A DNA stretch of 64,000 bases, from positions 61,591,726-61,655,725 of the forward strand of contig NC_090388.1 of assembly GCF_036365525.1 (NCBI RefSeq), in the 5' to 3' direction. A model generated the notes under the pieces. The model worked only from the letters and a program-made list of their open reading frames with translations, was not told the DNA's origin and ran no database searches. The DNA is from Heterodontus francisci. Its lineage: Eukaryota. The position numbers and the translations under genes were made by a program. This document shows, one piece after another, positions 1 through 64,000 of this stretch; positions within the stretch are counted from its first letter, which is position 1; every line of letters begins with the position of its first letter.

Positions 1-57
1 TAGGCAGGCATCAAGATCGGCGCAGGCTTGGAGGGCCGAATGGCCTGTTCCTGTGCT
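1..57 (+). mobile_element. CR1 LINE 3' tail (element continues upstream of window)
   Basis: GCATCAAGATCGGCGCAGGCTTGGAGGGCCGAATGGCCTGTTCCTGTGCT is identical to the 3' end of the CR1 at 34960-35009. Confidence 0.9.
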
Positions 58-2339
58 TTGTAAAGTTAATTTAAACATATCACAGATGTTTCTCTGCCTG
101 CCCCGACACTATCTCCTCCTCCCACCCCCACCCCTTCCCCGACCCCAACTAACATCAGTGAGTAATCAATTTGTCCTATTCTGCATAAAACCCAAGATTT
201 GGTCTTGGTCTTGTACTTTGTTTTGTCATTGTTCCAGCTACTTCGTGAGGGCCACATGAAGCACTTGGTCCAAAGCATTATGTAAATCAATGAAGGCACT
301 TACTTCTTAAGGCACTTAACAGGCTTCTTTGATGGTGAAAAAAGTAGTTGTTTTGAATCACTAATACTCTGGGAATAAGTGCTCTATATTGAATCTTTAA
401 GCTTTTAGACTAAAGAAAAGTGACTGGAAGACTGAAGTTTGATTCTCCTGATATTTTAACCTCAGAGAATATCGAATGCAGTCACTAAGTGACAGTTTCT
501 TCTAGCCTTGACCTATATAGCCAGTGATAATTAACTCAGCCTCTCTCATTGATCTAGACATAAGGGTTGCTGTTTATAATTAGAATAAAAGTCGTTGGGG
601 GTGAACGCAGGGCTGAATCTTAAAACTGGAACTACTTGATCTCAGGTGGTTTGATTTAGTTGATCAGGCATCAACTAAACTTTGCATCTTTTAATTGTGG
701 TTACTTTATTAAAATTATGCAAGATTTTGGTATTTTTAATGAAAATGAGGTCTTGCATGATTTTAATTATCTGACGAGATGCATCAGTGTCATAACAAGG
801 TCACTACAGTAGTGTCACTAGAAATTAAATAACATTGAATGTGTGAAAAGCTTTTTTTGAGGATAGAATCTTTGGAGGTGAATAGGAGCTTTGAAGAAGC
901 CTGGAATATCAGTGGGGAAGTTCTTTATTATAATACACTGCAAGTTATCAAAATAGTTTTACATTAACAGAATTTTGTACTATGTTACAAATGGTATGAA
1001 CTTCTGTATTTCTTCCCCATTTCCTCTAGCCTTTTTGGGCCAAACATTATTTACAGCCAATAAGGTAACCGAACACCATATCCTGACACTCAATGATGCT
1101 AGACTCAGCCAAGCTGATAAAGTGGCCCAGGAACAATCCTGTCATCCATGTTTGCTTTGTAAATATTTGTCAAATACTGGATGTTGGATGGCTTCCTTGT
1201 TCTAATTCATCTCATTACTTTAGACATCAGAGTACGCACGTATGCATTTGTAACAAATGCAGGGTCAGGTGTTTAGTGAGATATCATACTTCACAATTTT
1301 AGTATGGGTGCAGCATACAGAGTTTCACTCACTTCTCGTGCTAATTCTACTTTTGGTTTCTACATTGCATGCATTTCACCAATAAATCATAGTACATCAA
1401 AGATACATACAAATGATATAAGAATAACAACATGAACCCAATTCAGTTGCTTCATTTGTTTTTCAGGTATCAGTTGTTAATGTATAAATAATAATTGTTG
1501 CTTTTTTTGCTATGATTAGGTGATGGATTCATGCCTCAGGCTTTCATGTGAAATGCTCTAACAGTTGACTTCTTAATTCAAAAGTACCTCATTCAGTTAT
1601 CTCACGGTTTAAAACCTTTTTTTTTGCTGTTTCATTTATATTACTTAAAACAAATTATTGGATAATTCAAATTCTATAGCAACTTCAATTAATCAGTAGT
1701 GGACTATAATACGGAACTTACTTACAATTCGTCATGCATGGAGCTTCCACTCTCACTGATTATATGAACATTTGATCAGTTGAGATTAGCTGCTTCTCCA
1801 TAGGGACAAGGGGGAAATCCTCACCTCAACTCATCAGTTGGTTTGAGTTTGAACATATTCATCACACATTTTGTTCCTGACTATGAAGGAGGAGATATTT
1901 CCGTCCCCGAGGTTGTAGAGGTTGAGCACAATGCGCTAAAGGAAATTAATTTTTGCCAGCATAATATTTCATCTTGGATGTGAGTCTCAGAACACTGGGT
2001 TATAATTAAATAGTACATTGTGTAAACTGAAGGAGATAATTAGGTTTTATTTTAACTATAACATGCTCTAATATTCCGCCAATGAAGTCAATACCCAATA
2101 ACAGTCTCATATATCATTTAATACAACTTTAGATTTTCTATACAAATTGTTTAATGGTCAAATTTCAAGAAATGTCTCAGAGAAAAACAATCTTAATGCT
2201 ACCAATGTCTGCTTTCCTACTAAATTATACTGTAATCACATTCCATTTCTGCTGCATCCATTTCAAGTGAATGTTACATGGTGATGTATCGGTAAGCATC
2301 TTTGTAATCAGCAAGGTCCTTAAAGGCTAGACAGCGCTG

Positions 2340-2454
2340 TACTACATTACAACAGTGAAAGCATTTCAAAAAAGTACTTCATTGGCTGTCAAGCACTTTG
2401 GCACATCCTGAAGTCATGAAAGGCACTATCTAAATGCAAGTCTTTCTTTCTTTT
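2340..2454 (+). mobile_element. Deu-domain SINE (SacSINE1/AmnSINE-like) 3' tail fragment
   Basis: TACATTACAACAGTG...TTCATTGGCTGT...TGAAAGGCACTATCTAAATGCAAGTCTTTCTTT aligns by eye with the tails at 32230-32310 and 50135-50235. Confidence 0.75.
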
Positions 2455-2729
2455 ACTATATCAAGCAGAAGGATAAAGAATCCAGTCCTTCTCAGTTTCC
2501 CTGCCCTAATACACACTGACTGAGGCTATATGCTGAACCCACAGTGACTAGCTGTTTCAAAGCTTCACATGCACACTCAAACCACTGCAAGGCATGCTTT
2601 ATTATTGTCACTCAGACACAGCTACTGTTGCCACTTGATCTTTTGGAAAGGTAACCCCACATAGTACGTTCACCACACAACTAACTTGCATGATGCAGGC
2701 TGACCTTTGCAACACTTCAACATGACTTC

Positions 2730-2942
2730 TTTGTATGCAGCAGAAAGTTTCTCAGAACTGGGTAATTGTATTCAGTTGGTGGGTATTAATTGGGGACTTA
2801 CCTGTGCTCATTTATATAGGAATAGGTTGAAAGAGACTTTTTTGTTTGGAGCTGTATGGTAAGCAATGTGTGTCTCTGTAAATAAAAGTTAATAACTGAC
2901 TAAAGACAGGCTATCCATCACCAGCCTATCCAAGTTTTGACA
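2730..2942 (+). mobile_element. Possible degenerate short solo LTR
   Basis: TATATA, then AATAAA (2881), then a ...TTGACA end in LTR-like order; no TSD found. Confidence 0.3.
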
Positions 2943-3867
2943 AAGTCCATTGTCTTACCACAGAGAAAATGCAGTGAGACTTGATCATTTCTTCCTCTTC
3001 TAACTCCTTGCCACCTGAATTATGATTTCCAGGAATTGGGGAATAAAATGTCCAACATGTCATAAAAATACATTTATGATACGAAGTGGCATAATTGTGT
3101 TCACAGCAGGATCCACAAACCTAAGATGTATCACCGTACAAATTAGAGCAGTATCACACCATCATCTGTTGACATGCCCTTAAACACAATGCAATGCTTA
3201 GTGTCGTATTTGACAGACATTGTAAAAAACGATTTGGGACATAACCATATCCTTGGGCTGCATAAAGTAAATGGAATTTACAAGTAAAAGCAAATGTGCT
3301 ATTCTATCACACTGAAATGCCTAAAGCTCCAAAAGAAAAAAAATCCTGCCTTGGTTTGGATGCAAGACTGCCATTTATATTGCCCTTGCAGGTGTACACA
3401 ACATTACCAGAAAAACAGCAAATAAAAGCAGCACCTTGGTTTTCTCCCTGATCCATGTTACTGGCTTCCCTCTGTATCTAAGGCTGTAGTTATACTGCAA
3501 CTACCAGTTCAAGAGGCCTGTTCAGCAGACTGGCCTTAGTATGACTGTTGCTGAAGTGGAGCAAGAGTACAGCTCTGCACATGTTTGCTTCCACACATGT
3601 GCAGAGTTCCATTCCCAGTAACTAATAGTTAATGTTATTGAGCATGTAACATTTTTTTTTAAATCCATTCGATGTTTTAAAAGTTTCATTGGTCCAGCTG
3701 GGCAACCTTAAAATGGGCCTTTGCACAGAGCTGAAGGTACACCAATGTCAGTGTGAACTTGAAGCAATGTGAGATGGCCTATTTGATGGGGAGCCATACC
3801 AATTGGCTTCATCTGTGTCAAGTAAATCAAGGTTCATAAGCTTGGACAACCATTACCTCCCTCAAAC

Positions 3868-3950
3868 AAAAGGTAAATACTGCAGATGCTGGAAATCTGA
3901 AACAGAAAATGCTGGAAATATTCAGGTCAGGTAGCATCGGTCATCAGAAC
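3868..3950 (-). mobile_element. Penelope-derived terminal fragment (hammerhead motif largely deleted)
   Basis: Reverse complement reads GTTCTGATGA...GATGCTACCTGACCTG...TTTCCAGCATCTGCAGTATTT, matching 18418-18551 and 32017-32152. Confidence 0.75.
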
Positions 3951-4029
3951 CGCCCTCTCCTCTGCCATGGTGGTAAAACAAGCACAAAAATGGCACAAGT
4001 AGAGGTTATTGTTGTCTTTCCCTTTCTAT

Positions 4030-5687
4030 GAATCACAGAATTACAAAATTGTTACAGTGCAGAAGGAGGCCATTTGGCCCATCGTGTCCGCACTGGCTCT
4101 CTGAGGAGCAATTCCCTCAGTTCCATTCCGCCACCTTCTCCCCGAAACCCTGCACATTCTTTCTTTCTTTTCATATAACTCTCTAATTCCCATTTGAATG
4201 CATCAATTGAACCTGCCTCCACCACTTTCTCAGCAAGCACATTCCAGACCTTAACCACTCGCTTCGTGAAAAAGCTTTTCCTCATGTCACTTTTACTTCT
4301 CTTACCAAATACTTTAAATCTGTGGCCTCCTTGTTCTCGATCCTTTCACGAGTGGGAACAGTTTCTCTCTATCTACTCTGTCCAGACAGCTCATGATTTT
4401 GAATACTTCTATCAAATCACCTCTCAGCCTTCTGTTCTCCAATGAAAACAGCCCTAACTTCTCCAATCTATCTTCATAACTGAAATTTCTCGTCCCTGGA
4501 ACCATTCTCTTGAATCTTTTCTGTACCCTCTCCAATGCCCTCACGTCTTTCCTCGAGTGCGGCACCCAGATCAGGACTCAATATTACAGCTGAGGCTGAA
4601 CTAGTGTCTTATACAAGTTCAACATAGCTTCCTTGCTTTTGTACTCTATGCCCCTATTAATAAAGCCCAGGATACTGTATGCTTTATTAACCACTTTCTC
4701 AACCTGTCCTGCCACCTTCAATGACTTATGCTCATGTACATCTAGGTCCCACTGCTCCTGCACCCCCTTTAGAATTGTACCCTTTATTCTATATTGTCAC
4801 TCCATGTTCTTCCTACCAAAATGAATCACTTCACATTTCTCTGCATTGAACTGCATCTGCCACCTGTCCGCCCATTCCACCAACTTGTCTATGTCCTTTT
4901 GAGGCTCAACACTATCCTCCTCACAGTTCACAATGCTTCCAAGTTTCGTATCATCTGCAAACTTTGAAATTGTGCCCTGTACACCAAGGTGTAGGTCACT
5001 AATATATATCAGGAAGAGCAACGGTCCCAACACTGATCCCTGGGGAACTCCATTACAAACTTTCCTCCAGCTCAAAAAAATCCATTAACCACCACTCCTT
5101 GTTTCCTGTCAATTCCGTATCCACGTTGCTACCATGCCTTTTATTCCATGAGCTACAAGTTTGCTCACAAGTGGCACTGTATCAAATGCCTTTTGACAGT
5201 CCATTTGTTACCTCCTCAAAAAAACTCCAGCAAGTTAGTTAAACATGATTTTCCATTAAGAAATCCATGCTGGCTTTCCTTACGTAACTGGCATTTGTCC
5301 ATGTGACTATAAATTTCGTCCCGAAATAATTTTTCTAGAAGTTTCCCCACCACTGAAGTTAAACTGACTGGCCTGAAGTTGCTGGGCTTATCTTTACACT
5401 CTTTTTTTGAACAAGGGTGTAATGTTTGCAATTTTCCAGTCCTCTGGCACCACCCCTGAGTCTAAGGAAGACTGAAAAATTATGGCCAGTGCCTCTGCGA
5501 TTTCCACCCTCACTCTCCTCAGTATCCTTGGATGCAGCTCATCTAGTCCTAGTGTGTTATCCACTTTAAGTACAGACAGCCTATCTAATACTTCCACTTT
5601 ATTAATTTTAAACCCGTCTAGTGTCTGACGTACCTCCTCTTTCAACATTGCCTGGGTTGCATCTTCTTCCTTGGTAACACAAATGCA
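4030..5687 (-). mobile_element. CR1 LINE, 5'-truncated, frameshifted ORF2 (RT)
   Basis: ORF pieces NFRPVSLTSVVGK, QHGFLNGKSCLTNLLEFF, GVPQGSVLGPLLF, KFADDTK, LERVQKRF..LEKLGLFSLE; CR1 3' stem-loop tail at 4055-4100. Confidence 0.95.
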
Positions 5688-5837
5688 CCAACCATACAAA
5701 TGGGATTGGTAAACTCAAAAGTTGGTTCTTTTTGGTGAAGATTAAGTAGCACATGTACAATCTTGGAGAACTTTTAATAACACGTCTTACTTGGATGATT
5801 ACACACTGCAGACTACCTATCATGTGGTACCTTACAT

Positions 5838-6173
5838 AGAGTCATAGAGAGATACAGCACTGAAACAGGCCCTTCACCCCACCGAGTCTGTGCTGAGCAT
5901 CAACCACCCATGTATACTAATCCTACATTAATCCCATGTCCCCTACCACTTCCCCACCTTCCCTCAATTCTCCTACCACCTACCTACATTAGGGGCAATT
6001 TACAATGGTCAACTTACCTATCAACCTGCAAGTCTTTGGCTGTGGGAGGAAACCGGAGCACCCGGCAGAAACCCACGCGGTCACAGGGAGAACTTGCAAA
6101 CTCCGCACAGGCAGTACCCAGAACCGAACCCAGGTTGCTGGAGCTGTGAGGCTACGGTGCTAACCATTGCGCC
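5838..6173 (-). mobile_element. HE1-like V-SINE (tRNA head, V-domain, CR1-derived tail)
   Basis: Head GGCGCAATGGTTAGC...GGGTTCGGTTCT; V core GGAGTTTGCAAGTTCTCCCTGTGACCGCGTGGGTTTCTGCCGGGTGCTCCGGTTTCCTCCCAC; possible TSD TACAT at 5833-5837 and 6174-6178. Confidence 0.9.
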
Positions 6174-7374
6174 TACATCATTTCTTATCTGGTAATGTAC
6201 ATAGATCATAGCCACTCCTACTTAAAGGTGTACCACAACAGTTATCTCCTATTTATCACATGCTCTTATTGGCTACAATATTGTATAAACGTAATTTTCA
6301 TTTTTTTTCTAGTAATATCAGATTGCTGTAATGTTGTCAGTTTCCCTAATTTTTGCTCACCAATTGCAAATCTATCCTACCAGTGGCAGTAGGAAATAAA
6401 TTGAGTGTTGATGTGAGATGAAGATTTCAGTTTCATGTTGCTTGCTCCAATGGATTCATGAATGACAACTATTTATCCATAATTTTCAATTCTATTAATT
6501 AATTTTTGAAAACACTAAAAACTCTGTGATGCTCAGTATCTAGACCATATAACTGTTCAGAGTTTCATCTCATTGGCAAAACTATTGATTTTTATCTGTA
6601 TTTGTTGTTCCCTACAGGTGTAACCATATTTAAAAGCAGAGGATACTTTTTTAAAAAGGAGGATATCAATGTGTTTTGGCACAACATTGCTAATCTGCTT
6701 AAATGAGGCAGTGTTTGCCAGATGTAGAGGCGAGGCCCTTTAAATCCAGTTTTACCTGGTTGCAGATTTTGTATGAGGTCTACTCGATTCACATTTCCAG
6801 TATTATAAAACCTTTCAATTTAATTAAACAATTATTGACTTTACTTTATACTGCAATGCATGTTATTCATGGAGATAAAAAGGGAGATACAATTTACTTC
6901 TCTCTATCCATTCAACCTTTGTGAAGTGCAAGCATTAATGTAAAATAGTTTATCATTGCTGCTCTTTCAGTTATTTGGTGAAACACTCTTAACCTTTTGT
7001 AGAAGTATTGGTTTCTGAGATCTGCAGATGTGTAGCTATCTAACCATTATTAATGAGCAATGGAATACAATTTTGTATTTGCCCCTGTGATCAGTCTTGT
7101 GACTCACTAGCACCCCTATGTCATTTAACCACACACTGCAACCATGAGACAACATAATAGTTTAAAGGGAGCAAGAAAGGTTGATCATTAAAATTCACCA
7201 TATTTTTTCTGGTCAATGCTGAGTTAACTGTAACAGCCGGGAAGCATAAGTGATGGCACTACAGTTGTCTCAGCAGCCCCACGATACAGAGGGTTAAAAA
7301 CAACTCAGCCTGGGTCCCTGTTTCCCAATTGATATCCAAAGGTTTTTTTAATTGGAATTATGGAGACATACAAA

Positions 7375-7600
7375 GTAATCCCTTTTGTCATTTAATTAGT
7401 CCTGCCCTCTACCCTATCACAAACCTTCCCTATAGTTATCCCCACCTCCTTTTCCTTGATTCTGTACTTGCTTAAAAAATATTATTCTCTAAAACCTTAC
7501 AGTTCTGATGAAAGGTCATTGACTTGAAATGTTAACTGTTTCTTTCTCCACAGATGCTGTCTGACCTGTTGAGTTCCTACACCAATTTCTGTTTTGATTC
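7375..7600 (+). mobile_element. Penelope-like element 3' UTR/terminal fragment
   Basis: Pyrimidine-rich 3' UTR followed by the CTGATGA...GAAA motif and the CACAGATGCTG...CTGACCTG tail shared with 18300-18551. Confidence 0.75.
7499..7539 (+). ncRNA. Minimal hammerhead ribozyme motif (Penelope-associated)
   Basis: ACAGTT-CTGATGA-A-AGGTC(ATT)GACTT-GAAAT-GTT-AACTGT: 6-bp stem I, canonical core, stem II. Confidence 0.65.
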
Positions 7601-8774
7601 AAGGGCAGCTTGTGTGTGATGCCCATATGGATGAACAGAACTGAAGATTGTAATTTCACATATGAGGAATGGCCTTTTAGCTAAGGTACCAGAGAGCTAG
7701 GACCTGTGGAAATATACCGCAGCAAAGAGTCACCACCCTCATCCTTCCTCTGTATAAAATCAGAATCCTTAATAAGATCGAGTTAAATATCATTACAAAT
7801 GACAATTAGATCCCTTTACTTCTCTCAAGCTAAATTTATTTTCCACTGAACATTCAGTAAAAGTGATGTCTTCAGGCAAACAGTACAAAGGAATGAATAC
7901 ATATCAGCAATGGCACAGTCAGTAACCCAGGATGCCTCAGGAATCTTGTTAATTCACTTGATTTGTGTTAATTTAGAACCTCACATCATCAGATCAGCTG
8001 CTCCCCAGGCCGGTGCGTCTGGTGCGACCATCAGTCATGACTGCTTTTAATTGAAACTATTTTAAAGAGTAACAGAAATAGAGTTTTAGAAATGGCTATT
8101 AAAGTTGATTTTGCAGCTGGTTTTTGAAAAGGTTCATTAACTGATAATATTGAATCTCCCTTAAACTTGAAAAATTTGAATTTGAAAAATTCAATATGAA
8201 TATTGCCTTTTTGATAGTCTATTTGATCTAAACCGGACGTTAGATGGCTAAATTCCCATGGTTCTTCTGCCAGAATGGGTTGTTGCAGGATGTAGTGCAT
8301 CCCCAGGATTGTCAAGGTCAATCCACTGGAAATAAGGCTATAAAGCGACTGTTAATAATAGAAACTAAAGTTTCCTTTTACAGTTAGACACACGACATCT
8401 CTTCTCACCAAAAAAACAATTAATGAGAACTTGACAGATGTGTTACCTGGGAGGAAGGTGAACAATACACAAGACACACACAATAACAATCACAATACTT
8501 TCATGTGCCAAGTGCAGTTAATGAAAACAGACTGCATCCACTCAAGTTCTCAACAACAAGTTTCTCACCTTCTGCGAATTAGGTCAGCTGTGAAATAAAA
8601 TCTTTATTAATAGTCTGGTTGGTTTTCAATATAAAACCATCAATCTTTTTGTATAAAAAAGGATAACTCAACATAGATCTCTCACACCAACCGGTCAGGA
8701 ATTTAATGCACAGCGTGTGGCATGCTGCAGATCTATGAAAAGTTTTTATCCTGCAAGATAGAGACTGGTCTCTT

Positions 8775-10048
8775 CTGGAACACCTACTCCCCTTGTCCCA
8801 CCATTGGTGGCTGCGCCTTCAGCTGTCCAGGCCCTAATCTCTGGAATTGCCTCGTTAAACCTCTCTGCCTCTCCATCTGTATCTCTGCCTTTGAGACACA
8901 CCAGGACATCGCTGCAGGAGTTCCTCAGGGTAGTGACCTAGGCCCAACCATCTGCTCCATCAATGACCATCCCTCCAACATAAGGTCAGAAGTGGGAATG
9001 TTCAGTGATGTTTGCAGTGTTCAATACCATTTGAGACTCCTCAGATACAGAAACAGTTTGTGCCAGCATGCAGCAAGATCTGGATAATAGTTAGGCTTGG
9101 GCTGATAAGTGGCAAATAACATTCACACTTCCCAAGTGCCAGGCAATGACAATCTCCAAAGAGAATCTAACCATCTCTCCTTGATGTTCAACAACATTGC
9201 CATTGCTAAATCCCTCACCATCAACATCCTGAGGGTCACCATTGATCAGAAACTTCACTAGACCAGCCACATTAATACTGTGGCTTCATGAGCACGTTCA
9301 GAGGCTGGAAATTCTGCAGTGAGTAACTCATCTCCTGATTACCCAAAGCCTGTCCACCACGCACAAGGCACAAGTCAGGAGTATGATGGCATAATCTCCA
9401 CTTGCCTGGATAAGTGCAAATTCAACAACACTCAAGAAGCTTGACACTATTCAGGACAAAGCAGCCCGCTTGATTGGCACCCCATTCACAACTTTGAACA
9501 CTCACTCAGTCCACCACGAACGCACAGTGGGAGCAGAATGTACCATCTACAAGATGCATTGCAGCAACACACCAAAGCTTCTTCAACAGCACCTTCCAAA
9601 CCCGTGAACTCTACCACCTAGAAGAACAAGGGCAGCAGATGCATGGAAACACCACCACCTGCAAGTACCCCTCCAAGCCACACATCATCCTGACTTGGAA
9701 CTATATCGCCGTTCCTTCACTGTCACTGGGTCAAAAACCTGGAATTCCCTTCTGAATAGCACTGTGGGTGTACTAAACCACATAGACTGCAGCAGTTCAA
9801 GGCAGTGGCTCACCACAACCTTCTCAAGGGCAATTAGTGATGGGCAACAAGTGCTGGCCATGTCAGAGACACTCCATCCATGAAAGAATATTTTTAAAAA
9901 CTACTACTTTGCCCAAGCATTTAATCACCCCTCCCAATATCTGCTTCTTTGGCTTGGTGTCAATTTTAGTCTGATTATGCTCCTGTGAAGTGTCTTGGGA
10001 TGTTTTCCTACATTAAAAGTGATGTTTAAATGCAAGTTGTTGTTGTTG
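8775..10048 (+). mobile_element. L2 LINE 3' end, split by a LINE-B insertion (8899-9893)
   Basis: IGGCAFSCPGPNLWN motif before the insertion; after it the tail GTGAAGTGTCTTGGGATG...TAAATGCAAG(TTG)n. Confidence 0.75.
8899..9893 (+). mobile_element. LINE-B (CR1/Jockey-group) 3' fragment, decayed
   Basis: DIAAGVPQGSDLGP..RSEVGMFSD; tail GGGCAATTAG...CATCCATGAA collinear with 20410-21412. Confidence 0.9.
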
Positions 10049-10074
10049 GAGTCTGTGCCTGACAGTAGAAATTG

Positions 10075-10266
10075 GGGGTTGGGTGGTGGTGGGGGGGAGG
10101 GGGGTGATTGGTGGACAGTGGGTTAGTGGGTGATGGGGGGATGAATATTATATGTGGAGTGGTGGGGGTGGGGGCGAGGGGGGTGGATTATGGACAGTGG
10201 GTTAGTGGGTGATGGGGAATGAATATTATATGTGGGGGGGGGGGGGGGGGGTTGTTGGTGGTGGGG
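10075..10266 (+). repeat. G-rich low-complexity tract with a ~79-bp tandem duplication
   Basis: TGGACAGTGGGTTAGTGGGTGATGGGG..ATGAATATTATATGTGG occurs at 10112 and 10191, flanked by G-runs. Confidence 0.85.
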
Positions 10267-10821
10267 CTGTTTTCCTAAATTTTCTCTGAGGACATTCTCT
10301 GATTAAGAAATTTTGCACATCAGCCTTTCTCTGAAGAAGGGTGGAATTTTTTATTGTCTGCTTTCATATATTACTTTGATTAGATGTTAATGGCATAACA
10401 TTTTGCATACTATTAATACATTTGAAACCCGAGGTTAAAAAATTACACCATTCAACTTATCCTTTTGAATGTAGCTTCATTCTTTAAAACCTTAAATAAT
10501 TTGGTTTCAAAATTTTTGCTCTCAGTCTGAAATATCTTAATGATGTGTGTGTTTGAATCCAGGACCATGGAGAGTTCAGAGGGAGGCGTTCTGGAAGATT
10601 TATTTCTTGATCCTTTCTCTTAAAGCTTCTGAGTACATACTGAGTTATCAAACACTAAAACCATTTGCACACACTCATACAATACATATACAAGTAAGCC
10701 TGGATTTTCTCATTGGCATTATTTTAAATGTCTTACTAGCAGCGTTAAAAGCAATTGGAAAATCTAGGCTGAAGCAAATGTTACAATTTAGCAATGCCCA
10801 CCTTGAAGTTCCACTCTTCTC

Positions 10822-10957
10822 CAGTTCTGATGAAAGGTCAAGGTCCTGAAACATTAACTCTGTTTCTTTCTTCACATATACTGCCTGACCTACTAGTGTT
10901 TCCAGCATTTTCTGTTTTCAAATTTCCAGCATCTGCAGTATTTTGTTTTTGTTTTAT
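10822..10957 (+). mobile_element. Short Penelope-derived terminal unit with degenerate hammerhead motif
   Basis: CAGTT-CTGATGA-AAGGTCAAGGTCCT-GAAAC-ATT-AACTC followed by the CCAGCATCTGCAGTATTTTG tail. Confidence 0.8.
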
Positions 10958-11979
10958 AATTTTGTCCTTATCCTGAAAATGTTTTGCAGGTTCAGCATCT
11001 CAGGCTTCTCCTGTAAGTTAGCTCTCAGTTCATATGATCGGTAAATCTTTTTTTGCCGATATTTAGTTCATTTGTAATGAGCCTGGGGAGTAGACAGAGA
11101 ACTCACTCCACTATATTTTGGGCTTACTGATTATATCATGTGCTTTAAAGTGATACTCCTCAAATTTGGAAGGCAGTAGAATAAATATTTAATTAAAATC
11201 CAGGATCTTCCATTCCCTCCTCTCTGAAAAGTTGCAATGTGTGATGATAAAATTGCTGTTATTTGCTTTATTAGTTCAAATTCTCAGTAAATTTACTGAC
11301 TTTTACCCCCACATTTTTAAAGTAAGTGGTATAAGAATAGTCACATCAAAGCTCCATGTTCAAGAATAAAACTATGCACAATTTCAGGATTTTAAATGAT
11401 AGATATTAGAGGGTTTATTTAAAGAGACTGTAGGAACAGCCAAACTCAATCAATGAAACTTTCCATGATCACTGTACCATACCTAGAGTTCTCCCCTTCA
11501 TACTATTACTGTGGATGGAAAACATTGACTAAATTAAGCCTTCACATTTGGCTTGTGGATGGGGGAGCCTCCAACTACTGTGAATCACACCATGAAATCA
11601 GGGGGTTCTGTTGATGGGCCCTCTACTATACTTGACCATCTATATCAGTGATATGTAAGCAGTTTAAAAAGACTTTGAAAGTTTGTCAAAAGCAGGTAAT
11701 TTACATTCTGGAGGAGATAGTATCTGAAGGCCAACATGGAAAGTCTTTTGAGGTATGAAATTTAACTCCGCTCTAATGTTTAAAGTTAAGGTCAGTGCAC
11801 TAAGCATAAAGAGTGGCTTCAGTCTCCTTTCTATAGTATGTCTCCCCCAATCCGTATTTCTCCAGTCTCAGTATTTTCCAAAGTTTGGAGTTGCAGTGGA
11901 ATTGCTAATAGCACACAGAATGCAAAGCAACCACAATAATGTACCCAGAGATTTTCATGTTTTTCTATAGACAAATTTT

Positions 11980-13120
11980 TCTTTGGCCTCCTTATCTCGA
12001 GAGACAATGGGTAAGCGCCTGGAGGTGGTCAGTGGTGTGTGGAGCAGCGCCTGGAGTGGCTATAAAGGCCAATTCTAGAGTGACAGGCTCTTCCACAGGT
12101 GCTGCAGAAAAATTTGTTTGTCGGGGCTGTTACACAGTTGGCTCTCTCCTTGCGCTTCTGTCTTTTTTCCTGCCAACTGCAAAGTCTCTTCGACTCGCCA
12201 CGCTTTAGGCCCGCCTTTATGGCTGCCCGCCAGCTCTGGCGAACGCTGGCAACTGACTCCCATGACTTGTGATCAATGTCACAGGACTTCATGTCGCGTT
12301 TGCAGACGTCTTTAAAGCGGAGACATGGACGGCCGGTGGGTCTGATACCAGTGGCGAGCTCGCTGTACAATGTGTCTTTGGGGATCCTGCCATCTTCCAT
12401 GCGGCTCACATGGCTAAGCCATCTCAAGCGCCGCTGACTCAGTAGGGTGTATAAGCTGGGGATGTTGGCTGCCTCGAGGACTTCTGTGCTGGAGATACGG
12501 TCCTGCCACCTGATGCCAAGTATTCTCCGGAGGCAGTGAAGATGGAATGAATTGAGACGTCGCTCTTGGCTGACATACGTTGTCCAGGCCTCGCTGCCAT
12601 AGAGCAAGGTACTGAGGACACAGGCTTGATACACTCGGACTTTTGTGTTCCGTGTCAGTGCGTCATTTTCCCACACTCTCTTGGCCAGTCTGGACATAGC
12701 AGTGGAAGCCTTTCCCATGCGCTTGTTGATTTCTGCATCTAGAGACAGGTTACTGGTGATAGTTGAGCCTAGGTAGGTGAACTCTTGAACCACTTCCAGA
12801 GCGTGGTCGCCAATATTGATGGATGGAGCATTTCTGACGTCCTGTCCCATGATGTTCGTTTTCTTGAGGCTGATAGTTAGGCCAATTTCATTGCAGGCAG
12901 CCGCAAACCTGTCGATGAGACTCTGCAGGCACTCTTCAGTGTGAGATGTTAAAGCAGCATCGTCAGCAAAGAGGAGTTCCCTGATGAGGACTTTCCGTAC
13001 TTTGGACTTCGCTCTTAGACGGGCAAGGTTGAACAACCTGCCCCCTGATCTTGTGTGGAGGAAAATTCCTTCTTCAGAGGACTTGAACGCATGTGAAAGC
13101 AGCAGGGAGAAGAAAATCCC
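11980..13120 (-). mobile_element. RTE-clade (BovB-like) LINE, 5'-truncated, uninterrupted RT C-terminal frame
   Basis: ORF 12029-13036: LFADD, FTYLGS, YQACVLSTLLYGSEAW, RLRWLSHVSRM, GRPCLRFKD, C-terminal CxxC..H motif; TSD CAAATTTT at 11972-11979 and 13120-13127. Confidence 0.95.
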
Positions 13121-14034
13121 AAATTTTATACTTTAAAAAAGGTTAGTAGTTATAAAGAAAATAATAAAATATAATTAACAAATCTTATACAATACTTTTT
13201 GGGAATGAGTTTGGATATCAAAATCGTTAAATCACGATTGAAAGCACACCACTTGCAATGATCAAAATGGCTGTCAAGATATAACTGGTAACATGAGAAA
13301 ACAGCAGCAAGAATTTTGTGAGTTGTAGTCCAATATACATTTAATTTAATAACAGCTAAAATGAAGAAGATAAAAGAAATCCTGAAAATATTTTAATTCA
13401 TTAAGGTCGATAGCATAACATTTTTCTAAAATTGTTTTAATAGTCTGATTTCTCCACAATTAGAGAAAGAGATCTATCCTGATTGTTATTCTACTGATAT
13501 TGGTCATATTGTCAGTTTTTTCTTTTTAGAAAATGTCTAGAATGATCAGAAGCAGTGGACACCAACCTTTTACCTCTGGGACCAATGTTCCAATCCTATG
13601 TGATATGAGTTTAGTAGTCTTGACCCAACTCCTAGTCAGCATGAATTCACAGGGAAAAAAAACTGCCTCCAATTTCACATTAACTACCATTAAATCTGTA
13701 GTGTCATTCAGAGGTTATTGAAGGGCTAGTGTGGCAAATAGATAAAAAAAATTGGTTAAGTAGAGATGCTCTTCTAACTTTGGAGCTGAGCAGAGGTGAT
13801 CATTATTCCATGCTATACAAGGCCTGAGTTTCTGATGCTGGATCTGAGTGTTTGAAATGCAAAATGTTGCATAACATCAAAAAACTCAAAAATCTTCACT
13901 AAAATGTCTCTTCCTTTTTAATGGGAATATTTCGGGGGACCAGATTGTCTTTTTCTCCTTCAATTTTATCCCCTCTCACAGTCCACGTAGCCTGACTGAG
14001 AGGATGCGCACATCCATTTTTCTTTTGCTATTTG

Positions 14035-14290
14035 CTTCCCTTCCTTTCCACAGGGAATGACAGACAAACAGGAATATGGTTCCACAACCCCTGAGAGTCC
14101 TCACTTAAGAAGCCAGCTTCATGAGTGCATAGCATGAATGTTGGCAAGCTTCTGGACATTAGGAAGCAGCTATTCAAGCCTGACACTGTTATCAATGAAT
14201 CCAGATTGACACAGCAGGGGTGACTAAAAATGAGCAGGAGCAGGAATCGTGGCTGTCCTTTCTCTCTCCTGAACCCAGAAAGGATTGCTC
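14035..14290 (-). mobile_element. Old SINE-like repeat (family X)
   Basis: Reverse complement CAGCCACGATTCCTGCTCC...AGTCACCCCTGCTG...TGTGGAAC resembles 48450-48655. Confidence 0.45.
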
Positions 14291-14539
14291 TATTTTGTTC
14301 ATATACTAAAATCACCAGAGCACATCAGAGATTTCCCTTCAATCCCATAATTATAAAATATTAATTGTTATCAGTTAATGATTAATCTCTATCACAAATA
14401 AAATATTTATGAATATCTTGTAAATGAATGCAACTATCAATGTTTTTTTAGAATAGAGAGTTCATGTTATAATTAAGAAACTTGAGTAAAAGGCTAAGTC
14501 CCTTAGTACAAGTTATTATCAAGGTTGAAAAGTGTATGT

Positions 14540-15564
14540 TGTTACGACTGAGGCGGGAGGAGTGCACTGTTTTTTCTAGTTCCACTTCTTCGCGGGTCAC
14601 AACATATATTTAATTTTTTTCTGACTTACTGATATGGTCAATCATAGACTCTATTTTTATCCCGGAATAAAGCATACCAACTAGGTTTCTTTAAGAAACA
14701 ACAACATTAACAGTTTATTATAAAACAAGTCTTAACCAGTTATGAAGTAAAACATAAACACACAGATTGAAATATTAAAGTTCCCTTTTTACCTTAGGCC
14801 CTCACACTCACATAAATACATAGGTTAACCGCAAAAATAAAGGGATTTTTGTTTTTAGAGCTCTATTACAGGCAAAAAAACTTGGGCTGAATACTTGCTC
14901 ATTCTTGAAGAAACAGCAGATGAGATATGTTGTGTTCCAAAACTGGCATACAGTTTGGCCTCTGAGTACACATAGACAGGTCACTGGGATCTTTTAGAAC
15001 AGTTCATTTCAGGCAGCACTGAGAATTAATTTAGCAGGCTTTTCTTCAAAGACAGGAGACTAGATGATTTGACATAGTGGACTTCTCAGAGTCTTTTAGA
15101 AAGGTGCTGGAGAGTTGAGCTGGGTTGTGGTCTTCTCACCTTACTTGGGAATTCTCTTCTCTCCTTGGAAGTTCTCTTCCTTTTTATACAGTTCAACCCC
15201 ACCTCAAAATAATTCAAAAGCGTAACCGACAACAGGAAGTCAAAAGGTTCCTGACTTGTCACTTCTTTGTAAACAACTTTCCCAGTTGTCTGAAGTTGTC
15301 TGTTGTATATTGAGCTAGAAGTCAGGTGGTTTCCTGGAAAGGCTTTTTGTTGTTGCTGGAAGTCAGTGGTTTCCCGGAAAGGCTTGTTCTCCTCACAAAA
15401 CCTCTCAGTGACCCTTTTAAAAAACATTTTCAAGGACTGTTTTTCAAAGTCAAACAGCTTTTACATGACCCCCTTTGAAAACTCCAAAGTTTAACATTTC
15501 TTCAATCTTTCAAAAATGAATTCTCAAAAAATATATTTAACAAAACACAGATATTTCCGTAACA
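14540..15564 (-). mobile_element. Solo LTR, family A
   Basis: TGTTACG...CGTAACA termini; 4-bp TSD ATGT (14536-14539, 15565-15568); minus-strand TATA (15181-15189) and AATAAA (14714-14719); paralog at 45095. Confidence 0.85.
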
Positions 15565-17865
15565 ATGTGTATAAAAGTGAACGGAATGAGAAAAATCAAG
15601 TAGTGGTTTGGAGATGTCTGACATGGCTTTCAAAAAAGCTGTAGGTTGCAGAAGATAGCCAAGAATGAGGTTAGAAATCCAGGCCGCAAGATTGGGTTCC
15701 ATAACACCTGTAGTTTTGGCTCCACAGGTGCCATTTTTGTACCAACATGGTGTCCATGCTGCTTGCGCTCACTTCCATTGTGGCCCATACCAAGCATCAC
15801 CTTGGTGAGGGTGTTAGCATGGGCATTAGAAGTGTGTGCTGGAAAAATGCAAAGTAGATAGATCGTTACATCAGTCAGTGTGTAATGCTGATTTGATGCC
15901 AGCACTGCCATTTTTGATCTTGCCGCTATAGGTAAAGTCCTCTCTTAATCTCGCACAGCTGAACATACGAATTAGGGGCAGGAGTAGGCCACTCGGCCCC
16001 TCGAGCCTGCTCCGCCATTCAATAAGTTTATGGCTGAACTGATTACTCCACATCACCACCTACCCCCGATAACTTTCACCCCCTTGCTTATCAAGAATCT
16101 ATCTACCTCTGCCTTAAAAATATTCAAAGACTCTGCTTCCACCACCTTCTAAGGAAGAGAGTTCCAAAGACTCACGACCCTCTGAGAAAAAACATTTCTC
16201 CTCATCTGTCTTAAACGGGCAACCCCTTATTTTTAAACAGTGACCCCTGGTTCTAGATTCTCCCACAAGGGGAAACATCCATTCAACATCCACCCTATCA
16301 AGACCCCTCAGGATCTTATATGTTTCAATCAAGTCGCCTCTTACTCTTCTAAATTCCAGCGGATACAAGCCTAGCCTGTCCAATCTTTCCTCGTAAGATA
16401 GCCCACCCATTCCAGGTATTAGTCTAGTAAACCTAATCTGAACGGCTTCCAATGCATTTACGTCTTTCCTTAAATAAGGAGATCAATACTGTACACAGCA
16501 CTCCAGATGTGGTCTCACCAATGCCCTTTGTAGCTGAAGCATAACCTCCCTACTTTTGTATTCAATTACCCTCACAATAAACGATAACATTCTATTAGCT
16601 TTCCTAATTACGTGCTGTACCTGCATACTAACCTTTTGCGATTCATGCACTAGGACACCCAGATCCCTCTGCAACTCAGAGCTCTGCAATCTCTCACCAT
16701 TTAGATAATATGCTTCTTTGTTATTCTTCCTGCCAAAATGGACAACTTTGCATTTTCCCACATCATATTCCATCTGCCAGGTCTTTGCCCATTCACTTAA
16801 CCTATCTATATTGCTTTGTAGTCTCCTTATGTCCTCTTCACAACCTACTTTCCTACCTATCTTTGTGTCATCAGCAAATTTAGCAACCATGCCTTTGGTC
16901 CCTTTATCTAAGTCATTTATATAAATTGTAAAAAGTTGAGGCCCAGCACAGATCCCTGTGGCACACCACTCGTTACGTTTTGCCAACTGGAAAATGACCC
17001 ATTTATGCCTATTCTCTGTTTCCTGTCAGCGAGCCAATCATCTATCCATTTCTAGTATGTTACACCCTACACCGTGAGCTTTTATTTTTTGCAATAACCT
17101 TTGATGTGGCATCTTATCAAATGCCTTCTGGGAATCTAAGTACAATACATCCACAGGTTCCCCTTCATCCACAGCACATGTAACTCCCTCAAAGAATTCC
17201 AATAAATTGGTTAAGCATGATTTCCCTTTCATAAAACCATGTTGACTCTGCCTGATTACCTTCAATTTTTCTAAGTGCCTGCTATAACGTCTTTAATAAT
17301 AGCTTCTAACATTTTCCCTAAGACAGATGCTAAGCTAACTGGCCTGTTTTCTGTTTCTCCCTTTTTGGATAAAGGAGCTACATTTACTATTTTCCAGTCT
17401 AGTGGAACCTTCCCCGAATCTAGGGAATTTTGGAAAATTAAAACTAATGCATCAACTATCTCACTAGCCACTTCTTTTAGGACCCTAGGAGGAAGTCCAT
17501 CAGGACCCGGGGTCTTGTCAGCCCGCAGCTCCAACAATTTGTTCAGTACCACTTCCCTGGTGATTGTAATTTTCTTGAGTTCCTCCCTCTCTTCCACTTC
17601 CTAACTTAAAGCTAATTCTGGGATGTTACTTGTATCCTTTATAGTGAAGACCGATGCAAAATATCTGTTCAATTCATCTGTCATCTCCTTATTATTCATT
17701 ATTAATTCCTCAGACTCACTTTCTATAGGACCAAGGCTCACTTTATTAACTTTTCTTTTTAAAATATCCATAGAAACTCTTACTATCTGTCTTTATATTT
17801 CTAGCTAGCTTTCTCTCGTACCCTAATTTTATCTTCCTTAGCAATCTTTTGGTCAATCTTTACTG

Positions 17866-18551
17866 TTGCCATTTCAACACTCCCCCCTGCTCTCATGCTC
17901 ACATCTCTGTCCTGGGATTGCTGCAGTGTTCCAGTGAACATCAACGCAAGCTCGAGGAACAGCATCTCATCTACCGATTAGGCACACTACAGCCTGCCGG
18001 ACTGAACATTGAGTTCAATAATTTCAGAGCATGACAGCCCCCCACTTTACTTTCATTTTTAGTCATTTTTAGTTATTTTTTCTTCCTTTTTTTTTTTGCA
18101 TTCCTTTTTACATTTTTTACAATCTTTTTTTGCATTTATTTCATTTCATCTTAGTTTGTTCAGTTTGCTTACCCACTGTTTTTTTCAGGTTGTTTTTCTT
18201 CAGGTTTGCACTTGCTGATGTTCAATATTCAGTATATTCACACCTAATCTGTACTGATGCTTTGTCTTTCAACACACCATTAACATATTGTTTGCCTTTG
18301 CTCCGTGACCTTTTGGTCAGCTATGTGGCCTGGTCCAATCTGCACCTTCTCCTTTGTTATCTCTTGCCCAACCCCCACCTCACTTGTTTATAATCTGTGA
18401 CTTTTCTAATATTTGTCAGTTCCGAAGAAGGGTCACTGACCCGAAACGTTAACTCTGCTTCTCTTTCCACAGATGCTGCCAGACCTGCTGAGTGAATCCA
18501 GCATTTCTTGTTTTTGTTTCAGATTTCCAGCATCCGCAGTATTTTGCTTTT
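17866..18551 (+). mobile_element. Penelope-like element: GIY-YIG endonuclease C-terminus, 3' UTR and hammerhead-bearing terminus
   Basis: HFN..H....VLGL......RKLEEQHLIYRLGTLQPAGLNIEF* is the typical PLE GIY-YIG C-terminal pattern; T-rich UTR; terminal unit shared with six other loci. Confidence 0.9.
18418..18454 (+). ncRNA. Minimal hammerhead ribozyme motif
   Basis: AGTT-CCGAAGA-A-GGGTC(ACT)GACCC-GAAAC-GTT-AACT: perfect stem II, palindromic AACGTT stem III, U4C core variant. Confidence 0.65.
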
Positions 18552-19746
18552 GCTTCTACATCCTGGTTTCCTGAACTTAGATCATCCCTCTCTATTGTGC
18601 GAATACCATCATTAATTAACAGAGCCACCCCTCCACCTTTTCCTAGCTTCCTGTCCTTCCTAAATGCCATGTACCCTTCAATATTCAGGTCCCAATCCAT
18701 GTCATCCTGTGGTCATGTCTCTGTAATGGCTATTGTAATCGGATTGTACATATTTATTTCTATTTGTGCTCTCAGTTCATCTGTTTTGCTTTAAATGCTA
18801 CGTGCATTCTGATACAGAGCCTTTAGTTTTGTCCTTTAATTATTTTTGTAACCTCTAGCCTTATCTGTTGATTTTCTCTTAGATGTGCATGCTCTGTCCC
18901 TTCCTGTCACAGTCTGATTATCATTTCCCATATTAATACCTTTCTCTCTTGCCTTGTCTCTTCTCCTTGATTTACCATATCTTCCCAAATTTGATCCCTT
19001 GTCCATGCATTCAGCAGCAGGAAGGACCCTTTCCACCAGTGCTATTTAAAGTGATAATCAACAATATGCATGATAGCTGCTGATCACTTTCTACTGACTC
19101 TGTTTGAATTTGTGGCAGTGCTGGGTGTTTTGAGGAGTTGGTTACAGGTGGTCAAGTCTACAGTGAGTGGTGCTGCACGTGGAGAATGCTTTGCTTGTGA
19201 CTGAAAAAGCTCTGGGTTGTAACAGCAGTCCCTCTTATGTTGCAGCATGTGAAGGAGATGGTACAGAAGCAGCAAATAAGAGGACAAGCTGCTCGAATAG
19301 GGAGAAGGAGAGGGGTAGAGGGCTCTCAGCAGGAGGCCTTATCTGCCCAGGGTCTTTCAAGAGCACTTCTCTTACCTCCACCTAAGCCAGGAGCAGTGTG
19401 TGCATTGTCTGCAATTCACAAAGGAGGTGAACACAAAACTTTGCCACCTTTTGGAACCAGACCTACAGCCTCAGCACAGGGCAAGGATAGTGCTGCCAGT
19501 CACTGTGAAAGTGACCATGGCCCTGAATTTCTTTGCGTCAGAATCCTTCCAGGCTGGAATAGCCAACATATCTAACACTTCCCAGTTCACTATCCATTGC
19601 TGCATCAGAGAGGTGACGGAGGTGTTGTCTGCCAGGAGAGGGGAGTCTATTGTGTTCTCTCTGAACAGAGAGAAGCAGGCGACGTGTGATTTGGTTTTGC
19701 CAGGATAGTGGGCTTCCCCACACTGCAGGGTGCCATTGACTGCACA

Positions 19747-21412
19747 GTTGATGATCCATCTCGGCCCCCTCCTGAAGTCCCCAGCATTACAGATGCCAGA
19801 CTTCAGCCAATTTGATTCACTCCGCGTGATATCAAAAAACGACTGAAGGCACTGGACACTGCAAAGGCTATGGGTCCTGACAATATTCCAGCAATAATAC
19901 TGAAGACCTATGCTCCACACCTTACCGCGCCCCTAGCCAAGCTGATCCAGTACAGCTACAACACTGGCATCTACCCAGCAATGTGGAAAATTGCCGAGGT
20001 ATGTCCTGTACACAAAAAGCAGGACAAGTCCAACCCGGCCAATTACCGCCCCATCAGTCTACTCTTAATCATCAGCAAAGTGATGGAAGGTGTCATCAAC
20101 AGTGCCATCAAGCGGCACTTGCTTAGCAATAACCTGCTCAGTGATGCTCAGTTTGGGTTCCGACAAGGCCAATCAGCTCCTGACCTCATTACAACCTTGG
20201 TTCAAACATGGACAAAAGAGCTGAACTCAAGAGGTGAGGTGAAAGTGACTGCCCTTGACATCAAGGCAGCGTTTGACCGAGTATGGCATCAAGGAGCCCG
20301 AGCAAAACTGGAGTCAATGGGAATCAGGCGGAAAACTCTCTGCTGGTTGGAGTCATACCTAGCACAAAGAAAGATGGCTGTGGTTGTTGGAGGTCAATCA
20401 TCTGAGCTCCAGGACATCACTGCAGTAGTTCCTTGGGGTAGTGTCCTAGGCCTAACCATCTTCAGCTGCTTCATCAATGACCTTCCTTCAATCATAAGGT
20501 CAGAAGTGGGGATGTTCGCTGATGATTGCACAATGTTCAGCACCATCGCAACTCCTCAATTACTGAAGCAGTCCGTGTAGAAATGCAGCAAGACCTGGAC
20601 AATATCCAGGCTTGGGCTGATAAGTGGCAAGTAACATTTGCGCCACACAAGTGCCAGGCAATGACCATATCCAATAAGAGAGAATCTAACCATCTCCCCT
20701 TGACATTCAATGGCATTACCATCGCTGAATCCCCCACTATCAACATCCTAGGGGTGACCATTGACCAGAAACTGAACTGGAGTAGCCATGTAAATACCGT
20801 GGCTACAAGAGCAGGTCAGAGGCGAGGACTCCTGCGGCGAGTAACTCACCTCCTAACTCCCCAAAGCCTGTCCACCATCTACAAGGCACAGATCAGGAGT
20901 GTGATGGAATACTCTCCACTTACCTGGATGGGTGCAGCTCCAACAACACTCAAGAAGCTCGACACCATCCAGGACAAAGCAGCCCACTTGATTGTCACCC
21001 CATCCACAAACATTCACTCCCTCCACCATCGACGTACAGTGGCAGCAGTGTGTACCAACTACAAGATGCACTGCAGCAACGCACCAAGGCTCCTTAGACA
21101 GCACCTTCCAAACCCGTGACCTCTACCAACTAGAAGGACAAGAGCAGCAGATGCACGGGAACATCACCACCTGCAAGTTCCCGTCCAAGTCACACACCAT
21201 CCTGACTTGGAACTATATCGCCGTTCCTTCACTGTCGCTGGGTCAAAATCCTGGAACTCCCTTCCTAACAGCACTGTGGGTGTACCTACCCCACATGGAC
21301 TGCAGCGATTCAAGAAGACAGCTCACCACCACCTTCTCAAGGGCAATTAGGGATGGGCTATAAATGCTGGCCTAGCCAGCGACGCCCACATCCCATGAAT
21401 GAATTTTAAAAA
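19747..21412 (+). mobile_element. LINE-B (CR1/Jockey-group) RT region, 5'-truncated, young
   Basis: ORFs 19870-20580 and 20526-21119: GPDNIP, NYRPISLL, QFGFR, LDIKAAFDRVWH, MFADD, IRSVMEY; tail CCACATCCCATGAATGAAT. Confidence 0.95.
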
Positions 21413-21805
21413 ACACGTGTGGCTTTGCGGGCACCACGTCTCAATGCTGAGATGTACCACAACCGCAAAGGTTACCACACGCTGAATGCGCAGTTTGCGT
21501 GCGATCATGCTCTGGACATCATGCTGATGAATGCCGTCATGATGCTTTCATTCTATGCAAGTCCTCTGTTCGCTCAGCCTTTCAGCCACCACATCAAAGA
21601 AGGTGGCTCTGGACCACACTCTAAAACTGGTCATGACTCCACTCCGCAATCCAAGCGTACATGCCCAGGATGTATAAAATGGGAGCCAATGCTCCCACAA
21701 CAAACAACATCAAGTGAAGATTGGAGTGCAGAAGCAATGGTTCCACTGCCTCAATCACTTTGGAGGAGTCCTGCAGTTATTGGCGGAGTGGGTGTCTCAA
21801 TTTAT

Positions 21806-22553
21806 GGTGAAGTGCTGAAAATACTGAGAAGTGTAGAGTAAGTGAGGGACCTTGGAGTGAATGTCCACAGATTCCTGAAGGGAGCAGGACAGGTCGATAA
21901 GGTGGTTAAGAAGGCATATGGAATCCTTTCCTTTATTAGCCAAGTTATAGAATATAAGAGCAGAGAGGTTATGCTGGAAATGTATGAATCATTGGTTAAG
22001 CCACAACTTGAGTACTGTATGCAGTTCTGGTCACCTCATTACAGAAAGGATGTAATTGCACTCGAGAGGGTACAGAAGAGATTTACGAGGATGTTGCCAG
22101 GACTGGAAAAATGTAGCTGTGAGGAAAGATTGGATAGGCTGGGGTTGTTTTCCTTGGAACAGAGAAGGCTGAGGGGAGATCTAATTGAAATGTACTAAAT
22201 CTTGAGGGGCCTGGATAGACTGGAGGTGAAGGGTCTATTTACCTTCGAAGAGAGGTCAGTGACTAGGGGGCATAGATTTAAAGTGATTGGTAGAAAAATT
22301 AGAGGGGAGATGAGGAAAGACCTTTTCACCCAAGGGTGGTGAGGTGGTGGGGGTCTGAAACTCACTGCCTGAAAGGGTAGTTGAGGCAGGAACCCTCAAA
22401 AGGAGTCTGGATATGCACCTCAAGTGCCATAATCTGCAGGGCTATGAAGCAAATACTGGAAAGTGAGATTACAATGGGTGGATCGTTTTTTTGGCCAGCA
22501 CAGACATGATGGGCCAAGAGGCCTCTTTCTGTGCCTTAAACCTTCTATGATTC
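21806..22553 (+). mobile_element. CR1 LINE 3' fragment inserted in the Harbinger 1 transposase
   Basis: RDLGV..LVKPQLEYCMQFWSPHYRKD..LERVQKRFTRM; tail ..TTCTATGATT. Confidence 0.95.
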
Positions 22554-22899
22554 CTCCACAACCTAGCAATTGTGAGGGCACAGTGCTTGTCACCAGGGAT
22601 TCGGCGACCAGCTCAGGAGGAGGAGGAAGATGGGGAAGGGAAAAGGAAGTCAGTGCATCCACATTCCAGATGGTCTGTCCATTAACACTTCATGTAACTC
22701 TGGTTCCTGTGAATACAAACCCAGATCACTATTGGATAACAGTAACACACCTTACAATTCCTCTGTTACAGACCTTCATAGCAATCCCATGGACGCAATC
22801 TTGAAATAAGAGCTATCACAAAACAACCATTCCATACTAACTTTATCCAACAAAACATCCAATATTCCATACTAAATTCAACTAATCATCCTTGTGCAT

Positions 22900-23564
22900 T
22901 CCTTAACTGCCTGTCTTGTAGGTGCCTTTGCCTGGCCTAGTGCTCCTTACACAGTGCTACCAGTGTGGCTGCATCATGGCTGGTGGAAGGAGCAGACTTT
23001 TACTGGGGGCCTTGTAGAACAACCTCAAGCAGCCGTGGTTCTAGAAGGCCCGGCTCCAGACTGCACAATCTCAGCATGGGCAGCAATAGTCTGGGTTGGC
23101 TGGCTGACAGGCAACAGCAAGGACAATGGCAAGTGGCAGTGATGGGAGGACAGCAGGTTCATGCTCCATGGAGCCGCTGCCACTCCCCGGGTCGGCACCT
23201 CAGCAATCTCGGTAATTCACTGCAGTATAGATTGCTGGACTGCTGAGGGACCCTGAAAGACACATGATGAGTGGAGCAGTGTGTGAGGCTAGTGCTTAAC
23301 TTGTAAAGATGCATGTGATGATATATTCACTCACGATGTGCGATGTCATTAAACTCTTTGTGGCACTGCCTCCAGGTCCTTGGGGTTAGACTGCTGGCAT
23401 TGACCTTGATGGCTGCCTACTCCCACTGCTTTCTTAGTGTCCGTATGGAGGATCTCCGGGCCTCGAGGGAAGAAGACTTGTCTCCTTCTGTGCACCTCCT
23501 GCACCAAGGCATCCAGTGCTGCATTGGAGAACCTTGGATCACGCTCTCTGGATTGTTGTGCCAT
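22900..23564 (-). pseudogene. Harbinger Myb/SANT-like DNA-binding protein relic
   Basis: MAQQSRERDPRFSNAALDALVQEVHRRRQVFFP..QCHKEFND, followed by a GTGAGT donor at 23329-23334. Confidence 0.75.
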
Positions 23565-24164
23565 TTTTCAAGGTTCTTCCTGCTCATTCAGTCCTCTTTC
23601 CCCACTTGCAGCCCCTGCTGCATTCAGAATGCACTTCCCCTTTAAGACTTTAAGAGTTACAATCTGGATTTAAGTAGGGCAGACTACCTTTAAGTGGTGC
23701 TAGCCTTGCATAAACTTGGGTCTCCTGCTGAGATGTGCAGCCACTATTATTTCAATTAGCAGGCAGTAAAAAGTTTGCATGCTGCCTGTGTTACTTTGAA
23801 TGGGGTGTGGGATAATTGCACATTGCTATCCCCGTGCCTGTCCACGGAGCCTATCAAATTTTTAGCCCCCATAATTTTGAAGTCCTGGGAACGAATATTT
23901 TGAGGAAGGAAAGGTACAATGTGTGTTAATCTTAATATAGAAAACAGTTAGATTTGCTAAATGCAGTGCTGGCCCCAGGTGAAGTTTTGGCTACTTTGGC
24001 AGCTGACAACTGTAATCAACACTGTAATGCCCAGGCAGGCATAAATCCAATGTGTCATTATGCACTAGAACCGTTCAACATTATACAATCAGGCAATTGT
24101 ACACCAATCTGCAAAGGAATGGATGACATTGGAGGATGAATTAATTGTTAATTGATCCCACTCT

Positions 24165-25315
24165 AGCAACCTACAAAGGCTTCTTTGACAGCACTTTCCA
24201 AAGAACAAGAACAAGGGCAGCAGACTCATGGGAACATCACCATCTGCAAGTTCCCCTGGAAGTCACTCACCATCCTGACTTGGAAACAAATCGCCATTCC
24301 TTCATCATAGCTGGGTTAAAATCCTGGAACTCTCTCCTGAACAGCACCGTGGGGGCTGCATTTTAAGAGTCCGACGCCGAAGTAGGTGGCGGACATAAAA
24401 AAATGTGCATCACGTCACAGAGCCACCGCGATTTCAAACGTGGCGGCTCATTTGCATGGCCGCTGTGCCCGCCCCCCACAATCACGTTGAGGGGCCGGAC
24501 GAGCTGCCACAGGCAACAGCATCCAGCACCAATGCACAGGCACCATTTTTAAAGGGCTTACAGCCCTTAATGGAGATTTTAAAATTAAAGGGCCAGGTCA
24601 GTTCAATGACCAAAAAAAAGAATTAAATTATTATTACATTCATTTCCAGACGCCCCCCACCTCCCCCCCCCCCCACCCCATGGCATTTCAAAACATTCCT
24701 GCCCTTTTCCTCCCGGAATTTGTTTATTAAGAATTTGACCTTTCCCCCCCCCACCAAAGTTTCACACCTTTACCCTCTACCCCTTCCCATTAAACCTGCC
24801 CTACCAATCCACAGCAATGTCACCCCATTCCCCCCTTCCGCACAGAAAAAAAATCCTCCTCCCCCCACCCCACCCCACAGGTGTCGCACCACGTTTCCCT
24901 GAACGGGGATTCGAAGGAGCGGCATTGTCGGCCGCCCGAATGAAGATCGGTATGGCAATTCAGGAGGCAATGGGGCCCTCAGTAAATCAGGCATGTAAAT
25001 TAGTTTACATACTCAAATGGGGGTCCCATAGCCGAGCAGCGGGGCAGCCGCCACGAGGCCTCGCCGTTGAGATTGGCACCAGGCCTGTCGCTGTTGGGGT
25101 CGATGGCAGGCCTCCACCACACCGATCTTCATTGCCCCCCACCTCCCGCCATCGTTTTCAATGGCGGAGGGGCTTTAAAATCCAGCCCTGGATGTAGCTA
25201 TACCACACAGACTGCAATGGTTCAAGAAGGAGCTCACCTTCTCAAGGACAATTAGGGATGGGCAATAAATGCTGGACGTGCCAGTGACGCTCACATCCCT
25301 AGAAGGAATAGAAGA
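24165..25315 (+). mobile_element. LINE-B 3' end fragment split by a MITE
   Basis: CAGCACCG|TGG...TGG|ATGTAGCTATACCACAC rejoins to match the sequence at 21269-21295. Confidence 0.85.
24353..25188. mobile_element. Harbinger-type MITE
   Basis: TIRs GGGCTGCATTTTAA / TTAAAATCCAGCCC; 3-bp TSD TGG (24350-24352, 25189-25191); related to 31041-31816. Confidence 0.85.
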
Positions 25316-26297
25316 AAAAGCAAAACTAGTAACTGCCAGCTTAAAAATCTTATTGGGAACAGGGGAGAATAATTTACTAAATGGGGTAAACGTTTAAAGG
25401 AACTAAATAATGTGTACAAATATAAGAGACTCCATGGGCTGTCACAAAGTTATTATCACTGCTCTTCTCCAAATTAATAATTGAAATGGCACCATGTGCA
25501 CACTGTTAAGCTGCTTCAGTTTAGCTTATAAAAGAATAAGTTATGTTTCAATCAAGTGTTTGGTTACCGGGAATATTTAGTAATAAATGCCAACTTAAAG
25601 GTCGCGCTTACAAAAATAGCAAAGATCTCTTTCTTTTTACTTCTGCCGTAACATCATTGGCATTCTGTTGTTTGACTGTGCAGATCAATACTCATGTACT
25701 TACGGCAATGGAAAGCTTAGACAGTGCTGATTAATTCCTCTCGAGTAATTTCCAGCATGACGCAGGCATCATAAAGTGGAGGGGTCTGGAAAGACTTTGA
25801 ATTGAGACTCATTTTCTACGCAAAAGGCTTCTTATAGTAAAGGGCTCAGAGGGGAGTTATTGATTTTATTTAAAAATTCAATAGTCTGTGGCACCAATTT
25901 AATGGAATTTCTTGGCAATTCTGAGACATCAGAATTCAGTACTTGGACACATTTACTCAATTGTTTAAGGTGCTTTCAGTTCCACTGTTCATCCAAGAAC
26001 CTTGATTTTGAGTATTCATTAATTACTCAGAATTGTTGTTGCTCTGTCCAAAATAATCCCAGTATATGTGCAAGTTAAGAAAACAGGAATTGAAGCTGGC
26101 TGGGTGCTCAAGCATTGTAGAGCACCAACAGCCTCTTTCATGGAGTGTTCTAATGCAGTGAATACCCTATCAAGGGAGGTAGTGAACAAAGCCCAAGCAT
26201 GTCAGCAGATTAGAGGGAGAGTCCAGCCAGCAACTCCAAATGTTTGTGGTACCTGGAGTGGCTGTGGATTTATGTTTTGGAATGTAAAGCAGCCTTC

Positions 26298-26433
26298 ATT
26301 TTCTGATGAAAGATCATCGATCTGAAACATAATCTTAGTTTCCCTCTTCACAGAAGCTGCCTGATCTGCTGAGCGTTTGCAGCATTTTCTGTTTTTAATT
26401 CAAATTTCCATTATCTGCAGTATCCTGCTTTTC
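26298..26433 (+). mobile_element. Short Penelope-derived terminal unit with hammerhead core
   Basis: CTGATGA-A-AGATC(ATC)GATCT-GAAAC then CACAGAAGCTGCCTGATCTGCTGAG..ATCTGCAGTAT. Confidence 0.8.
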
Positions 26434-26723
26434 CTTCATTTTTCTTATCGTTTCCAAACTTTCCCATGGGAAATTTCACGTTGGAACCCATGTATTGCCT
26501 CATTAGCACAAATGTCTTCAACCATTGTGGTCCCTGAGTTTTGCCAAATGGTTTGTCAGGTGACAGGGGCATGTTTTACCAGACAATGATGCAAGGCCAG
26601 GCTTATCAAGGTCAGCTGACACAAAGACAATGAAAAGTGATACATCGGTGCAATTGGAACACTTCCATTTTGGGATTAAAACACACATGTGCACATGTGA
26701 ACTCAATACTCATATCTGCATGG

Positions 26724-27661
26724 TGTCATGCAGGCCCCTACCTGCCAAGAATGAGACACATTAATTTTACCACATGAACATTGATTTTTAAACTGTTAAC
26801 TGCAGTAAAGAAAGAACTTGCTTTTAAAAAAGATACACCAGACCCTTGACTGGAAAGAAATTTGCATATTTACAGACAGTGCTGAAAAAGGACAAAAGAC
26901 CATTTCCTGACACCTTCAATCCAGAATGAACTTTTGATTACCTGACCTTGAGGGTGGAGGTGCTCGCATTCCAGGTTAACTGCTAAAATGGCAGAATACA
27001 CAAACAGATGTGATCAGACCAGTTTAGTCACATGACTAACTGGCTGTTGGAGTTTTTTGGATTTGAATTTGCCACAGAGTTTTAAACTGGCAGAAAGCTC
27101 CTAACTCCTGGATTGAGAACATCTGACTCCTGGCTGATGTTCATCTTTTTCTCACCAGCTTCGGAATCCACTGAAGACATATGAACCCCAAGAGGGAAAA
27201 GCCTCCTAGAGTGAACAAGGTTTAAGAAGAATACTGGGCCCCAACGAAAAGCAAGATCTACCTACAAGCAAGGACTACAGTGATCTCAAAGCACAGTAAC
27301 AAAAACCCCTCTTCAGAGATTGCCTCAAACCTTTTCACTTTATTCTTCTTCTGCTCTTTTCTGTCTCTATTTGCATGTGCGTATCACGTATGCATGCTAG
27401 CGTGGGGCGCGGCATGTATCTGTAGACATTAACCAAATTAGAGTTTAAGTTTAAGCTTTAATAAATTTCACTTTTCTTCTTTAAACCTAAGAAAGCCTAT
27501 TTGTGCTCATTTCGTTGCTTTATAATTGGCAAGTGGTGAACAAAGATTCATCAAAGGGGGAAGCTCAAAACACAGTGTGTTTAAAAATTAAATCCTGTTA
27601 CAGTAAGACCAGATGATGGCTGAAAGCGACCCCTAGACACCTTTCTCAGCTGGTCATAACA
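26724..27661 (+). mobile_element. Solo LTR, family B
   Basis: TGTCATG...CATAACA ends, AATAAA near 27460, collinear with 62897-63744; TSD not preserved. Confidence 0.8.
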
Positions 27662-28747
27662 TCATTGTGTATACTTTTGCCTTTTGTGTGTTTGTTGGTA
27701 AAATGGTAAGACAATAGCAGAGTTTGTGAGTACTTTACTTCCTTGGCTACTGAATGGTGGCAGATGTTTGGCAAGTAACTGTGCAGATTTACCTCTGTGG
27801 TTGAGCATATGCAAGGGTTTCTACTCAAATTAGTGCAGATGGCTAAAATGGTGTCACACTAGACACACTTGTGACTTGTCAACAATTCCTATTGGACAAC
27901 ACTGGATTAGAGACAGGATCAGTCATCCCAGTCCTGGCAGCCCAGAGTTGAGCCCTAGTTAACTATCCTGGTCATATAAGGAAATATAGTTTGTTATTAC
28001 TAATTGTTGCATCACATCATCCAGCGAATTAATCATTGAAAGAAGACAACCAATGTATAAAACAAAAAGCAAAAAGGACCTTAGAACTGAAACATTAACC
28101 TAACCTTTTTCTCCTTAAATGCTGATTGAACTGTTGAGTGCTTCCAGCTCGTCTATTTTTATAATCAATCTATAAACATGTTCATCAGCACATTCCTGTA
28201 AATAGCCATTAAAGACACAGTTCAAGTACACACTGTGCTTACTAGGAATAAAATAAGCCATGTTAAAAGATGTCCAAGGGTACAGAGTGAAATTAAGGGC
28301 ACTTTGCTTCTAACACACAGGGTGTTGATGACTTGCCAGTGGAAGAACACAATCCTTGTGGTGTCTCAAGCTGTGAAAATAGCTTGATTGTACAATATGT
28401 TCTGTTTATTGGCTCAATTACTTTAGTTAAATATTTACAAAGTTGAGGTAAGGGCTTGTCAGATATGAATTGTGCTTATATAGCCATCTACATAAAAGAT
28501 ATACAACAATACTTAGTCAAAGTCTCCAGAATTGTTTGCACCCATTTGAAAGGGAGAGTGAAGTCTCCGAAAGGTTTTGATCTCGTACAAATACTTTCTC
28601 CTCTAAGTGCCTTTTATTTTTACCAAAAAGCCGCCAGACCTGTCACTGGCCTACAGCAGTCTGCGTAATTCCAATGAAAATGAGCTTCACAAATAAATTG
28701 TACTCTCCACCAGGTATCAAAATTATTTAACTGAATAAAAGGACAAA

Positions 28748-29410
28748 GTGCTAAAAATTTACAGGGGTGGGTGGGTGGAACAGAGGGAGTGGATGTGCCA
28801 GGATGCACCAGCCTGGTACTTCCGCCACTGACTCTACCAGCACTTGTTGACTTAGAGGGAGGTCTTCTGTCTTACATCCCCCTGACTGGCCCCCATGCCA
28901 TGAGATGCACATTTGGGGCATCCACCAGTTCCTAGAGGCTGGAATTCCCAGCACAGCTTTGCTGGTCTTGGGGGTGGGAGGTAGCCAAGTCCATCCACAT
29001 AAGGAACTCAGCTTGATCCCAGCACACCCCCTTTGTAAAGAGGGTTCATTTTAAACAAAAATTGCCTTTCCTTTTGAGGATCCAAGCCACCACCAGGTTG
29101 AGCCCACATCTGCCATTTTGATTGCTGGCACCACTGCCAATTAAATGTTTGGTTCCTCTGAGGACTGAAGAAGGAAATCCTCACTCTCAGGCCTACACTC
29201 TCCCATTCCCCCTGCATCAATGATCTTGTTTGGGACAGGAGGAGGCTTCACTCGCAATAGCCTATCAAGGAAACTCCCATGTAACTGGCGCCTGACGCGA
29301 TTTCCAGCCCTTCCACTGCACTGCAGCCTCTGGAAGAGCTGTGGACTTTGGGCCCTCAAATGTCCTGGTCTGAAAGTTATATTCGAGCCATAGTTCTTTC
29401 GAAATTTCTT
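28748..29410. mobile_element. Probable degenerate Harbinger-type MITE
   Basis: GC-rich island starting GTGCTAAAAATTTACAGGGG, with motifs like the other MITEs; right end unclear. Confidence 0.35.
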
Positions 29411-30479
29411 CTGGATTTATTCACTCGGAGGTGCTGAACACTTCGTCGAATAACCAGCCCTGGGCCCTATCTCGCAGCCTCAGCGGTGCTGTCATGAAGA
29501 TTCACAGTCTGCATTTTCCTTAAAGGTTATGGAGCAAAGTGCACGATTAGGGGTCCGATTTTCAAAACACACAGCGTTTCCTTACAGGATTCCTTGATTT
29601 AATCAAACTGGTGCTAATTGCAAGGAAGGCTTTGGACAGGAGCAAAAGAAATCATCAATTTACATTGTTGACCTGTAATCCTTGTTAGGGAAAAGGACAT
29701 CTGGGCAACCCAAATGATCTAAATATATAAATAAGTGAAGCGAGAGACAGTAATTCAATTGAGAGAATTACTAATTATTAATGACTAAATAATCATATTC
29801 CATTACTACCTCCAACTTGTTTCTTTAGAGCCCAGAGCTCATTCAGTAATAGAAAATCCTCTGTTGCTCTTGACGTGATGAAACTAGTGATGATTTGGTT
29901 CCACTCTGCTGTTATGATGCCTCCTAAAGGTTGTTCATACCCCAGGTATGCTAAAAAGCCTACAAATCTAATTGGTGTTAATTATTCATTAATTATTTGG
30001 TGAATTCACAGAGCTCAATTAAATAATTGCATGTAGCGTGGCTCGGTATTTCTGTGCTGTACATTGCGAATGAATTTTTTAACTGTCTGAAGGATAATAG
30101 ATATGAATTGCATACATCTGTAAAGATTTTATAATATAGATTGTTACTATTCATGTCTCATTAAAAATCATAAGACTGCACATACATCCTGAAGGGTTGA
30201 GAGAGAAATGAGATTTAGAGAGGAGGGTTTGAGAAAGGAATGAGAAACGGTTAAGATAGAGAGGGGTAGATTAAGAGATAGACAATGAGAGTCATGAATA
30301 AATAAGCAGATAGGCAGGTTCTTTCCTCATTCTAATTTGATCTTGTTTTCAAAAAGTCAGTTGAATTTAGAAAACAAACAAATCTTTGCAGGAAATATAT
30401 CAGAAGGAAGGATTGGATTGGAAGAAAACTTGTTGAGTTTGAAGGGTTTTTGGTTTCCCACTTCCTACTGTTGGGGTGA

Positions 30480-30680
30480 CCATGTAGGAATGAGGGACTG
30501 GATGGAAGGTTAATGGTAGTTGAGTCACCGTGGTACAAGTAGAAGTGGAGAATACAGGGATTGAGTGCATATATCAAAGTTAAAAAGGTAGGGTTAATGA
30601 TGGGAATGAGGGAGAAGCGGGAATGTGAAAGGGGAGTGGATGCAATGGAAGTGAGGGTTGGGCCATATCACCCACTACTT
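30480..30680 (-). mobile_element. Possible highly decayed Penelope RT-EN linker fragment
   Basis: Minus-strand ILHFYLYHGDSTTINLPSSP loosely resembles the PLE linker pattern (..RHF..LQ.D.TT..IFPSPP). Confidence 0.3.
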
Positions 30681-31040
30681 TCCACCAGAATGAAGGGGGA
30701 GAGAGACAGAAGCAGAAGACGACAGAAAGAGAAGCAAAAAAATTGAGAGAGCGGAAGAGGAGAAAGACAGAGACAGAATCAGAAGAAGCGAATCAGACAG
30801 AAATTGCAACATGAAGACTTCTGTGAAGAGTAAGATAATGAACATATTTTCCAACTTAGCATGAAAAAAGCCATTGGAGATCAACATATAATATATTAAA
30901 AATCTTATTTGTTCATGCACTTCCAGTCAGCTGTTTCCAATGCAACTTCTTTGTCCTCATTGTCAGCCTTTGCTCAGAGGGTATCAGTCTTACTTTTGAG
31001 TCAGATGGTTGTGGAATCAAATTCCATGCCCAGAGACATG

Positions 31041-31816
31041 GGGCTGGATTTTCTTCTCCCCCTGCTGAGAGCTGCAGCGAGTGAACAAAATGGCAGCTTG
31101 CACGTGTGGGCCATGCGCCATCATGCTGCCGTGATCTTCCTCGTGGCAGCCCAAGAAAATGAGCTGGTCGGGCCGCCAACTGCCCAATCACATGGAGGGG
31201 GCAGGCTCTCCAATGCTGGCAATGGCATCAGCTGCCTGTGCTCAGGCACTGCTGCCATTTTTAAAGGGCAGCCAGCCCTGCCAGATCATTTAAAATTTTA
31301 AAGGGCTATGCCCTTTAAAAAATCTATTGCCCCTTTCTCTCCCCCAATAGCAATTAAATTCAATATTTGCTCCCTACCCACCCACCCCCCCCCACCCCCA
31401 CACAAAACACTTATCTTCAACACTTGACCTTCCCCCAACAAATAACAAAATGCAGAGGTCACCCCTTCCCACCCTCCCCTACACTAGTCATTGACATTTG
31501 ACCCCCCTCCCCACCACTGCAATAAAAATCATAAGCTCCCCCTTCCCCACCACAGTGGCACTGCTTTCCCTAGATGGGAAAGTAAAGGTGTGGGAGTGCT
31601 GGCCACTGCTCCGAAGATTGCGAGCTGAAGGTAAGATCGCCGTGTATTGTATTAAAATGTATTCATTTAATCAATTTAAATCTGCTACTCCAGGTCCCGC
31701 CGCTGGGAAGATCAGGAAGCTCCGTGGCACGCCACTGCCGAAATGATCTTCCACGCCCCACCCCACCCCACCCCACCTCGGAGCCCGATGTTGGGAGCTC
31801 AGTAAAATCCCAGCCG
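31041..31816. mobile_element. Harbinger-type MITE
   Basis: TIRs GGGCTGGATTTT / AAAATCCCAGCC; internal GCCATTTTTAAAGGGC..CAGCCCT shared with 24353-25188. Confidence 0.8.
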
Positions 31817-32017
31817 CGAGCACATAAACCGAGCTGACACTCCACTCCCGCACTGAGAGTGCTGCACTGTCAAAGGTGCTACCTTTCGGATGAAAAATTA
31901 AAATGACGCCCTTGCAGGTGGATATGAAAGATTCCATGGCACTATTGGATCTATATGAAGATGAGTGGGGGAGTTCTCCCAATTATAACCCTCAACCAAC
32001 ATTACTAAACCAAATGA

Positions 32018-32152
32018 GTTCTGATGAAGGGTCACTGACCTGAAAAGTTAACTCTGCTTCTCTCTCCACAGATGCTGCCAGACCTGCTGCGTATTTCCAG
32101 CATTTTTTTGTTTTTATTTTGGATTCCAGCATCTGCAGTATCTTGCTTTTAT
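32018..32152 (+). mobile_element. Stand-alone ~135-bp Penelope-derived hammerhead unit with 17-bp TSD
   Basis: TSD ATTACTAAACCAAATGA at 32001-32017 and 32153-32169; (GA)GTT-CTGATGA-A-GGGTC(ACT)GACCT-GAAAA-GTT-AACTC. Confidence 0.9.
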
Positions 32153-34069
32153 ATTACTAAACCAAATGATCTGCCATTATCACATTGCTGTTGTAGGACC
32201 TTACTGTGCACAAATTGTTTGGTGTGTTTCCTACATAACAACAGTAGCTAAAATTCAAAAAGCATTTCATTGGCTTTATAGTGCTTTGGGATGTCGTGAA
32301 GTTGTGAAAAATCTCCCTCTCTGTCTCTCTCATATTCCTGCAGTGACTCACTCACACATTTAGAGCTGAATTTTGCACTCCTGCTTAAGGCAGGTTTGGT
32401 GGGGTGGGGGCGGGAACGGAGAATTGCTGTGGAACCGGCTGCCCTGAAACCCAGTGCCGTACCGCTGTGTCCAATTTTGTCAGAGACAGGGAAGTACCTT
32501 GGCAGTATTGATGCACTGACATGACAGCAACCTAATTTAAATTGGTGAAATGCTGTTTAGCATTAATTTAAATGTAATTATCTTCGATTTAATGACTGGA
32601 CCATGATTTTGTGAATGGCATGCGGCACTCACTTGCCTTCAGCTTTGTGACTATTAAAAGCTGGCGGCACCACAGCGAGAGGCCTCAGTTACAGGGAGGA
32701 ATCCTGACCATTGCAACCAAGGGGAAGTTGGGGGGTGGGGGCATTCTGTGACCATTGCTGCTCCGCTGATGCAGGGTCTGCAAGGGGGTAGTGTGCACCG
32801 GAGGCTCTGCAAGGGTCTAGGTTGTGTTTATTGGGGGACTATTGGAGGGTATCACAAATGTCTCACATAGCTGGAAAAGATGGTAGCCCAACAGTAACAT
32901 TTGGTCTTGAGGCACATCAGGCTTCCAAACAAACAAAGATCGAAAAGCATAGTTGTCAAGGCAGGCTCTTCTCTGCATCTGAAGAAATCCAAAGGGCCGG
33001 GATACCTGCCATGGGTCTCATACACCCTGTGTTTTTGGATCCCCTTGGCGTGTTGAGGCACCTCCGATGGAGACAGGCCCAAGAGACAGCTGTGCCTGAT
33101 CCTGAAGCTCCACAATGAAAGAAGCAGCAGCCGGCCAGGCCCAGAAGGATCCACATGTGCCAGAGAGTCTATGGGACTCGCATCACCTACCTCCAAATGT
33201 CCGAGCGACACTGTCAGCGAAGACTATGTCTCTCCAGGGAGGCCATCACCGATTTATGCAGTCTTCTGCAGGACGATTTTCAACCTCTGGGATTTGGGGG
33301 TTCACACTATGACAGTGGCCTTAAAGATTACCTTGGCACAAAACTTCTGTGCATTTTGATCTGTCCAGGGATCCACAGGGGACATGTATGGGGTCTCCCA
33401 GGCTGCAGCCCATCGCTGCATCAAGCAGGTGAGGCAATCAAAGCCCTGTTCAAAAGGGATAGCTACTATGGGCGCTACCAGACCGACCCTGACAGTCAGG
33501 CAGAGAGGGCCATCGGTTTCAGAGCCGTAGCTGGATTCTCACGGGGGTGCAAGGTGTTGCACGCATGTGACCATCAAGGATCCCATGGACCAGCCAGCTG
33601 TTTCATCAACAGGAAGGGTTTCCTTTCAATCATGGTACAACTGGTGTGTGGCCACCGAAAGCGTTTTCTGCAGGGGTGTGCCCGCTTCCTGGGAAGCAGT
33701 CATGACGCCTACATACTTCGACAGTCCCAGGTGCTACAGCTTTTCGGCCCCCTGCTCACCTTCAGGGATGGATTCTCAGGGATAAGGGCTATCCATTGAA
33801 GATGTGGCTACTGATGCCTGTGAGGAACCCTCGCACTGCAGCAGAGGAGAGGTACAACACTTGCCACAGCTCCACCCGAATGACCATTGAGCAGGCTATT
33901 GGGCTGCTGAAGATGAGGTTCCGCTGTCTTGATTGATATGGTAGAACCCTGCAGTATGCCCCAGAGAGGGTCTCACGTATTGTGGTGGCCTGCTGTGCTC
34001 TTACGTGAGGCAGATATGCCTGAGTAGCAAACATCCTCCGGCGAAGAGAGATAGGGCCAAGCAGCTATG

Positions 34070-36107
34070 TGTAACATACAGGTGAGAATGTGGCTGGTCT
34101 GATTAGTAAGTTTGCGGACGACACAAAGGTTGGTGGAGTTGCAGATAGTGATGAGGATTGTCAGAGGATACAGCAGGATATAGATCGGTTGGAGACTTGG
34201 GCGGAGAAATGGCAGATGGAGTTTAATTCGGACAAATGTGAGGTAATGCATTTTGGAAGGTCTAATGCAGGTGGGAAGTATACAGTAAATGGCAGAACCC
34301 TTAGGAGTATTGACAGGCAGAGAGATCTGGGCGTACAGGTCCACAGGTCATTGAAAGTGGCAACGCAGGTGGATAAGGTAGTCAAGAAGGCATACGGCAT
34401 GCTTGCCTTCATCGGTCGGGGCATAGAATATAAAAATAGGCAAGTCATGCTGCAGCTGTACAGAACTTTAGTTAGGCCACACTTAGAATATTGCGTGCAA
34501 TTCTGGTCGCCACACTACCAGAAGGACGTGGAGGCTTTGGAGAGGGTACAGAAGAAGTTTACTAGGATGTTGCCTGGTCTGGAGGGCATTAGCTATGAGG
34601 AGAGGTTGGAAAAACTTGGATTGTTTTCACTGGAACGACAGAGGTGGAGGGGCGACATGATAGAGGTTTACAAAGTTATAAGCGGCATGGACAGAGTGGA
34701 TAGTCAGAAGCTTTTTCCCAGGGTGGAAGAGTCAGTTACTAGGGGACATAGGTTTAAGGTGAGAGGGGCAAAGTTTAGAGGGGATGTGTGAGGCAAGTTC
34801 TTTACACAGAGGGTGGTGAGTACCTGGAACTTGCTGCCGGGGGAGGTGGTGGAAGCAGGTACGATAGCGGCGTTTAAGAGGCATCTTGATAAATACATGA
34901 ATAGGATGGGAATAGAGGGATACGGTCCCTGGAAATACAGAAGGTTTTAGTTTAGAAAGGCATCAAGATCGGCGCAGGCTTGGAGGGCCGAATGGCCTGT
35001 TCCTGTGCTGTACTGTTCTTTGTTCTTTGTTCTTTGAGAAGAGGTGTGGGTGACTTCCACTTTTCTCCTTTCAGCTGACCATAATTAGTGTTCTAAAAAT
35101 AATGCTACAGTCCCTGATAAGGGTGAAATAAATTGACAAACGACAAGTTTTCTCTTAGGTGAAAGAAGGAAGATAAATATTTTTACACAATGACCGAAAA
35201 ATATTCAAGACTTCACCCACTCACGCATTCACACACATACACACACAAGAAAAGATAGCGAGCAGAGAGGTAGCATGCAATAAGAGTCCAATTGTTATAA
35301 AAGAGCTCGTTTTAAGAAAACCTTTAGAAGATTTTCAGGAGGAAATCTTTCAGCAGTGATGGCCTGAATGATTGTTGTCTTGAAAAGGATGACGTGCCAC
35401 AAGCTCCTTGTGGTTAAGCCTCAATCCGAAGTTGATAGTGGAAATCTTGGTTCACTTTTGCAGTTGGGGAGTTTCAAAGTCACCTTGCAATTTCTCTGCT
35501 GCAGTGGTTAAAATATGTTATCAGCAGGGCTCCTGCTTAGCCAGAACTGTCTCACAGCTGTTCTGGCTAGAAAAGACCTTCTCTGGCTATTCTGCCTCTG
35601 TCTCTCCAAGAGATACCTTTTAAGGTGGGATCTTGTCAGGTTGGGGTGTCGGTCAGGTGACCAAGGGCTGTCTCCCTGGGGTGATTCATACAATGTTCCA
35701 GGAAATGGGAACCCCCATTGTAACATGATGGTGTCTGAATGTGTTCCATTTTGCTAAATAGGTGTTTATTTCACACCTGTTATTTTGGCTTTGGCCTTGG
35801 AGTCAGTCTGTCTGCAAAAGTCTTTGCTAGCTCCATTCCTGCAGATAGGAGTTGTTAGCATGGAATAGGCTGTTTTCCATTTCAATGTGTTATCCCCAAA
35901 GCTAATTCGGACATAGATAATGGGTATCGTCTTCAACGGATTAACATGTTTATTGACAGTATAACAGTGGTCACCTGGCCTCTAGTTCATCTTGCCTGTA
36001 GCACAAATGTGTCCTTTTTTTGTAGTTCAGTTCAACAGTTGACGTTTATTTCATAATTCCTCCAGTTTGTTGCATATTTCATCACTGTATCCTCCATGAG
36101 CGTGACA
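34070..36107 (-). mobile_element. Solo LTR, family C (end related to family B), interrupted by CR1
   Basis: TGTAACA...CGTGACA termini; flanks TATG and TACA; TGTAACATACAGGTGAGAA|GAGG resembles the reverse complement of 63720-63744. Confidence 0.75.
34089..35034 (+). mobile_element. CR1 LINE 3' part, young
   Basis: 233-aa frame KFADDTK..LVRPHLEYCVQFWSPHY..TRGH; (TGTTCTT)n tail; TSD TGAGAA at 34083-34088 and 35035-35040. Confidence 0.95.
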
Positions 36108-36532
36108 TACAGAAGATAATAACACAGTGATGGAGGCTAGACATGGTGAGCGATGCACAAAGGAGGCAAGAGACAGCCTGATAATGATCTGCTTTCAGCC
36201 ACCTTGATGTCTACTCAATAAAAATCCAACAAAGACTGACCTTTGTGCATGTATACTTCCGCCTCCTTTCCATCTGTGTTACCTGAATGCATTGTGCGCT
36301 AGTGTCCATGGGAAGGGATATGTTAATGAAATCTGCAGTCACATTGCCATGATAATGAGGGCCATGGTCACATTGGCACTGCACTAAGAGGTAGGGTGGA
36401 ATTCAGAGGCTCACAATTAAGGCATGTTGGAACATGGTTTTCACACAATGATGACTAATGATTGGCACATTAGAGCATTTAATTACATTCCCCATAACAT
36501 ATTAGCGTCACCTATGATTTATCCATGGGTGG

Positions 36533-39169
36533 CTAGGTGATTTTCTTAATATGCTTGCAGGTGCTGCTACGTGGTGTGACCCCTGTGCTAACAGCTGTGC
36601 TGGAGGCAGGCTGCTGATCAGGATGCCACTTGGCCTGAGATGACTTTGGCGGCTGTCTTGTGGGTGCCTGAAGCCTGGAGGGCACCGGCTGCCTGAGGGT
36701 TTCCTGTACTGATGCAGGACTCTCCTCAGGCATTATGGCTGCTGGAGCTGGGCTCATTGTCTCCTGGTCCTTCTCTTGCCTTGCTGCTGCTGAGTTGAGC
36801 TCATGGCCAAGGTGATGGTGTGCAGTTCCTGCCACATCTGTGGAATCTGGCTAACCTTGTCGATGGGGGAAGCCATGTGTTCATATTCCTGAGACATAGC
36901 AGCACTCATGGCATGGATGGACTCCTCCATCATCTGCTCATGGCAGTTCCAAGCCTCTCGCATCTCAGTCAGATGTCGCCTTACTTCTCCCTGCAACTCC
37001 AGCATGCCCTGTGCTGTCGATAACAGAGGCTTGTCATCAGCCTGGGACTCAGCATGGGCCTGGTCACCCACAGTCTGAATGTCAGAGGCCTCGGTTGTCT
37101 CAGCCTCAACCAGCTGCTCAGGCGCATGTGCAGTGCTCTCATCAGCTTCTGATCCTGATTCTAAAGCCAATCGACTACCCACTGAGGTGAAAGTATCTGT
37201 GCTGGTGGAAGGTACAGGAGAGTCATCGGACGGTGCATCCTCTGAGTGGTCCTCCTCCTCAGAGGTTGATGAGTGTCGCCCTGCAAATGCAATCTCCAGC
37301 ACTTGCCAACCTGCATGATAGAACAAAAACATGCTTGGGTTAGCCTGCACATGTCCCATTATGGCAAACATGTCTGAGGTGGCACGCCATCGTTAAATTA
37401 TTTTTTGTTGAATCACTCACTTGCGCAGAGACCCCAGACTCCCCATCAGATATAGCAGGTCCACCTTGGCTCTCCGCTAGTTCTAAGGCCTTTATTCAGC
37501 CTGGCTGAAAGGATGTATGTGTGGGACACCAGTCCTGGCCACCTCCATCCTGTATGGGCCCTCTTCTCCTGCAAGAGGAAGGAGGTTGCCATGCTCATGG
37601 GAAGTGCAGCAGTGGAAATACAAAAGTAAACTGGAAAGTTATTAAAAAAGAAACAATTTAAAAGGCTGGTGCACTTGCCTTCAACAAGATGGAGGACAAA
37701 GTCACATGACATACACCTGCACTGTAATACACATGTCTGCTAGAACTAAAACTCGTTAATCCTGTCTGCACTGAAATTGTAAACAGCTCACAATACATGG
37801 ATATAAGCTATCCACAAGAACGACCTAAAACAAATGCACTCACAGATGCCGTCTCCAGCTACAATCACTACAATAAAGTGTGAAAATACCTCATCTTATC
37901 AAAATAGACTGCCATCAGAGGCTATTGTATAGTCCTTCAGAACTGAAACCTACAGTCACATGGGTGAAACTAACACTTAATGAGTTTACCTTTTTTGGAG
38001 TATATCAGGATTTCAAGACATCAGCCAGAGAACTTCAGCCACAGTGAGAACATCGAATACCATCTTCAATTCCAACACAAGGCTGAGAGAGAGAGATCAA
38101 TTCTAGCTAAGGCAGTTGAACTCTGCAGAGATAAGTTTGCAACCAACTGCAGTAGAGAAATAAGAGAGTGATTTTTAAACAACTCCTCCACCTGTAAAAA
38201 TTGAACTAAGAAATACCAGCACTGTCTTCAAACGGAAATGTTAACTGCCAGAAGACTTTAACAGCCCAGAAAATGCAAGACAATCAGCAAACAGGCCTGC
38301 AACTTTAAAAGCTTACTTTCAAGAGGATCCCACAGGTTTTTCCTAAAAGCAGCAGGCTTTTACACCTTGAACTCATAATGCCTCTTACCTTTTACCTTCT
38401 ATCTATCTTTTCTTGAGTGTGCATGTGAAAGTGAATGTGTGCGTGGATGGTGTTGCAATCATTTCAGGTGATTATTGTTCACTAAATATTTAATCTTCTG
38501 TTTCAAACCCACGGGAAAACCTGTCACAGTCTGTTTAAGTGGCAAACAAAGCACAGGGGCTGAAACACCAGTTTAACAAAAACACTATCAGCTGTCAGTT
38601 GGGAGGTGACAAGTAGAAACCAGCCACCCCATTACCCAACTGCTTGTAACAATGTTGAAATTATAAATTGGCATACGTTTTACCATGACTATTCTGCTAC
38701 CATGGGCCTCTCATCACCAACTGGATGATGTGATGCATCTCATACTGACTCATGCTGTCATGGGATTTACTGGGGCTGAGTAATGAAAGAGGGTGGCTTG
38801 TTTCCCAGATGCAGACATGCATTTGTCATGATGATATTATAACCTCGCTGTCTTTTGGCACCCTCGCCATGTTGAACACTCTGTATTGCCATCCAAACCC
38901 CAGAAAGAAACTTTGGAACATAACACTCACCTTGGCTGAACACAAGAGGTCATTGACCCTCTTCCTGCACTGCACCCAGTTTTGTTGGGTACCCCACAGT
39001 TGCTAACCTCCTCTGCGATCTCCACCCAGGCTTGCTTGGTCAGGCGGGAGGACCTCTTCTTGCTATCACTGGGGAAGAGAACCTCTCGCCTTTCCCTTGC
39101 AGCCTGGAGGAGAATCAACAGGGGGGCATCACTGAAGCATGGGACCACCCTATGTCTGACTTCTGACAT
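36533..39169 (-). pseudogene. Harbinger Myb/SANT-like gene relic, three exons (~39169-38931, 37568-37421, 37280-36533)
   Basis: PCFSDAPLLILLQAARERREVLFP..KQAWVEIAEEVS; GT-AG sites AAG|GTGAGT, TGCAG|GAGAAG, AA|GTGAGT, TTGCAG|GG; acidic/Ser-rich then coiled-coil-like last exon. Confidence 0.8.
37611..38651 (+). mobile_element. Probable solo LTR (family D) in the Myb gene intron
   Basis: Ends ..TTGTAACA; same layout as families A/B (GTCACATGAC, TG-rich tract, 3' GGGCT..AAC motif); 5' end and TSD not resolved. Confidence 0.5.
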
Positions 39170-39759
39170 CCTCTCCTGTCTTCCTTGAGCAGGCGACGGG
39201 GGTGGTGATTGTTAAAGTTGACAGTGATGTGAACTTTAAAGTGCAACAGCTAAATGACTTTCTGTAGAATGCAAGGAAGGAGTGAATGCAGGCTGGCATG
39301 CTTTTAAAAATGGCACCAGCACTTGATTTGATATCAGCTGACGCCGTGATCGGCGTCTCGCCTGCTGCCCCCACCACATGCTTAGGGGTGACCGCTGCCT
39401 CCATTATGTTAAATGGTCGCCCACCATGATTACGGGGTGGTGGTTCATTAAATCCAACCCTTACTGTCTGTTTCTATCTCTCATACACATTAAGTCACTC
39501 TCATAATCTCTCACTCTAATACTGCCATGCCTTGTCTCTCTTTCCCTTACAAACACACAATCTGTCGCTGTCCCACAAACGGATTCCACCTAGATAGGTG
39601 GCACTGTTGTAAGGCTGTATATGATGACTTCTAAAACTGGTGGATAAGTGGAGCTGCGAGGAATGTAAACCATAAATTATGAAAACTTTCCTTCTCTCTT
39701 GATTTATCCTTCTCTAACGTACTCTCTCAGTCTAGTTCCCTCTTCCTCTACCTTGCTCT

Positions 39760-39860
39760 CATAGAATGGTTACAGCACAGAAGGTGGCCATTCAGCCTGT
39801 CATGTCCATGCCGGCTCTCTCCCAACAATTTCTCAGTCCTGGCCTTTTGCCTGTCCCCCA
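39760..39860 (-). mobile_element. CR1 3' tail fragment
   Basis: CATAGAATGGTTACAGCACAGAAGGTGGCCATTCAGCC matches the tail at 4045-4085. Confidence 0.7.
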
Positions 39861-40378
39861 AAAGTTTTCTTCGGCCACTTCTCTCCTTGGCCTTGATGTT
39901 TCACCTCCCCCCACCCCCCACCAATATATCAGGCTCCAGTCACTGGTTCATTCATCATACTTTGTTTCTAAATAGCCCTATTAAGTCATAAGGCAATATG
40001 GTTCCTGACTCACAAGAGTGCTACATCACAGGACATATATCTATACATAAAATCTAGCTATCTTCAGGTCATACAACATCATCATCTTTACTATAATTTC
40101 ACCTAAGCTGTAATGCCCAATTTGCACTAAGTTTGGTCACCAGGTAGCACAAGGAAAAAGAAATTAAGCATGATGAAACAACGCCAGTCATTGTAAAGAA
40201 TAGCGTATATTCAACAATGCATTTACTCCATTATTTGTCTTTAATTTCCTGTCACTACTCAATGCATGCTGTAGATTCCATTTTTTTTCAAGCATGTTAG
40301 TTTCAAAACCTGCTGATTTTATTTTTTCTCCCATCCTGAAAACAATGGTTCTGATTTGAATATGTCCCACACTTGCTG

Positions 40379-41117
40379 GGGGGAGTTTTATGCTCTCCCT
40401 CACAGCGGGTTTGGAGGCAGGAACAGCATTTATTCAGGCGGGATGGTGGCGGGGGGGGGGGAAACCCCACCAACTTTCCGCCTCCACCCAAATTAAGTCC
40501 GGGGTGGGAAGGCCTGTGAACGACTTTCTCACCCTGCCAGCAATTGAGGCCCTTAAGTGGGCAATTAATGTTCAATTAAGGGCCCCATCCTGCCTCCACT
40601 GTTATTAGCCCAGCGGCGGTCGGGCCTCTCGCCACACGGGGAGCGTGCCAAGCAAACCCACATGGGTTGCTTGGCATCTCCAGGGGTGGGGGATTCCATC
40701 GTTAAAAGGCACTTAGCGCATGAATGAAGCAACTGGCATTGCGAAGGGGCCCGCTAAGAGCCACTCCCTGCCGTTGCTACCAAGCCCCCCTACACACTCT
40801 TCCCCCACAACCCCCACACCACGAAACCCCTCCCGCCCTGACTCACCTGTGGTCTCGATCCAGTGTTTCCAATGAGTCCAGTGCCGGTAGCAGCCACCAC
40901 CTCCATGGTGGCACTGCTCAGTAAAAGAGCTGTTGGCCTCTGATTGGCTGACTTCTGTTGCTGGGGTCCTGAATCCCAGCAAAGGCCCACTGCTGTCCAC
41001 TTAAGTGCCTAATTGGCACATAATCTGGCGGGCCTTCTCCAGAGGTGGCAACGCGGTGCTTTCGCCAGTACTTTTGCAGGTGGCCGAGACCCCCGTCGTC
41101 AGATAAAATCCCCGCCG
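40379..41117. mobile_element. Harbinger-type MITE
   Basis: Ends GGGGGAGTTTTAT / ATAAAATCCCC; internal palindrome GGCCCTTAA..TTAAGGGCC shared with 48698-49437. Confidence 0.75.
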
Positions 41118-41786
41118 CTGGGTGCCCTTCAATATTAGTATGAAATTTTTATGGTTGAATCACAATCATTTCACTGTGGAAAAAAGACATTTAAAAAAAA
41201 ATTACTGCCCCACTTTAACTTGGCCATTAAAATTTGACCTTTAAAAACAAGCGTGTGTACAGTCTAAAGGTATCTGTTGAGGCTACGTCACAACGTTGCT
41301 TTCAGCAACACACAGGCCTCACTGCTAATATCCAATGGGGTAGATAAGCCAGTTCATTTTACACAGCCTGAATACAAAGTCAGAGATAACCAAAACCAAG
41401 AATAAATATGTGTAGTGCTGGGTGGCACAGTGAATATAAAACTCTGTGTTTTGTCGTTGATCTAGTTTATTAGTCATAATGTGGAGCTGTTTGATGTAAG
41501 GTTCTCAAATGAGGGCATGGAAAGAGGAAGATTTGGATTTATTCTTAACATAAGGAACTATTTCTAATTTTAATTAAATGGAGTGTAATGCACAGCTGGT
41601 AATAATTATAAGACAGATATCAAACACAGGAGAACCTCAAAAGTTTTAGCCATAAACCTGAACATTAGACAGGCCTTCTAATCACTCTTTTGCATTTTTT
41701 AAAAAGCAATATGTATGGGGCCGATTTTCCAATACCTTCCCTCTTGAAAATGTCTGTGACTGGACCATTTCTTACCAGTTTCTTCA

Positions 41787-44037
41787 AATGAGAACCAGGC
41801 CAAATACAATAAGTTAAGAGGGGAAGTGAAGAGGAAAATACGACTGGCAAAGAGTGAATATGAGAATAGAATGGCAGTTAATATAAAAGAGAACCCAAAT
41901 ATCTTCCACTGACATGTAAATAGTAAGCAGTTGTTAAGAGGCTGGGTGGGGCCTATTAGGGACAAAGAGGGTGATGTATGCTTAGAGGTGCAGGGCAAAG
42001 CTAAAATACATAATGAGTACTTTGTATTGGTGTTTACTAAGGAAGAGGATGCTGACAAAATATCGATAGAAGCAGAGATGGTAGAGATAATGGATGGGGT
42101 GAAAATTGATAAGCAGGATGTACTGGATAGGCTGGTTTTGCTTAGAATGGATAAGTCGCCTGGTCCAGATGGCTTGCATCCCAGATTGCTAAAGGAGGTG
42201 GGCATAGAGATAGTGGAAGGGCTTGCCATAATCTTCCAACCTTCCCCAGAAACAGGGAAAGTGCCAAAGGATTGGAGAGTGGTAAATGTGACATCCTTAT
42301 TCAAGAAAGGGTGTAAGAACAGTCCTAGTAACTACAGGCCGGTCAGTTTTACATCTGTGATGGGTAAGATTTCAGAACCAATAATGAGAGAAAAAAATCA
42401 ACAGTGACCCGGGTTCAGTTCTGGGTACTACCTATGCGAAGTTTGCAAGTTCTCCCTGTGACCGCGTGGGTTTCTGCCGGGTGCTCCGGTTTCCTTCCAC
42501 AGCCAAAGACTTGCAGGTTGATAGGTAAATTGGCCATGGCAAATTGCCCCTAGTGTAGATAGGTGGTAGGAGAATTGAGGGAAGGTGGGGATGTGGTAGG
42601 GAATATGGGATTAATGTAGGATTAGTATAAATGGGTGGTTGTTGGTCGGCACAGACTCGGTGGGCCGAAGGGCCTGTTTCAGTGCTGTATCTCTAAATAA
42701 AAATAAAAAGAATAAAGACTTGGAGACGTTTGAGTTAATTAGGGAGAGCAGCACAGGTTTGTAAGAGCCAGATCATACTTGACTAATCAAGTTGATTTTT
42801 TGATGAAATAACAGAGAAGGTTGATGAAGGGAAAGCAATGGATGTTGTTTATATGGATTTTGAGAAAGCCTTTGACAAAGTATCACATAAAAGGCTGGTT
42901 AACACAGTTGAGGCTCAAGGAATAGGACAGTCAGCTTGGATAAAAAATTGGCTTATGGACAGAAAACAGCGAGTTGTGGTAAATGGTTGATTTTCAGACT
43001 GAAGGATGGTAGACAGTGGTGTTCCCCAAGGTTCAGTGCTACCCAAGGTTCAGTGCTAGGACCACTGTTTTTTTGATATACATAAATGACTTGGATGTTG
43101 GAATACAAAATAAAATTTCAAAAATAGCTGATGATACCAAATTCGGAGGTGTGAGACAGTGGGGATGATACCAATCAATGCAACAGAACATAGATAGGCC
43201 AGCAGAAAGGGCAGATAAGTGGCAGATGGAATATAATATCGACAAATGTGAAATGATGCATTTTGGCAAAAGGCATAGCGAGAGGCAATATAGACTTAAT
43301 GGCACAGTTTTAAGGAGTGCACAGGGACAGAGGGACCCGGGGGTGCATATGCATCGATCTTTGAAGGTGGCTGTACATATTGAGAGAGTGGTTAGCAAAG
43401 CATATGGGATCTTGGGCTTCAAAAATAGAGGTATTGAGAACAAAAGCAGGGAGGTTATGGTGAAGCTTTATAAAGATCTGGTTAAGCCACAACTGGAGTA
43501 TTGCATCCAGTTCTGGTTACCGCACTTTAAGAAGGATGTGAGGAGTCTTGCAAGGGTGCAGAGGAGATTTCCCAGAATGGTTCCAGGGAATGAGGGATTT
43601 TAGCTAAAACATTAGGTTGGAGAGCTGGGATTGTTCTCCTTGGTGCAAAGGAGAGTGAGGGGAGCTTTAATAAAGGTGTACAAGATTATGACAGGGTTGG
43701 ATAGGGCAGACAAAGAAAAGCTGCTCCCATTAATTGAGGACTAGGGGACACAGATTTAAGATTTTGGACATGAGGTGCAGGAGGGATGTGAGGAAGAACT
43801 TTTTTTATGCAGCGAGTGGTAATGACCTGGAACTCGCTGTCTACGAGGGTGGTGAAAGCGGAGACGATGAATGATTTCAAAAGGAAATTGGATGGGCACT
43901 TGAGGGAAATAAACTTACAGGGCTATGGGGATAGAGTGGGGGAATGAGACTGATTGGATTATTCTACAGAGAGCTGACATGGATTCGATAGGCCGAATAG
44001 CCTCCTTCTGTGCCGTAATGACTCCCTGACTCTATGA
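41787..44037 (+). mobile_element. CR1 LINE, 5'-truncated, decayed, with nested HE1 SINE
   Basis: KSPGPDGLHPRLLKE, NYRPVSFTS, GVPQGSVLG, IADDTK, LVKPQLEYCIQFW; tail ..GACTCTATGA. Confidence 0.95.
42404..42715 (+). mobile_element. HE1-like V-SINE, 5'-truncated at the B box
   Basis: Nearly identical to the reverse complement of 5850-6135; A-rich tail. Confidence 0.9.
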
Positions 44038-44492
44038 AATAATTTCTTAATTTAAATTCCCTGATCTGAAGCAGGCGTTTGATGCCTGAAATCATGGTTT
44101 CCCATCACAGACATCTTGTTCAGGATGATAAATAGGGATTAGATATAAAAAAACAACTGCAGGGACACTGGATAGCTGATGTTACAGCCTACTGAGGACA
44201 AGACTTCAACTGATTTAGGAAAATTATGTTTTTTTTCCCCAGAGAATATTAATCCAAGTGCTCTGAGCAACATGAAGACTGGTCCTAATTAACTTTAACA
44301 TTGTTCCAAACATCAGTGAGTGGACAGGCAATTATCACTAACGATTTAAATAAAAAGCCCAAATTGTTGCAATTTGTAAATTCTGAACAGCATGTGAAAT
44401 GTGGGTGATGTGCTCTTATTGCCTACCTCTAATCATATAGTAAGTTCAACTTGCAAATTCTTCCCTAAAGACTGTTTTATATATGTATATAT

Positions 44493-44736
44493 TGTTATAC
44501 TATCTGTAAAGTGTTAAGAACTAATTAGCTAGGAGCTAGTTGCTATGTATAAGTGTTCCCGGGGGGGGGGGGCTTCATTCACGGCTGCACTGGGGAGTCA
44601 TGTTGTATGTAACACAAGAACTAGTTCAACCAGGTTCTACAGCACAGGCAATGATGTTGAAATAAACAAGACTGACTCCAGCCTTTTCCAAGTTTAAAGT
44701 GTGATTCTATCCAACATCTGGGAACCAGAAACAACA
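44493..44736 (+). mobile_element. Possible short solo LTR
   Basis: TGTTATA start, TATAA, AATAAA near 44662, ..CAACA ends; TSD ambiguous. Confidence 0.35.
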
Positions 44737-44829
44737 TAAAGATGAAACAGACTAACTGTTATAGAGGAACTTTACCCTGCTTCTGACAGACTTTGGCTGG
44801 CTGGTAGCTCACTACTCTGGGAGGTTAAA

Positions 44830-45085
44830 TAAGTAGCGATGAATATAGGTAAAAGAATTTACACAAAGGAAGAGGTTTAGGGAGGACTAAAGTGCAGTGA
44901 ACAGAGGATAGAGGGTTTGGGGAGCTGAGATGGTGATTGAAATCATCAGAAATGAGGAGTTGCTCAATGCAGAGGCAGGGGGAGAGAAGGAGGGAGGTCA
45001 TCTCAGGGGAATCTCAGGATAGAGTTTGGGAGGACTGTACAAAATTAGTATTTTAAAAGAGGTGAAAGAGTTTCAAGATGAATGT
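44830..45085 (-). mobile_element. L2 LINE endonuclease-region fragment, decayed
   Basis: Minus-strand FKILILYSPPK..LLISDDFNHHL resembles the APE motifs YRPP..GDFN. Confidence 0.55.
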
Positions 45086-45094
45086 TTTAATGTG

Positions 45095-46153
45095 TGTTAC
45101 GACTGAGGTGGAAGGAGTGCACTGTTAATTCAATCCCACTTCTCCACAGGTCACAACATATCAATAAATTTTCCCACTTACCGAAACAATCAATTAGATC
45201 CTCTATTTGTCCCCAGAATAAAGCACACCAACCAGGTTTCTTTAATAAACAACAAAAAGTATCCATTTATTATAAACCAAGTCTTAACCAATAATTAAGT
45301 AAATATATAAGTGAATTGAAATATTAAAGCTCCGTATTTCTATCCTAGTCCTCACATACACACACTCATATACACAACCGGCTAACCAAAGAAAAAGGGT
45401 ATTTGTTTCCAGCTGTTACAAAGAAATAGAAGGACTAAAAAAAAAACTTAGACTGAGAAGCGGATATGGAAGTCCTTTGTTTTTGGTGAGGTGTCCCAAA
45501 GTCAAATAGGAGGCTGCCACTAGGAATATTTCCAAGCGAGGCTGATGAACACTCTGTTTGGGTAGGCATTCAAACTACAGAAGGCTTCACATATGTCTTC
45601 CATCAGATGTGCAGCAACACAGGTTTTAGTTCTCACACATTTGATGTAAAGTCCTTTTTGAAGGCGCAAGGTTTCTGCAACCATTCAAGATTTCTTCAAA
45701 ATGCAGGAGGCAACAGTACAACATCATATAGGCTTTTGCTTTTCAAGAGCAGGGATTCTTCAAAGAGAGGTAACAGTGTTTTCTTCTGATCCTGGCAGGT
45801 CCATATGCAGATTTCCAAATGCCTCCTTTAGTCCACAAACCAGCTCAAACAGTTCAAAGTGAAACCAGTTTTATTTCCAGGCAGGTCCTATGATAATCAT
45901 AAATCCTGTCTTATCACAACACAAAAATAGCTCTTAAGTCAACCCCCCTGCTATGGTTACTTGAAATCACATGCTTTCCAGTAAAAACTTGTTTACTGGT
46001 CAACCTTTTATTCACCTTCCTTTTTAAAAATAACACTCAAAGTTCAGCCTCTTCAGTTTTAAAACATAGATTCCAGATGAATCAGTGACCACAATCCAAC
46101 TATAATTTCTTAAAACATATTTTACACAGAAAAACAGAAGCACTAACTTAACA
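45095..46153 (-). mobile_element. Solo LTR, family A (diverged subfamily)
   Basis: TGTTACGACTGAGG start identical to 14540; ..TTAACA end; TSD TGTG (45091-45094, 46154-46157). Confidence 0.85.
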
Positions 46154-46689
46154 TGTGCCGGATGATTGATGGTGGGGGTGGGGGGTTGGGGTGGGGGATG
46201 GTGCGCAGTAGGAGGAGACCCAAGTGTGACTTGGTGAGAATAGCCACCGTAGTAATACTGGATGATAATCTGGTGCTGATTCTTTGCCCCTGGTCCAACT
46301 TGGGTAAACTGACTTATACCCAAATTTAAACACTTTTTTTAAATGGGATTTAAAATCAGAGACAGATCCTCAATGAATATGTGAGCACTGGTGAATAATG
46401 GAAAAGGGTGGAAATGGATTCTGACAAAGCGAAATACTGAAAAATATCCATTAATAATGAATACAAATGATAATAGAAATATGTCACCTGAGATGAAGAG
46501 TAATTTTTCCTGCCTTTAAACAGTCTTTCACTGTGGCAACTCTTCCTCCCCCACACTCTCTCTCCCCCCATACTGTCTGCCTCTCATCCTCCCACCACTC
46601 TTCCAATACATCTAGAACCGTGCTGTGGTGGTGCTATGCCCAAGGGCAGGTTCTCTGCACTTTTTCTCCACCCAGGAGAGATGAACATG

Positions 46690-46808
46690 ACTAGGGAAGA
46701 GGGTGTATGAGGTGGTTTCCCATTGCCTTCCTCAGACTGAAACAGGAATTAAACCAGTGCTGCTAATGTTGTTCTAAACCATTTAGCCAACTAAGCTACC
46801 CAGTCCCC
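46690..46808 (-). mobile_element. Degenerate tRNA-headed SINE fragment
   Basis: Minus strand GGGGACTGGGTAGCTTAGTTGG (A box-like)...GGTTTAATTCC (B box-like). Confidence 0.45.
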
Positions 46809-47101
46809 GCAGCTAGTATATCCAAAAGATAATCAAATGACTGATTTCTAAATGTATAAGGAGAAGACTTACTCTAGGCAGTGTTTTTTTTGTTTCTAAC
46901 AATGTGAGGGTTGTGAAGGCCAGCGATTATGAACAGGATATTTTAGAAGCAGGCAAAGATTACTCCAACAATCTATCCTTCCATCCCTCTTTCTTGAGAA
47001 TCTAGTTGTCCCTTGGGTTTGCAACTGTGGAATTTAATTTATAACTGTCTCCAGCATCCCAAGATGTGTGCATATTGTCCCATACCCAAAATCTAACCAC
47101 A

Positions 47102-47200
47102 TCTCTTCTTTGGCCTCCTTGTCTGGAGAGACAATGGGTAAGCGCCTGGAGGTGGTCAGTGGTTTGTGAAGCAGCACCTGGAGTGGCTATAAAGGCCAAG
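47102..47200 (-). mobile_element. RTE LINE extreme 3' fragment (99 bp)
   Basis: Near-identical to 11980-12075; 10-bp TSD TCTAACCACA at 47092-47101 and 47201-47210. Confidence 0.92.
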
Positions 47201-47224
47201 TCTAACCACAACAGAAGTCAGATT

Positions 47225-47375
47225 TGGGGGAACTGTATTCTCCTTCGCTGTCTTGAATAAAGCCATGGGACTCCTTCCCAACCACCTGAGAGGCAGTCAG
47301 GCCCCAGCCTAATGCTTCATCTAGACCATAACACTTTCTACACTGCAGCACTCCCAAACAATAGCACTGCAAGCA
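47225..47375 (-). mobile_element. Deu-domain SINE core fragment
   Basis: GCCATGGGA..CCACCTGAGAGGCAG..TGCAGCACTCCC is the reverse complement of the core at 49880-50000. Confidence 0.65.
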
Positions 47376-47960
47376 AGATTCAAAACACAGTCAAGAAATA
47401 ACTTTGAGTTTCAAAGAAAACAGCTAACCTCTCGGTCATCACTAAAAGCAGAAAATATAAACTGTTAGGACAACACAAGAGAATAATTTGCTGCGAGAAG
47501 GGTTTGAATATGTAAATGGAAACCCCAATGGATTTCAAGTCCAATGTATAGCCTCTTGCCCATCACAGCTACATGTGAATTGTATTGGACCCCAAGTCAG
47601 AATTTTGTTGTTTCTTAATTCTGCTCCATCATTCAATTCAAGCCATGTTTCAGACACAGAGGCAATTTTTTTCGTTAAAACTTTCAATATAGTATGCAGG
47701 ATTCACACTCATGTCGATAAAGTAATATTACATTTTAGAAGTGTTTCAGTAATTCAATGACTCATTGTTAAGGGGACGTTGCAATTAGAGTCCTTTCATC
47801 AGCAGTGTTCGCTTCAGCCACTGGTCAAGAGAAAAAATGCACTTCATCAAGATTCCTGGGAGTAGACTGGAGACAGAAGATAGGAAATCATTCCCTGTCT
47901 CAATGATCTTTGGGGACTTCCAGCGGCCATTCTCTAGCATCAGTCAGAGGGCTCTGGTGC

Positions 47961-48140
47961 CAGATGTTAACAGTGCAGCTTCAGACCTACCACTCAGCAG
48001 CTGCATGCTTGTTTCCTCTCCTATATAGGCCAAAATGCAGGAAACACTTCTGGCCTGGATGGCTGGATTGCAAAATAACAGACCAGAATTATGTGTTTCT
48101 GCTGCTTGCTATTTATAGTTGCTACTACTGCTGCTATTGG
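47961..48140. promoter_or_regulatory. Candidate cis-regulatory module (E-box, CArG, MEF2, CCAAT)
   Basis: CAGCTG 47998-48003, CCTATATAGG 48020-48029, CTATTTATAG 48109-48118, ATTGG 48136-48140 in unique sequence; motif matches only. Confidence 0.35.
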
Positions 48141-48354
48141 TCAGAGGGTGTGAATGAAAAATGAGCACTGCGGGGGGGGGTTTCAGCTCACAATTGACAC
48201 TGAAACATCGATGCCCTGTGACAATGGAACAAACACTAATTGTAACAAAGCTGTTCAAATATTGATGGTACTTTTACTATACTAGTCCAATAAATACTTT
48301 AACAGAAACAATTAAAAAAAATGTAGCTCCCTGAAATTTATCCAGATAAGCAAC

Positions 48355-48655
48355 ACAAACCAGAAAGGCTGCAGGTCCATGCTGGGTGAGCTGACCTCAG
48401 CTGGGACAACCATGGTGGTACCACAATTAGACACCTGTGGGGAAAAAAACAGCCAGGTTCCTGCTCCAGCTTACAGTCTAGTGACACTTGCTAAAAATGG
48501 ATGTCAAGTGAGGACATTATTGAGCTGTGATATTCTCTGCAGTCAAATAACCTGCTGATATTGACTTTTAAAGGATCACCCATTTAAGACAGGGTAGCAG
48601 AGGCCACCTGTGGAAACAAACTCCAGCAAGGACTCAATACCTTCAGGAGAGATTA
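48355..48655 (+). mobile_element. Old SINE-like repeat (family X)
   Basis: Collinear similarity to 7208-7745 and to the minus-strand copies at 14035 and 55530. Confidence 0.5.
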
Positions 48656-48697
48656 CAAGAATACTGGTGGGAAAAAGAATATATTTTTAAACATTTT

Positions 48698-49437
48698 GGT
48701 CGGAATTTTACACCCCCCCCCCAAAGAGTGGGTTGGTGGCGGTGGGGGGCGTAAAATAGAGTGGAAGACTCGAGGGGCCCTTCCCAACCTGCTCCTGCCT
48801 CCGCCACCATTTTACACAGGGTGGCAGCGGCAAAAACCGGCCCACGCGTCCCAGGCCAATCAAGGCCCTTAAGTGGCCGGTTAACGGCCAGTTAAGGGCC
48901 TCTGCCCGCCACCATGGGGATCTTACCCTTGGCTGCTTGGGTGGCCCAGGCCTGAGAAAAATCGCCTGACGGCTTTCTGATGGCCTGGGGGGGATGCCCT
49001 ATGATCAGGCACCCTGTACCCAAAGGAGGGCCGCCCACGATGTCCCAACCAGCTCCAACACCCAATACGACCCCCTTCCCCCAATCGCCCAATCGACCAC
49101 CCTTGACTTGCCAGGGCCCGACCGATCACCCCCAGCGGGGCCCCAAAGACTTACCTTTTCCCAGGGCTGTCTTTCCTCTTCTGCTTGTTGACTCTGGAGT
49201 TGCAGTCCCAGCAGTAGCCACCGCTCTCGGTGGCACTACTGGGACTAAGAGCTGCCGGCCCGCATCTCCATTAGGCGGGACTTCCTGCCTCAATGAGGTG
49301 GAAGTCCTGCCGCAGAATAATTGAAGGCCTGGGGACCGTAAAATACGGTCCGGATCCCCAGGCCAGTCAGAGGCAGGTTTGCCACTGACTTCTCAGTCAG
49401 TGGACGGCTCCCACCCAACGAGGGTAAAATTCAGCCC
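48698..49437. mobile_element. Harbinger-type MITE
   Basis: TIRs GGTCGGAATTTTAC / GTAAAATTCAGCCC; TSD TTT (48695-48697, 49438-49440). Confidence 0.85.
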
Positions 49438-49824
49438 TTTATTTTTGTTTATTCTATCTTTCCTTGTTTCCTCCTTATCTCTCTTCATTTTACATTTAAT
49501 TATATGTATTTTCCTAACAATCTATTCTACCCTCTTTCCCCTTTGTTTACATTCAAATATTTTAATGGCTTTATCTTTTTTGCCTCACTCGTTCCATCAT
49601 TCATAAATGAAAATATTAAAAGTGATGCCTAAGCTAATGGAATAGGCTCATTGTCTACTTAAATTGTAAAAGACTCCTCTACTACCCATGGCAATGATGG
49701 ATGCAGAGGGTGAACAGGCATCTCTTCTGCCAGCACTGTAATTGCACAAATGGTGGAAACTACATCGCATTTATAACACACCTGGCCATATATGTTGGAC
49801 ACATTGTAAACACTGTTACTCCAT

Positions 49825-50238
49825 GTTAGCTGTGGGCCCAAGTCCCAAAGTGCAGATACTGGAGCACGAAATCCAGGCCAACACTCTAGTGCATTACTGA
49901 GGGAGTGTTCCACCATTAGAGATGCTATCTTTCAGATGAGATATTAAACCAAGTCCTTGTCTGCCCTCTCAGATGGACATAAATGATCCCACAGCACTAT
50001 TTAAAGAGGAAGGGAGTTCTCCCTGATGTCCTGGACAACAATTATTGCACAAGCAGCATCACCAAAATAGATCAGGTCATTATCACATGGTTGTTTGTGG
50101 GAGATTGCTGTGTGCAATTGGCTGCCGCATTTCCTGCATTATAACAGTAACTACACTTCAAAGATAGTTCATTGGCTGTAACACACTTTGGGACATCCTG
50201 ATATCATGAAAGGCGCTACATAAATATAAGGTTTTTTT
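49825..50238 (+). mobile_element. Deu-domain SINE (SacSINE1/AmnSINE-like)
   Basis: B box remnant, Deu core TACTGAGGGAGTG..CTTTCAGATGAGATATTAAACC..GATCCCACAGCACTATTT, L2-type tail TGAAAGGCGCTACATAAAT. Confidence 0.85.
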
Positions 50239-51302
50239 AACTTTTGGCAAAAATCTCCAGAAGTAGTTGATACAGTAGCTCCTGTTTTTACCACCTTTTT
50301 GCCAGGGTCCAGTGTAACCAGTGAAACATCTTAGTCCATAGGTCCAAGGCTCACTGTTTTGTAGCTGTACATGCAGCATCACCACTCACTGTACTGAACA
50401 ACACAAAGAAAGACTGTGATTGACAGCAGAATAATGAACTGCAGGAGTTTAACAACTGCCAGATCCAGGATGCACAGTAGCCTAGATATAGGATAAAACA
50501 CCTCCTCCTCCATCCCATCAGCTGGTCTCCATTTCTAGAAGTGATAGATTAGACAGAGGAAACAGTGAACCATGTGAATACTCAAGGGATAGCAGCAGCT
50601 GAAAAGGCCCAGCTGGGGAGTTAATAATTAATGGTTGAGAGCGACTTGCCTGGTCGGAGTTCATTTGAATCTCATTTAAAATAACTAAATACTTCATCAA
50701 ATGAGCAGGAAGTCTGGCTTTAATTGACAATGTATCACAAGTCAGCCACGTGGGGAATGGAAGCCCTCAGCAGATGCAAGAGCCCTTTTTTCCCCCTTTG
50801 CACGCATGGGTTCTACTCAGTGTGAAAGAATGCATCCAGCATAAGCTCCTTAGCACTAAAATGTTTTAATATTCATACAACGTAACTTAGAAATCTAGCA
50901 GCAGCTGACCAAGAGTTTCAAATAAAGTTTGCATAGCACCAAAGAAAGCCACAATTTAAACAAAGTCTTGAATTTTGGTCTATAGAAAGCAGTTACACTG
51001 GAGCAGCTTGTCATAATTTAAACTGCAGCTATAAGCAAACTCTTATAAAACATAAAATTGTGGTAGAAATTGTAGGGATTTTCCCTCTTGCAGGGCTATT
51101 GTGATGTGTATATCTATTAATACTCTATTATGTTGTCAAATCGGATTGTTGACTCTTTGAACAATTTCACAATCACCGTGCCAAACTGAAATGAAAGCCC
51201 TTGGTCTACAGGGCCTGTATATTGCTTTTACCTATCCAATATCTAGGTCACTTTGTGTCATGTCCAGGGATTTAACAGAATACCCTTGTACTCGACTTAA
51301 AA

Positions 51303-54300
51303 ATTCATTCTGGGGATATGTGCGCACCTGAAAAGCTGACACTCATTGCCCATCCCTAGTTGCCCTGAGAAAGTGGGGGTGGGATGCCTTTTTGAACTCC
51401 TGCAGTTCATGTGATGAAGCTACTCCCACAATGATGTTAGATAGGGAGTTCCAGGAATTTGACCCAGCGATGAAGAAGGAACAGCAATATATGTCCAATT
51501 TGGGGTGGTGTGAGACTTGGAGGGAAACTTGGAGGTGGTGGTAATCCAATGCCCTTGTCCATCTAGGTTGTATAGGTCGAAAGTTTGGGAGGCGCTGTCG
51601 AATCAGCATTGGCAAGTTGCCACAGTGCATTTTGTAGATGGTACACACTGCAGCCATGGTATGCCAGTAGTGGAGGAAGTAGATGTTTAAGGTGGGCTGC
51701 CGATCAAGTAGACTATTTTGTCCTGGATGATGTCGAGCTTCTTGAGTGTTATTGCAGTTACATTCATTCATGCAAGTGGAGAGTATTCTATCATACTCCT
51801 GACTTGTGAGTTGTAGAAAGAAGATGGACAGGCTTTGGGAGTCAGGAGGTGAGATACTTTCTGCAAAATATCTAGCCTCTGACCTGCTGTAGTAGCCACA
51901 GTAATTTTTTTATTCATTCATGGGATGTGGGCATCGCTGTCTAGGCCAGCATTTATTGTCCATCCCTAATTGCCCTTGAGAAGGTGGTGGTGAGCTGCCT
52001 TCTTGAATCGCTGCAGTCCATGGGAGGTAGGTGCACCCATAGTGCTGTTAGGAAGGGAGTTCCAGGATTTTGACCCAGCGGCAGTGAAGGAACGGCAATA
52101 TAGTTCCAAGTCAAGATGGTGTGTGACTTGGAGGAGAACTTGCAGGTGGTGGTGTTCCCATGCATTTGTTGCCCTTGTCCTTCTAGTTGGTAGAGGTCGC
52201 GGGTTTGGAAGGTGCTGTCTAGGGAGCCTTAGTGCATTGCTGCTGTGCATCTTGTAGATGGTACACACTGCTGCCATTGTGCGTCAGTGGTGGAGGGAGT
52301 GAATGTTTGTGGATGGGGTGCCAATCAAGCGGGTTGCTTTGTCCTGGATGGTGTCAAGCTTCTTGAGTGTTGTCGGAGCTGCACCCATCCAGGCAAGTGG
52401 AGAGTATTCCATCACACTCCTGACTTGTGCCTTGTAGATGGTGGACAGGCTCTGGGGAGTCAGCAGGTGAGTTACTCGCCGTAGGATTCCTAGCCTCTGA
52501 GCTGCTGTTGTAGCCACGATATTTATATAGCAACTCCAATTCAGTTTCTGGTCAATGGTAGCCCCTAGGATGTTGATAATGGGGGATTCATCGATGGTAA
52601 TGCCATTGAATGTCAAGGGGAGATGGTTAGATTCTCTCTTATTGGAGATGGTCATTGGCTGGCACTTGTGTGGCGCGAATGTTACTTGCCACTCATCAGC
52701 CCAAGCCTGAATATTGTCCAGGTCCTGCCGCATTTCTACACGGACTGCTTCAGTATCTGAGGAGTCGCGAACGGTACTGAACATTGTGCAATCATCAGCA
52801 AATATCCCCACTTCTGACCTTATGATTGAAGGAAGGTCATTGATGAAGCAGCTGAAGATGATTGGGCCTAGGACACTACCCTGAGGAACTACTGCAGTGA
52901 TGTCCTGGAGCTGAGATGATTGACCTCCAACAACCACAACCATCGTCCTTTGCGCGAGGTATGACTCCAACCAGCAGAGAGTTTTCCCCCTGATTCCCAT
53001 TGACTTCAGTTTTGCTAGGGCTCCTTGATGCCATACTCGGTCAATTGCTGCCTTGATGTCAAGGATGACTCTGACCTTGATGACTCTGACCTCACCTCTT
53101 GAGTTCAGCTCTTTTGTCCATGTTTGAACCAAGGCTGTAATGAGGTTAGGAACTGAGTGTTACTGAGCAGGTTATTGCTAAGCAAGTGCCGCATGATGGC
53201 ACTGTTGATGACACCTTCCATCACTTTACTGATAATTGAGAGTAGGCAGATGGGGGTGGTAATTGGCCGGGTTGGACTTGTCCTGCTTTTTGTATACAGG
53301 ACATACATAGGCAATTTTCCACATTACAGGGTAGATGCCAGTGCTGTAGCTGTACTGAAACAGCTTGGCTAGGGGCACAGCAAGTTCTGGAACACAGGTC
53401 TTCAGTACTATTACCGGAATATTGTCAGGGCCCATAGCCTTTGCAGTATCCAATGCCTTCAGTCATTTCTTGATATCACACGGAGTGAATTGAATTGGCT
53501 GAAGTCTGGCATCTGTGATGCTGGGGACTTCAGGAGGAGGCCGAGATGGATCATCAACTTGGCACTTCTGGCTGAAGATTGTTGCAAATGCTTCAGCCTT
53601 ATCTTTCGCGCTGATGTGCTGGGCTCCCCCATCATTGAGGATGGGGATATATGTGGAGCCACCCTCAGTGCTTCCTCCAAGTGGTGTTCAACATGGAGCA
53701 GTACTGACTCATTAGCTGAGGGAGGGTGGTAGATGGTAATCAGCAGGAGGTTTCCTTGCCCATGTTTGACCTGATGCCATGAGACTTCATGGGGTCTGGA
53801 GTCGATGTTGAGGACTCCCAGGGCAACTCCCTCCCTACTGTATACCATTGTGCCGCCACCTCTGCTGGGTCTGTCCTGCCGGTGTGACAGGACATACCCG
53901 GGGATGGTGATGGCAGTGTCTGGGACATTGTCAGGTATGATTCCTTGAGTATGACTATATCAGGCTGTTGCTTGACTGGGACAGTTCTCATAACTTTGGC
54001 ACAAGCCACCAGATGTTAGTAAGGAGGACTTTGCAGGGTCGACAGGGCTGGGTTTGCCGTTGTCGTTTCCGGTACCTAGATCGATGCCGTCCTGTTTCAT
54101 TCTTTTTTATTGACTTTGTAGCGGTTAGATACAACTGAGTGGCTTGCTAGGCCATTTGAGAGGGCATTTAAGAGTCAACCACATAGCTGTGAGTCTGGTG
54201 TCACATGTAGGCTAGACCAGGTAAGGACAGCAGATTTCCTTCTCTAAAGGACATTAGTGAACCAAATGGGTTTTTACAACAATCGACAATGATTTCATGG

Positions 54301-54870
54301 CCATCATTAAACTAATTTTTAATTTCAGATTTATTAAATCCAAATTCCACCTCTGCTGTGGTGGGATTTGAACCCATACCCCCAGAGCAATACCCTGGGT
54401 CTCTAGGTTACTAGTCCAGTGACAATATCACTATGCCACCACCTGGTGTCTGGTCCTGCTGGTGTCTGGTCAATGGTGACCCCCGAGGATGTTGATGGTG
54501 GGGGATTCAACAATGGTAATGCCGTTGAATATCATGGGGAAGATGGTTGATTCTCTCTTGTTGGAGATGGTCATTGCCTGGCACTTGGGAAGCACGAATA
54601 GTACTTGCACTTATCAGCCCAAGCCTGGGTGCTGTCCAACTCTTGCTGCTTGTGCGCATGGGCTGCTTCTGAGGAATTATGAATGGAGCTCAACACTGTG
54701 CAACCATCAGCAAACATTCCCATCTCTGGTCCTATGATGGAGGGAAGGAGGTCATTGATGAAGCAGCTGCAGTGTGTTTGCCCCAAGACACCATCCTGAG
54801 GAACTCCTGCAGTGATTGGCTGGGACTGAGATGATTGGCTTCCAACAACAACAACCATCTCCCTTTGGCT
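51303..54870 (-). mobile_element. Old LINE-B copy (51303-51904 and 54445-54870) split by a younger copy of the same family
   Basis: ..GTAGCCACAGTA| and |..CTGGTCAATGGTGACCCCC are nearly adjacent in the collinear young copy (52510-52565). Confidence 0.85.
51905..54443 (-). mobile_element. LINE-B with 5' end: tRNA-like head, ~430-bp UTR, APE endonuclease (internally deleted) and RT; no ORF1
   Basis: A box TGGCATAGTGA (54438-54428), B box GGTTCAAATCC (54374-54364); EN motifs QPDIVIL.ESYL, IPGYVLSHRQDR..RGGG, LLITIYHPPS; RT ORF 52284-53132; 3' tail at 51905-51975. Confidence 0.9.
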
Positions 54871-55529
54871 AACTGGTTATAACCCATGCCCTGATCTGAT
54901 CTTCCTAGACTTCAGAAGGCTGTAGAATAAACACTTCATTAAAATATAGTATCGGCATTAGCTGCCAAACCAATTTACTTTCAGAATATTTCCTTGTTTG
55001 GTTAGTAATTATTGATAACTACTACATCTCATCTTGTAATTGCAAACTTGCACCTCAGAACCGAGAATCCCTAATATAAAAGGAGATTAAAGAGCAGCTA
55101 ATATGGTTGCATTTCGCCTTCACAGTACAGTGGCTAATGTTCATCAAAAATCATAGCATTTTTAGAATATGAAGCAGGTTGAAGGTTACAAGGATCAAAT
55201 AACAAAAATCAGGATTGTTCCTGGTGAGTATCCTGAAGAAAAAGAAGGAACAACTGCTTACATCATTTCTCCAACGTTTCTCTGGTCTTCTGACAGAGTT
55301 ACAGTGGGTGATCTGAAGCAGCTCCCAGGCATTCTCCAATCTGAAAAATTCAGCTCGCACACCCAAATATAACATCCACTTCCATACATGTTTGAATTCA
55401 ATCATTTGCTCTCTCTTTAAATATTGAATTCAATCTGCCCAGAATGTTCCTGCCATTGTTGACCTTTTTATACAGGTAATTGATCACAAGGTGTATTCCC
55501 AGCAATCTATCATCAGCTGGTAGTTACAT

Positions 55530-55665
55530 GCAGCACACTTTCCAGCAGGAATCACTGGATACTGATCCAGAGCCAGAACAGTGACCTTGCCTGAGGCCAG
55601 TGGTAGTACTATTTCCTTGGACGAAATCAGCTAACTCAGTAAAGACCAAGAATCAAACCTTTTAT
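55530..55665 (-). mobile_element. Old SINE-like repeat (family X), 5' part
   Basis: Minus strand GGTTTGATTCT (B box-like) then GGTCTTTACTGAGTTAGCTGA, as at 7211 and 48375. Confidence 0.45.
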
Positions 55666-56774
55666 TGTTTGTGTCTCACAGATCTTTTTTCTCAATAATA
55701 ATGCTGAGCTGCAAGCATTCCTTTTGGATCAATAAGATGTGGAATATACAAAAACTACTCAGAATCGATGCTACAAACTGTCTCCCAAAATTAATCCGTG
55801 TGGGTTTCCTGCCTCCGTTGGCATGACATTAGCAAGACAACAAAGAGCTGGCAGAGGGTTGCAAGGCAGTAATTCAGGCAAGTCGGAATGACGATGATGT
55901 CATAAGCCAGGAACACAAAGCTCAAGCTGTTTATAAACTTCATCACAGCCCGTGACTGAATTACTGTCTCATAACTAATTGCCAGCTGTTTGTTATTCTT
56001 TATAATATATATAGTTTATTTTTAACATGTTTAATAGCTCTTATTTTTATGTGGCATACAGTAAGAGCATAGCATGATGTACACATTAGGCTGGTAGCAT
56101 ATTCCATGGCAACTATTTTATACAAAATGTCCAGGACGGTGAATACTTTTGTTTGGGTCATTTAACAGTTGGCTAGCTTACCAATTCCTTTCTCCTTTCT
56201 CCAACTCCATTTACTATATACTCTCTGCCCTGCGACCAATACTGAGCATCTTCTACTCCTATCACCATATTTCATTCTTGGTGGGTCACATCTTCTATTC
56301 CCACTACATTTATTACATTTGTTGGGATTGTCCTTCTGTTGCCAATCAGCGTAAAGTTACATAACACAAAGAATTGGTGATAAAACTATTCTGATAATAA
56401 CGATACTTTGTATTAGGACAGGATGGAACAGTGCTGTGGGAGGATATTTTACAGACACTCACAAAGATAACTTGCGGGGCTAAATTTGATAGCCCCGAAA
56501 ATGGGTGTGGGGATCATGATGTGCAATCCACCTATGCCTGGTAATTGCAATGCGGGCAGCATGCCAACTTCATTGTGCTTGCTCAGTTCAATGATTTCGG
56601 TGTTCAGCCAGTGCTAACAATTGGATTGGCTGGACACAACAGCAAGAGGCCAATGTCATGAGTGGCTAGCAACACTTCAAGCTAGGTTGCACTCCTTAAA
56701 GGGGAAGTGCATTGTGGCTGGAGCAGGTGCTGGTAGTCATGCAGGAAGTGAATCTGACTGGGAAACACTGGGGA

Positions 56775-58957
56775 ATGGCACGAGGTGGGAGAGAGTGGGC
56801 TCCAACGTTTTGAAACGTGGTACTAGAGGCCTTGGTGGAGGAGGTAGAAAGGTGGTGAGATGTCCTACATTTGCAGGATGGCAGGAGGGCCTCCAAATAC
56901 ACGCTCAGAAGGTAGTGGAGTCGATAGCTATGGAGGTCAGTGCCAGGAGTCAAACACCGAGGACATGAGTGGTCAGGGTCAGTGAATGCATCTTCAAATG
57001 CCATATCCTACCAACTGCACAATTCACCACACCCCTAGCACTCACCTACCAACAATATCAATTGGGACACATAACTAACATTCATACACTTCATCACACC
57101 CTCACACATTTAGCACTGCTACAAGCCTCATATGCACAGCTCACAGCTTGCACACACAGCCAGCTATTCAACTATAACAGCCACATCCCCCAGACATATT
57201 ACACCCAACAGTCATCGACACGCTTCTTGCAGAACAAGGTGGCGCACAACCGGAGGTAGCATGATCTAACCGGAGAGAGATAGGCGCAGCTGCACGTCCT
57301 CACCACCATGGAGGAGATGGTGCTTGCCATCATTGGGATGCTCATTGCTGAGACCTTGGCCACTGGCGGGGCTGAAGCCATCGAAGATGACAGTATCCTC
57401 ATACCTAATCCTCCTTCTCATATCCCACACTCTCTTTTCTGATTTACAAGCTGCAGATGGCGTAAGCATGCCCCTCTTACTCCACCTCCCCCCCCCAACC
57501 CCGCACAACCTTACCCTTGAGCCTTTCGCCTGGACAGAGAGTAGAGGAACAGCAGAAAGACAGTGATAATGTAGACACACCATCACCCGATTTCCCACTC
57601 AGCCACCAGCTCAGAAAATGATCCTGTGTGCATGCGGTGAGACACCAGGCACAAGTGGGCTGCAGCCAGGGCAGGAGGCAAGGGTAGTACAGATACCAGC
57701 TCGTCAGTGGGTGAGGGTGCACGAGAGATCTGCAGCAGAGGACTCAGATAAGCATTTCAATGGGGCAGGCTACAGAAGGATGCTGGCAGGTATGCACACT
57801 GAAATGCTTGGTGCATTGGCAAGTTTGCCATCAATGACAAGGAACATGGAGGAGTCCAGTACCAACTTGGCACAGGGCTTTAAACAGAGCTTGGAGCCCA
57901 TCCTTTCCAGCATAAAGTGGTGGCCAACTCCGTTTGCACACTTGTGAACCCAACCATGATGCAGTGTCTGATAGCCCATGTTGCAGCTTCCATTGCAGCA
58001 CAAGCAGCAGCCAACCAAAGTCTGAGTGCTGCAGTGGAAACTCAGTCTGAGGTCGTGCAAGATCAGCTTGCTGCCAGGCAAGCTCAGACTGCTACCATCA
58101 TGGCTATGGATTACAGTGAGTAAAGGGGCTCACAGCAGTCCAGCCATCTCCCCTCCAACAGATTACTAGAATTAGAGGCCTGCTACCCGACCCGAACCCG
58201 ACGGGACCCAACGACATGCGTCGGGTTCGGGTTGGGTCGGGCCCATCTTCCGGGGCCGGCTTTCAGGCTCGGGTGGGGTCGGGCTGAGTCCAGATCGAGT
58301 CAGGTCGGGTCGGGCCGGACACACACGGTAAGTGCTCTGCTGGTAAGTATTAAAAATTTTAAAAACCTACCCGAGCTGGGAGTCCAGGACTAAACTGACT
58401 CTGCGCAGTGATCGAGTGATGTCACAATGACGTCTCGCGCATGCGCTGCAACTTCTTGCAGGTTCGATGTCCGGAAGGTAAGTAAACAGATGGTCGGGTC
58501 GGGCCGAGTAGTGGCAGGTTCGGGTTGGGTCGGGCTCTGGCCCACTGTGGTTCGTTCGGGTTCAGGTCGGGTTCTTTTTCCCGACCTAAAGCAGGCCTCT
58601 AACTAGGATTGCTGCGGCACTGTCCAAGGGATTGGCAGTGGTTTCATCGAGCACAAACCTGCTGTGCTGTCTCCAGAAGACAAGTATTCATACTCCCTCC
58701 CCTGCCACCCTTGTTGTTGCCCGCCAGCCAGGCAGCCCGGACTGCTACCCTAGCTGAGATGGTGCTGTCCACAGCCAGGCCTTCTAGGCCCAAAGCTACT
58801 TGAGGTCTTCCTCAAAGGCCATCTGCAGTCTCCCCCACTGAAAGTCAGCAGACTTCCACCAGCCACGCTGCAGCCAATGGGGTAGCACTGAGTAGAAGCA
58901 CTAGGAAGGCAAAGCACCTGGAAGACGGTCACTAAGGGAATGCAGAAAGGTGATTAG
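56775..58957 (+). pseudogene. Harbinger Myb/SANT-like gene relic (spliced, with stops)
   Basis: MARGGREWAPTF*NVVLEALVEEVER; TTGCAG|NKVAHNRR exon at 57233; Ala/Gln-rich coiled-coil-like last exon. Confidence 0.7.
58173..58601. mobile_element. hAT-type MITE (429 bp)
   Basis: 12-bp TIR TAGAGGCCTGCT/AGCAGGCCTCTA; 8-bp TSD ACTAGAAT (58165-58172) / ACTAGGAT (58602-58609); many CCCGA/TCGGG subterminal repeats. Confidence 0.9.
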
Positions 58958-59117
58958 TTGACATTTGTATGCAATATGGCATTATTTCATTTATAAACTT
59001 GGTTTGGAGTGTGATGGCTTTTATTTTTGCACTATGGCCAAGCAGATGCTGTGATGGTCCGTGAGAGAGGGAAGATAAGCTATGGGGCTGCTGGTGAATG
59101 GAGAATTGGGGTTGCGT

Positions 59118-60375
59118 TTACAGTTATCACACTCAGTTGAGTTTTTCACAGACAGCCCAGCCAGGAAGGGTCTGTGCAGGTTGTCTCCTCCCTTCCTCTT
59201 TCTCATGCTGCTGCTTCTCAGCTGCTCGCCGTATAGCTGGATGCAAGGGCTGTCTCCTCATAATGCCCAGATTGTGCAGCGGTCCACACAGTGGAACATT
59301 GTTTAAGCACTCCAATGGTCTGCTTGATCATATTTCATGTGGCAACATGACTTTTATTGAACACATGCGATGCACATGTGCATGGATTGCTATGTGGTCA
59401 GACCTCGTCACCCGTAGCTACCCTTTGGTTTGCCTGGTGGCTTAAATGCAGATGGCATAGCGGACAGCCACAGAATGAAGGCATCATAACTGCTACCAGG
59501 ATACTGGGCATTTACCTGCATGATTAGCTGCCTATAATCACACATCAGCTGAATGTTGAAGGAGTGGAATCCCTTTCGGTTTGGTGTAGGGAAGAGTTGA
59601 CATGAAGAGCAGGGTTTTAGGCCCACGTGGCAGGTAGCCAATTGTTAAGCCCACTTAAAGGAAGTCAACTGGGATTTTTCAATTGGCCTCCAGTTTCCCG
59701 CACTTTCAGGCAGACCAGGGATCCAGTGCTCCAAGCAGGCCTAGATGCCCTTCCTGTCTGAGTGTGGGTGCAGTCATAGGCCACCACCTTGCCCGACCAC
59801 AGTGGTGACCCAGCCATCAAAATCCCAATGAGTGACTGTTTTGCGCCCCGTAGGGAAAATCCAGCCTGAGGTGTCTGCAAAGCAACGTGCACCATGGAGA
59901 AGCCTGCAATCATAGCGAAGCTGTGTGTCAGCTCCGTCTGCTGGTTTCTGGCAAGAGAAATGAAATTTAGTCAGCTCTCATTGAATACAGTGACATCCCT
60001 TATGCAACAGTGGACGGCAAACTGCGAAATGTTGCAAATATCTCCAGCTCCAACATGGAAGGAGTCGGACACATACAAGTTCATCACCACGGTGACCTTT
60101 AATGCCACTAACAATGCCATCCTTGCCCTACTCTGAAGTTGCAGTTGTGGCTGCAGCAAGTGGCAGATTTCAGTGAAGACTTCCTTGCTGAAGCACAGAG
60201 TTCACGTGTTGTTCCCCACTGGGGCTCAGGTAGAAGAATTGCTCCCTGAACACCCTGGGCAGATGTGGTCTCCTGCTGATATCCCTCCTCTCCCTCACTT
60301 TTCCAGTAGCTTGTCCTGCTCTGCTATTCTCCAAGTCTATTCTAAGGGAAAGGCCTACTAGTGCTTGGAGCAACT
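59118..60375 (-). pseudogene. Harbinger DDE transposase relic
   Basis: PRVFREQFFYLS, LQPQ..LKVTVVMNLYVSDSFH..DICNISQFAVHCCIRDVT, NRKGFHSFNIQLMCD..AQYPGSSYDAFIL, LHNLGIMR. Confidence 0.85.
59585..59866. mobile_element. Partial Harbinger-type MITE inside the transposase relic
   Basis: Non-coding GC-rich insert ending GAAAATCCAGCC (same TIR as the other MITEs) interrupts the frame between GFSMVHVAL and NRKGFHS. Confidence 0.6.
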
Positions 60376-61004
60376 GGTTTGTGCAGAAGCCTTGGAGTCC
60401 ACAACTGCCACATCACCCCCTGTAGACTTTTGCAACTTGAAATAACTATAGAAAGCACTAAACACGCAGGGAGGAATTTTATGGGCCCTGCAAGAGCAGG
60501 GTGATTTAATTAGGCGTGAGCTGATATTTTGATTTGTCAAAGGCATTTTTTTTGTGAGATTAAGTCAGTGGCATGTTAAAGGCAAGTCGGGATTTACCCC
60601 ATCCTGTGGCGGATCCCAGCTTTCCATATATTTGCATAGCATGAATACTCATTACTTAATAGATATTTCAAATTAAGTCCCACCTGCCACATTAAGTCAG
60701 TGGTGAACGGGAATCTTGTGGCACCCGATTTACATTTGTTTTAAGGTGGTGTGCACTAGTTGGCTTTGTGAAGTTGTGTCTGAGGTCAGTGGTTTTATTT
60801 CCTGAACTCTTTGGCACAAAGAAGGCCAACATTGGAATAGATGTTTGGCTCCAGTCTCAGGACCAGCAAGGGCGATTGCTTTGTGGTGGTGGCATGGAAG
60901 GGATGCGGGAGGAGGTACAGGGTTGGGTATTGGGTGGGGGGAGGTGCGGGGGAGGGTATGGTATAGCGTTCAGGGTGTGTACTGGGTGTTTTCTTTACTG
61001 CTGT

Positions 61005-61145
61005 TGGGTGGGAATTCCAGAGCTTAGGGCCTCGGCAGCTGAAAGCACTGCCGCCAATGATGGAGTGATTAAAATAGGGAATGCACAAGAGGCTAGAGTT
61101 GCAGTAGAGAAAAGATCTGGGAGCATTGTAGGTCTGGAGGTGTTT
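61005..61145 (-). mobile_element. L2 fragment
   Basis: LCIPYFNHSIIGGSAFSCRGPKLWNS, same motif as 8800-8850. Confidence 0.7.
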
Positions 61146-61589
61146 ACAGAGAAAGGGAGTATAAAAATACAAATATTAGTAGAAAATCAGAATTCACTCC
61201 ATTGTTAATATCTATAATCTATGGAGATTTAACCTAAAGAGAGAGCAGGAAGGAAGGAAAGAATGTGGAAGCAGAAAGTTAACATAAATATATTTTGCAC
61301 ATCTATGGCATTCCAATTAGTTGTATGTTCTGTCATGCTCAATGATGTGAAGTTCTGACTGGTATTACCCTGCCATATTCTGGCTGACAGGGATGATTTT
61401 TCTGAAACACAGCTTTCAGCTTAATCACAGTGACACTGACTCCAAGTGAAGCCCTGTACAGTAGTTCAGTGTTCAGGCAGCCTCATTAAATGGAAGTCTC
61501 CGTTAGAGCTTCAGTGCTGGGGGCTCAGCTCCTGCTTTCCTGTAAATGTAAAAATGTAGGGGTCATGGTTTGAATCATTCTCCTCCTAC

Positions 61590-62380
61590 AAAATAATAGC
61601 AATTTATATAATGCCTATAAGTTGAGAAATGTCCCAAAGTGCTTCACTGTGGCATAGTAAGAAACAATGGAGTAAACAAATGCTTGGTCAAAGAGATGGA
61701 TTTTAAGGGGGTCTTAAAGAAAAATAGGGAGCTGGAGAGCCAGTGTGGTTTAGGCAGGAGATTCCAGAGCATGGGGCTTAAGCAGATGAAGTCACAGCCA
61801 TTAGTGGTGGATCAGAAGGGAATGGGTGCTCAAGAGGCAGGAGCCAGGGGTACATAGAATTGAAGGGGTTACAGAGATGGAGAGGGGTGGCACCATGTAG
61901 GGATTTAAGCAAGAGGATGAGAATTTTAAGTTTGAGGCATTGGTGAACTGAGACACAATATAGGTCAGCAAGGACAAGGGTGATTGGACGGTACAGGATA
62001 TGATAAAGGCAGCAGTGTTTTATACGAACTAAAGTTCATGAAGAGTGGAGGGTGGGAGGCCAGCCAGGAGGTCACTGGAACAGTCAAGTGACAAAGGAAT
62101 TGGATAACTGTTTCATCAGGAGATGGACTGAGGTAAAGCCAGATGTGGGCAATGTTAGAGGTGGAAGTGGGCAGTCTTTGTAATGGAGAGGATACAGGAG
62201 GCCAGCTCATGATCAAGTAGAATGCTGAAGTTGTGAACAGGCTGGTTCAGTCTAATACAGTGGCTGAGGAGGAAGATGGAGTCGGTGCCACGTAGAGTTT
62301 GTGGTGTGGACCAAAAACAATGGCTTTGATCTTCCCACTGTTTAGCTGAAGGAAATTGGGGCTTCTTGAAGATCAGATGT
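61590..62380 (-). mobile_element. L2 LINE 3' portion, decayed
   Basis: Tail ..TATATAATGCCT..GTCCCAAAGTGCTTCAC, then degenerate ORF2 C-terminal sequence. Confidence 0.65.
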
Positions 62381-62896
62381 CAGACAAGTTATCAGGCAGC
62401 AGAGGGGTTAAGGAAGCAGGTGGAGGGGTCAAGAGAGGAAATAAGCATTCTTGCTTAGGAAAAATGATGTCTGATGAGGGAAACAGAGATCACACTGGTA
62501 CAGCTCTTATGAACCTCTGTTTAAGCCAAGTGTTTGGAAGCTGTGTTCTTACATTTTTAGTGTCCATTTTTTATTTAATTATTATGGATGCTTCTCATTG
62601 CTACCTCCCTATTCTATGTTAATCTTTGATTGATTACATTTCTGTGAAGTGCCTTAAAACGGTTATATAAACTCAAGTTGTTGTCTGCAGATTTCTTCTT
62701 CTGTTTCCCTTCTATAATTAATGGTCTGCAGTACAACATGGAGTACAAATGTAACAATTCCTTTAAAAAAAATATCTTTGATCTCTAATCATTTGAATCT
62801 GCCAGACCTTCTATATTGAATACTGTGGTCCCCTCTACAGCAATATTGCCACTCCTTTCTTCCTTACTATGTACCTCCTAAAAATATCATAACCAA

Positions 62897-63744
62897 TGTC
62901 ATGCAGGTCCACACCTGCCAAGAATGAGGTAGATTAATTTTGCCACATGGACATTACATTTCAAATTGTTGCTGGGAAGAGGAGAAGGCCTGTGACAAGG
63001 GGTTTCCAGGCCCCTGGCTGGAAAGGCATCTTTGCATATTAACAGACAGTGTTTGGAACAAAGGAGCTCTCCCCTGCTCCAATACAATCCACAAACAGAC
63101 ATGGTCAAACCCGTTAGTCACATGATTAACCTGCTTGGCAGTCTGGGTTTTTTTCTGAATTGTACAGTTTGAACTAAGAGCCTGCAGAAAGCTGTTTGCT
63201 CCAGGATTGAAAAGATCTCTCCTGTCTGCTCCCATCTCTTTCTCACAGAACTCCAAAACCCACCGAGGTCACATATTTCCCAAGAGAGAAAAGTCTCCTA
63301 CAGCGAACAAGGTTTAAGAAGAATTCTGGGCCCCAACAAAAAGCAGGATCTATCTATAAGCAAGGACTCTACCGCAAGCTCGAAGCACAGTAACAAAAAA
63401 AACCCTCTTCAGAGATTGCCTCAAACTTTTCCACTTTATTTTTCTTCTGCTCTTTCTGTCCCTATCTGAATGTGTGTATCGCGTATGAATGCTAGTGGGG
63501 CACGTTGTGTATCTGTAGGCGTTAACTGAATTAGAGTTTAAGTTTAATAAATTTCAACTTTTCTTCTTTAAACCCAAGAAGGCCCGTTTGTGCTGGTTTC
63601 TTTGCTTTCTAATTGGAAAGTGGTGAACAAGGATTCACCAAGGGGGAGCTAAAACATGGTGTGTTTAAAAATAAGCCCCGTTACAGTAAGACCAGGTGAA
63701 GGTTGAAAGGGAACCCTAGACCTCTTTCTCACCTGGTCGTAACA
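62897..63744 (+). mobile_element. Solo LTR, family B
   Basis: TGTCATG...CGTAACA; AATAAA at 63546; near-TSD ACCAA/CCCAA; collinear with 26724-27661. Confidence 0.85.
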
Positions 63745-64000
63745 CCCAATATATTTTTGTTTTCCACTCCTGCCCAGTTTTTTCTGCTCTTCCTTCCCCT
63801 TCGCTCCAAATTTCTGTTTGGGAAATACAGTTTTCAGTCTGATCTAGGCTCAGGCTATGGCGGAAGAGGCAGGGAGATTGGGTAACAAGGAGAAGGGAGA
63901 AAGCAACAGAAGCAGCTATATTAGATGGTCTCTCTTATGGTGATAAAGATATCTATAAGCTCTTCAAATATGTTAAAGATGAGGGGGGAAGAGCAGGGAC

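What the first reader, a model, noticed from the sequence alone, without database searches (positions are those of the whole stretch)
18418..18454. Minimal, probably dimer-dependent hammerhead ribozyme at the Penelope terminus
Seen: stem I AGUU/AACU, core CCGAAGA (CUGAUGA in the other copies), an extra A, stem II GGGUC-ACU-GACCC, GAAAC, then GUU. This lies ~390 nt downstream of the GIY-YIG stop, which ties the window's short repeats to a PLE. Established: PLE terminal repeats encode minimal type I hammerheads, an extra A after A9 is tolerated in natural hammerheads, and loop-less palindromic stem III implies cleavage as a dimer. Inference: predicted cleavage after GUU at 18450 via AACGUU pairing between two copies.
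Basis: partly seen in the sequence, partly recalled or inferred. Interest (0 to 1): 0.7.

Follow-up and report, generated by a model that had tools for sequence, protein, structure and literature searches.

The report
Penelope hammerhead with altered catalytic core
This is a real copy of the tiny self-cutting-RNA motif already known from Penelope-type jumping genes, with one normally fixed core letter changed throughout the youngest, very abundant lineage; the family's short genomic copies begin at the motif's front edge rather than at its predicted cut, so it likely cuts slowly or rarely and most copying likely uses uncut RNA.

Summary
The motif is exactly as described: a loop-less type I hammerhead 384 nt after the GIY-YIG stop of a 5'-truncated, very young Penelope-like element. 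Intact 924-aa tandem parents exist. Such motifs have been in print since 2014.

Three refinements:
1. The U4C core is not private decay: 23,220 exact copies exist. It is the youngest state of a lineage whose first stem-II pair went A-U, G-U, G-C.
2. Copy 5' ends pile up at the motif's front edge (36 of 69 within 7 nt), 29 nt behind a TATA-like box, often after a G. None of 89 starts at the predicted cut, and genome-wide tests show no excess there in young or older subfamilies.
3. Copies longer than one unit run straight through (2 of 41 stop).

The active dimer would pair 4 bp (ACGU); 6-bp AACGUU is an inactive register. This copy has no intact tandem partner.

Likely reading: the motif heads the capped transcript, cuts weakly, and is not needed for most copying. 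Cleavage is untested. The scan's AI notes reported the same pattern before, in this and other genomes.

The parts
17866..18551 (+). 5'-truncated copy of a very young Penelope-like element (ORF end, 3' UTR, pLTR)
   Evidence: 98-100% identical over 652-691 nt to all 40 scored genome matches; ends mapped against other copies; 3 mismatches and 16 gap columns against an intact tandem unit
17866..18034 (+). C-terminal remnant of the RT/GIY-YIG ORF, stop TGA at 18032-18034
   Evidence: translation matches the end of intact 924-aa ORFs; the full ORF hits RVT_1 (E 5e-5) and GIY-YIG (E 0.002), both below Pfam's curated cut-offs; the 55-aa remnant alone hits nothing
18389..18394 (+). TATA-like TATAAT, 29 nt before 18418 (function inferred)
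   Evidence: of 8 printed older long copies, 3 have TTAAAA, 1 TAAAA and 4 weaker variants there; promoter consensus recalled
18397..18407 (+). Stretch predicted to pair with 18425-18435 and sequester the core in read-through RNA; young subfamily only
   Evidence: stem II probability 0.61-0.90 when RNA starts at -1/+1, <0.1 with 10 or more upstream nt; not seen in one older copy (0.47-0.78)
18416..18422 (+). Initiator-like TCAGTTC; 18418 is the inferred RNA start (+1), where copy 5' ends peak
   Evidence: initiator consensus YYANWYY recalled
18418..18454 (+). Minimal loop-less type I hammerhead with U4C core, extra A, 5-bp stem II and GUU triplet; predicted cut 18450|18451
18455..18551 (+). pLTR tail; family 3' ends cluster at +97..+112 and +135..+148, likely two reverse-transcription start sites
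   Evidence: 48 and 48 of 97 copies; two RT start sites shown in vitro for PAc
7501..7595 (+). Older-subfamily copy (U4, A10.1-U11.1), still passes the descriptor
10823..10954 (+). Older, decayed copy (stem II broken)
26299..26437 (+). Older short copy starting at about +3
32017..32150 (+). Intermediate-age short copy (U4, G-U pair) starting exactly at +1 after a G

Best explanation
The motif is a minimal type I hammerhead in the terminal repeat of a young Penelope-like retrotransposon, carrying a U4-to-C core change fixed in the youngest subfamily; it likely forms the first 37 nt of the capped transcript, likely cuts only slowly (as a dimer or with the element's protein), and is likely not needed for most copying. 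Shown: the anatomy, intact tandem parents (3,290-nt unit, 924-aa ORF), the subfamily succession, 5' ends piled at the front edge, and no excess at the cut. Inferred: transcription starts at 18418 behind a TATA-like box. Reverse transcription starts in the tail about 100 or 137 nt in and, in about 60% of sampled copies, runs off the uncut 5' end to give 100-140-nt stubs. The rest continue upstream into a seamless previous unit, most likely because the cDNA jumps to the second pLTR of the same RNA through the terminal redundancy. The window copy is one of these longer, later truncated products. Residual cutting after 18450 would remove the cap of the first pLTR or the priming region of the second, so it would dampen rather than drive copying.
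For: Anatomy matches published PLE min-HHRs.
Subfamily classes by divergence from their own majority: U4/A-U 7.9% (66 copies), U4/G-U 5.6-5.7% (11), C4/G-C 1.2% and 0.2% (99 and 7), out of 204 copies covering +5..+95 (targeted sampling, so these are not proportions).
U4 is not CpG decay: CTG 46, CCG 52, CCA 2 in the first 100 of 87,164 matches (hand tally).
Four of 5 old-to-young changes are structure-neutral or compensatory; simulation P=0.046.
5' ends among 97 de-duplicated tail-anchored copies: 36 of 69 at risk stop at -2..+4, 55 of 88 at -2..+19, 0 of 89 at +31..+37; solo copies alone 19 of 36 and 0 of 46. Older copies peak at the same place.
Base before a +1 start: G 49, A 24, T 27 (first 100 of 5,048) against G 9, A 59, C 32 before +5 (first 100 of 1,096); G:A Fisher p=3e-11.
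Cut-site test: young 714 matches with 5 of 30 true breaks against control +38 with 463 and 9 of 30; older 1,241 with 9 of 30 against 1,431 with 8 of 30.
Copies built as [+1..+211][+1..], [+1..+1189][+1..] and [+2..+244][+1..] show template jumps at +1.
Print: min-HHR monomers inactive and dimers weak; PAc HHR is protein-assisted, not needed for insertion in vitro, and no reads end at its cut; U4C lowers in vitro activity yet supports viroid infectivity.
Against: No cleavage, cap or start site was measured; only Logan contigs of guessed-RNA runs were available.
The extra G is only suggestive: of 14 G loci inspected, 5 are inverted junctions and 3 could take the G from the target site; 6 of 30 loci with T are a subfamily variant, not breakpoints.
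A simple jump model does not by itself predict that only 2 of 41 long copies stop at the edge, against 55 of 88 tail-anchored ones (p=1e-10; tandem junctions counted singly, so not fully independent). A circular template predicts that directly.
One long copy (L242) starts at +34, and 7 of 109 incidental copies classed as older start at +31..+35; the matched test did not confirm an excess.
Samples are the first listed matches on contigs C1-C2, not random draws, and both halves of inverted pairs were counted.
Nearest-neighbour energies disfavour the active dimer (-13.7 against -17.5 for two monomers and -24.8 for an inactive duplex), which fits 'dead' as well as 'slow'.
Confidence: 0.55

Rival explanations
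1. Efficient dimer cleavage drives replication (first reader; Cervera model). Successive hammerheads cut a tandem transcript at +33|+34, the 3,290-nt monomer is ligated into a circle, and reverse transcription round the circle makes the long, more-than-unit copies. Stubs come from uncut capped RNA.
For: Long copies pass the motif almost without stopping (1 of 25; 1 of 16) and have seamless junctions. 1,298 exact tail-to-ORF junctions exist, with 2-3-unit arrays. Deleted units repeat with identical junctions (L248, L269, L239). The stems are kept by compensatory change. The model is in print as tentative.
Against: No excess of copies starts at the cut, although linear cut RNA should precede ligation. 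U4C and a GUU triplet are unfavourable (GUC is the usual natural triplet). Read-through context is predicted to sequester the young core. PAc does not need cleavage in vitro.
Confidence: 0.22
2. The C4 motif is catalytically dead. It persists because the same 37 nt serve as initiator/downstream promoter, protein-binding or splice signal, or simply hitch-hike; losing cleavage may have helped the young lineage spread.
For: U4C is fixed in the most amplified subfamily. There is no cut footprint. The active dimer is computed as unfavourable. Naiad PLEs lack hammerheads yet reach very high copy numbers, and the authors suggest HHRs may parasitise PLEs.
Against: The young lineage also gained the canonical G10.1-C11.1 pair through a wobble step and varies at the free N7 position. 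U4C retains in vivo function in a viroid. The neutrality test is marginal (P=0.046), so this rival stays open.
Confidence: 0.18
3. The pile-up of 5' ends at +1 is a reverse-transcriptase stall, microhomology bias or 3' splice-site effect, not a capped start.
For: CAG at 18417-19 with a branch-like CTAAY upstream is kept in old and young copies. The D. virilis intron ends at helix I. TTCCGAA is nearly palindromic.
Against: A stall should hit all templates alike, but long copies pass (2 of 41 stop). Stubs share no upstream exon, and many carry adjacent target-site duplications. Older subfamilies without the near-palindrome peak at the same place. No such splice joint appeared among the joints shown.
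Confidence: 0.05

Closest known systems
Minimal hammerheads (min-HHR) in pLTRs of metazoan Penelope-like elements (Cervera and De la Pena 2014, PMC4209133; read parts 1-3 of 4, no supplements)
   Same: Type I, no loop III, palindromic 15.2-16.2, extra nucleotide between 9 and 10.1, G10.1-C11.1, 4-bp stem I, mostly solo copies of truncated PLEs, predicted dimer.
   Different: C at position 4 (the text read names U3-A8 as its core variant), 5-bp stem II, GUU triplet, tens of thousands of identical copies. No cartilaginous fish is named in the text read.
Poseidon PAc of Anolis carolinensis (Frangieh et al. 2024, PMC11167929; read parts 1-2 of 4)
   Same: Two internal RT start sites near the pLTR-ORF junction, AT-rich targets, uncut RNA as the main template, no reads ending at the HHR cut.
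   Different: In PAc the HHR overlaps the ORF start; here the cut is 139 nt before the ATG. This ORF has the CX4CxxC linker finger of Neptune/Nematis, not Poseidon.
Natural U4C hammerhead of a viroid (as cited in Perreault et al. 2011, PMC3088659; passages and section 8 read)
   Same: Same core substitution; low activity in vitro but viable in vivo.
   Different: That hammerhead has tertiary contacts and a full stem III; this one has neither evident.
Non-LTR retrozymes as PLE derivatives (Li et al. 2026, bioRxiv 10.64898/2026.07.22.740005; part 1 of 5 and passages read)
   Same: Deleted 259-431-nt tandem units of this family carry the hammerhead in each repeat.
   Different: The window copy is a solo truncated PLE end with an ORF remnant, not a tandem retrozyme.
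Penelope of Drosophila virilis (Schostak et al. 2008, PMC2377424; passages read)
   Same: Promoter lies in the pLTR, with an initiator, close to the hammerhead.
   Different: There the start is 46 bp before a 75-bp intron that ends at helix I, with a TATA-less DPE promoter. Here the inferred start coincides with helix I, behind a TATA-like box.

Membership tests
Minimal type I hammerhead of metazoan PLEs | Core CUGANGA ... GAAA ... UH | tested here: not met
   All core positions match except U4, which is C in this copy and its subfamily; older subfamilies meet it. Filed as a variant.
Minimal type I hammerhead of metazoan PLEs | Stems I and II formable; G10.1-C11.1; extra nucleotide after A9 | tested here: met
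   A-U to G-U to G-C at 10.1-11.1 across subfamilies
Minimal type I hammerhead of metazoan PLEs | No loop III; palindromic 15.2-16.2 allowing a dimer | tested here: met
   ACGU; a nested dimer structure can be drawn, computed -13.7 kcal/mol, not the lowest-energy dimer
Minimal type I hammerhead of metazoan PLEs | Located in the pLTR of a PLE | tested here: met
   One motif per 3,290-nt unit in a tandem array with intact ORFs
Minimal type I hammerhead of metazoan PLEs | Site-specific self-cleavage as a dimer | not testable with these tools
   Indirect genomic footprint absent
Endonuclease-positive Penelope-like element | Single ORF with RT then C-terminal GIY-YIG | tested here: met
   924-aa ORF; RVT_1 E 5e-5 and GIY-YIG E 0.002, both under the curated cut-offs; DKG and YIDD motifs visible in the translation
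Endonuclease-positive Penelope-like element | Partial tandems, inverted 5' copies, optional 30-40-bp tail | tested here: met
   48 of 97 copies flagged inverted; 3' ends in two clusters about 37 nt apart
Neptune/Nematis clade | CX2-5CxxC finger in the RT-EN linker | tested here: met
   CX4CxxC at residue 790; criterion from Craig et al. 2021
Neptune/Nematis clade | Placement in the RT phylogeny (Neptune versus Nematis) | not tested
   No reference set fetched
Non-LTR retrozyme | Two or more tandem units, each with a complete HHR, non-coding | tested here: not met
   The window copy is solo with an ORF remnant; other loci of the family look like this

The most novel reading that the evidence does not exclude
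The most successful recent lineage of this Penelope family spread after crippling its own ribozyme (U4C, plus an upstream hairpin that hides the core), and it copies itself by a retrovirus-like route: a short strong-stop cDNA runs off a capped start at the hammerhead's first base and then transfers to the 3' repeat. The tens of thousands of stubs would be failed transfers. The successive U4 and C4 subfamilies would be a natural series for testing whether PLE hammerheads help or restrain their elements.
Probability: 0.3. Interest if true: 0.7.

Novelty: new variant of a known kind. Interest (0 to 1): 0.42.

Why it matters
The function of PLE hammerheads is stated in print to be unclear. This family offers a dated natural series of cores (U4/A-U, U4/G-U, C4/G-C), intact young parents and a large fossil record of template ends. 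The record says templates were uncut and began at the motif's edge, while long copies met no boundary. That turns 'circle versus strand transfer' and 'needed versus dispensable' into direct experiments. The motif class itself is known, so the finding as first stated is not a surprise to a specialist.

Tried and rejected
Rfam at E<=1: no hammerhead hit. PDB sequence search with the ORF: one chance hit, E 0.2.

CpG decay as the source of the U4 copies: rejected (CTG 46 against CCA 2). C4 as private damage: rejected.

Cleavage footprint at +34: not found in young or older copies. A hint was not confirmed. Of the 9 older 'breaks' at +34, three are on inspection a different family or an internal deletion.

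First breakpoint script: it stalled at a poly-T indel (false peak at -291) and did not de-duplicate; replaced, which dropped 7 of 104 anchors as duplicates.

A 96-nt intron joining the upstream ATG (18473) in frame to the ORF, and a splice site at 18419|20: no such joint among the joints shown (15 shown in each; 270 and 2 more not shown). These are contigs of guessed-RNA runs holding at most 0.27 of the words, so this is no evidence either way. Expression, strand and RNA ends could not be read from them.

The upstream anti-core hairpin is not seen in the one older copy folded, so it may be chance.

Lunse et al. 2016 was not held; I saw only its title and a review's summary. Its tables and the supplements of PMC4209133, which I did not open, may already list shark-type or U4C variants. 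Eight paper searches listed no paper on U4C in PLE hammerheads or on cap run-off PLE stubs; the library lacks most subscription journals. No protein homolog search or tree was run.

Full report
Coordinates: +1 is window 18418, the first base of stem I; the predicted cut lies between +33 and +34 (18450|18451).

1. Observation. The sequence is as described. The frame from 17852 gives the C-terminal end of a PLE ORF, with its stop at 18032-34, 384 nt before the motif. A strict descriptor finds 2 motifs in the window and none in 100 shuffles. Rfam finds no hammerhead, and folding z-scores are ordinary. The other four window copies carry CTGATGA and are older.

2. The element. Window 17866-18551 is a 5'-truncated copy of a very young family: all 40 scored matches are 98-100% identical. 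Intact 924-aa ORFs occur singly and in a head-to-tail array with a 3,290-nt unit and one motif per unit. The ORF hits RVT_1 and GIY-YIG below the curated cut-offs and has a CX4CxxC linker, the mark of Neptune/Nematis PLEs. In tandem, the predicted cut is 139 nt before the next ATG. G000 is 6.0 Gb; earlier AI notes call it shark-like, which I did not test.

3. The core. The exact 37-mer occurs 23,220 times. With the core left free the count is 29,589; the first 100 are CCGAAGA 78, CCGATGA 11, CTGAAGA 6, others 5 (hand tally). A looser pattern gives 87,164 matches, with CCG 52, CTG 46 and CCA 2 in the first 100 (hand tally), so U4 is an older subfamily state and not CpG decay. Of 293 copies found in the loci, 204 covered +5..+95. 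Their classes order by divergence as U4/A10.1-U11.1 (7.9%), U4/G-U (5.6-5.7%) and C4/G-C (1.2% and 0.2%); the order in time is inferred from divergence. Between oldest and youngest, five positions differ: N7, one loop base, the compensatory pair, and U4C. Four or more neutral changes out of five arise by chance in 4.6% of simulations, which is modest support for selection on the fold. Perreault et al. state that U4C considerably lowers activity in vitro yet allows viroid infectivity.

4. Dimer. The catalytic dimer swaps stem I and pairs ACGU with ACGU. These energies omit core tertiary contacts. Stem II is probable (0.61-0.90) when the RNA starts at the motif, and below 0.1 with 10 or more upstream bases in the young copy; this was not so in one older copy. 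The window copy has no intact same-strand neighbour nearby.

5. Fossil record of templates. I took the first 100 of 34,440 matches to a tail motif that lies downstream of the cut, fetched them (plus L048) and mapped both ends; 104 anchors gave 97 after de-duplication. At -2..+4, 36 of 69 at-risk copies stop, about 90 times the upstream rate per base; 19 more stop at +5..+19; 0 of 89 stop at +31..+37. Solo copies give 19 of 36 and 0 of 46. The 3' ends form two equal clusters near +100 and +137, like the two RT start sites of PAc. Older copies peak at the same edge. A TATA-like box lies at -29 and an initiator-like sequence at +1 (consensus recalled; the TATA lead came from note e1-8639351). G precedes +1 starts in 49 of 100 listed, against 9 of 100 at +5, as expected from a copied cap (recalled), but 8 of 14 inspected G cases could be templated.

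6. Cut-site test, prompted by notes e1-9129149 and e1-8622036. Young copies: about 119 estimated breaks at +34 (714 x 5/30) against 139 at control +38 (463 x 9/30). Older copies: about 372 against 382. There is no excess, though with 30 loci per class a small one is not excluded. Against this stand one long copy starting at +34 and 7 of 109 incidental copies classed as older at +31..+35, against 0 of 111 young.

7. Long copies behave differently. Of 1,298 tail-to-ORF junctions I mapped 30 and 66 anchors in 60 further loci; 4 of the first 100 listed were not fetched. Among those running through the ORF, 1 of 25 and 1 of 16 stop at -2..+19, against 55 of 88 (p=1e-10). Their templates had no boundary there. 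Some copies show jumps at +1 to internal positions, and some are tandem deleted units of 259-431 nt.

8. Mechanism. Most likely the motif is the capped front of the transcript and cuts weakly. Uncut RNA is copied from tail start sites, running off at +1 or jumping to the 3' repeat to continue upstream (0.55). Rivals are circle formation by efficient cleavage (0.22), which explains section 7 more directly but not section 6; a dead relic (0.18); and a stall or splice artefact (0.05). None of the RNA-level steps was measured: the runs available were contigs.

9. Comparison and novelty. Minimal dimer-type hammerheads in PLE repeats are known, as are protein assistance and dispensability in vitro and retrozyme derivatives, including in a chondrichthyan. 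What differs is the fixed U4C core in the dominant young lineage and the template-end record. Eight searches listed no paper on these; Lunse et al. 2016 and supplements were not seen and may hold such variants. The scan's own unchecked notes already describe the same pattern: 79 in this genome fit my look-up, and 770 overall hold the search words. I reached the U4C, edge pile-up and cap reading before seeing them. They are not independent support. Verdict: new variant of a known kind, interest 0.42.

Noticed in passing
L248:3144-3981, L269:3276-4557, L239:3370-4234, L182:1349-1775, L178:1193-1920: ORF-deleted units of 259-431 nt, each with the hammerhead, some repeated with identical junctions; retrozyme-like derivatives of this family.
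   Followed up: partly
L262:3414-3764, L283:2403-3728, L251:3156-3711, L264:3351-3696: Copies built as [+1..internal ORF position] followed by a second piece starting at +1, suggesting RT template jumps at the RNA 5' end; jump points cluster in the first 160 nt of the ORF.
   Followed up: partly
window 18473-18551: An upstream ATG right after a splice-acceptor-like CAG opens a 30-codon frame. In tandem parents it is in frame with the main ORF but stops before it; a 96-nt GT..AG intron would fuse them. No supporting joint among those shown.
   Followed up: partly
window 18402-18419: TTTCTAAY plus a pyrimidine tract and CAG just before stem I is kept in old and young subfamilies; it resembles a 3' splice site as in D. 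virilis Penelope, and also an initiator.
   Followed up: partly
L385:1470-1510 and L395 near 1470-1500: Two decayed copies of what seems a different hammerhead family on the same tail: U4 core, different stem II with a longer loop, GUC-type triplet.
   Followed up: no
window 15940-17865 and 18552-19000: The element sits inside what looks like an older minus-strand LINE remnant (recalled resemblance, not tested); no target-site duplication is evident at this insertion.
   Followed up: no
window 19741-21411 and 51905-53564: Two LINE-like copies in inverted orientation, 90-94% alike, with a third older copy near 9015-9900.
   Followed up: no
window 3864-3941 (minus strand): Tail-only fragment of the family without the hammerhead.
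   Followed up: no
L039:3553-6330: An inverted pair of young copies inserted in a long tandem repeat (about 36/72-nt period) with open reading frames, possibly a coding repeat exon.
   Followed up: no
G000 C1:235.8-236.1 Mb and C1:22.61-22.65 Mb: Clusters of locally duplicated copies (16 of the first 100 matches) inflate pattern counts.
   Followed up: partly

Follow-up and report, generated by a model that had tools for sequence, protein, structure and literature searches.

The window analysed here is a 64,000-nt stretch of the Heterodontus francisci contig NC_090388.1 in which we find, on the minus strand, a decayed LINE copy with a tRNA-like head that interrupts an older member of its own lineage. 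The locus comprises the following features:

51905..54444, minus strand: decayed tRNA-headed Zenon LINE copy (young subfamily) with one internal deletion, by BLAST to the family consensus
54352..54444, minus strand: tRNA-derived head with a hairpin like a long variable arm, not a functional tRNA, by alignment to tRNA-Leu(TAG)
54428..54438, minus strand: A box TGGCATAGTGA, last base decayed; consensus TGGCGTAGTGG
54364..54374, minus strand: B box GGTTCAAATCC, CpG-decayed; consensus GGTTCGAATCC
54133..54277, minus strand: conserved ~145-nt core of the 5' UTR, by alignment of LINE and SINE consensuses
54144..54155, minus strand: ATG-GCC-TAG-CAA, the sole near in-frame AUG before the endonuclease, with a stop two codons on
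51966..54146, minus strand: what is left of the single ORF, with basic N-terminus, AP endonuclease, RT and C-terminal region
53658..53663, minus strand: 6-nt microhomology where ~715 nt have been deleted internally, by BLAST to the consensus
52284..53159, minus strand: RT fragment of 291 aa (Pfam RVT_1, E=7.9e-22)
51905..51977, minus strand: 3' tail (ORF end, stem-loop, A tail), the portion common to LINE and SINE
54445..54871, minus strand: left piece of the interrupted older copy, same lineage, 82% to consensus nt 2244-2657
51303..51904, minus strand: right piece of the interrupted older copy, same lineage, 78% to consensus nt 2677-3289

The window copy is a dead member of a 3.29-kb single-ORF LINE family, its ORF remnant broken by frameshifts, stops and a deletion. 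BLAST to the family consensus pairs nt 5-816 with positions 54444-53658 (91%) and nt 1526-3289 with positions 53663-51912 (93%). The 5' end at 54444 corresponds to consensus nt 5; the initial annotation had placed this start at 54443, which the comparison to the consensus corrects while adding the deletion of ~715 nt, private to this copy. The claim that the whole unit sits within one older element held up, as the two flanking halves are 78-82% like the young consensus and collinear with it, the left half running to nt 2657 and the right half resuming at nt 2677 (BLAST). A target-site duplication was not evident by eye in 17 complete copies.

The endonuclease begins close to the 5' end of the window copy: its first strand (VLLTN) is at 54029, ~415 nt in, and the motif QPDIVIL at 53967, ~477 nt in, so that there is no room for ORF1, as had been proposed from the position of the APE N-terminus. 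With the APE ~430 nt from a fixed 5' end, a canonical CR1 element with ORF1 is ruled out. The initial annotation had regarded the lack of ORF1 as unusual, a view that did not survive comparison with the accessible text of PMC13343379, where ORF1 is missing in all Zenon and Rex1 sequences surveyed. A single ORF with APE and RT domains and no ORF1 is how Zenon is recognised, and the element is built this way; on intact stretches of other copies both Pfam Exo_endo_phos and RVT_1 score above cut-off. Zenon is reported from sharks, rays, coelacanth and hagfish and has a poly-A tail (PMC13343379, accessible text), and here A5+ lies within 30 nt in 33 of 42 LINE-type tails, a tally that took in 20 loci used in no other count.

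By sequence, the family is the elasmobranch Zenon of PMC13343379. A 15-nt core motif of our element occurs 6 times in the accessible part of its supplement, and all 7 elasmobranch consensuses presented there (CarCar, HypSab, RhiTyp and ScyCan Zenon-1; SquAca Zenon-1 to -3), which represent 5 species including one stingray, open with the head as judged by eye over their first 400 nt. The published consensuses are 2,886-3,314 nt long and match ours by eye in head, UTR core and ORF start, although the stingray head is shortened and its B box worn (by eye). The head is absent from the 2 hagfish and 1 coelacanth Zenon rows within the 400 nt shown, and these rows hold T4+ runs in that stretch; the coelacanth row is in lower case and may be flank. 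In an RT tree of 124 sequences, none of them a labelled Zenon, the element belongs to a group of 40 members (support 0.89) that lies well away from the host CR1, with no supported sister in the tree; among the nearest 40 sequences L111 alone comes with DNA, and its 5' end is missing.

The A and B boxes lie 53 nt apart on the minus strand where they had first been read (54438-54428 and 54374-54364), and both are canonical in the young consensus. Aligned to the host tRNA-Leu(TAG) gene, the LINE consensus head scores 68 against a shuffled maximum of 44, while Thr and Lys tRNAs score 43-49 against the head of the SINE described below, in a comparison that covered three isotypes only (Leu, Thr, Lys). 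A functional tRNA gene is ruled out on cloverleaf and covariance score: ARAGORN returned 0 tRNA matches on the head, tRNA-Sec in Rfam reached 15.3 bits, below the cut-off of 47, and the best Rfam match, SNORA5 on the opposite strand, also fell below cut-off. A tRNA-modification footprint was not seen at the T-loop A (mismatch 0/33). The LINE thus has the tRNA-related head with A and B boxes that is expected of a SINE2 element, but it is neither short nor non-coding, as its 3,289 nt contain a frame of 975 codons that is under coding constraint.

We surveyed the 6.0-Gb genome with two queries, a UTR/ORF query (5,467 candidates) and an ORF-only query (3,913 candidates), scoring the best 40 and fetching 30 for each. 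Two of the 60 young loci were left out, L051 (the query copy) and L055 (a tandem duplicate), and L054 and L061 come from one tandem array; the 58 young copies examined are top-scoring ones, not a random sample. The head was present in 34 of these 58, with starts at consensus nt 12 or earlier in 20/30 copies from the UTR/ORF query and 14/28 from the ORF-only query. The remaining 24 were 5'-truncated at scattered points between nt 60 and 779, their flanks were unlike each other over 40 nt, and an alternative 5' module was found in none of the 58. The young consensus (the majority of 20 extended copies plus the window copy) comprises 3,289 nt: the head, a UTR of ~300 nt in all, one frame of 975 codons and a short tail. 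Head, UTR and frame recur in an older subfamily, of which we took 40 copies; these match their own consensus at ~79-92%, and that consensus is 93.5% like the one of the young subfamily. Further, a 23-nt motif spanning the UTR/ORF junction of the young subfamily has 6,143 exact matches in the genome and its reversed control 0, so the joining of UTR and ORF is not due to chance.

These counts bear directly on the simplest alternative, namely that the window holds a one-off template-switch chimera or a SINE adjoining a truncated LINE. Nothing beyond the single copy speaks for it, and it is refuted by the head's presence in 34/58 young copies, the older subfamily and 7/7 published shark and ray consensuses (PMC13343379, accessible supplement) as well as by the 6,143 exact junction matches; we consider it wholly implausible. 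The initial annotation had anticipated a SINE-headed autonomous LINE with the head attached in all full-length copies, and both points are confirmed as family traits, while full-length copies with a different UTR and an ORF1, looked for as counter-evidence, did not turn up.

More conserved than the head is a 5' UTR core of ~145 nt, which hardly varies between the two LINE subfamilies and the three types of SINE and whose 3' limit coincides with the SINE deletion breakpoint. By eye, the published Zenon consensuses of sharks and rays contain this stretch as well. We infer that this core is a candidate translation-entry or RNP element. At its end, both LINE subfamilies and the SINE carry ATG-GCC-TAG-CAA in frame, and the first in-frame Met of the 975-codon consensus ORF is codon 285, beyond the endonuclease. 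The TAG after this blocked AUG is kept in 36 of 49 young copies and is a sense codon in 13. Selection or RNA modification as the cause of these stop-to-sense variants was dropped as an explanation, since the T in CTAG is hypermutable in young copies (mean 0.105 vs 0.028 for all T; 0.26 at position 1155) and the sense variants are scattered over haplotypes.

Several observations place the start of coding within a few codons of the core end. Among shared variants 40/64 are synonymous vs 368/1,351 among singletons, synonymous changes occur at codons 9, 13 and 15 (numbered from the blocked AUG), and the basic N-terminal stretch recurs in several protein relatives; together, the synonymous shared variants and the recurring N-terminus argue for this position. 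Read-through from the AUG and a UUG codon are both doubtful as the universal start. By eye, a stop directly follows TTG in the dogfish consensuses of the accessible supplement of PMC13343379, and in the whale shark consensus one base is missing just after it, which argues against simple read-through or a UUG start in these two species. An upstream mini-ORF (MKPDG) was rejected as a tiny ORF1 because its ATG is ATA in the old subfamily. A non-AUG, cap-independent entry would fit an uncapped RNA.

R2 is a useful comparison, as it too has a single ORF, no Pol II promoter of its own, an uncapped RNA and a non-AUG start. R2 differs from the element here in being co-transcribed by Pol I and processed by a ribozyme, in inserting site-specifically and in its type of endonuclease. 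By analogy, the Zenon element may be promoterless and be carried within host Pol II transcripts, RNase P cutting at the tRNA-like head to give an exact 5' end as the R2 ribozyme does. The sharp 5' end at about tRNA position 1 and the missing AUG, expected of an uncapped RNA, agree with such processing, and 5' ends defined by ribozymes are described in R2 and other elements (PMC5786205, accessible text). We nevertheless regard it as improbable, as the head neither folds as a cloverleaf nor scores as a tRNA and as RNase P processing does not predict the avoidance of T runs along 3 kb to which we now turn.

Vertebrate Pol III terminates at runs of at least four T on the coding strand. The initial annotation had supposed that T runs in the UTR would stop Pol III, but this is not what we observe: the longest T run in the window copy (2,540 nt) is TTT (n=8), with no run of four or more, and TTTT is absent from both consensuses, so the objection fails. 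The young consensus (3,289 nt) has 0 T4+ runs vs 14 A4+, 13 C4+ and 8 G4+, the old-subfamily consensus likewise has 0 T4+, and of ten single copies counted, eight had none and two had one. As the two subfamilies are 93.5% alike, they are not independent replicates. Absence of TTTT is by itself weak evidence, its P value rising from 0.009 (base shuffle) to 0.085 (codon shuffle), 0.15 (dinucleotide shuffle) and 0.33 under the strictest control.

Shorter runs are more informative. The young ORF has 4 T3+ runs vs 12.9 expected (codon shuffle, P=0.0003), and all 4 are TTT Phe codons, none lying across a codon junction. Since CpG loss could produce a deficit of TT at junctions, we fixed the next-base classes G and A (CpG and TpA junctions); the deficit persisted, with junction TT at 6 vs 15.9 expected (P=0.0002) and T3+ at 4 vs 10.2 expected (0 of 4,000 shuffles). 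Junction AA is normal at 63 vs 67.6 expected, and the avoidance is thus one-stranded. The junction-TT ratio is 0.38 here vs 0.90 for CR1 of the same genome, the one family used as in-genome control, which shows no junction-TT deficit and has 9 TTTT in 2,370 nt. The codon tests were also applied to those 53 of 80 metagenome relatives that have a frame of at least 500 codons (27 left out); their median junction-TT ratio is 0.96 and the lowest 0.70, with 3/53 significantly low. After insertion, TTTT is gained at 0.44 copies per site vs 0.26-0.48 for other runs. Dead copies thus gain TTTT freely, which points away from a mutational block and to a deficit set in the active masters. The TT/TTT deficit could also be compatible with other RNA-level selection.

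This last point is one element of a rival that we consider rather unlikely, though less so than cutting by RNase P. It holds that Pol II transcribes the element from an internal UTR promoter, that the head was captured from the 5' end of a SINE and retained for RNA structure, TFIIIC binding or translation, and that U-run avoidance stems from selection on splicing, polyadenylation, decay or innate sensing. Such a reading would agree with accounts in which Pol II transcribes LINEs and Pol III transcribes SINEs (PMC10886601, PMC5786205, accessible text) and with a UTR core more conserved than the head. The worn B box and shortened head of the stingray (PMC13343379, by eye) and the non-significance of TTTT absence alone under stricter nulls also favour it. 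It sits poorly with the canonical A and B boxes of the young consensus, the single 5' end of LINE and SINE and the lack of a usable AUG for a scanning ribosome; further, CR1, presumed to be a Pol II element, and the 53 relatives lack comparable T-run avoidance.

The genome also contains an abundant SINE of ~390 nt that is made up of LINE nt 1-321 (93%) and nt 3222-3289 (91%), with 4,931 exact genome matches to its junction. A head-plus-tail SINE was thus found where one had been predicted. The SINE and the LINE have one 5' end in common, 10 nt before the A box. Three junctions recur, accounting for 59, 32 and 5 of the first 100 junction matches listed, the other 4 having longer tails. Consensuses were built for type A (20 copies), type B (15 copies) and type C (5 copies). 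Diagnostics in both head and tail group type B with the old LINE, and types A and C with the young LINE (head identity 94.5% and 96.1% against 87.0%). The three junctions are nested in 2-nt steps and could descend from one another. At least two SINE births by deletion would be the simplest reading, the alternative being that a SINE lineage and the LINE have repeatedly traded ends. The direction from LINE to SINE is inferred from these comparisons, and the head itself may have joined Zenon either by SINE capture or by tRNA fusion. At ~390 nt the derivative is short and non-coding, as SINE2 elements are. It also joins the 5' and 3' ends of its partner LINE, as a SIDE of the Persaeus type does, but it carries the full head, whereas such SIDEs have no tRNA homology or Pol III promoter.

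The tRNA head, the T-run avoidance and the lack of a usable AUG together argue that the coding element is likely transcribed by Pol III. We consider the best reading, at a probability of roughly 0.58, to be an autonomous LINE that is made by Pol III, translated cap-independently and spawns SINEs. In this model TFIIIC would bind the A and B boxes of the LINE head, and Pol III would read the whole terminator-free unit of ~3.3 kb into the flank. Ribosomes would enter the uncapped RNA at a non-AUG site close to where the UTR core ends, and the resulting protein would bind the 3' stem-loop and copy the RNA by target-primed reverse transcription. Every full-length copy would carry its own promoter along, and internal deletion of the LINE would yield the partner SINE. 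We would give about even odds to a fuller history drawn from the same comparisons, in which Zenon took up a tRNA-Leu-like promoter in an ancestor of sharks and rays and cleared 3 kb of coding sequence of Pol III terminators, with end-to-end Pol III transcription, a protein of ~965 residues made off uncapped RNA via the ~145-nt entry element and repeated births of tRNA SINEs by deletion. SINEs measure 100-700 bp, a limit attributed to weak Pol III processivity in the accessible text of PMC10886601, and this ascribed limit counts against a 3.3-kb Pol III unit.

If the Pol III reading is true, sharks and rays would harbour thousands of copies of a Pol III unit that is 3.3 kb long and codes for protein, contrary to the textbook division in which coding LINEs belong to Pol II and short, non-coding SINEs to Pol III. 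The element would provide a natural example of a long Pol III mRNA whose translation needs no cap, and it would be a living link connecting LINEs with SINEs. SINE birth would be a one-step event, SINE 'bodies' arising by deletion of a headed LINE and not by three-part fusion.

Known systems share parts of this arrangement, as far as their accessible descriptions go. Persaeus SIDEs and ZenoSINEs of Lepidoptera are short, non-autonomous and tied to Zenon, like the SINE here (PMC6740152, PMC6685494). Persaeus also consists of Zenon 5' and 3' ends joined by internal deletion, but it is described without tRNA homology or a Pol III promoter (PMC6740152), and ZenoSINEs have a head of unknown origin and only the tail in common with Zenon (PMC6685494). 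In the present family the tRNA head belongs to the autonomous parent, so that an internal deletion of this parent gives a SINE in the textbook sense. In the SINEs derived from bipartite LINEs (Bov-tA, WALLSI2 and those with RTE/Vingi-derived bodies), the body is a LINE 5' UTR and the tail a LINE 3' end, as here; their head, however, is joined to a non-coding bipartite LINE, whereas ours sits on a coding element, and ORF-less bipartite elements are reported only for RTE, Ingi, Vingi and R2 (PMC5786205). TRIMp3 elements (Cassandra, Helenus, Ajax) are likewise non-SINE retrotransposons with a Pol III promoter derived from a small RNA, but, unlike Zenon here, they are non-autonomous, non-coding LTR elements of 311-1,263 bp (PMC10886601). 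Cartilaginous fishes have other tRNA SINEs with a tail common to a LINE, HE1/HER1, SacSINE1 and CmiSINE/L2-2_CM; these are set apart by their descriptions as V, Deu and CORE SINEs that share only the 3' tail (PMC3747384, PMC5499810).

The Zenon family and its loss of ORF1 have been described before. Its tRNA head, the avoidance of T runs on one strand, the lack of a usable AUG and its daughter SINE apparently go unremarked in print. They receive no comment in the account of Zenon in PMC13343379, whose accessible main text has no mention of tRNA, polymerase III, a promoter or a start codon and whose accessible supplement has no mention of tRNA. In listings and abstract openings, with subscription journals and Repbase reports outside this scope, we did not find a tRNA-headed or Pol III-transcribed autonomous LINE.

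Protein relatives of the element are 26-39% identical single proteins, many on contigs of 3-4 kb. A B-box motif upstream of the ORF match was found in 0 of 80 metagenome relative loci, many of which have no 5' end, and ARAGORN made 3 weak calls at the loci of distant relatives. Contigs from 4 of 24 sequencing runs cover all 30 bins of the first 913 nt, a coverage that carries no strand, start or expression. Finally, one annotated Heptranchias gene model contains a piece that is 85% identical.

Among young copies of the tRNA-headed Zenon LINE (L001-L080), the common variants are not nested and are reshuffled between copies, a pattern of sequence variation which suggests many masters, or active source copies, that recombine often. 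Internal deletions are present in many young copies, and at CTAG sites in the family alignment T was found to be mutated about fourfold more than elsewhere (0.105 vs 0.028 for other T). The 5′ ends of 8 of the 24 5′-truncated young copies (L002, L005, L015, L016, L029, L060, L065 and L079) cluster within a 20-nt span, consensus nt 191-210, where the conserved core of the UTR starts; a reverse transcriptase stop, a processing site or a second start are possible causes.

At the 3′ end, runs of four or more T were observed inside 22 nt in 10/42 LINE-type tails and 12/65 SINE tails (for instance, L036, L037, L082, L193, L352 and L369), with a T5A5-like palindrome mostly replacing the A tail. Such tails could have arisen by fold-back conversion after insertion or, alternatively, some masters could carry a built-in Pol III terminator.

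Some copies have integrated into or next to other members of the lineage, as at window 54444/54445, L049 and L331, for which abundance alone may be the cause. A tandem array at about 201.67-201.68 Mb of contig G000:C4 is made up of L054, L055 and L061, all of them full-length, which share the same 5′ flank and are spaced at ~4.1 kb. Four further 5′-truncated pieces of the lineage were identified in the window, with identity to the young consensus as follows:

8901-9889, +, Zenon LINE piece, 84%
19746-21404, +, Zenon LINE piece, 95%
24159-24353, +, Zenon LINE piece, 76%
25189-25309, +, Zenon LINE piece, 81%

A stretch of the LINE ORF (~220 residues, 85% identity) was found in the middle of P0038, a RefSeq aldo-keto reductase model from Heptranchias perlo. 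This is probably an annotation artefact, exonisation being the alternative.

Other repeats in the window are:

4052-5044, canonical CR1-type LINE piece
16286-16607, canonical CR1-type LINE piece
21844-22343, canonical CR1-type LINE piece
34108-34865, canonical CR1-type LINE piece
43042-44018, canonical CR1-type LINE piece
about 49870-50240, old SINE-like repeat
55500-55660 (approximate), old SINE-like repeat

The family of 34108-34600, which served as our CR1 control, is young as judged from the 97-98% identity among its top matches. Part of the SINE-like repeat at about 49870-50240, which may resemble the Deu-domain SacSINE1 type, occurs a second time at 2342-2448.
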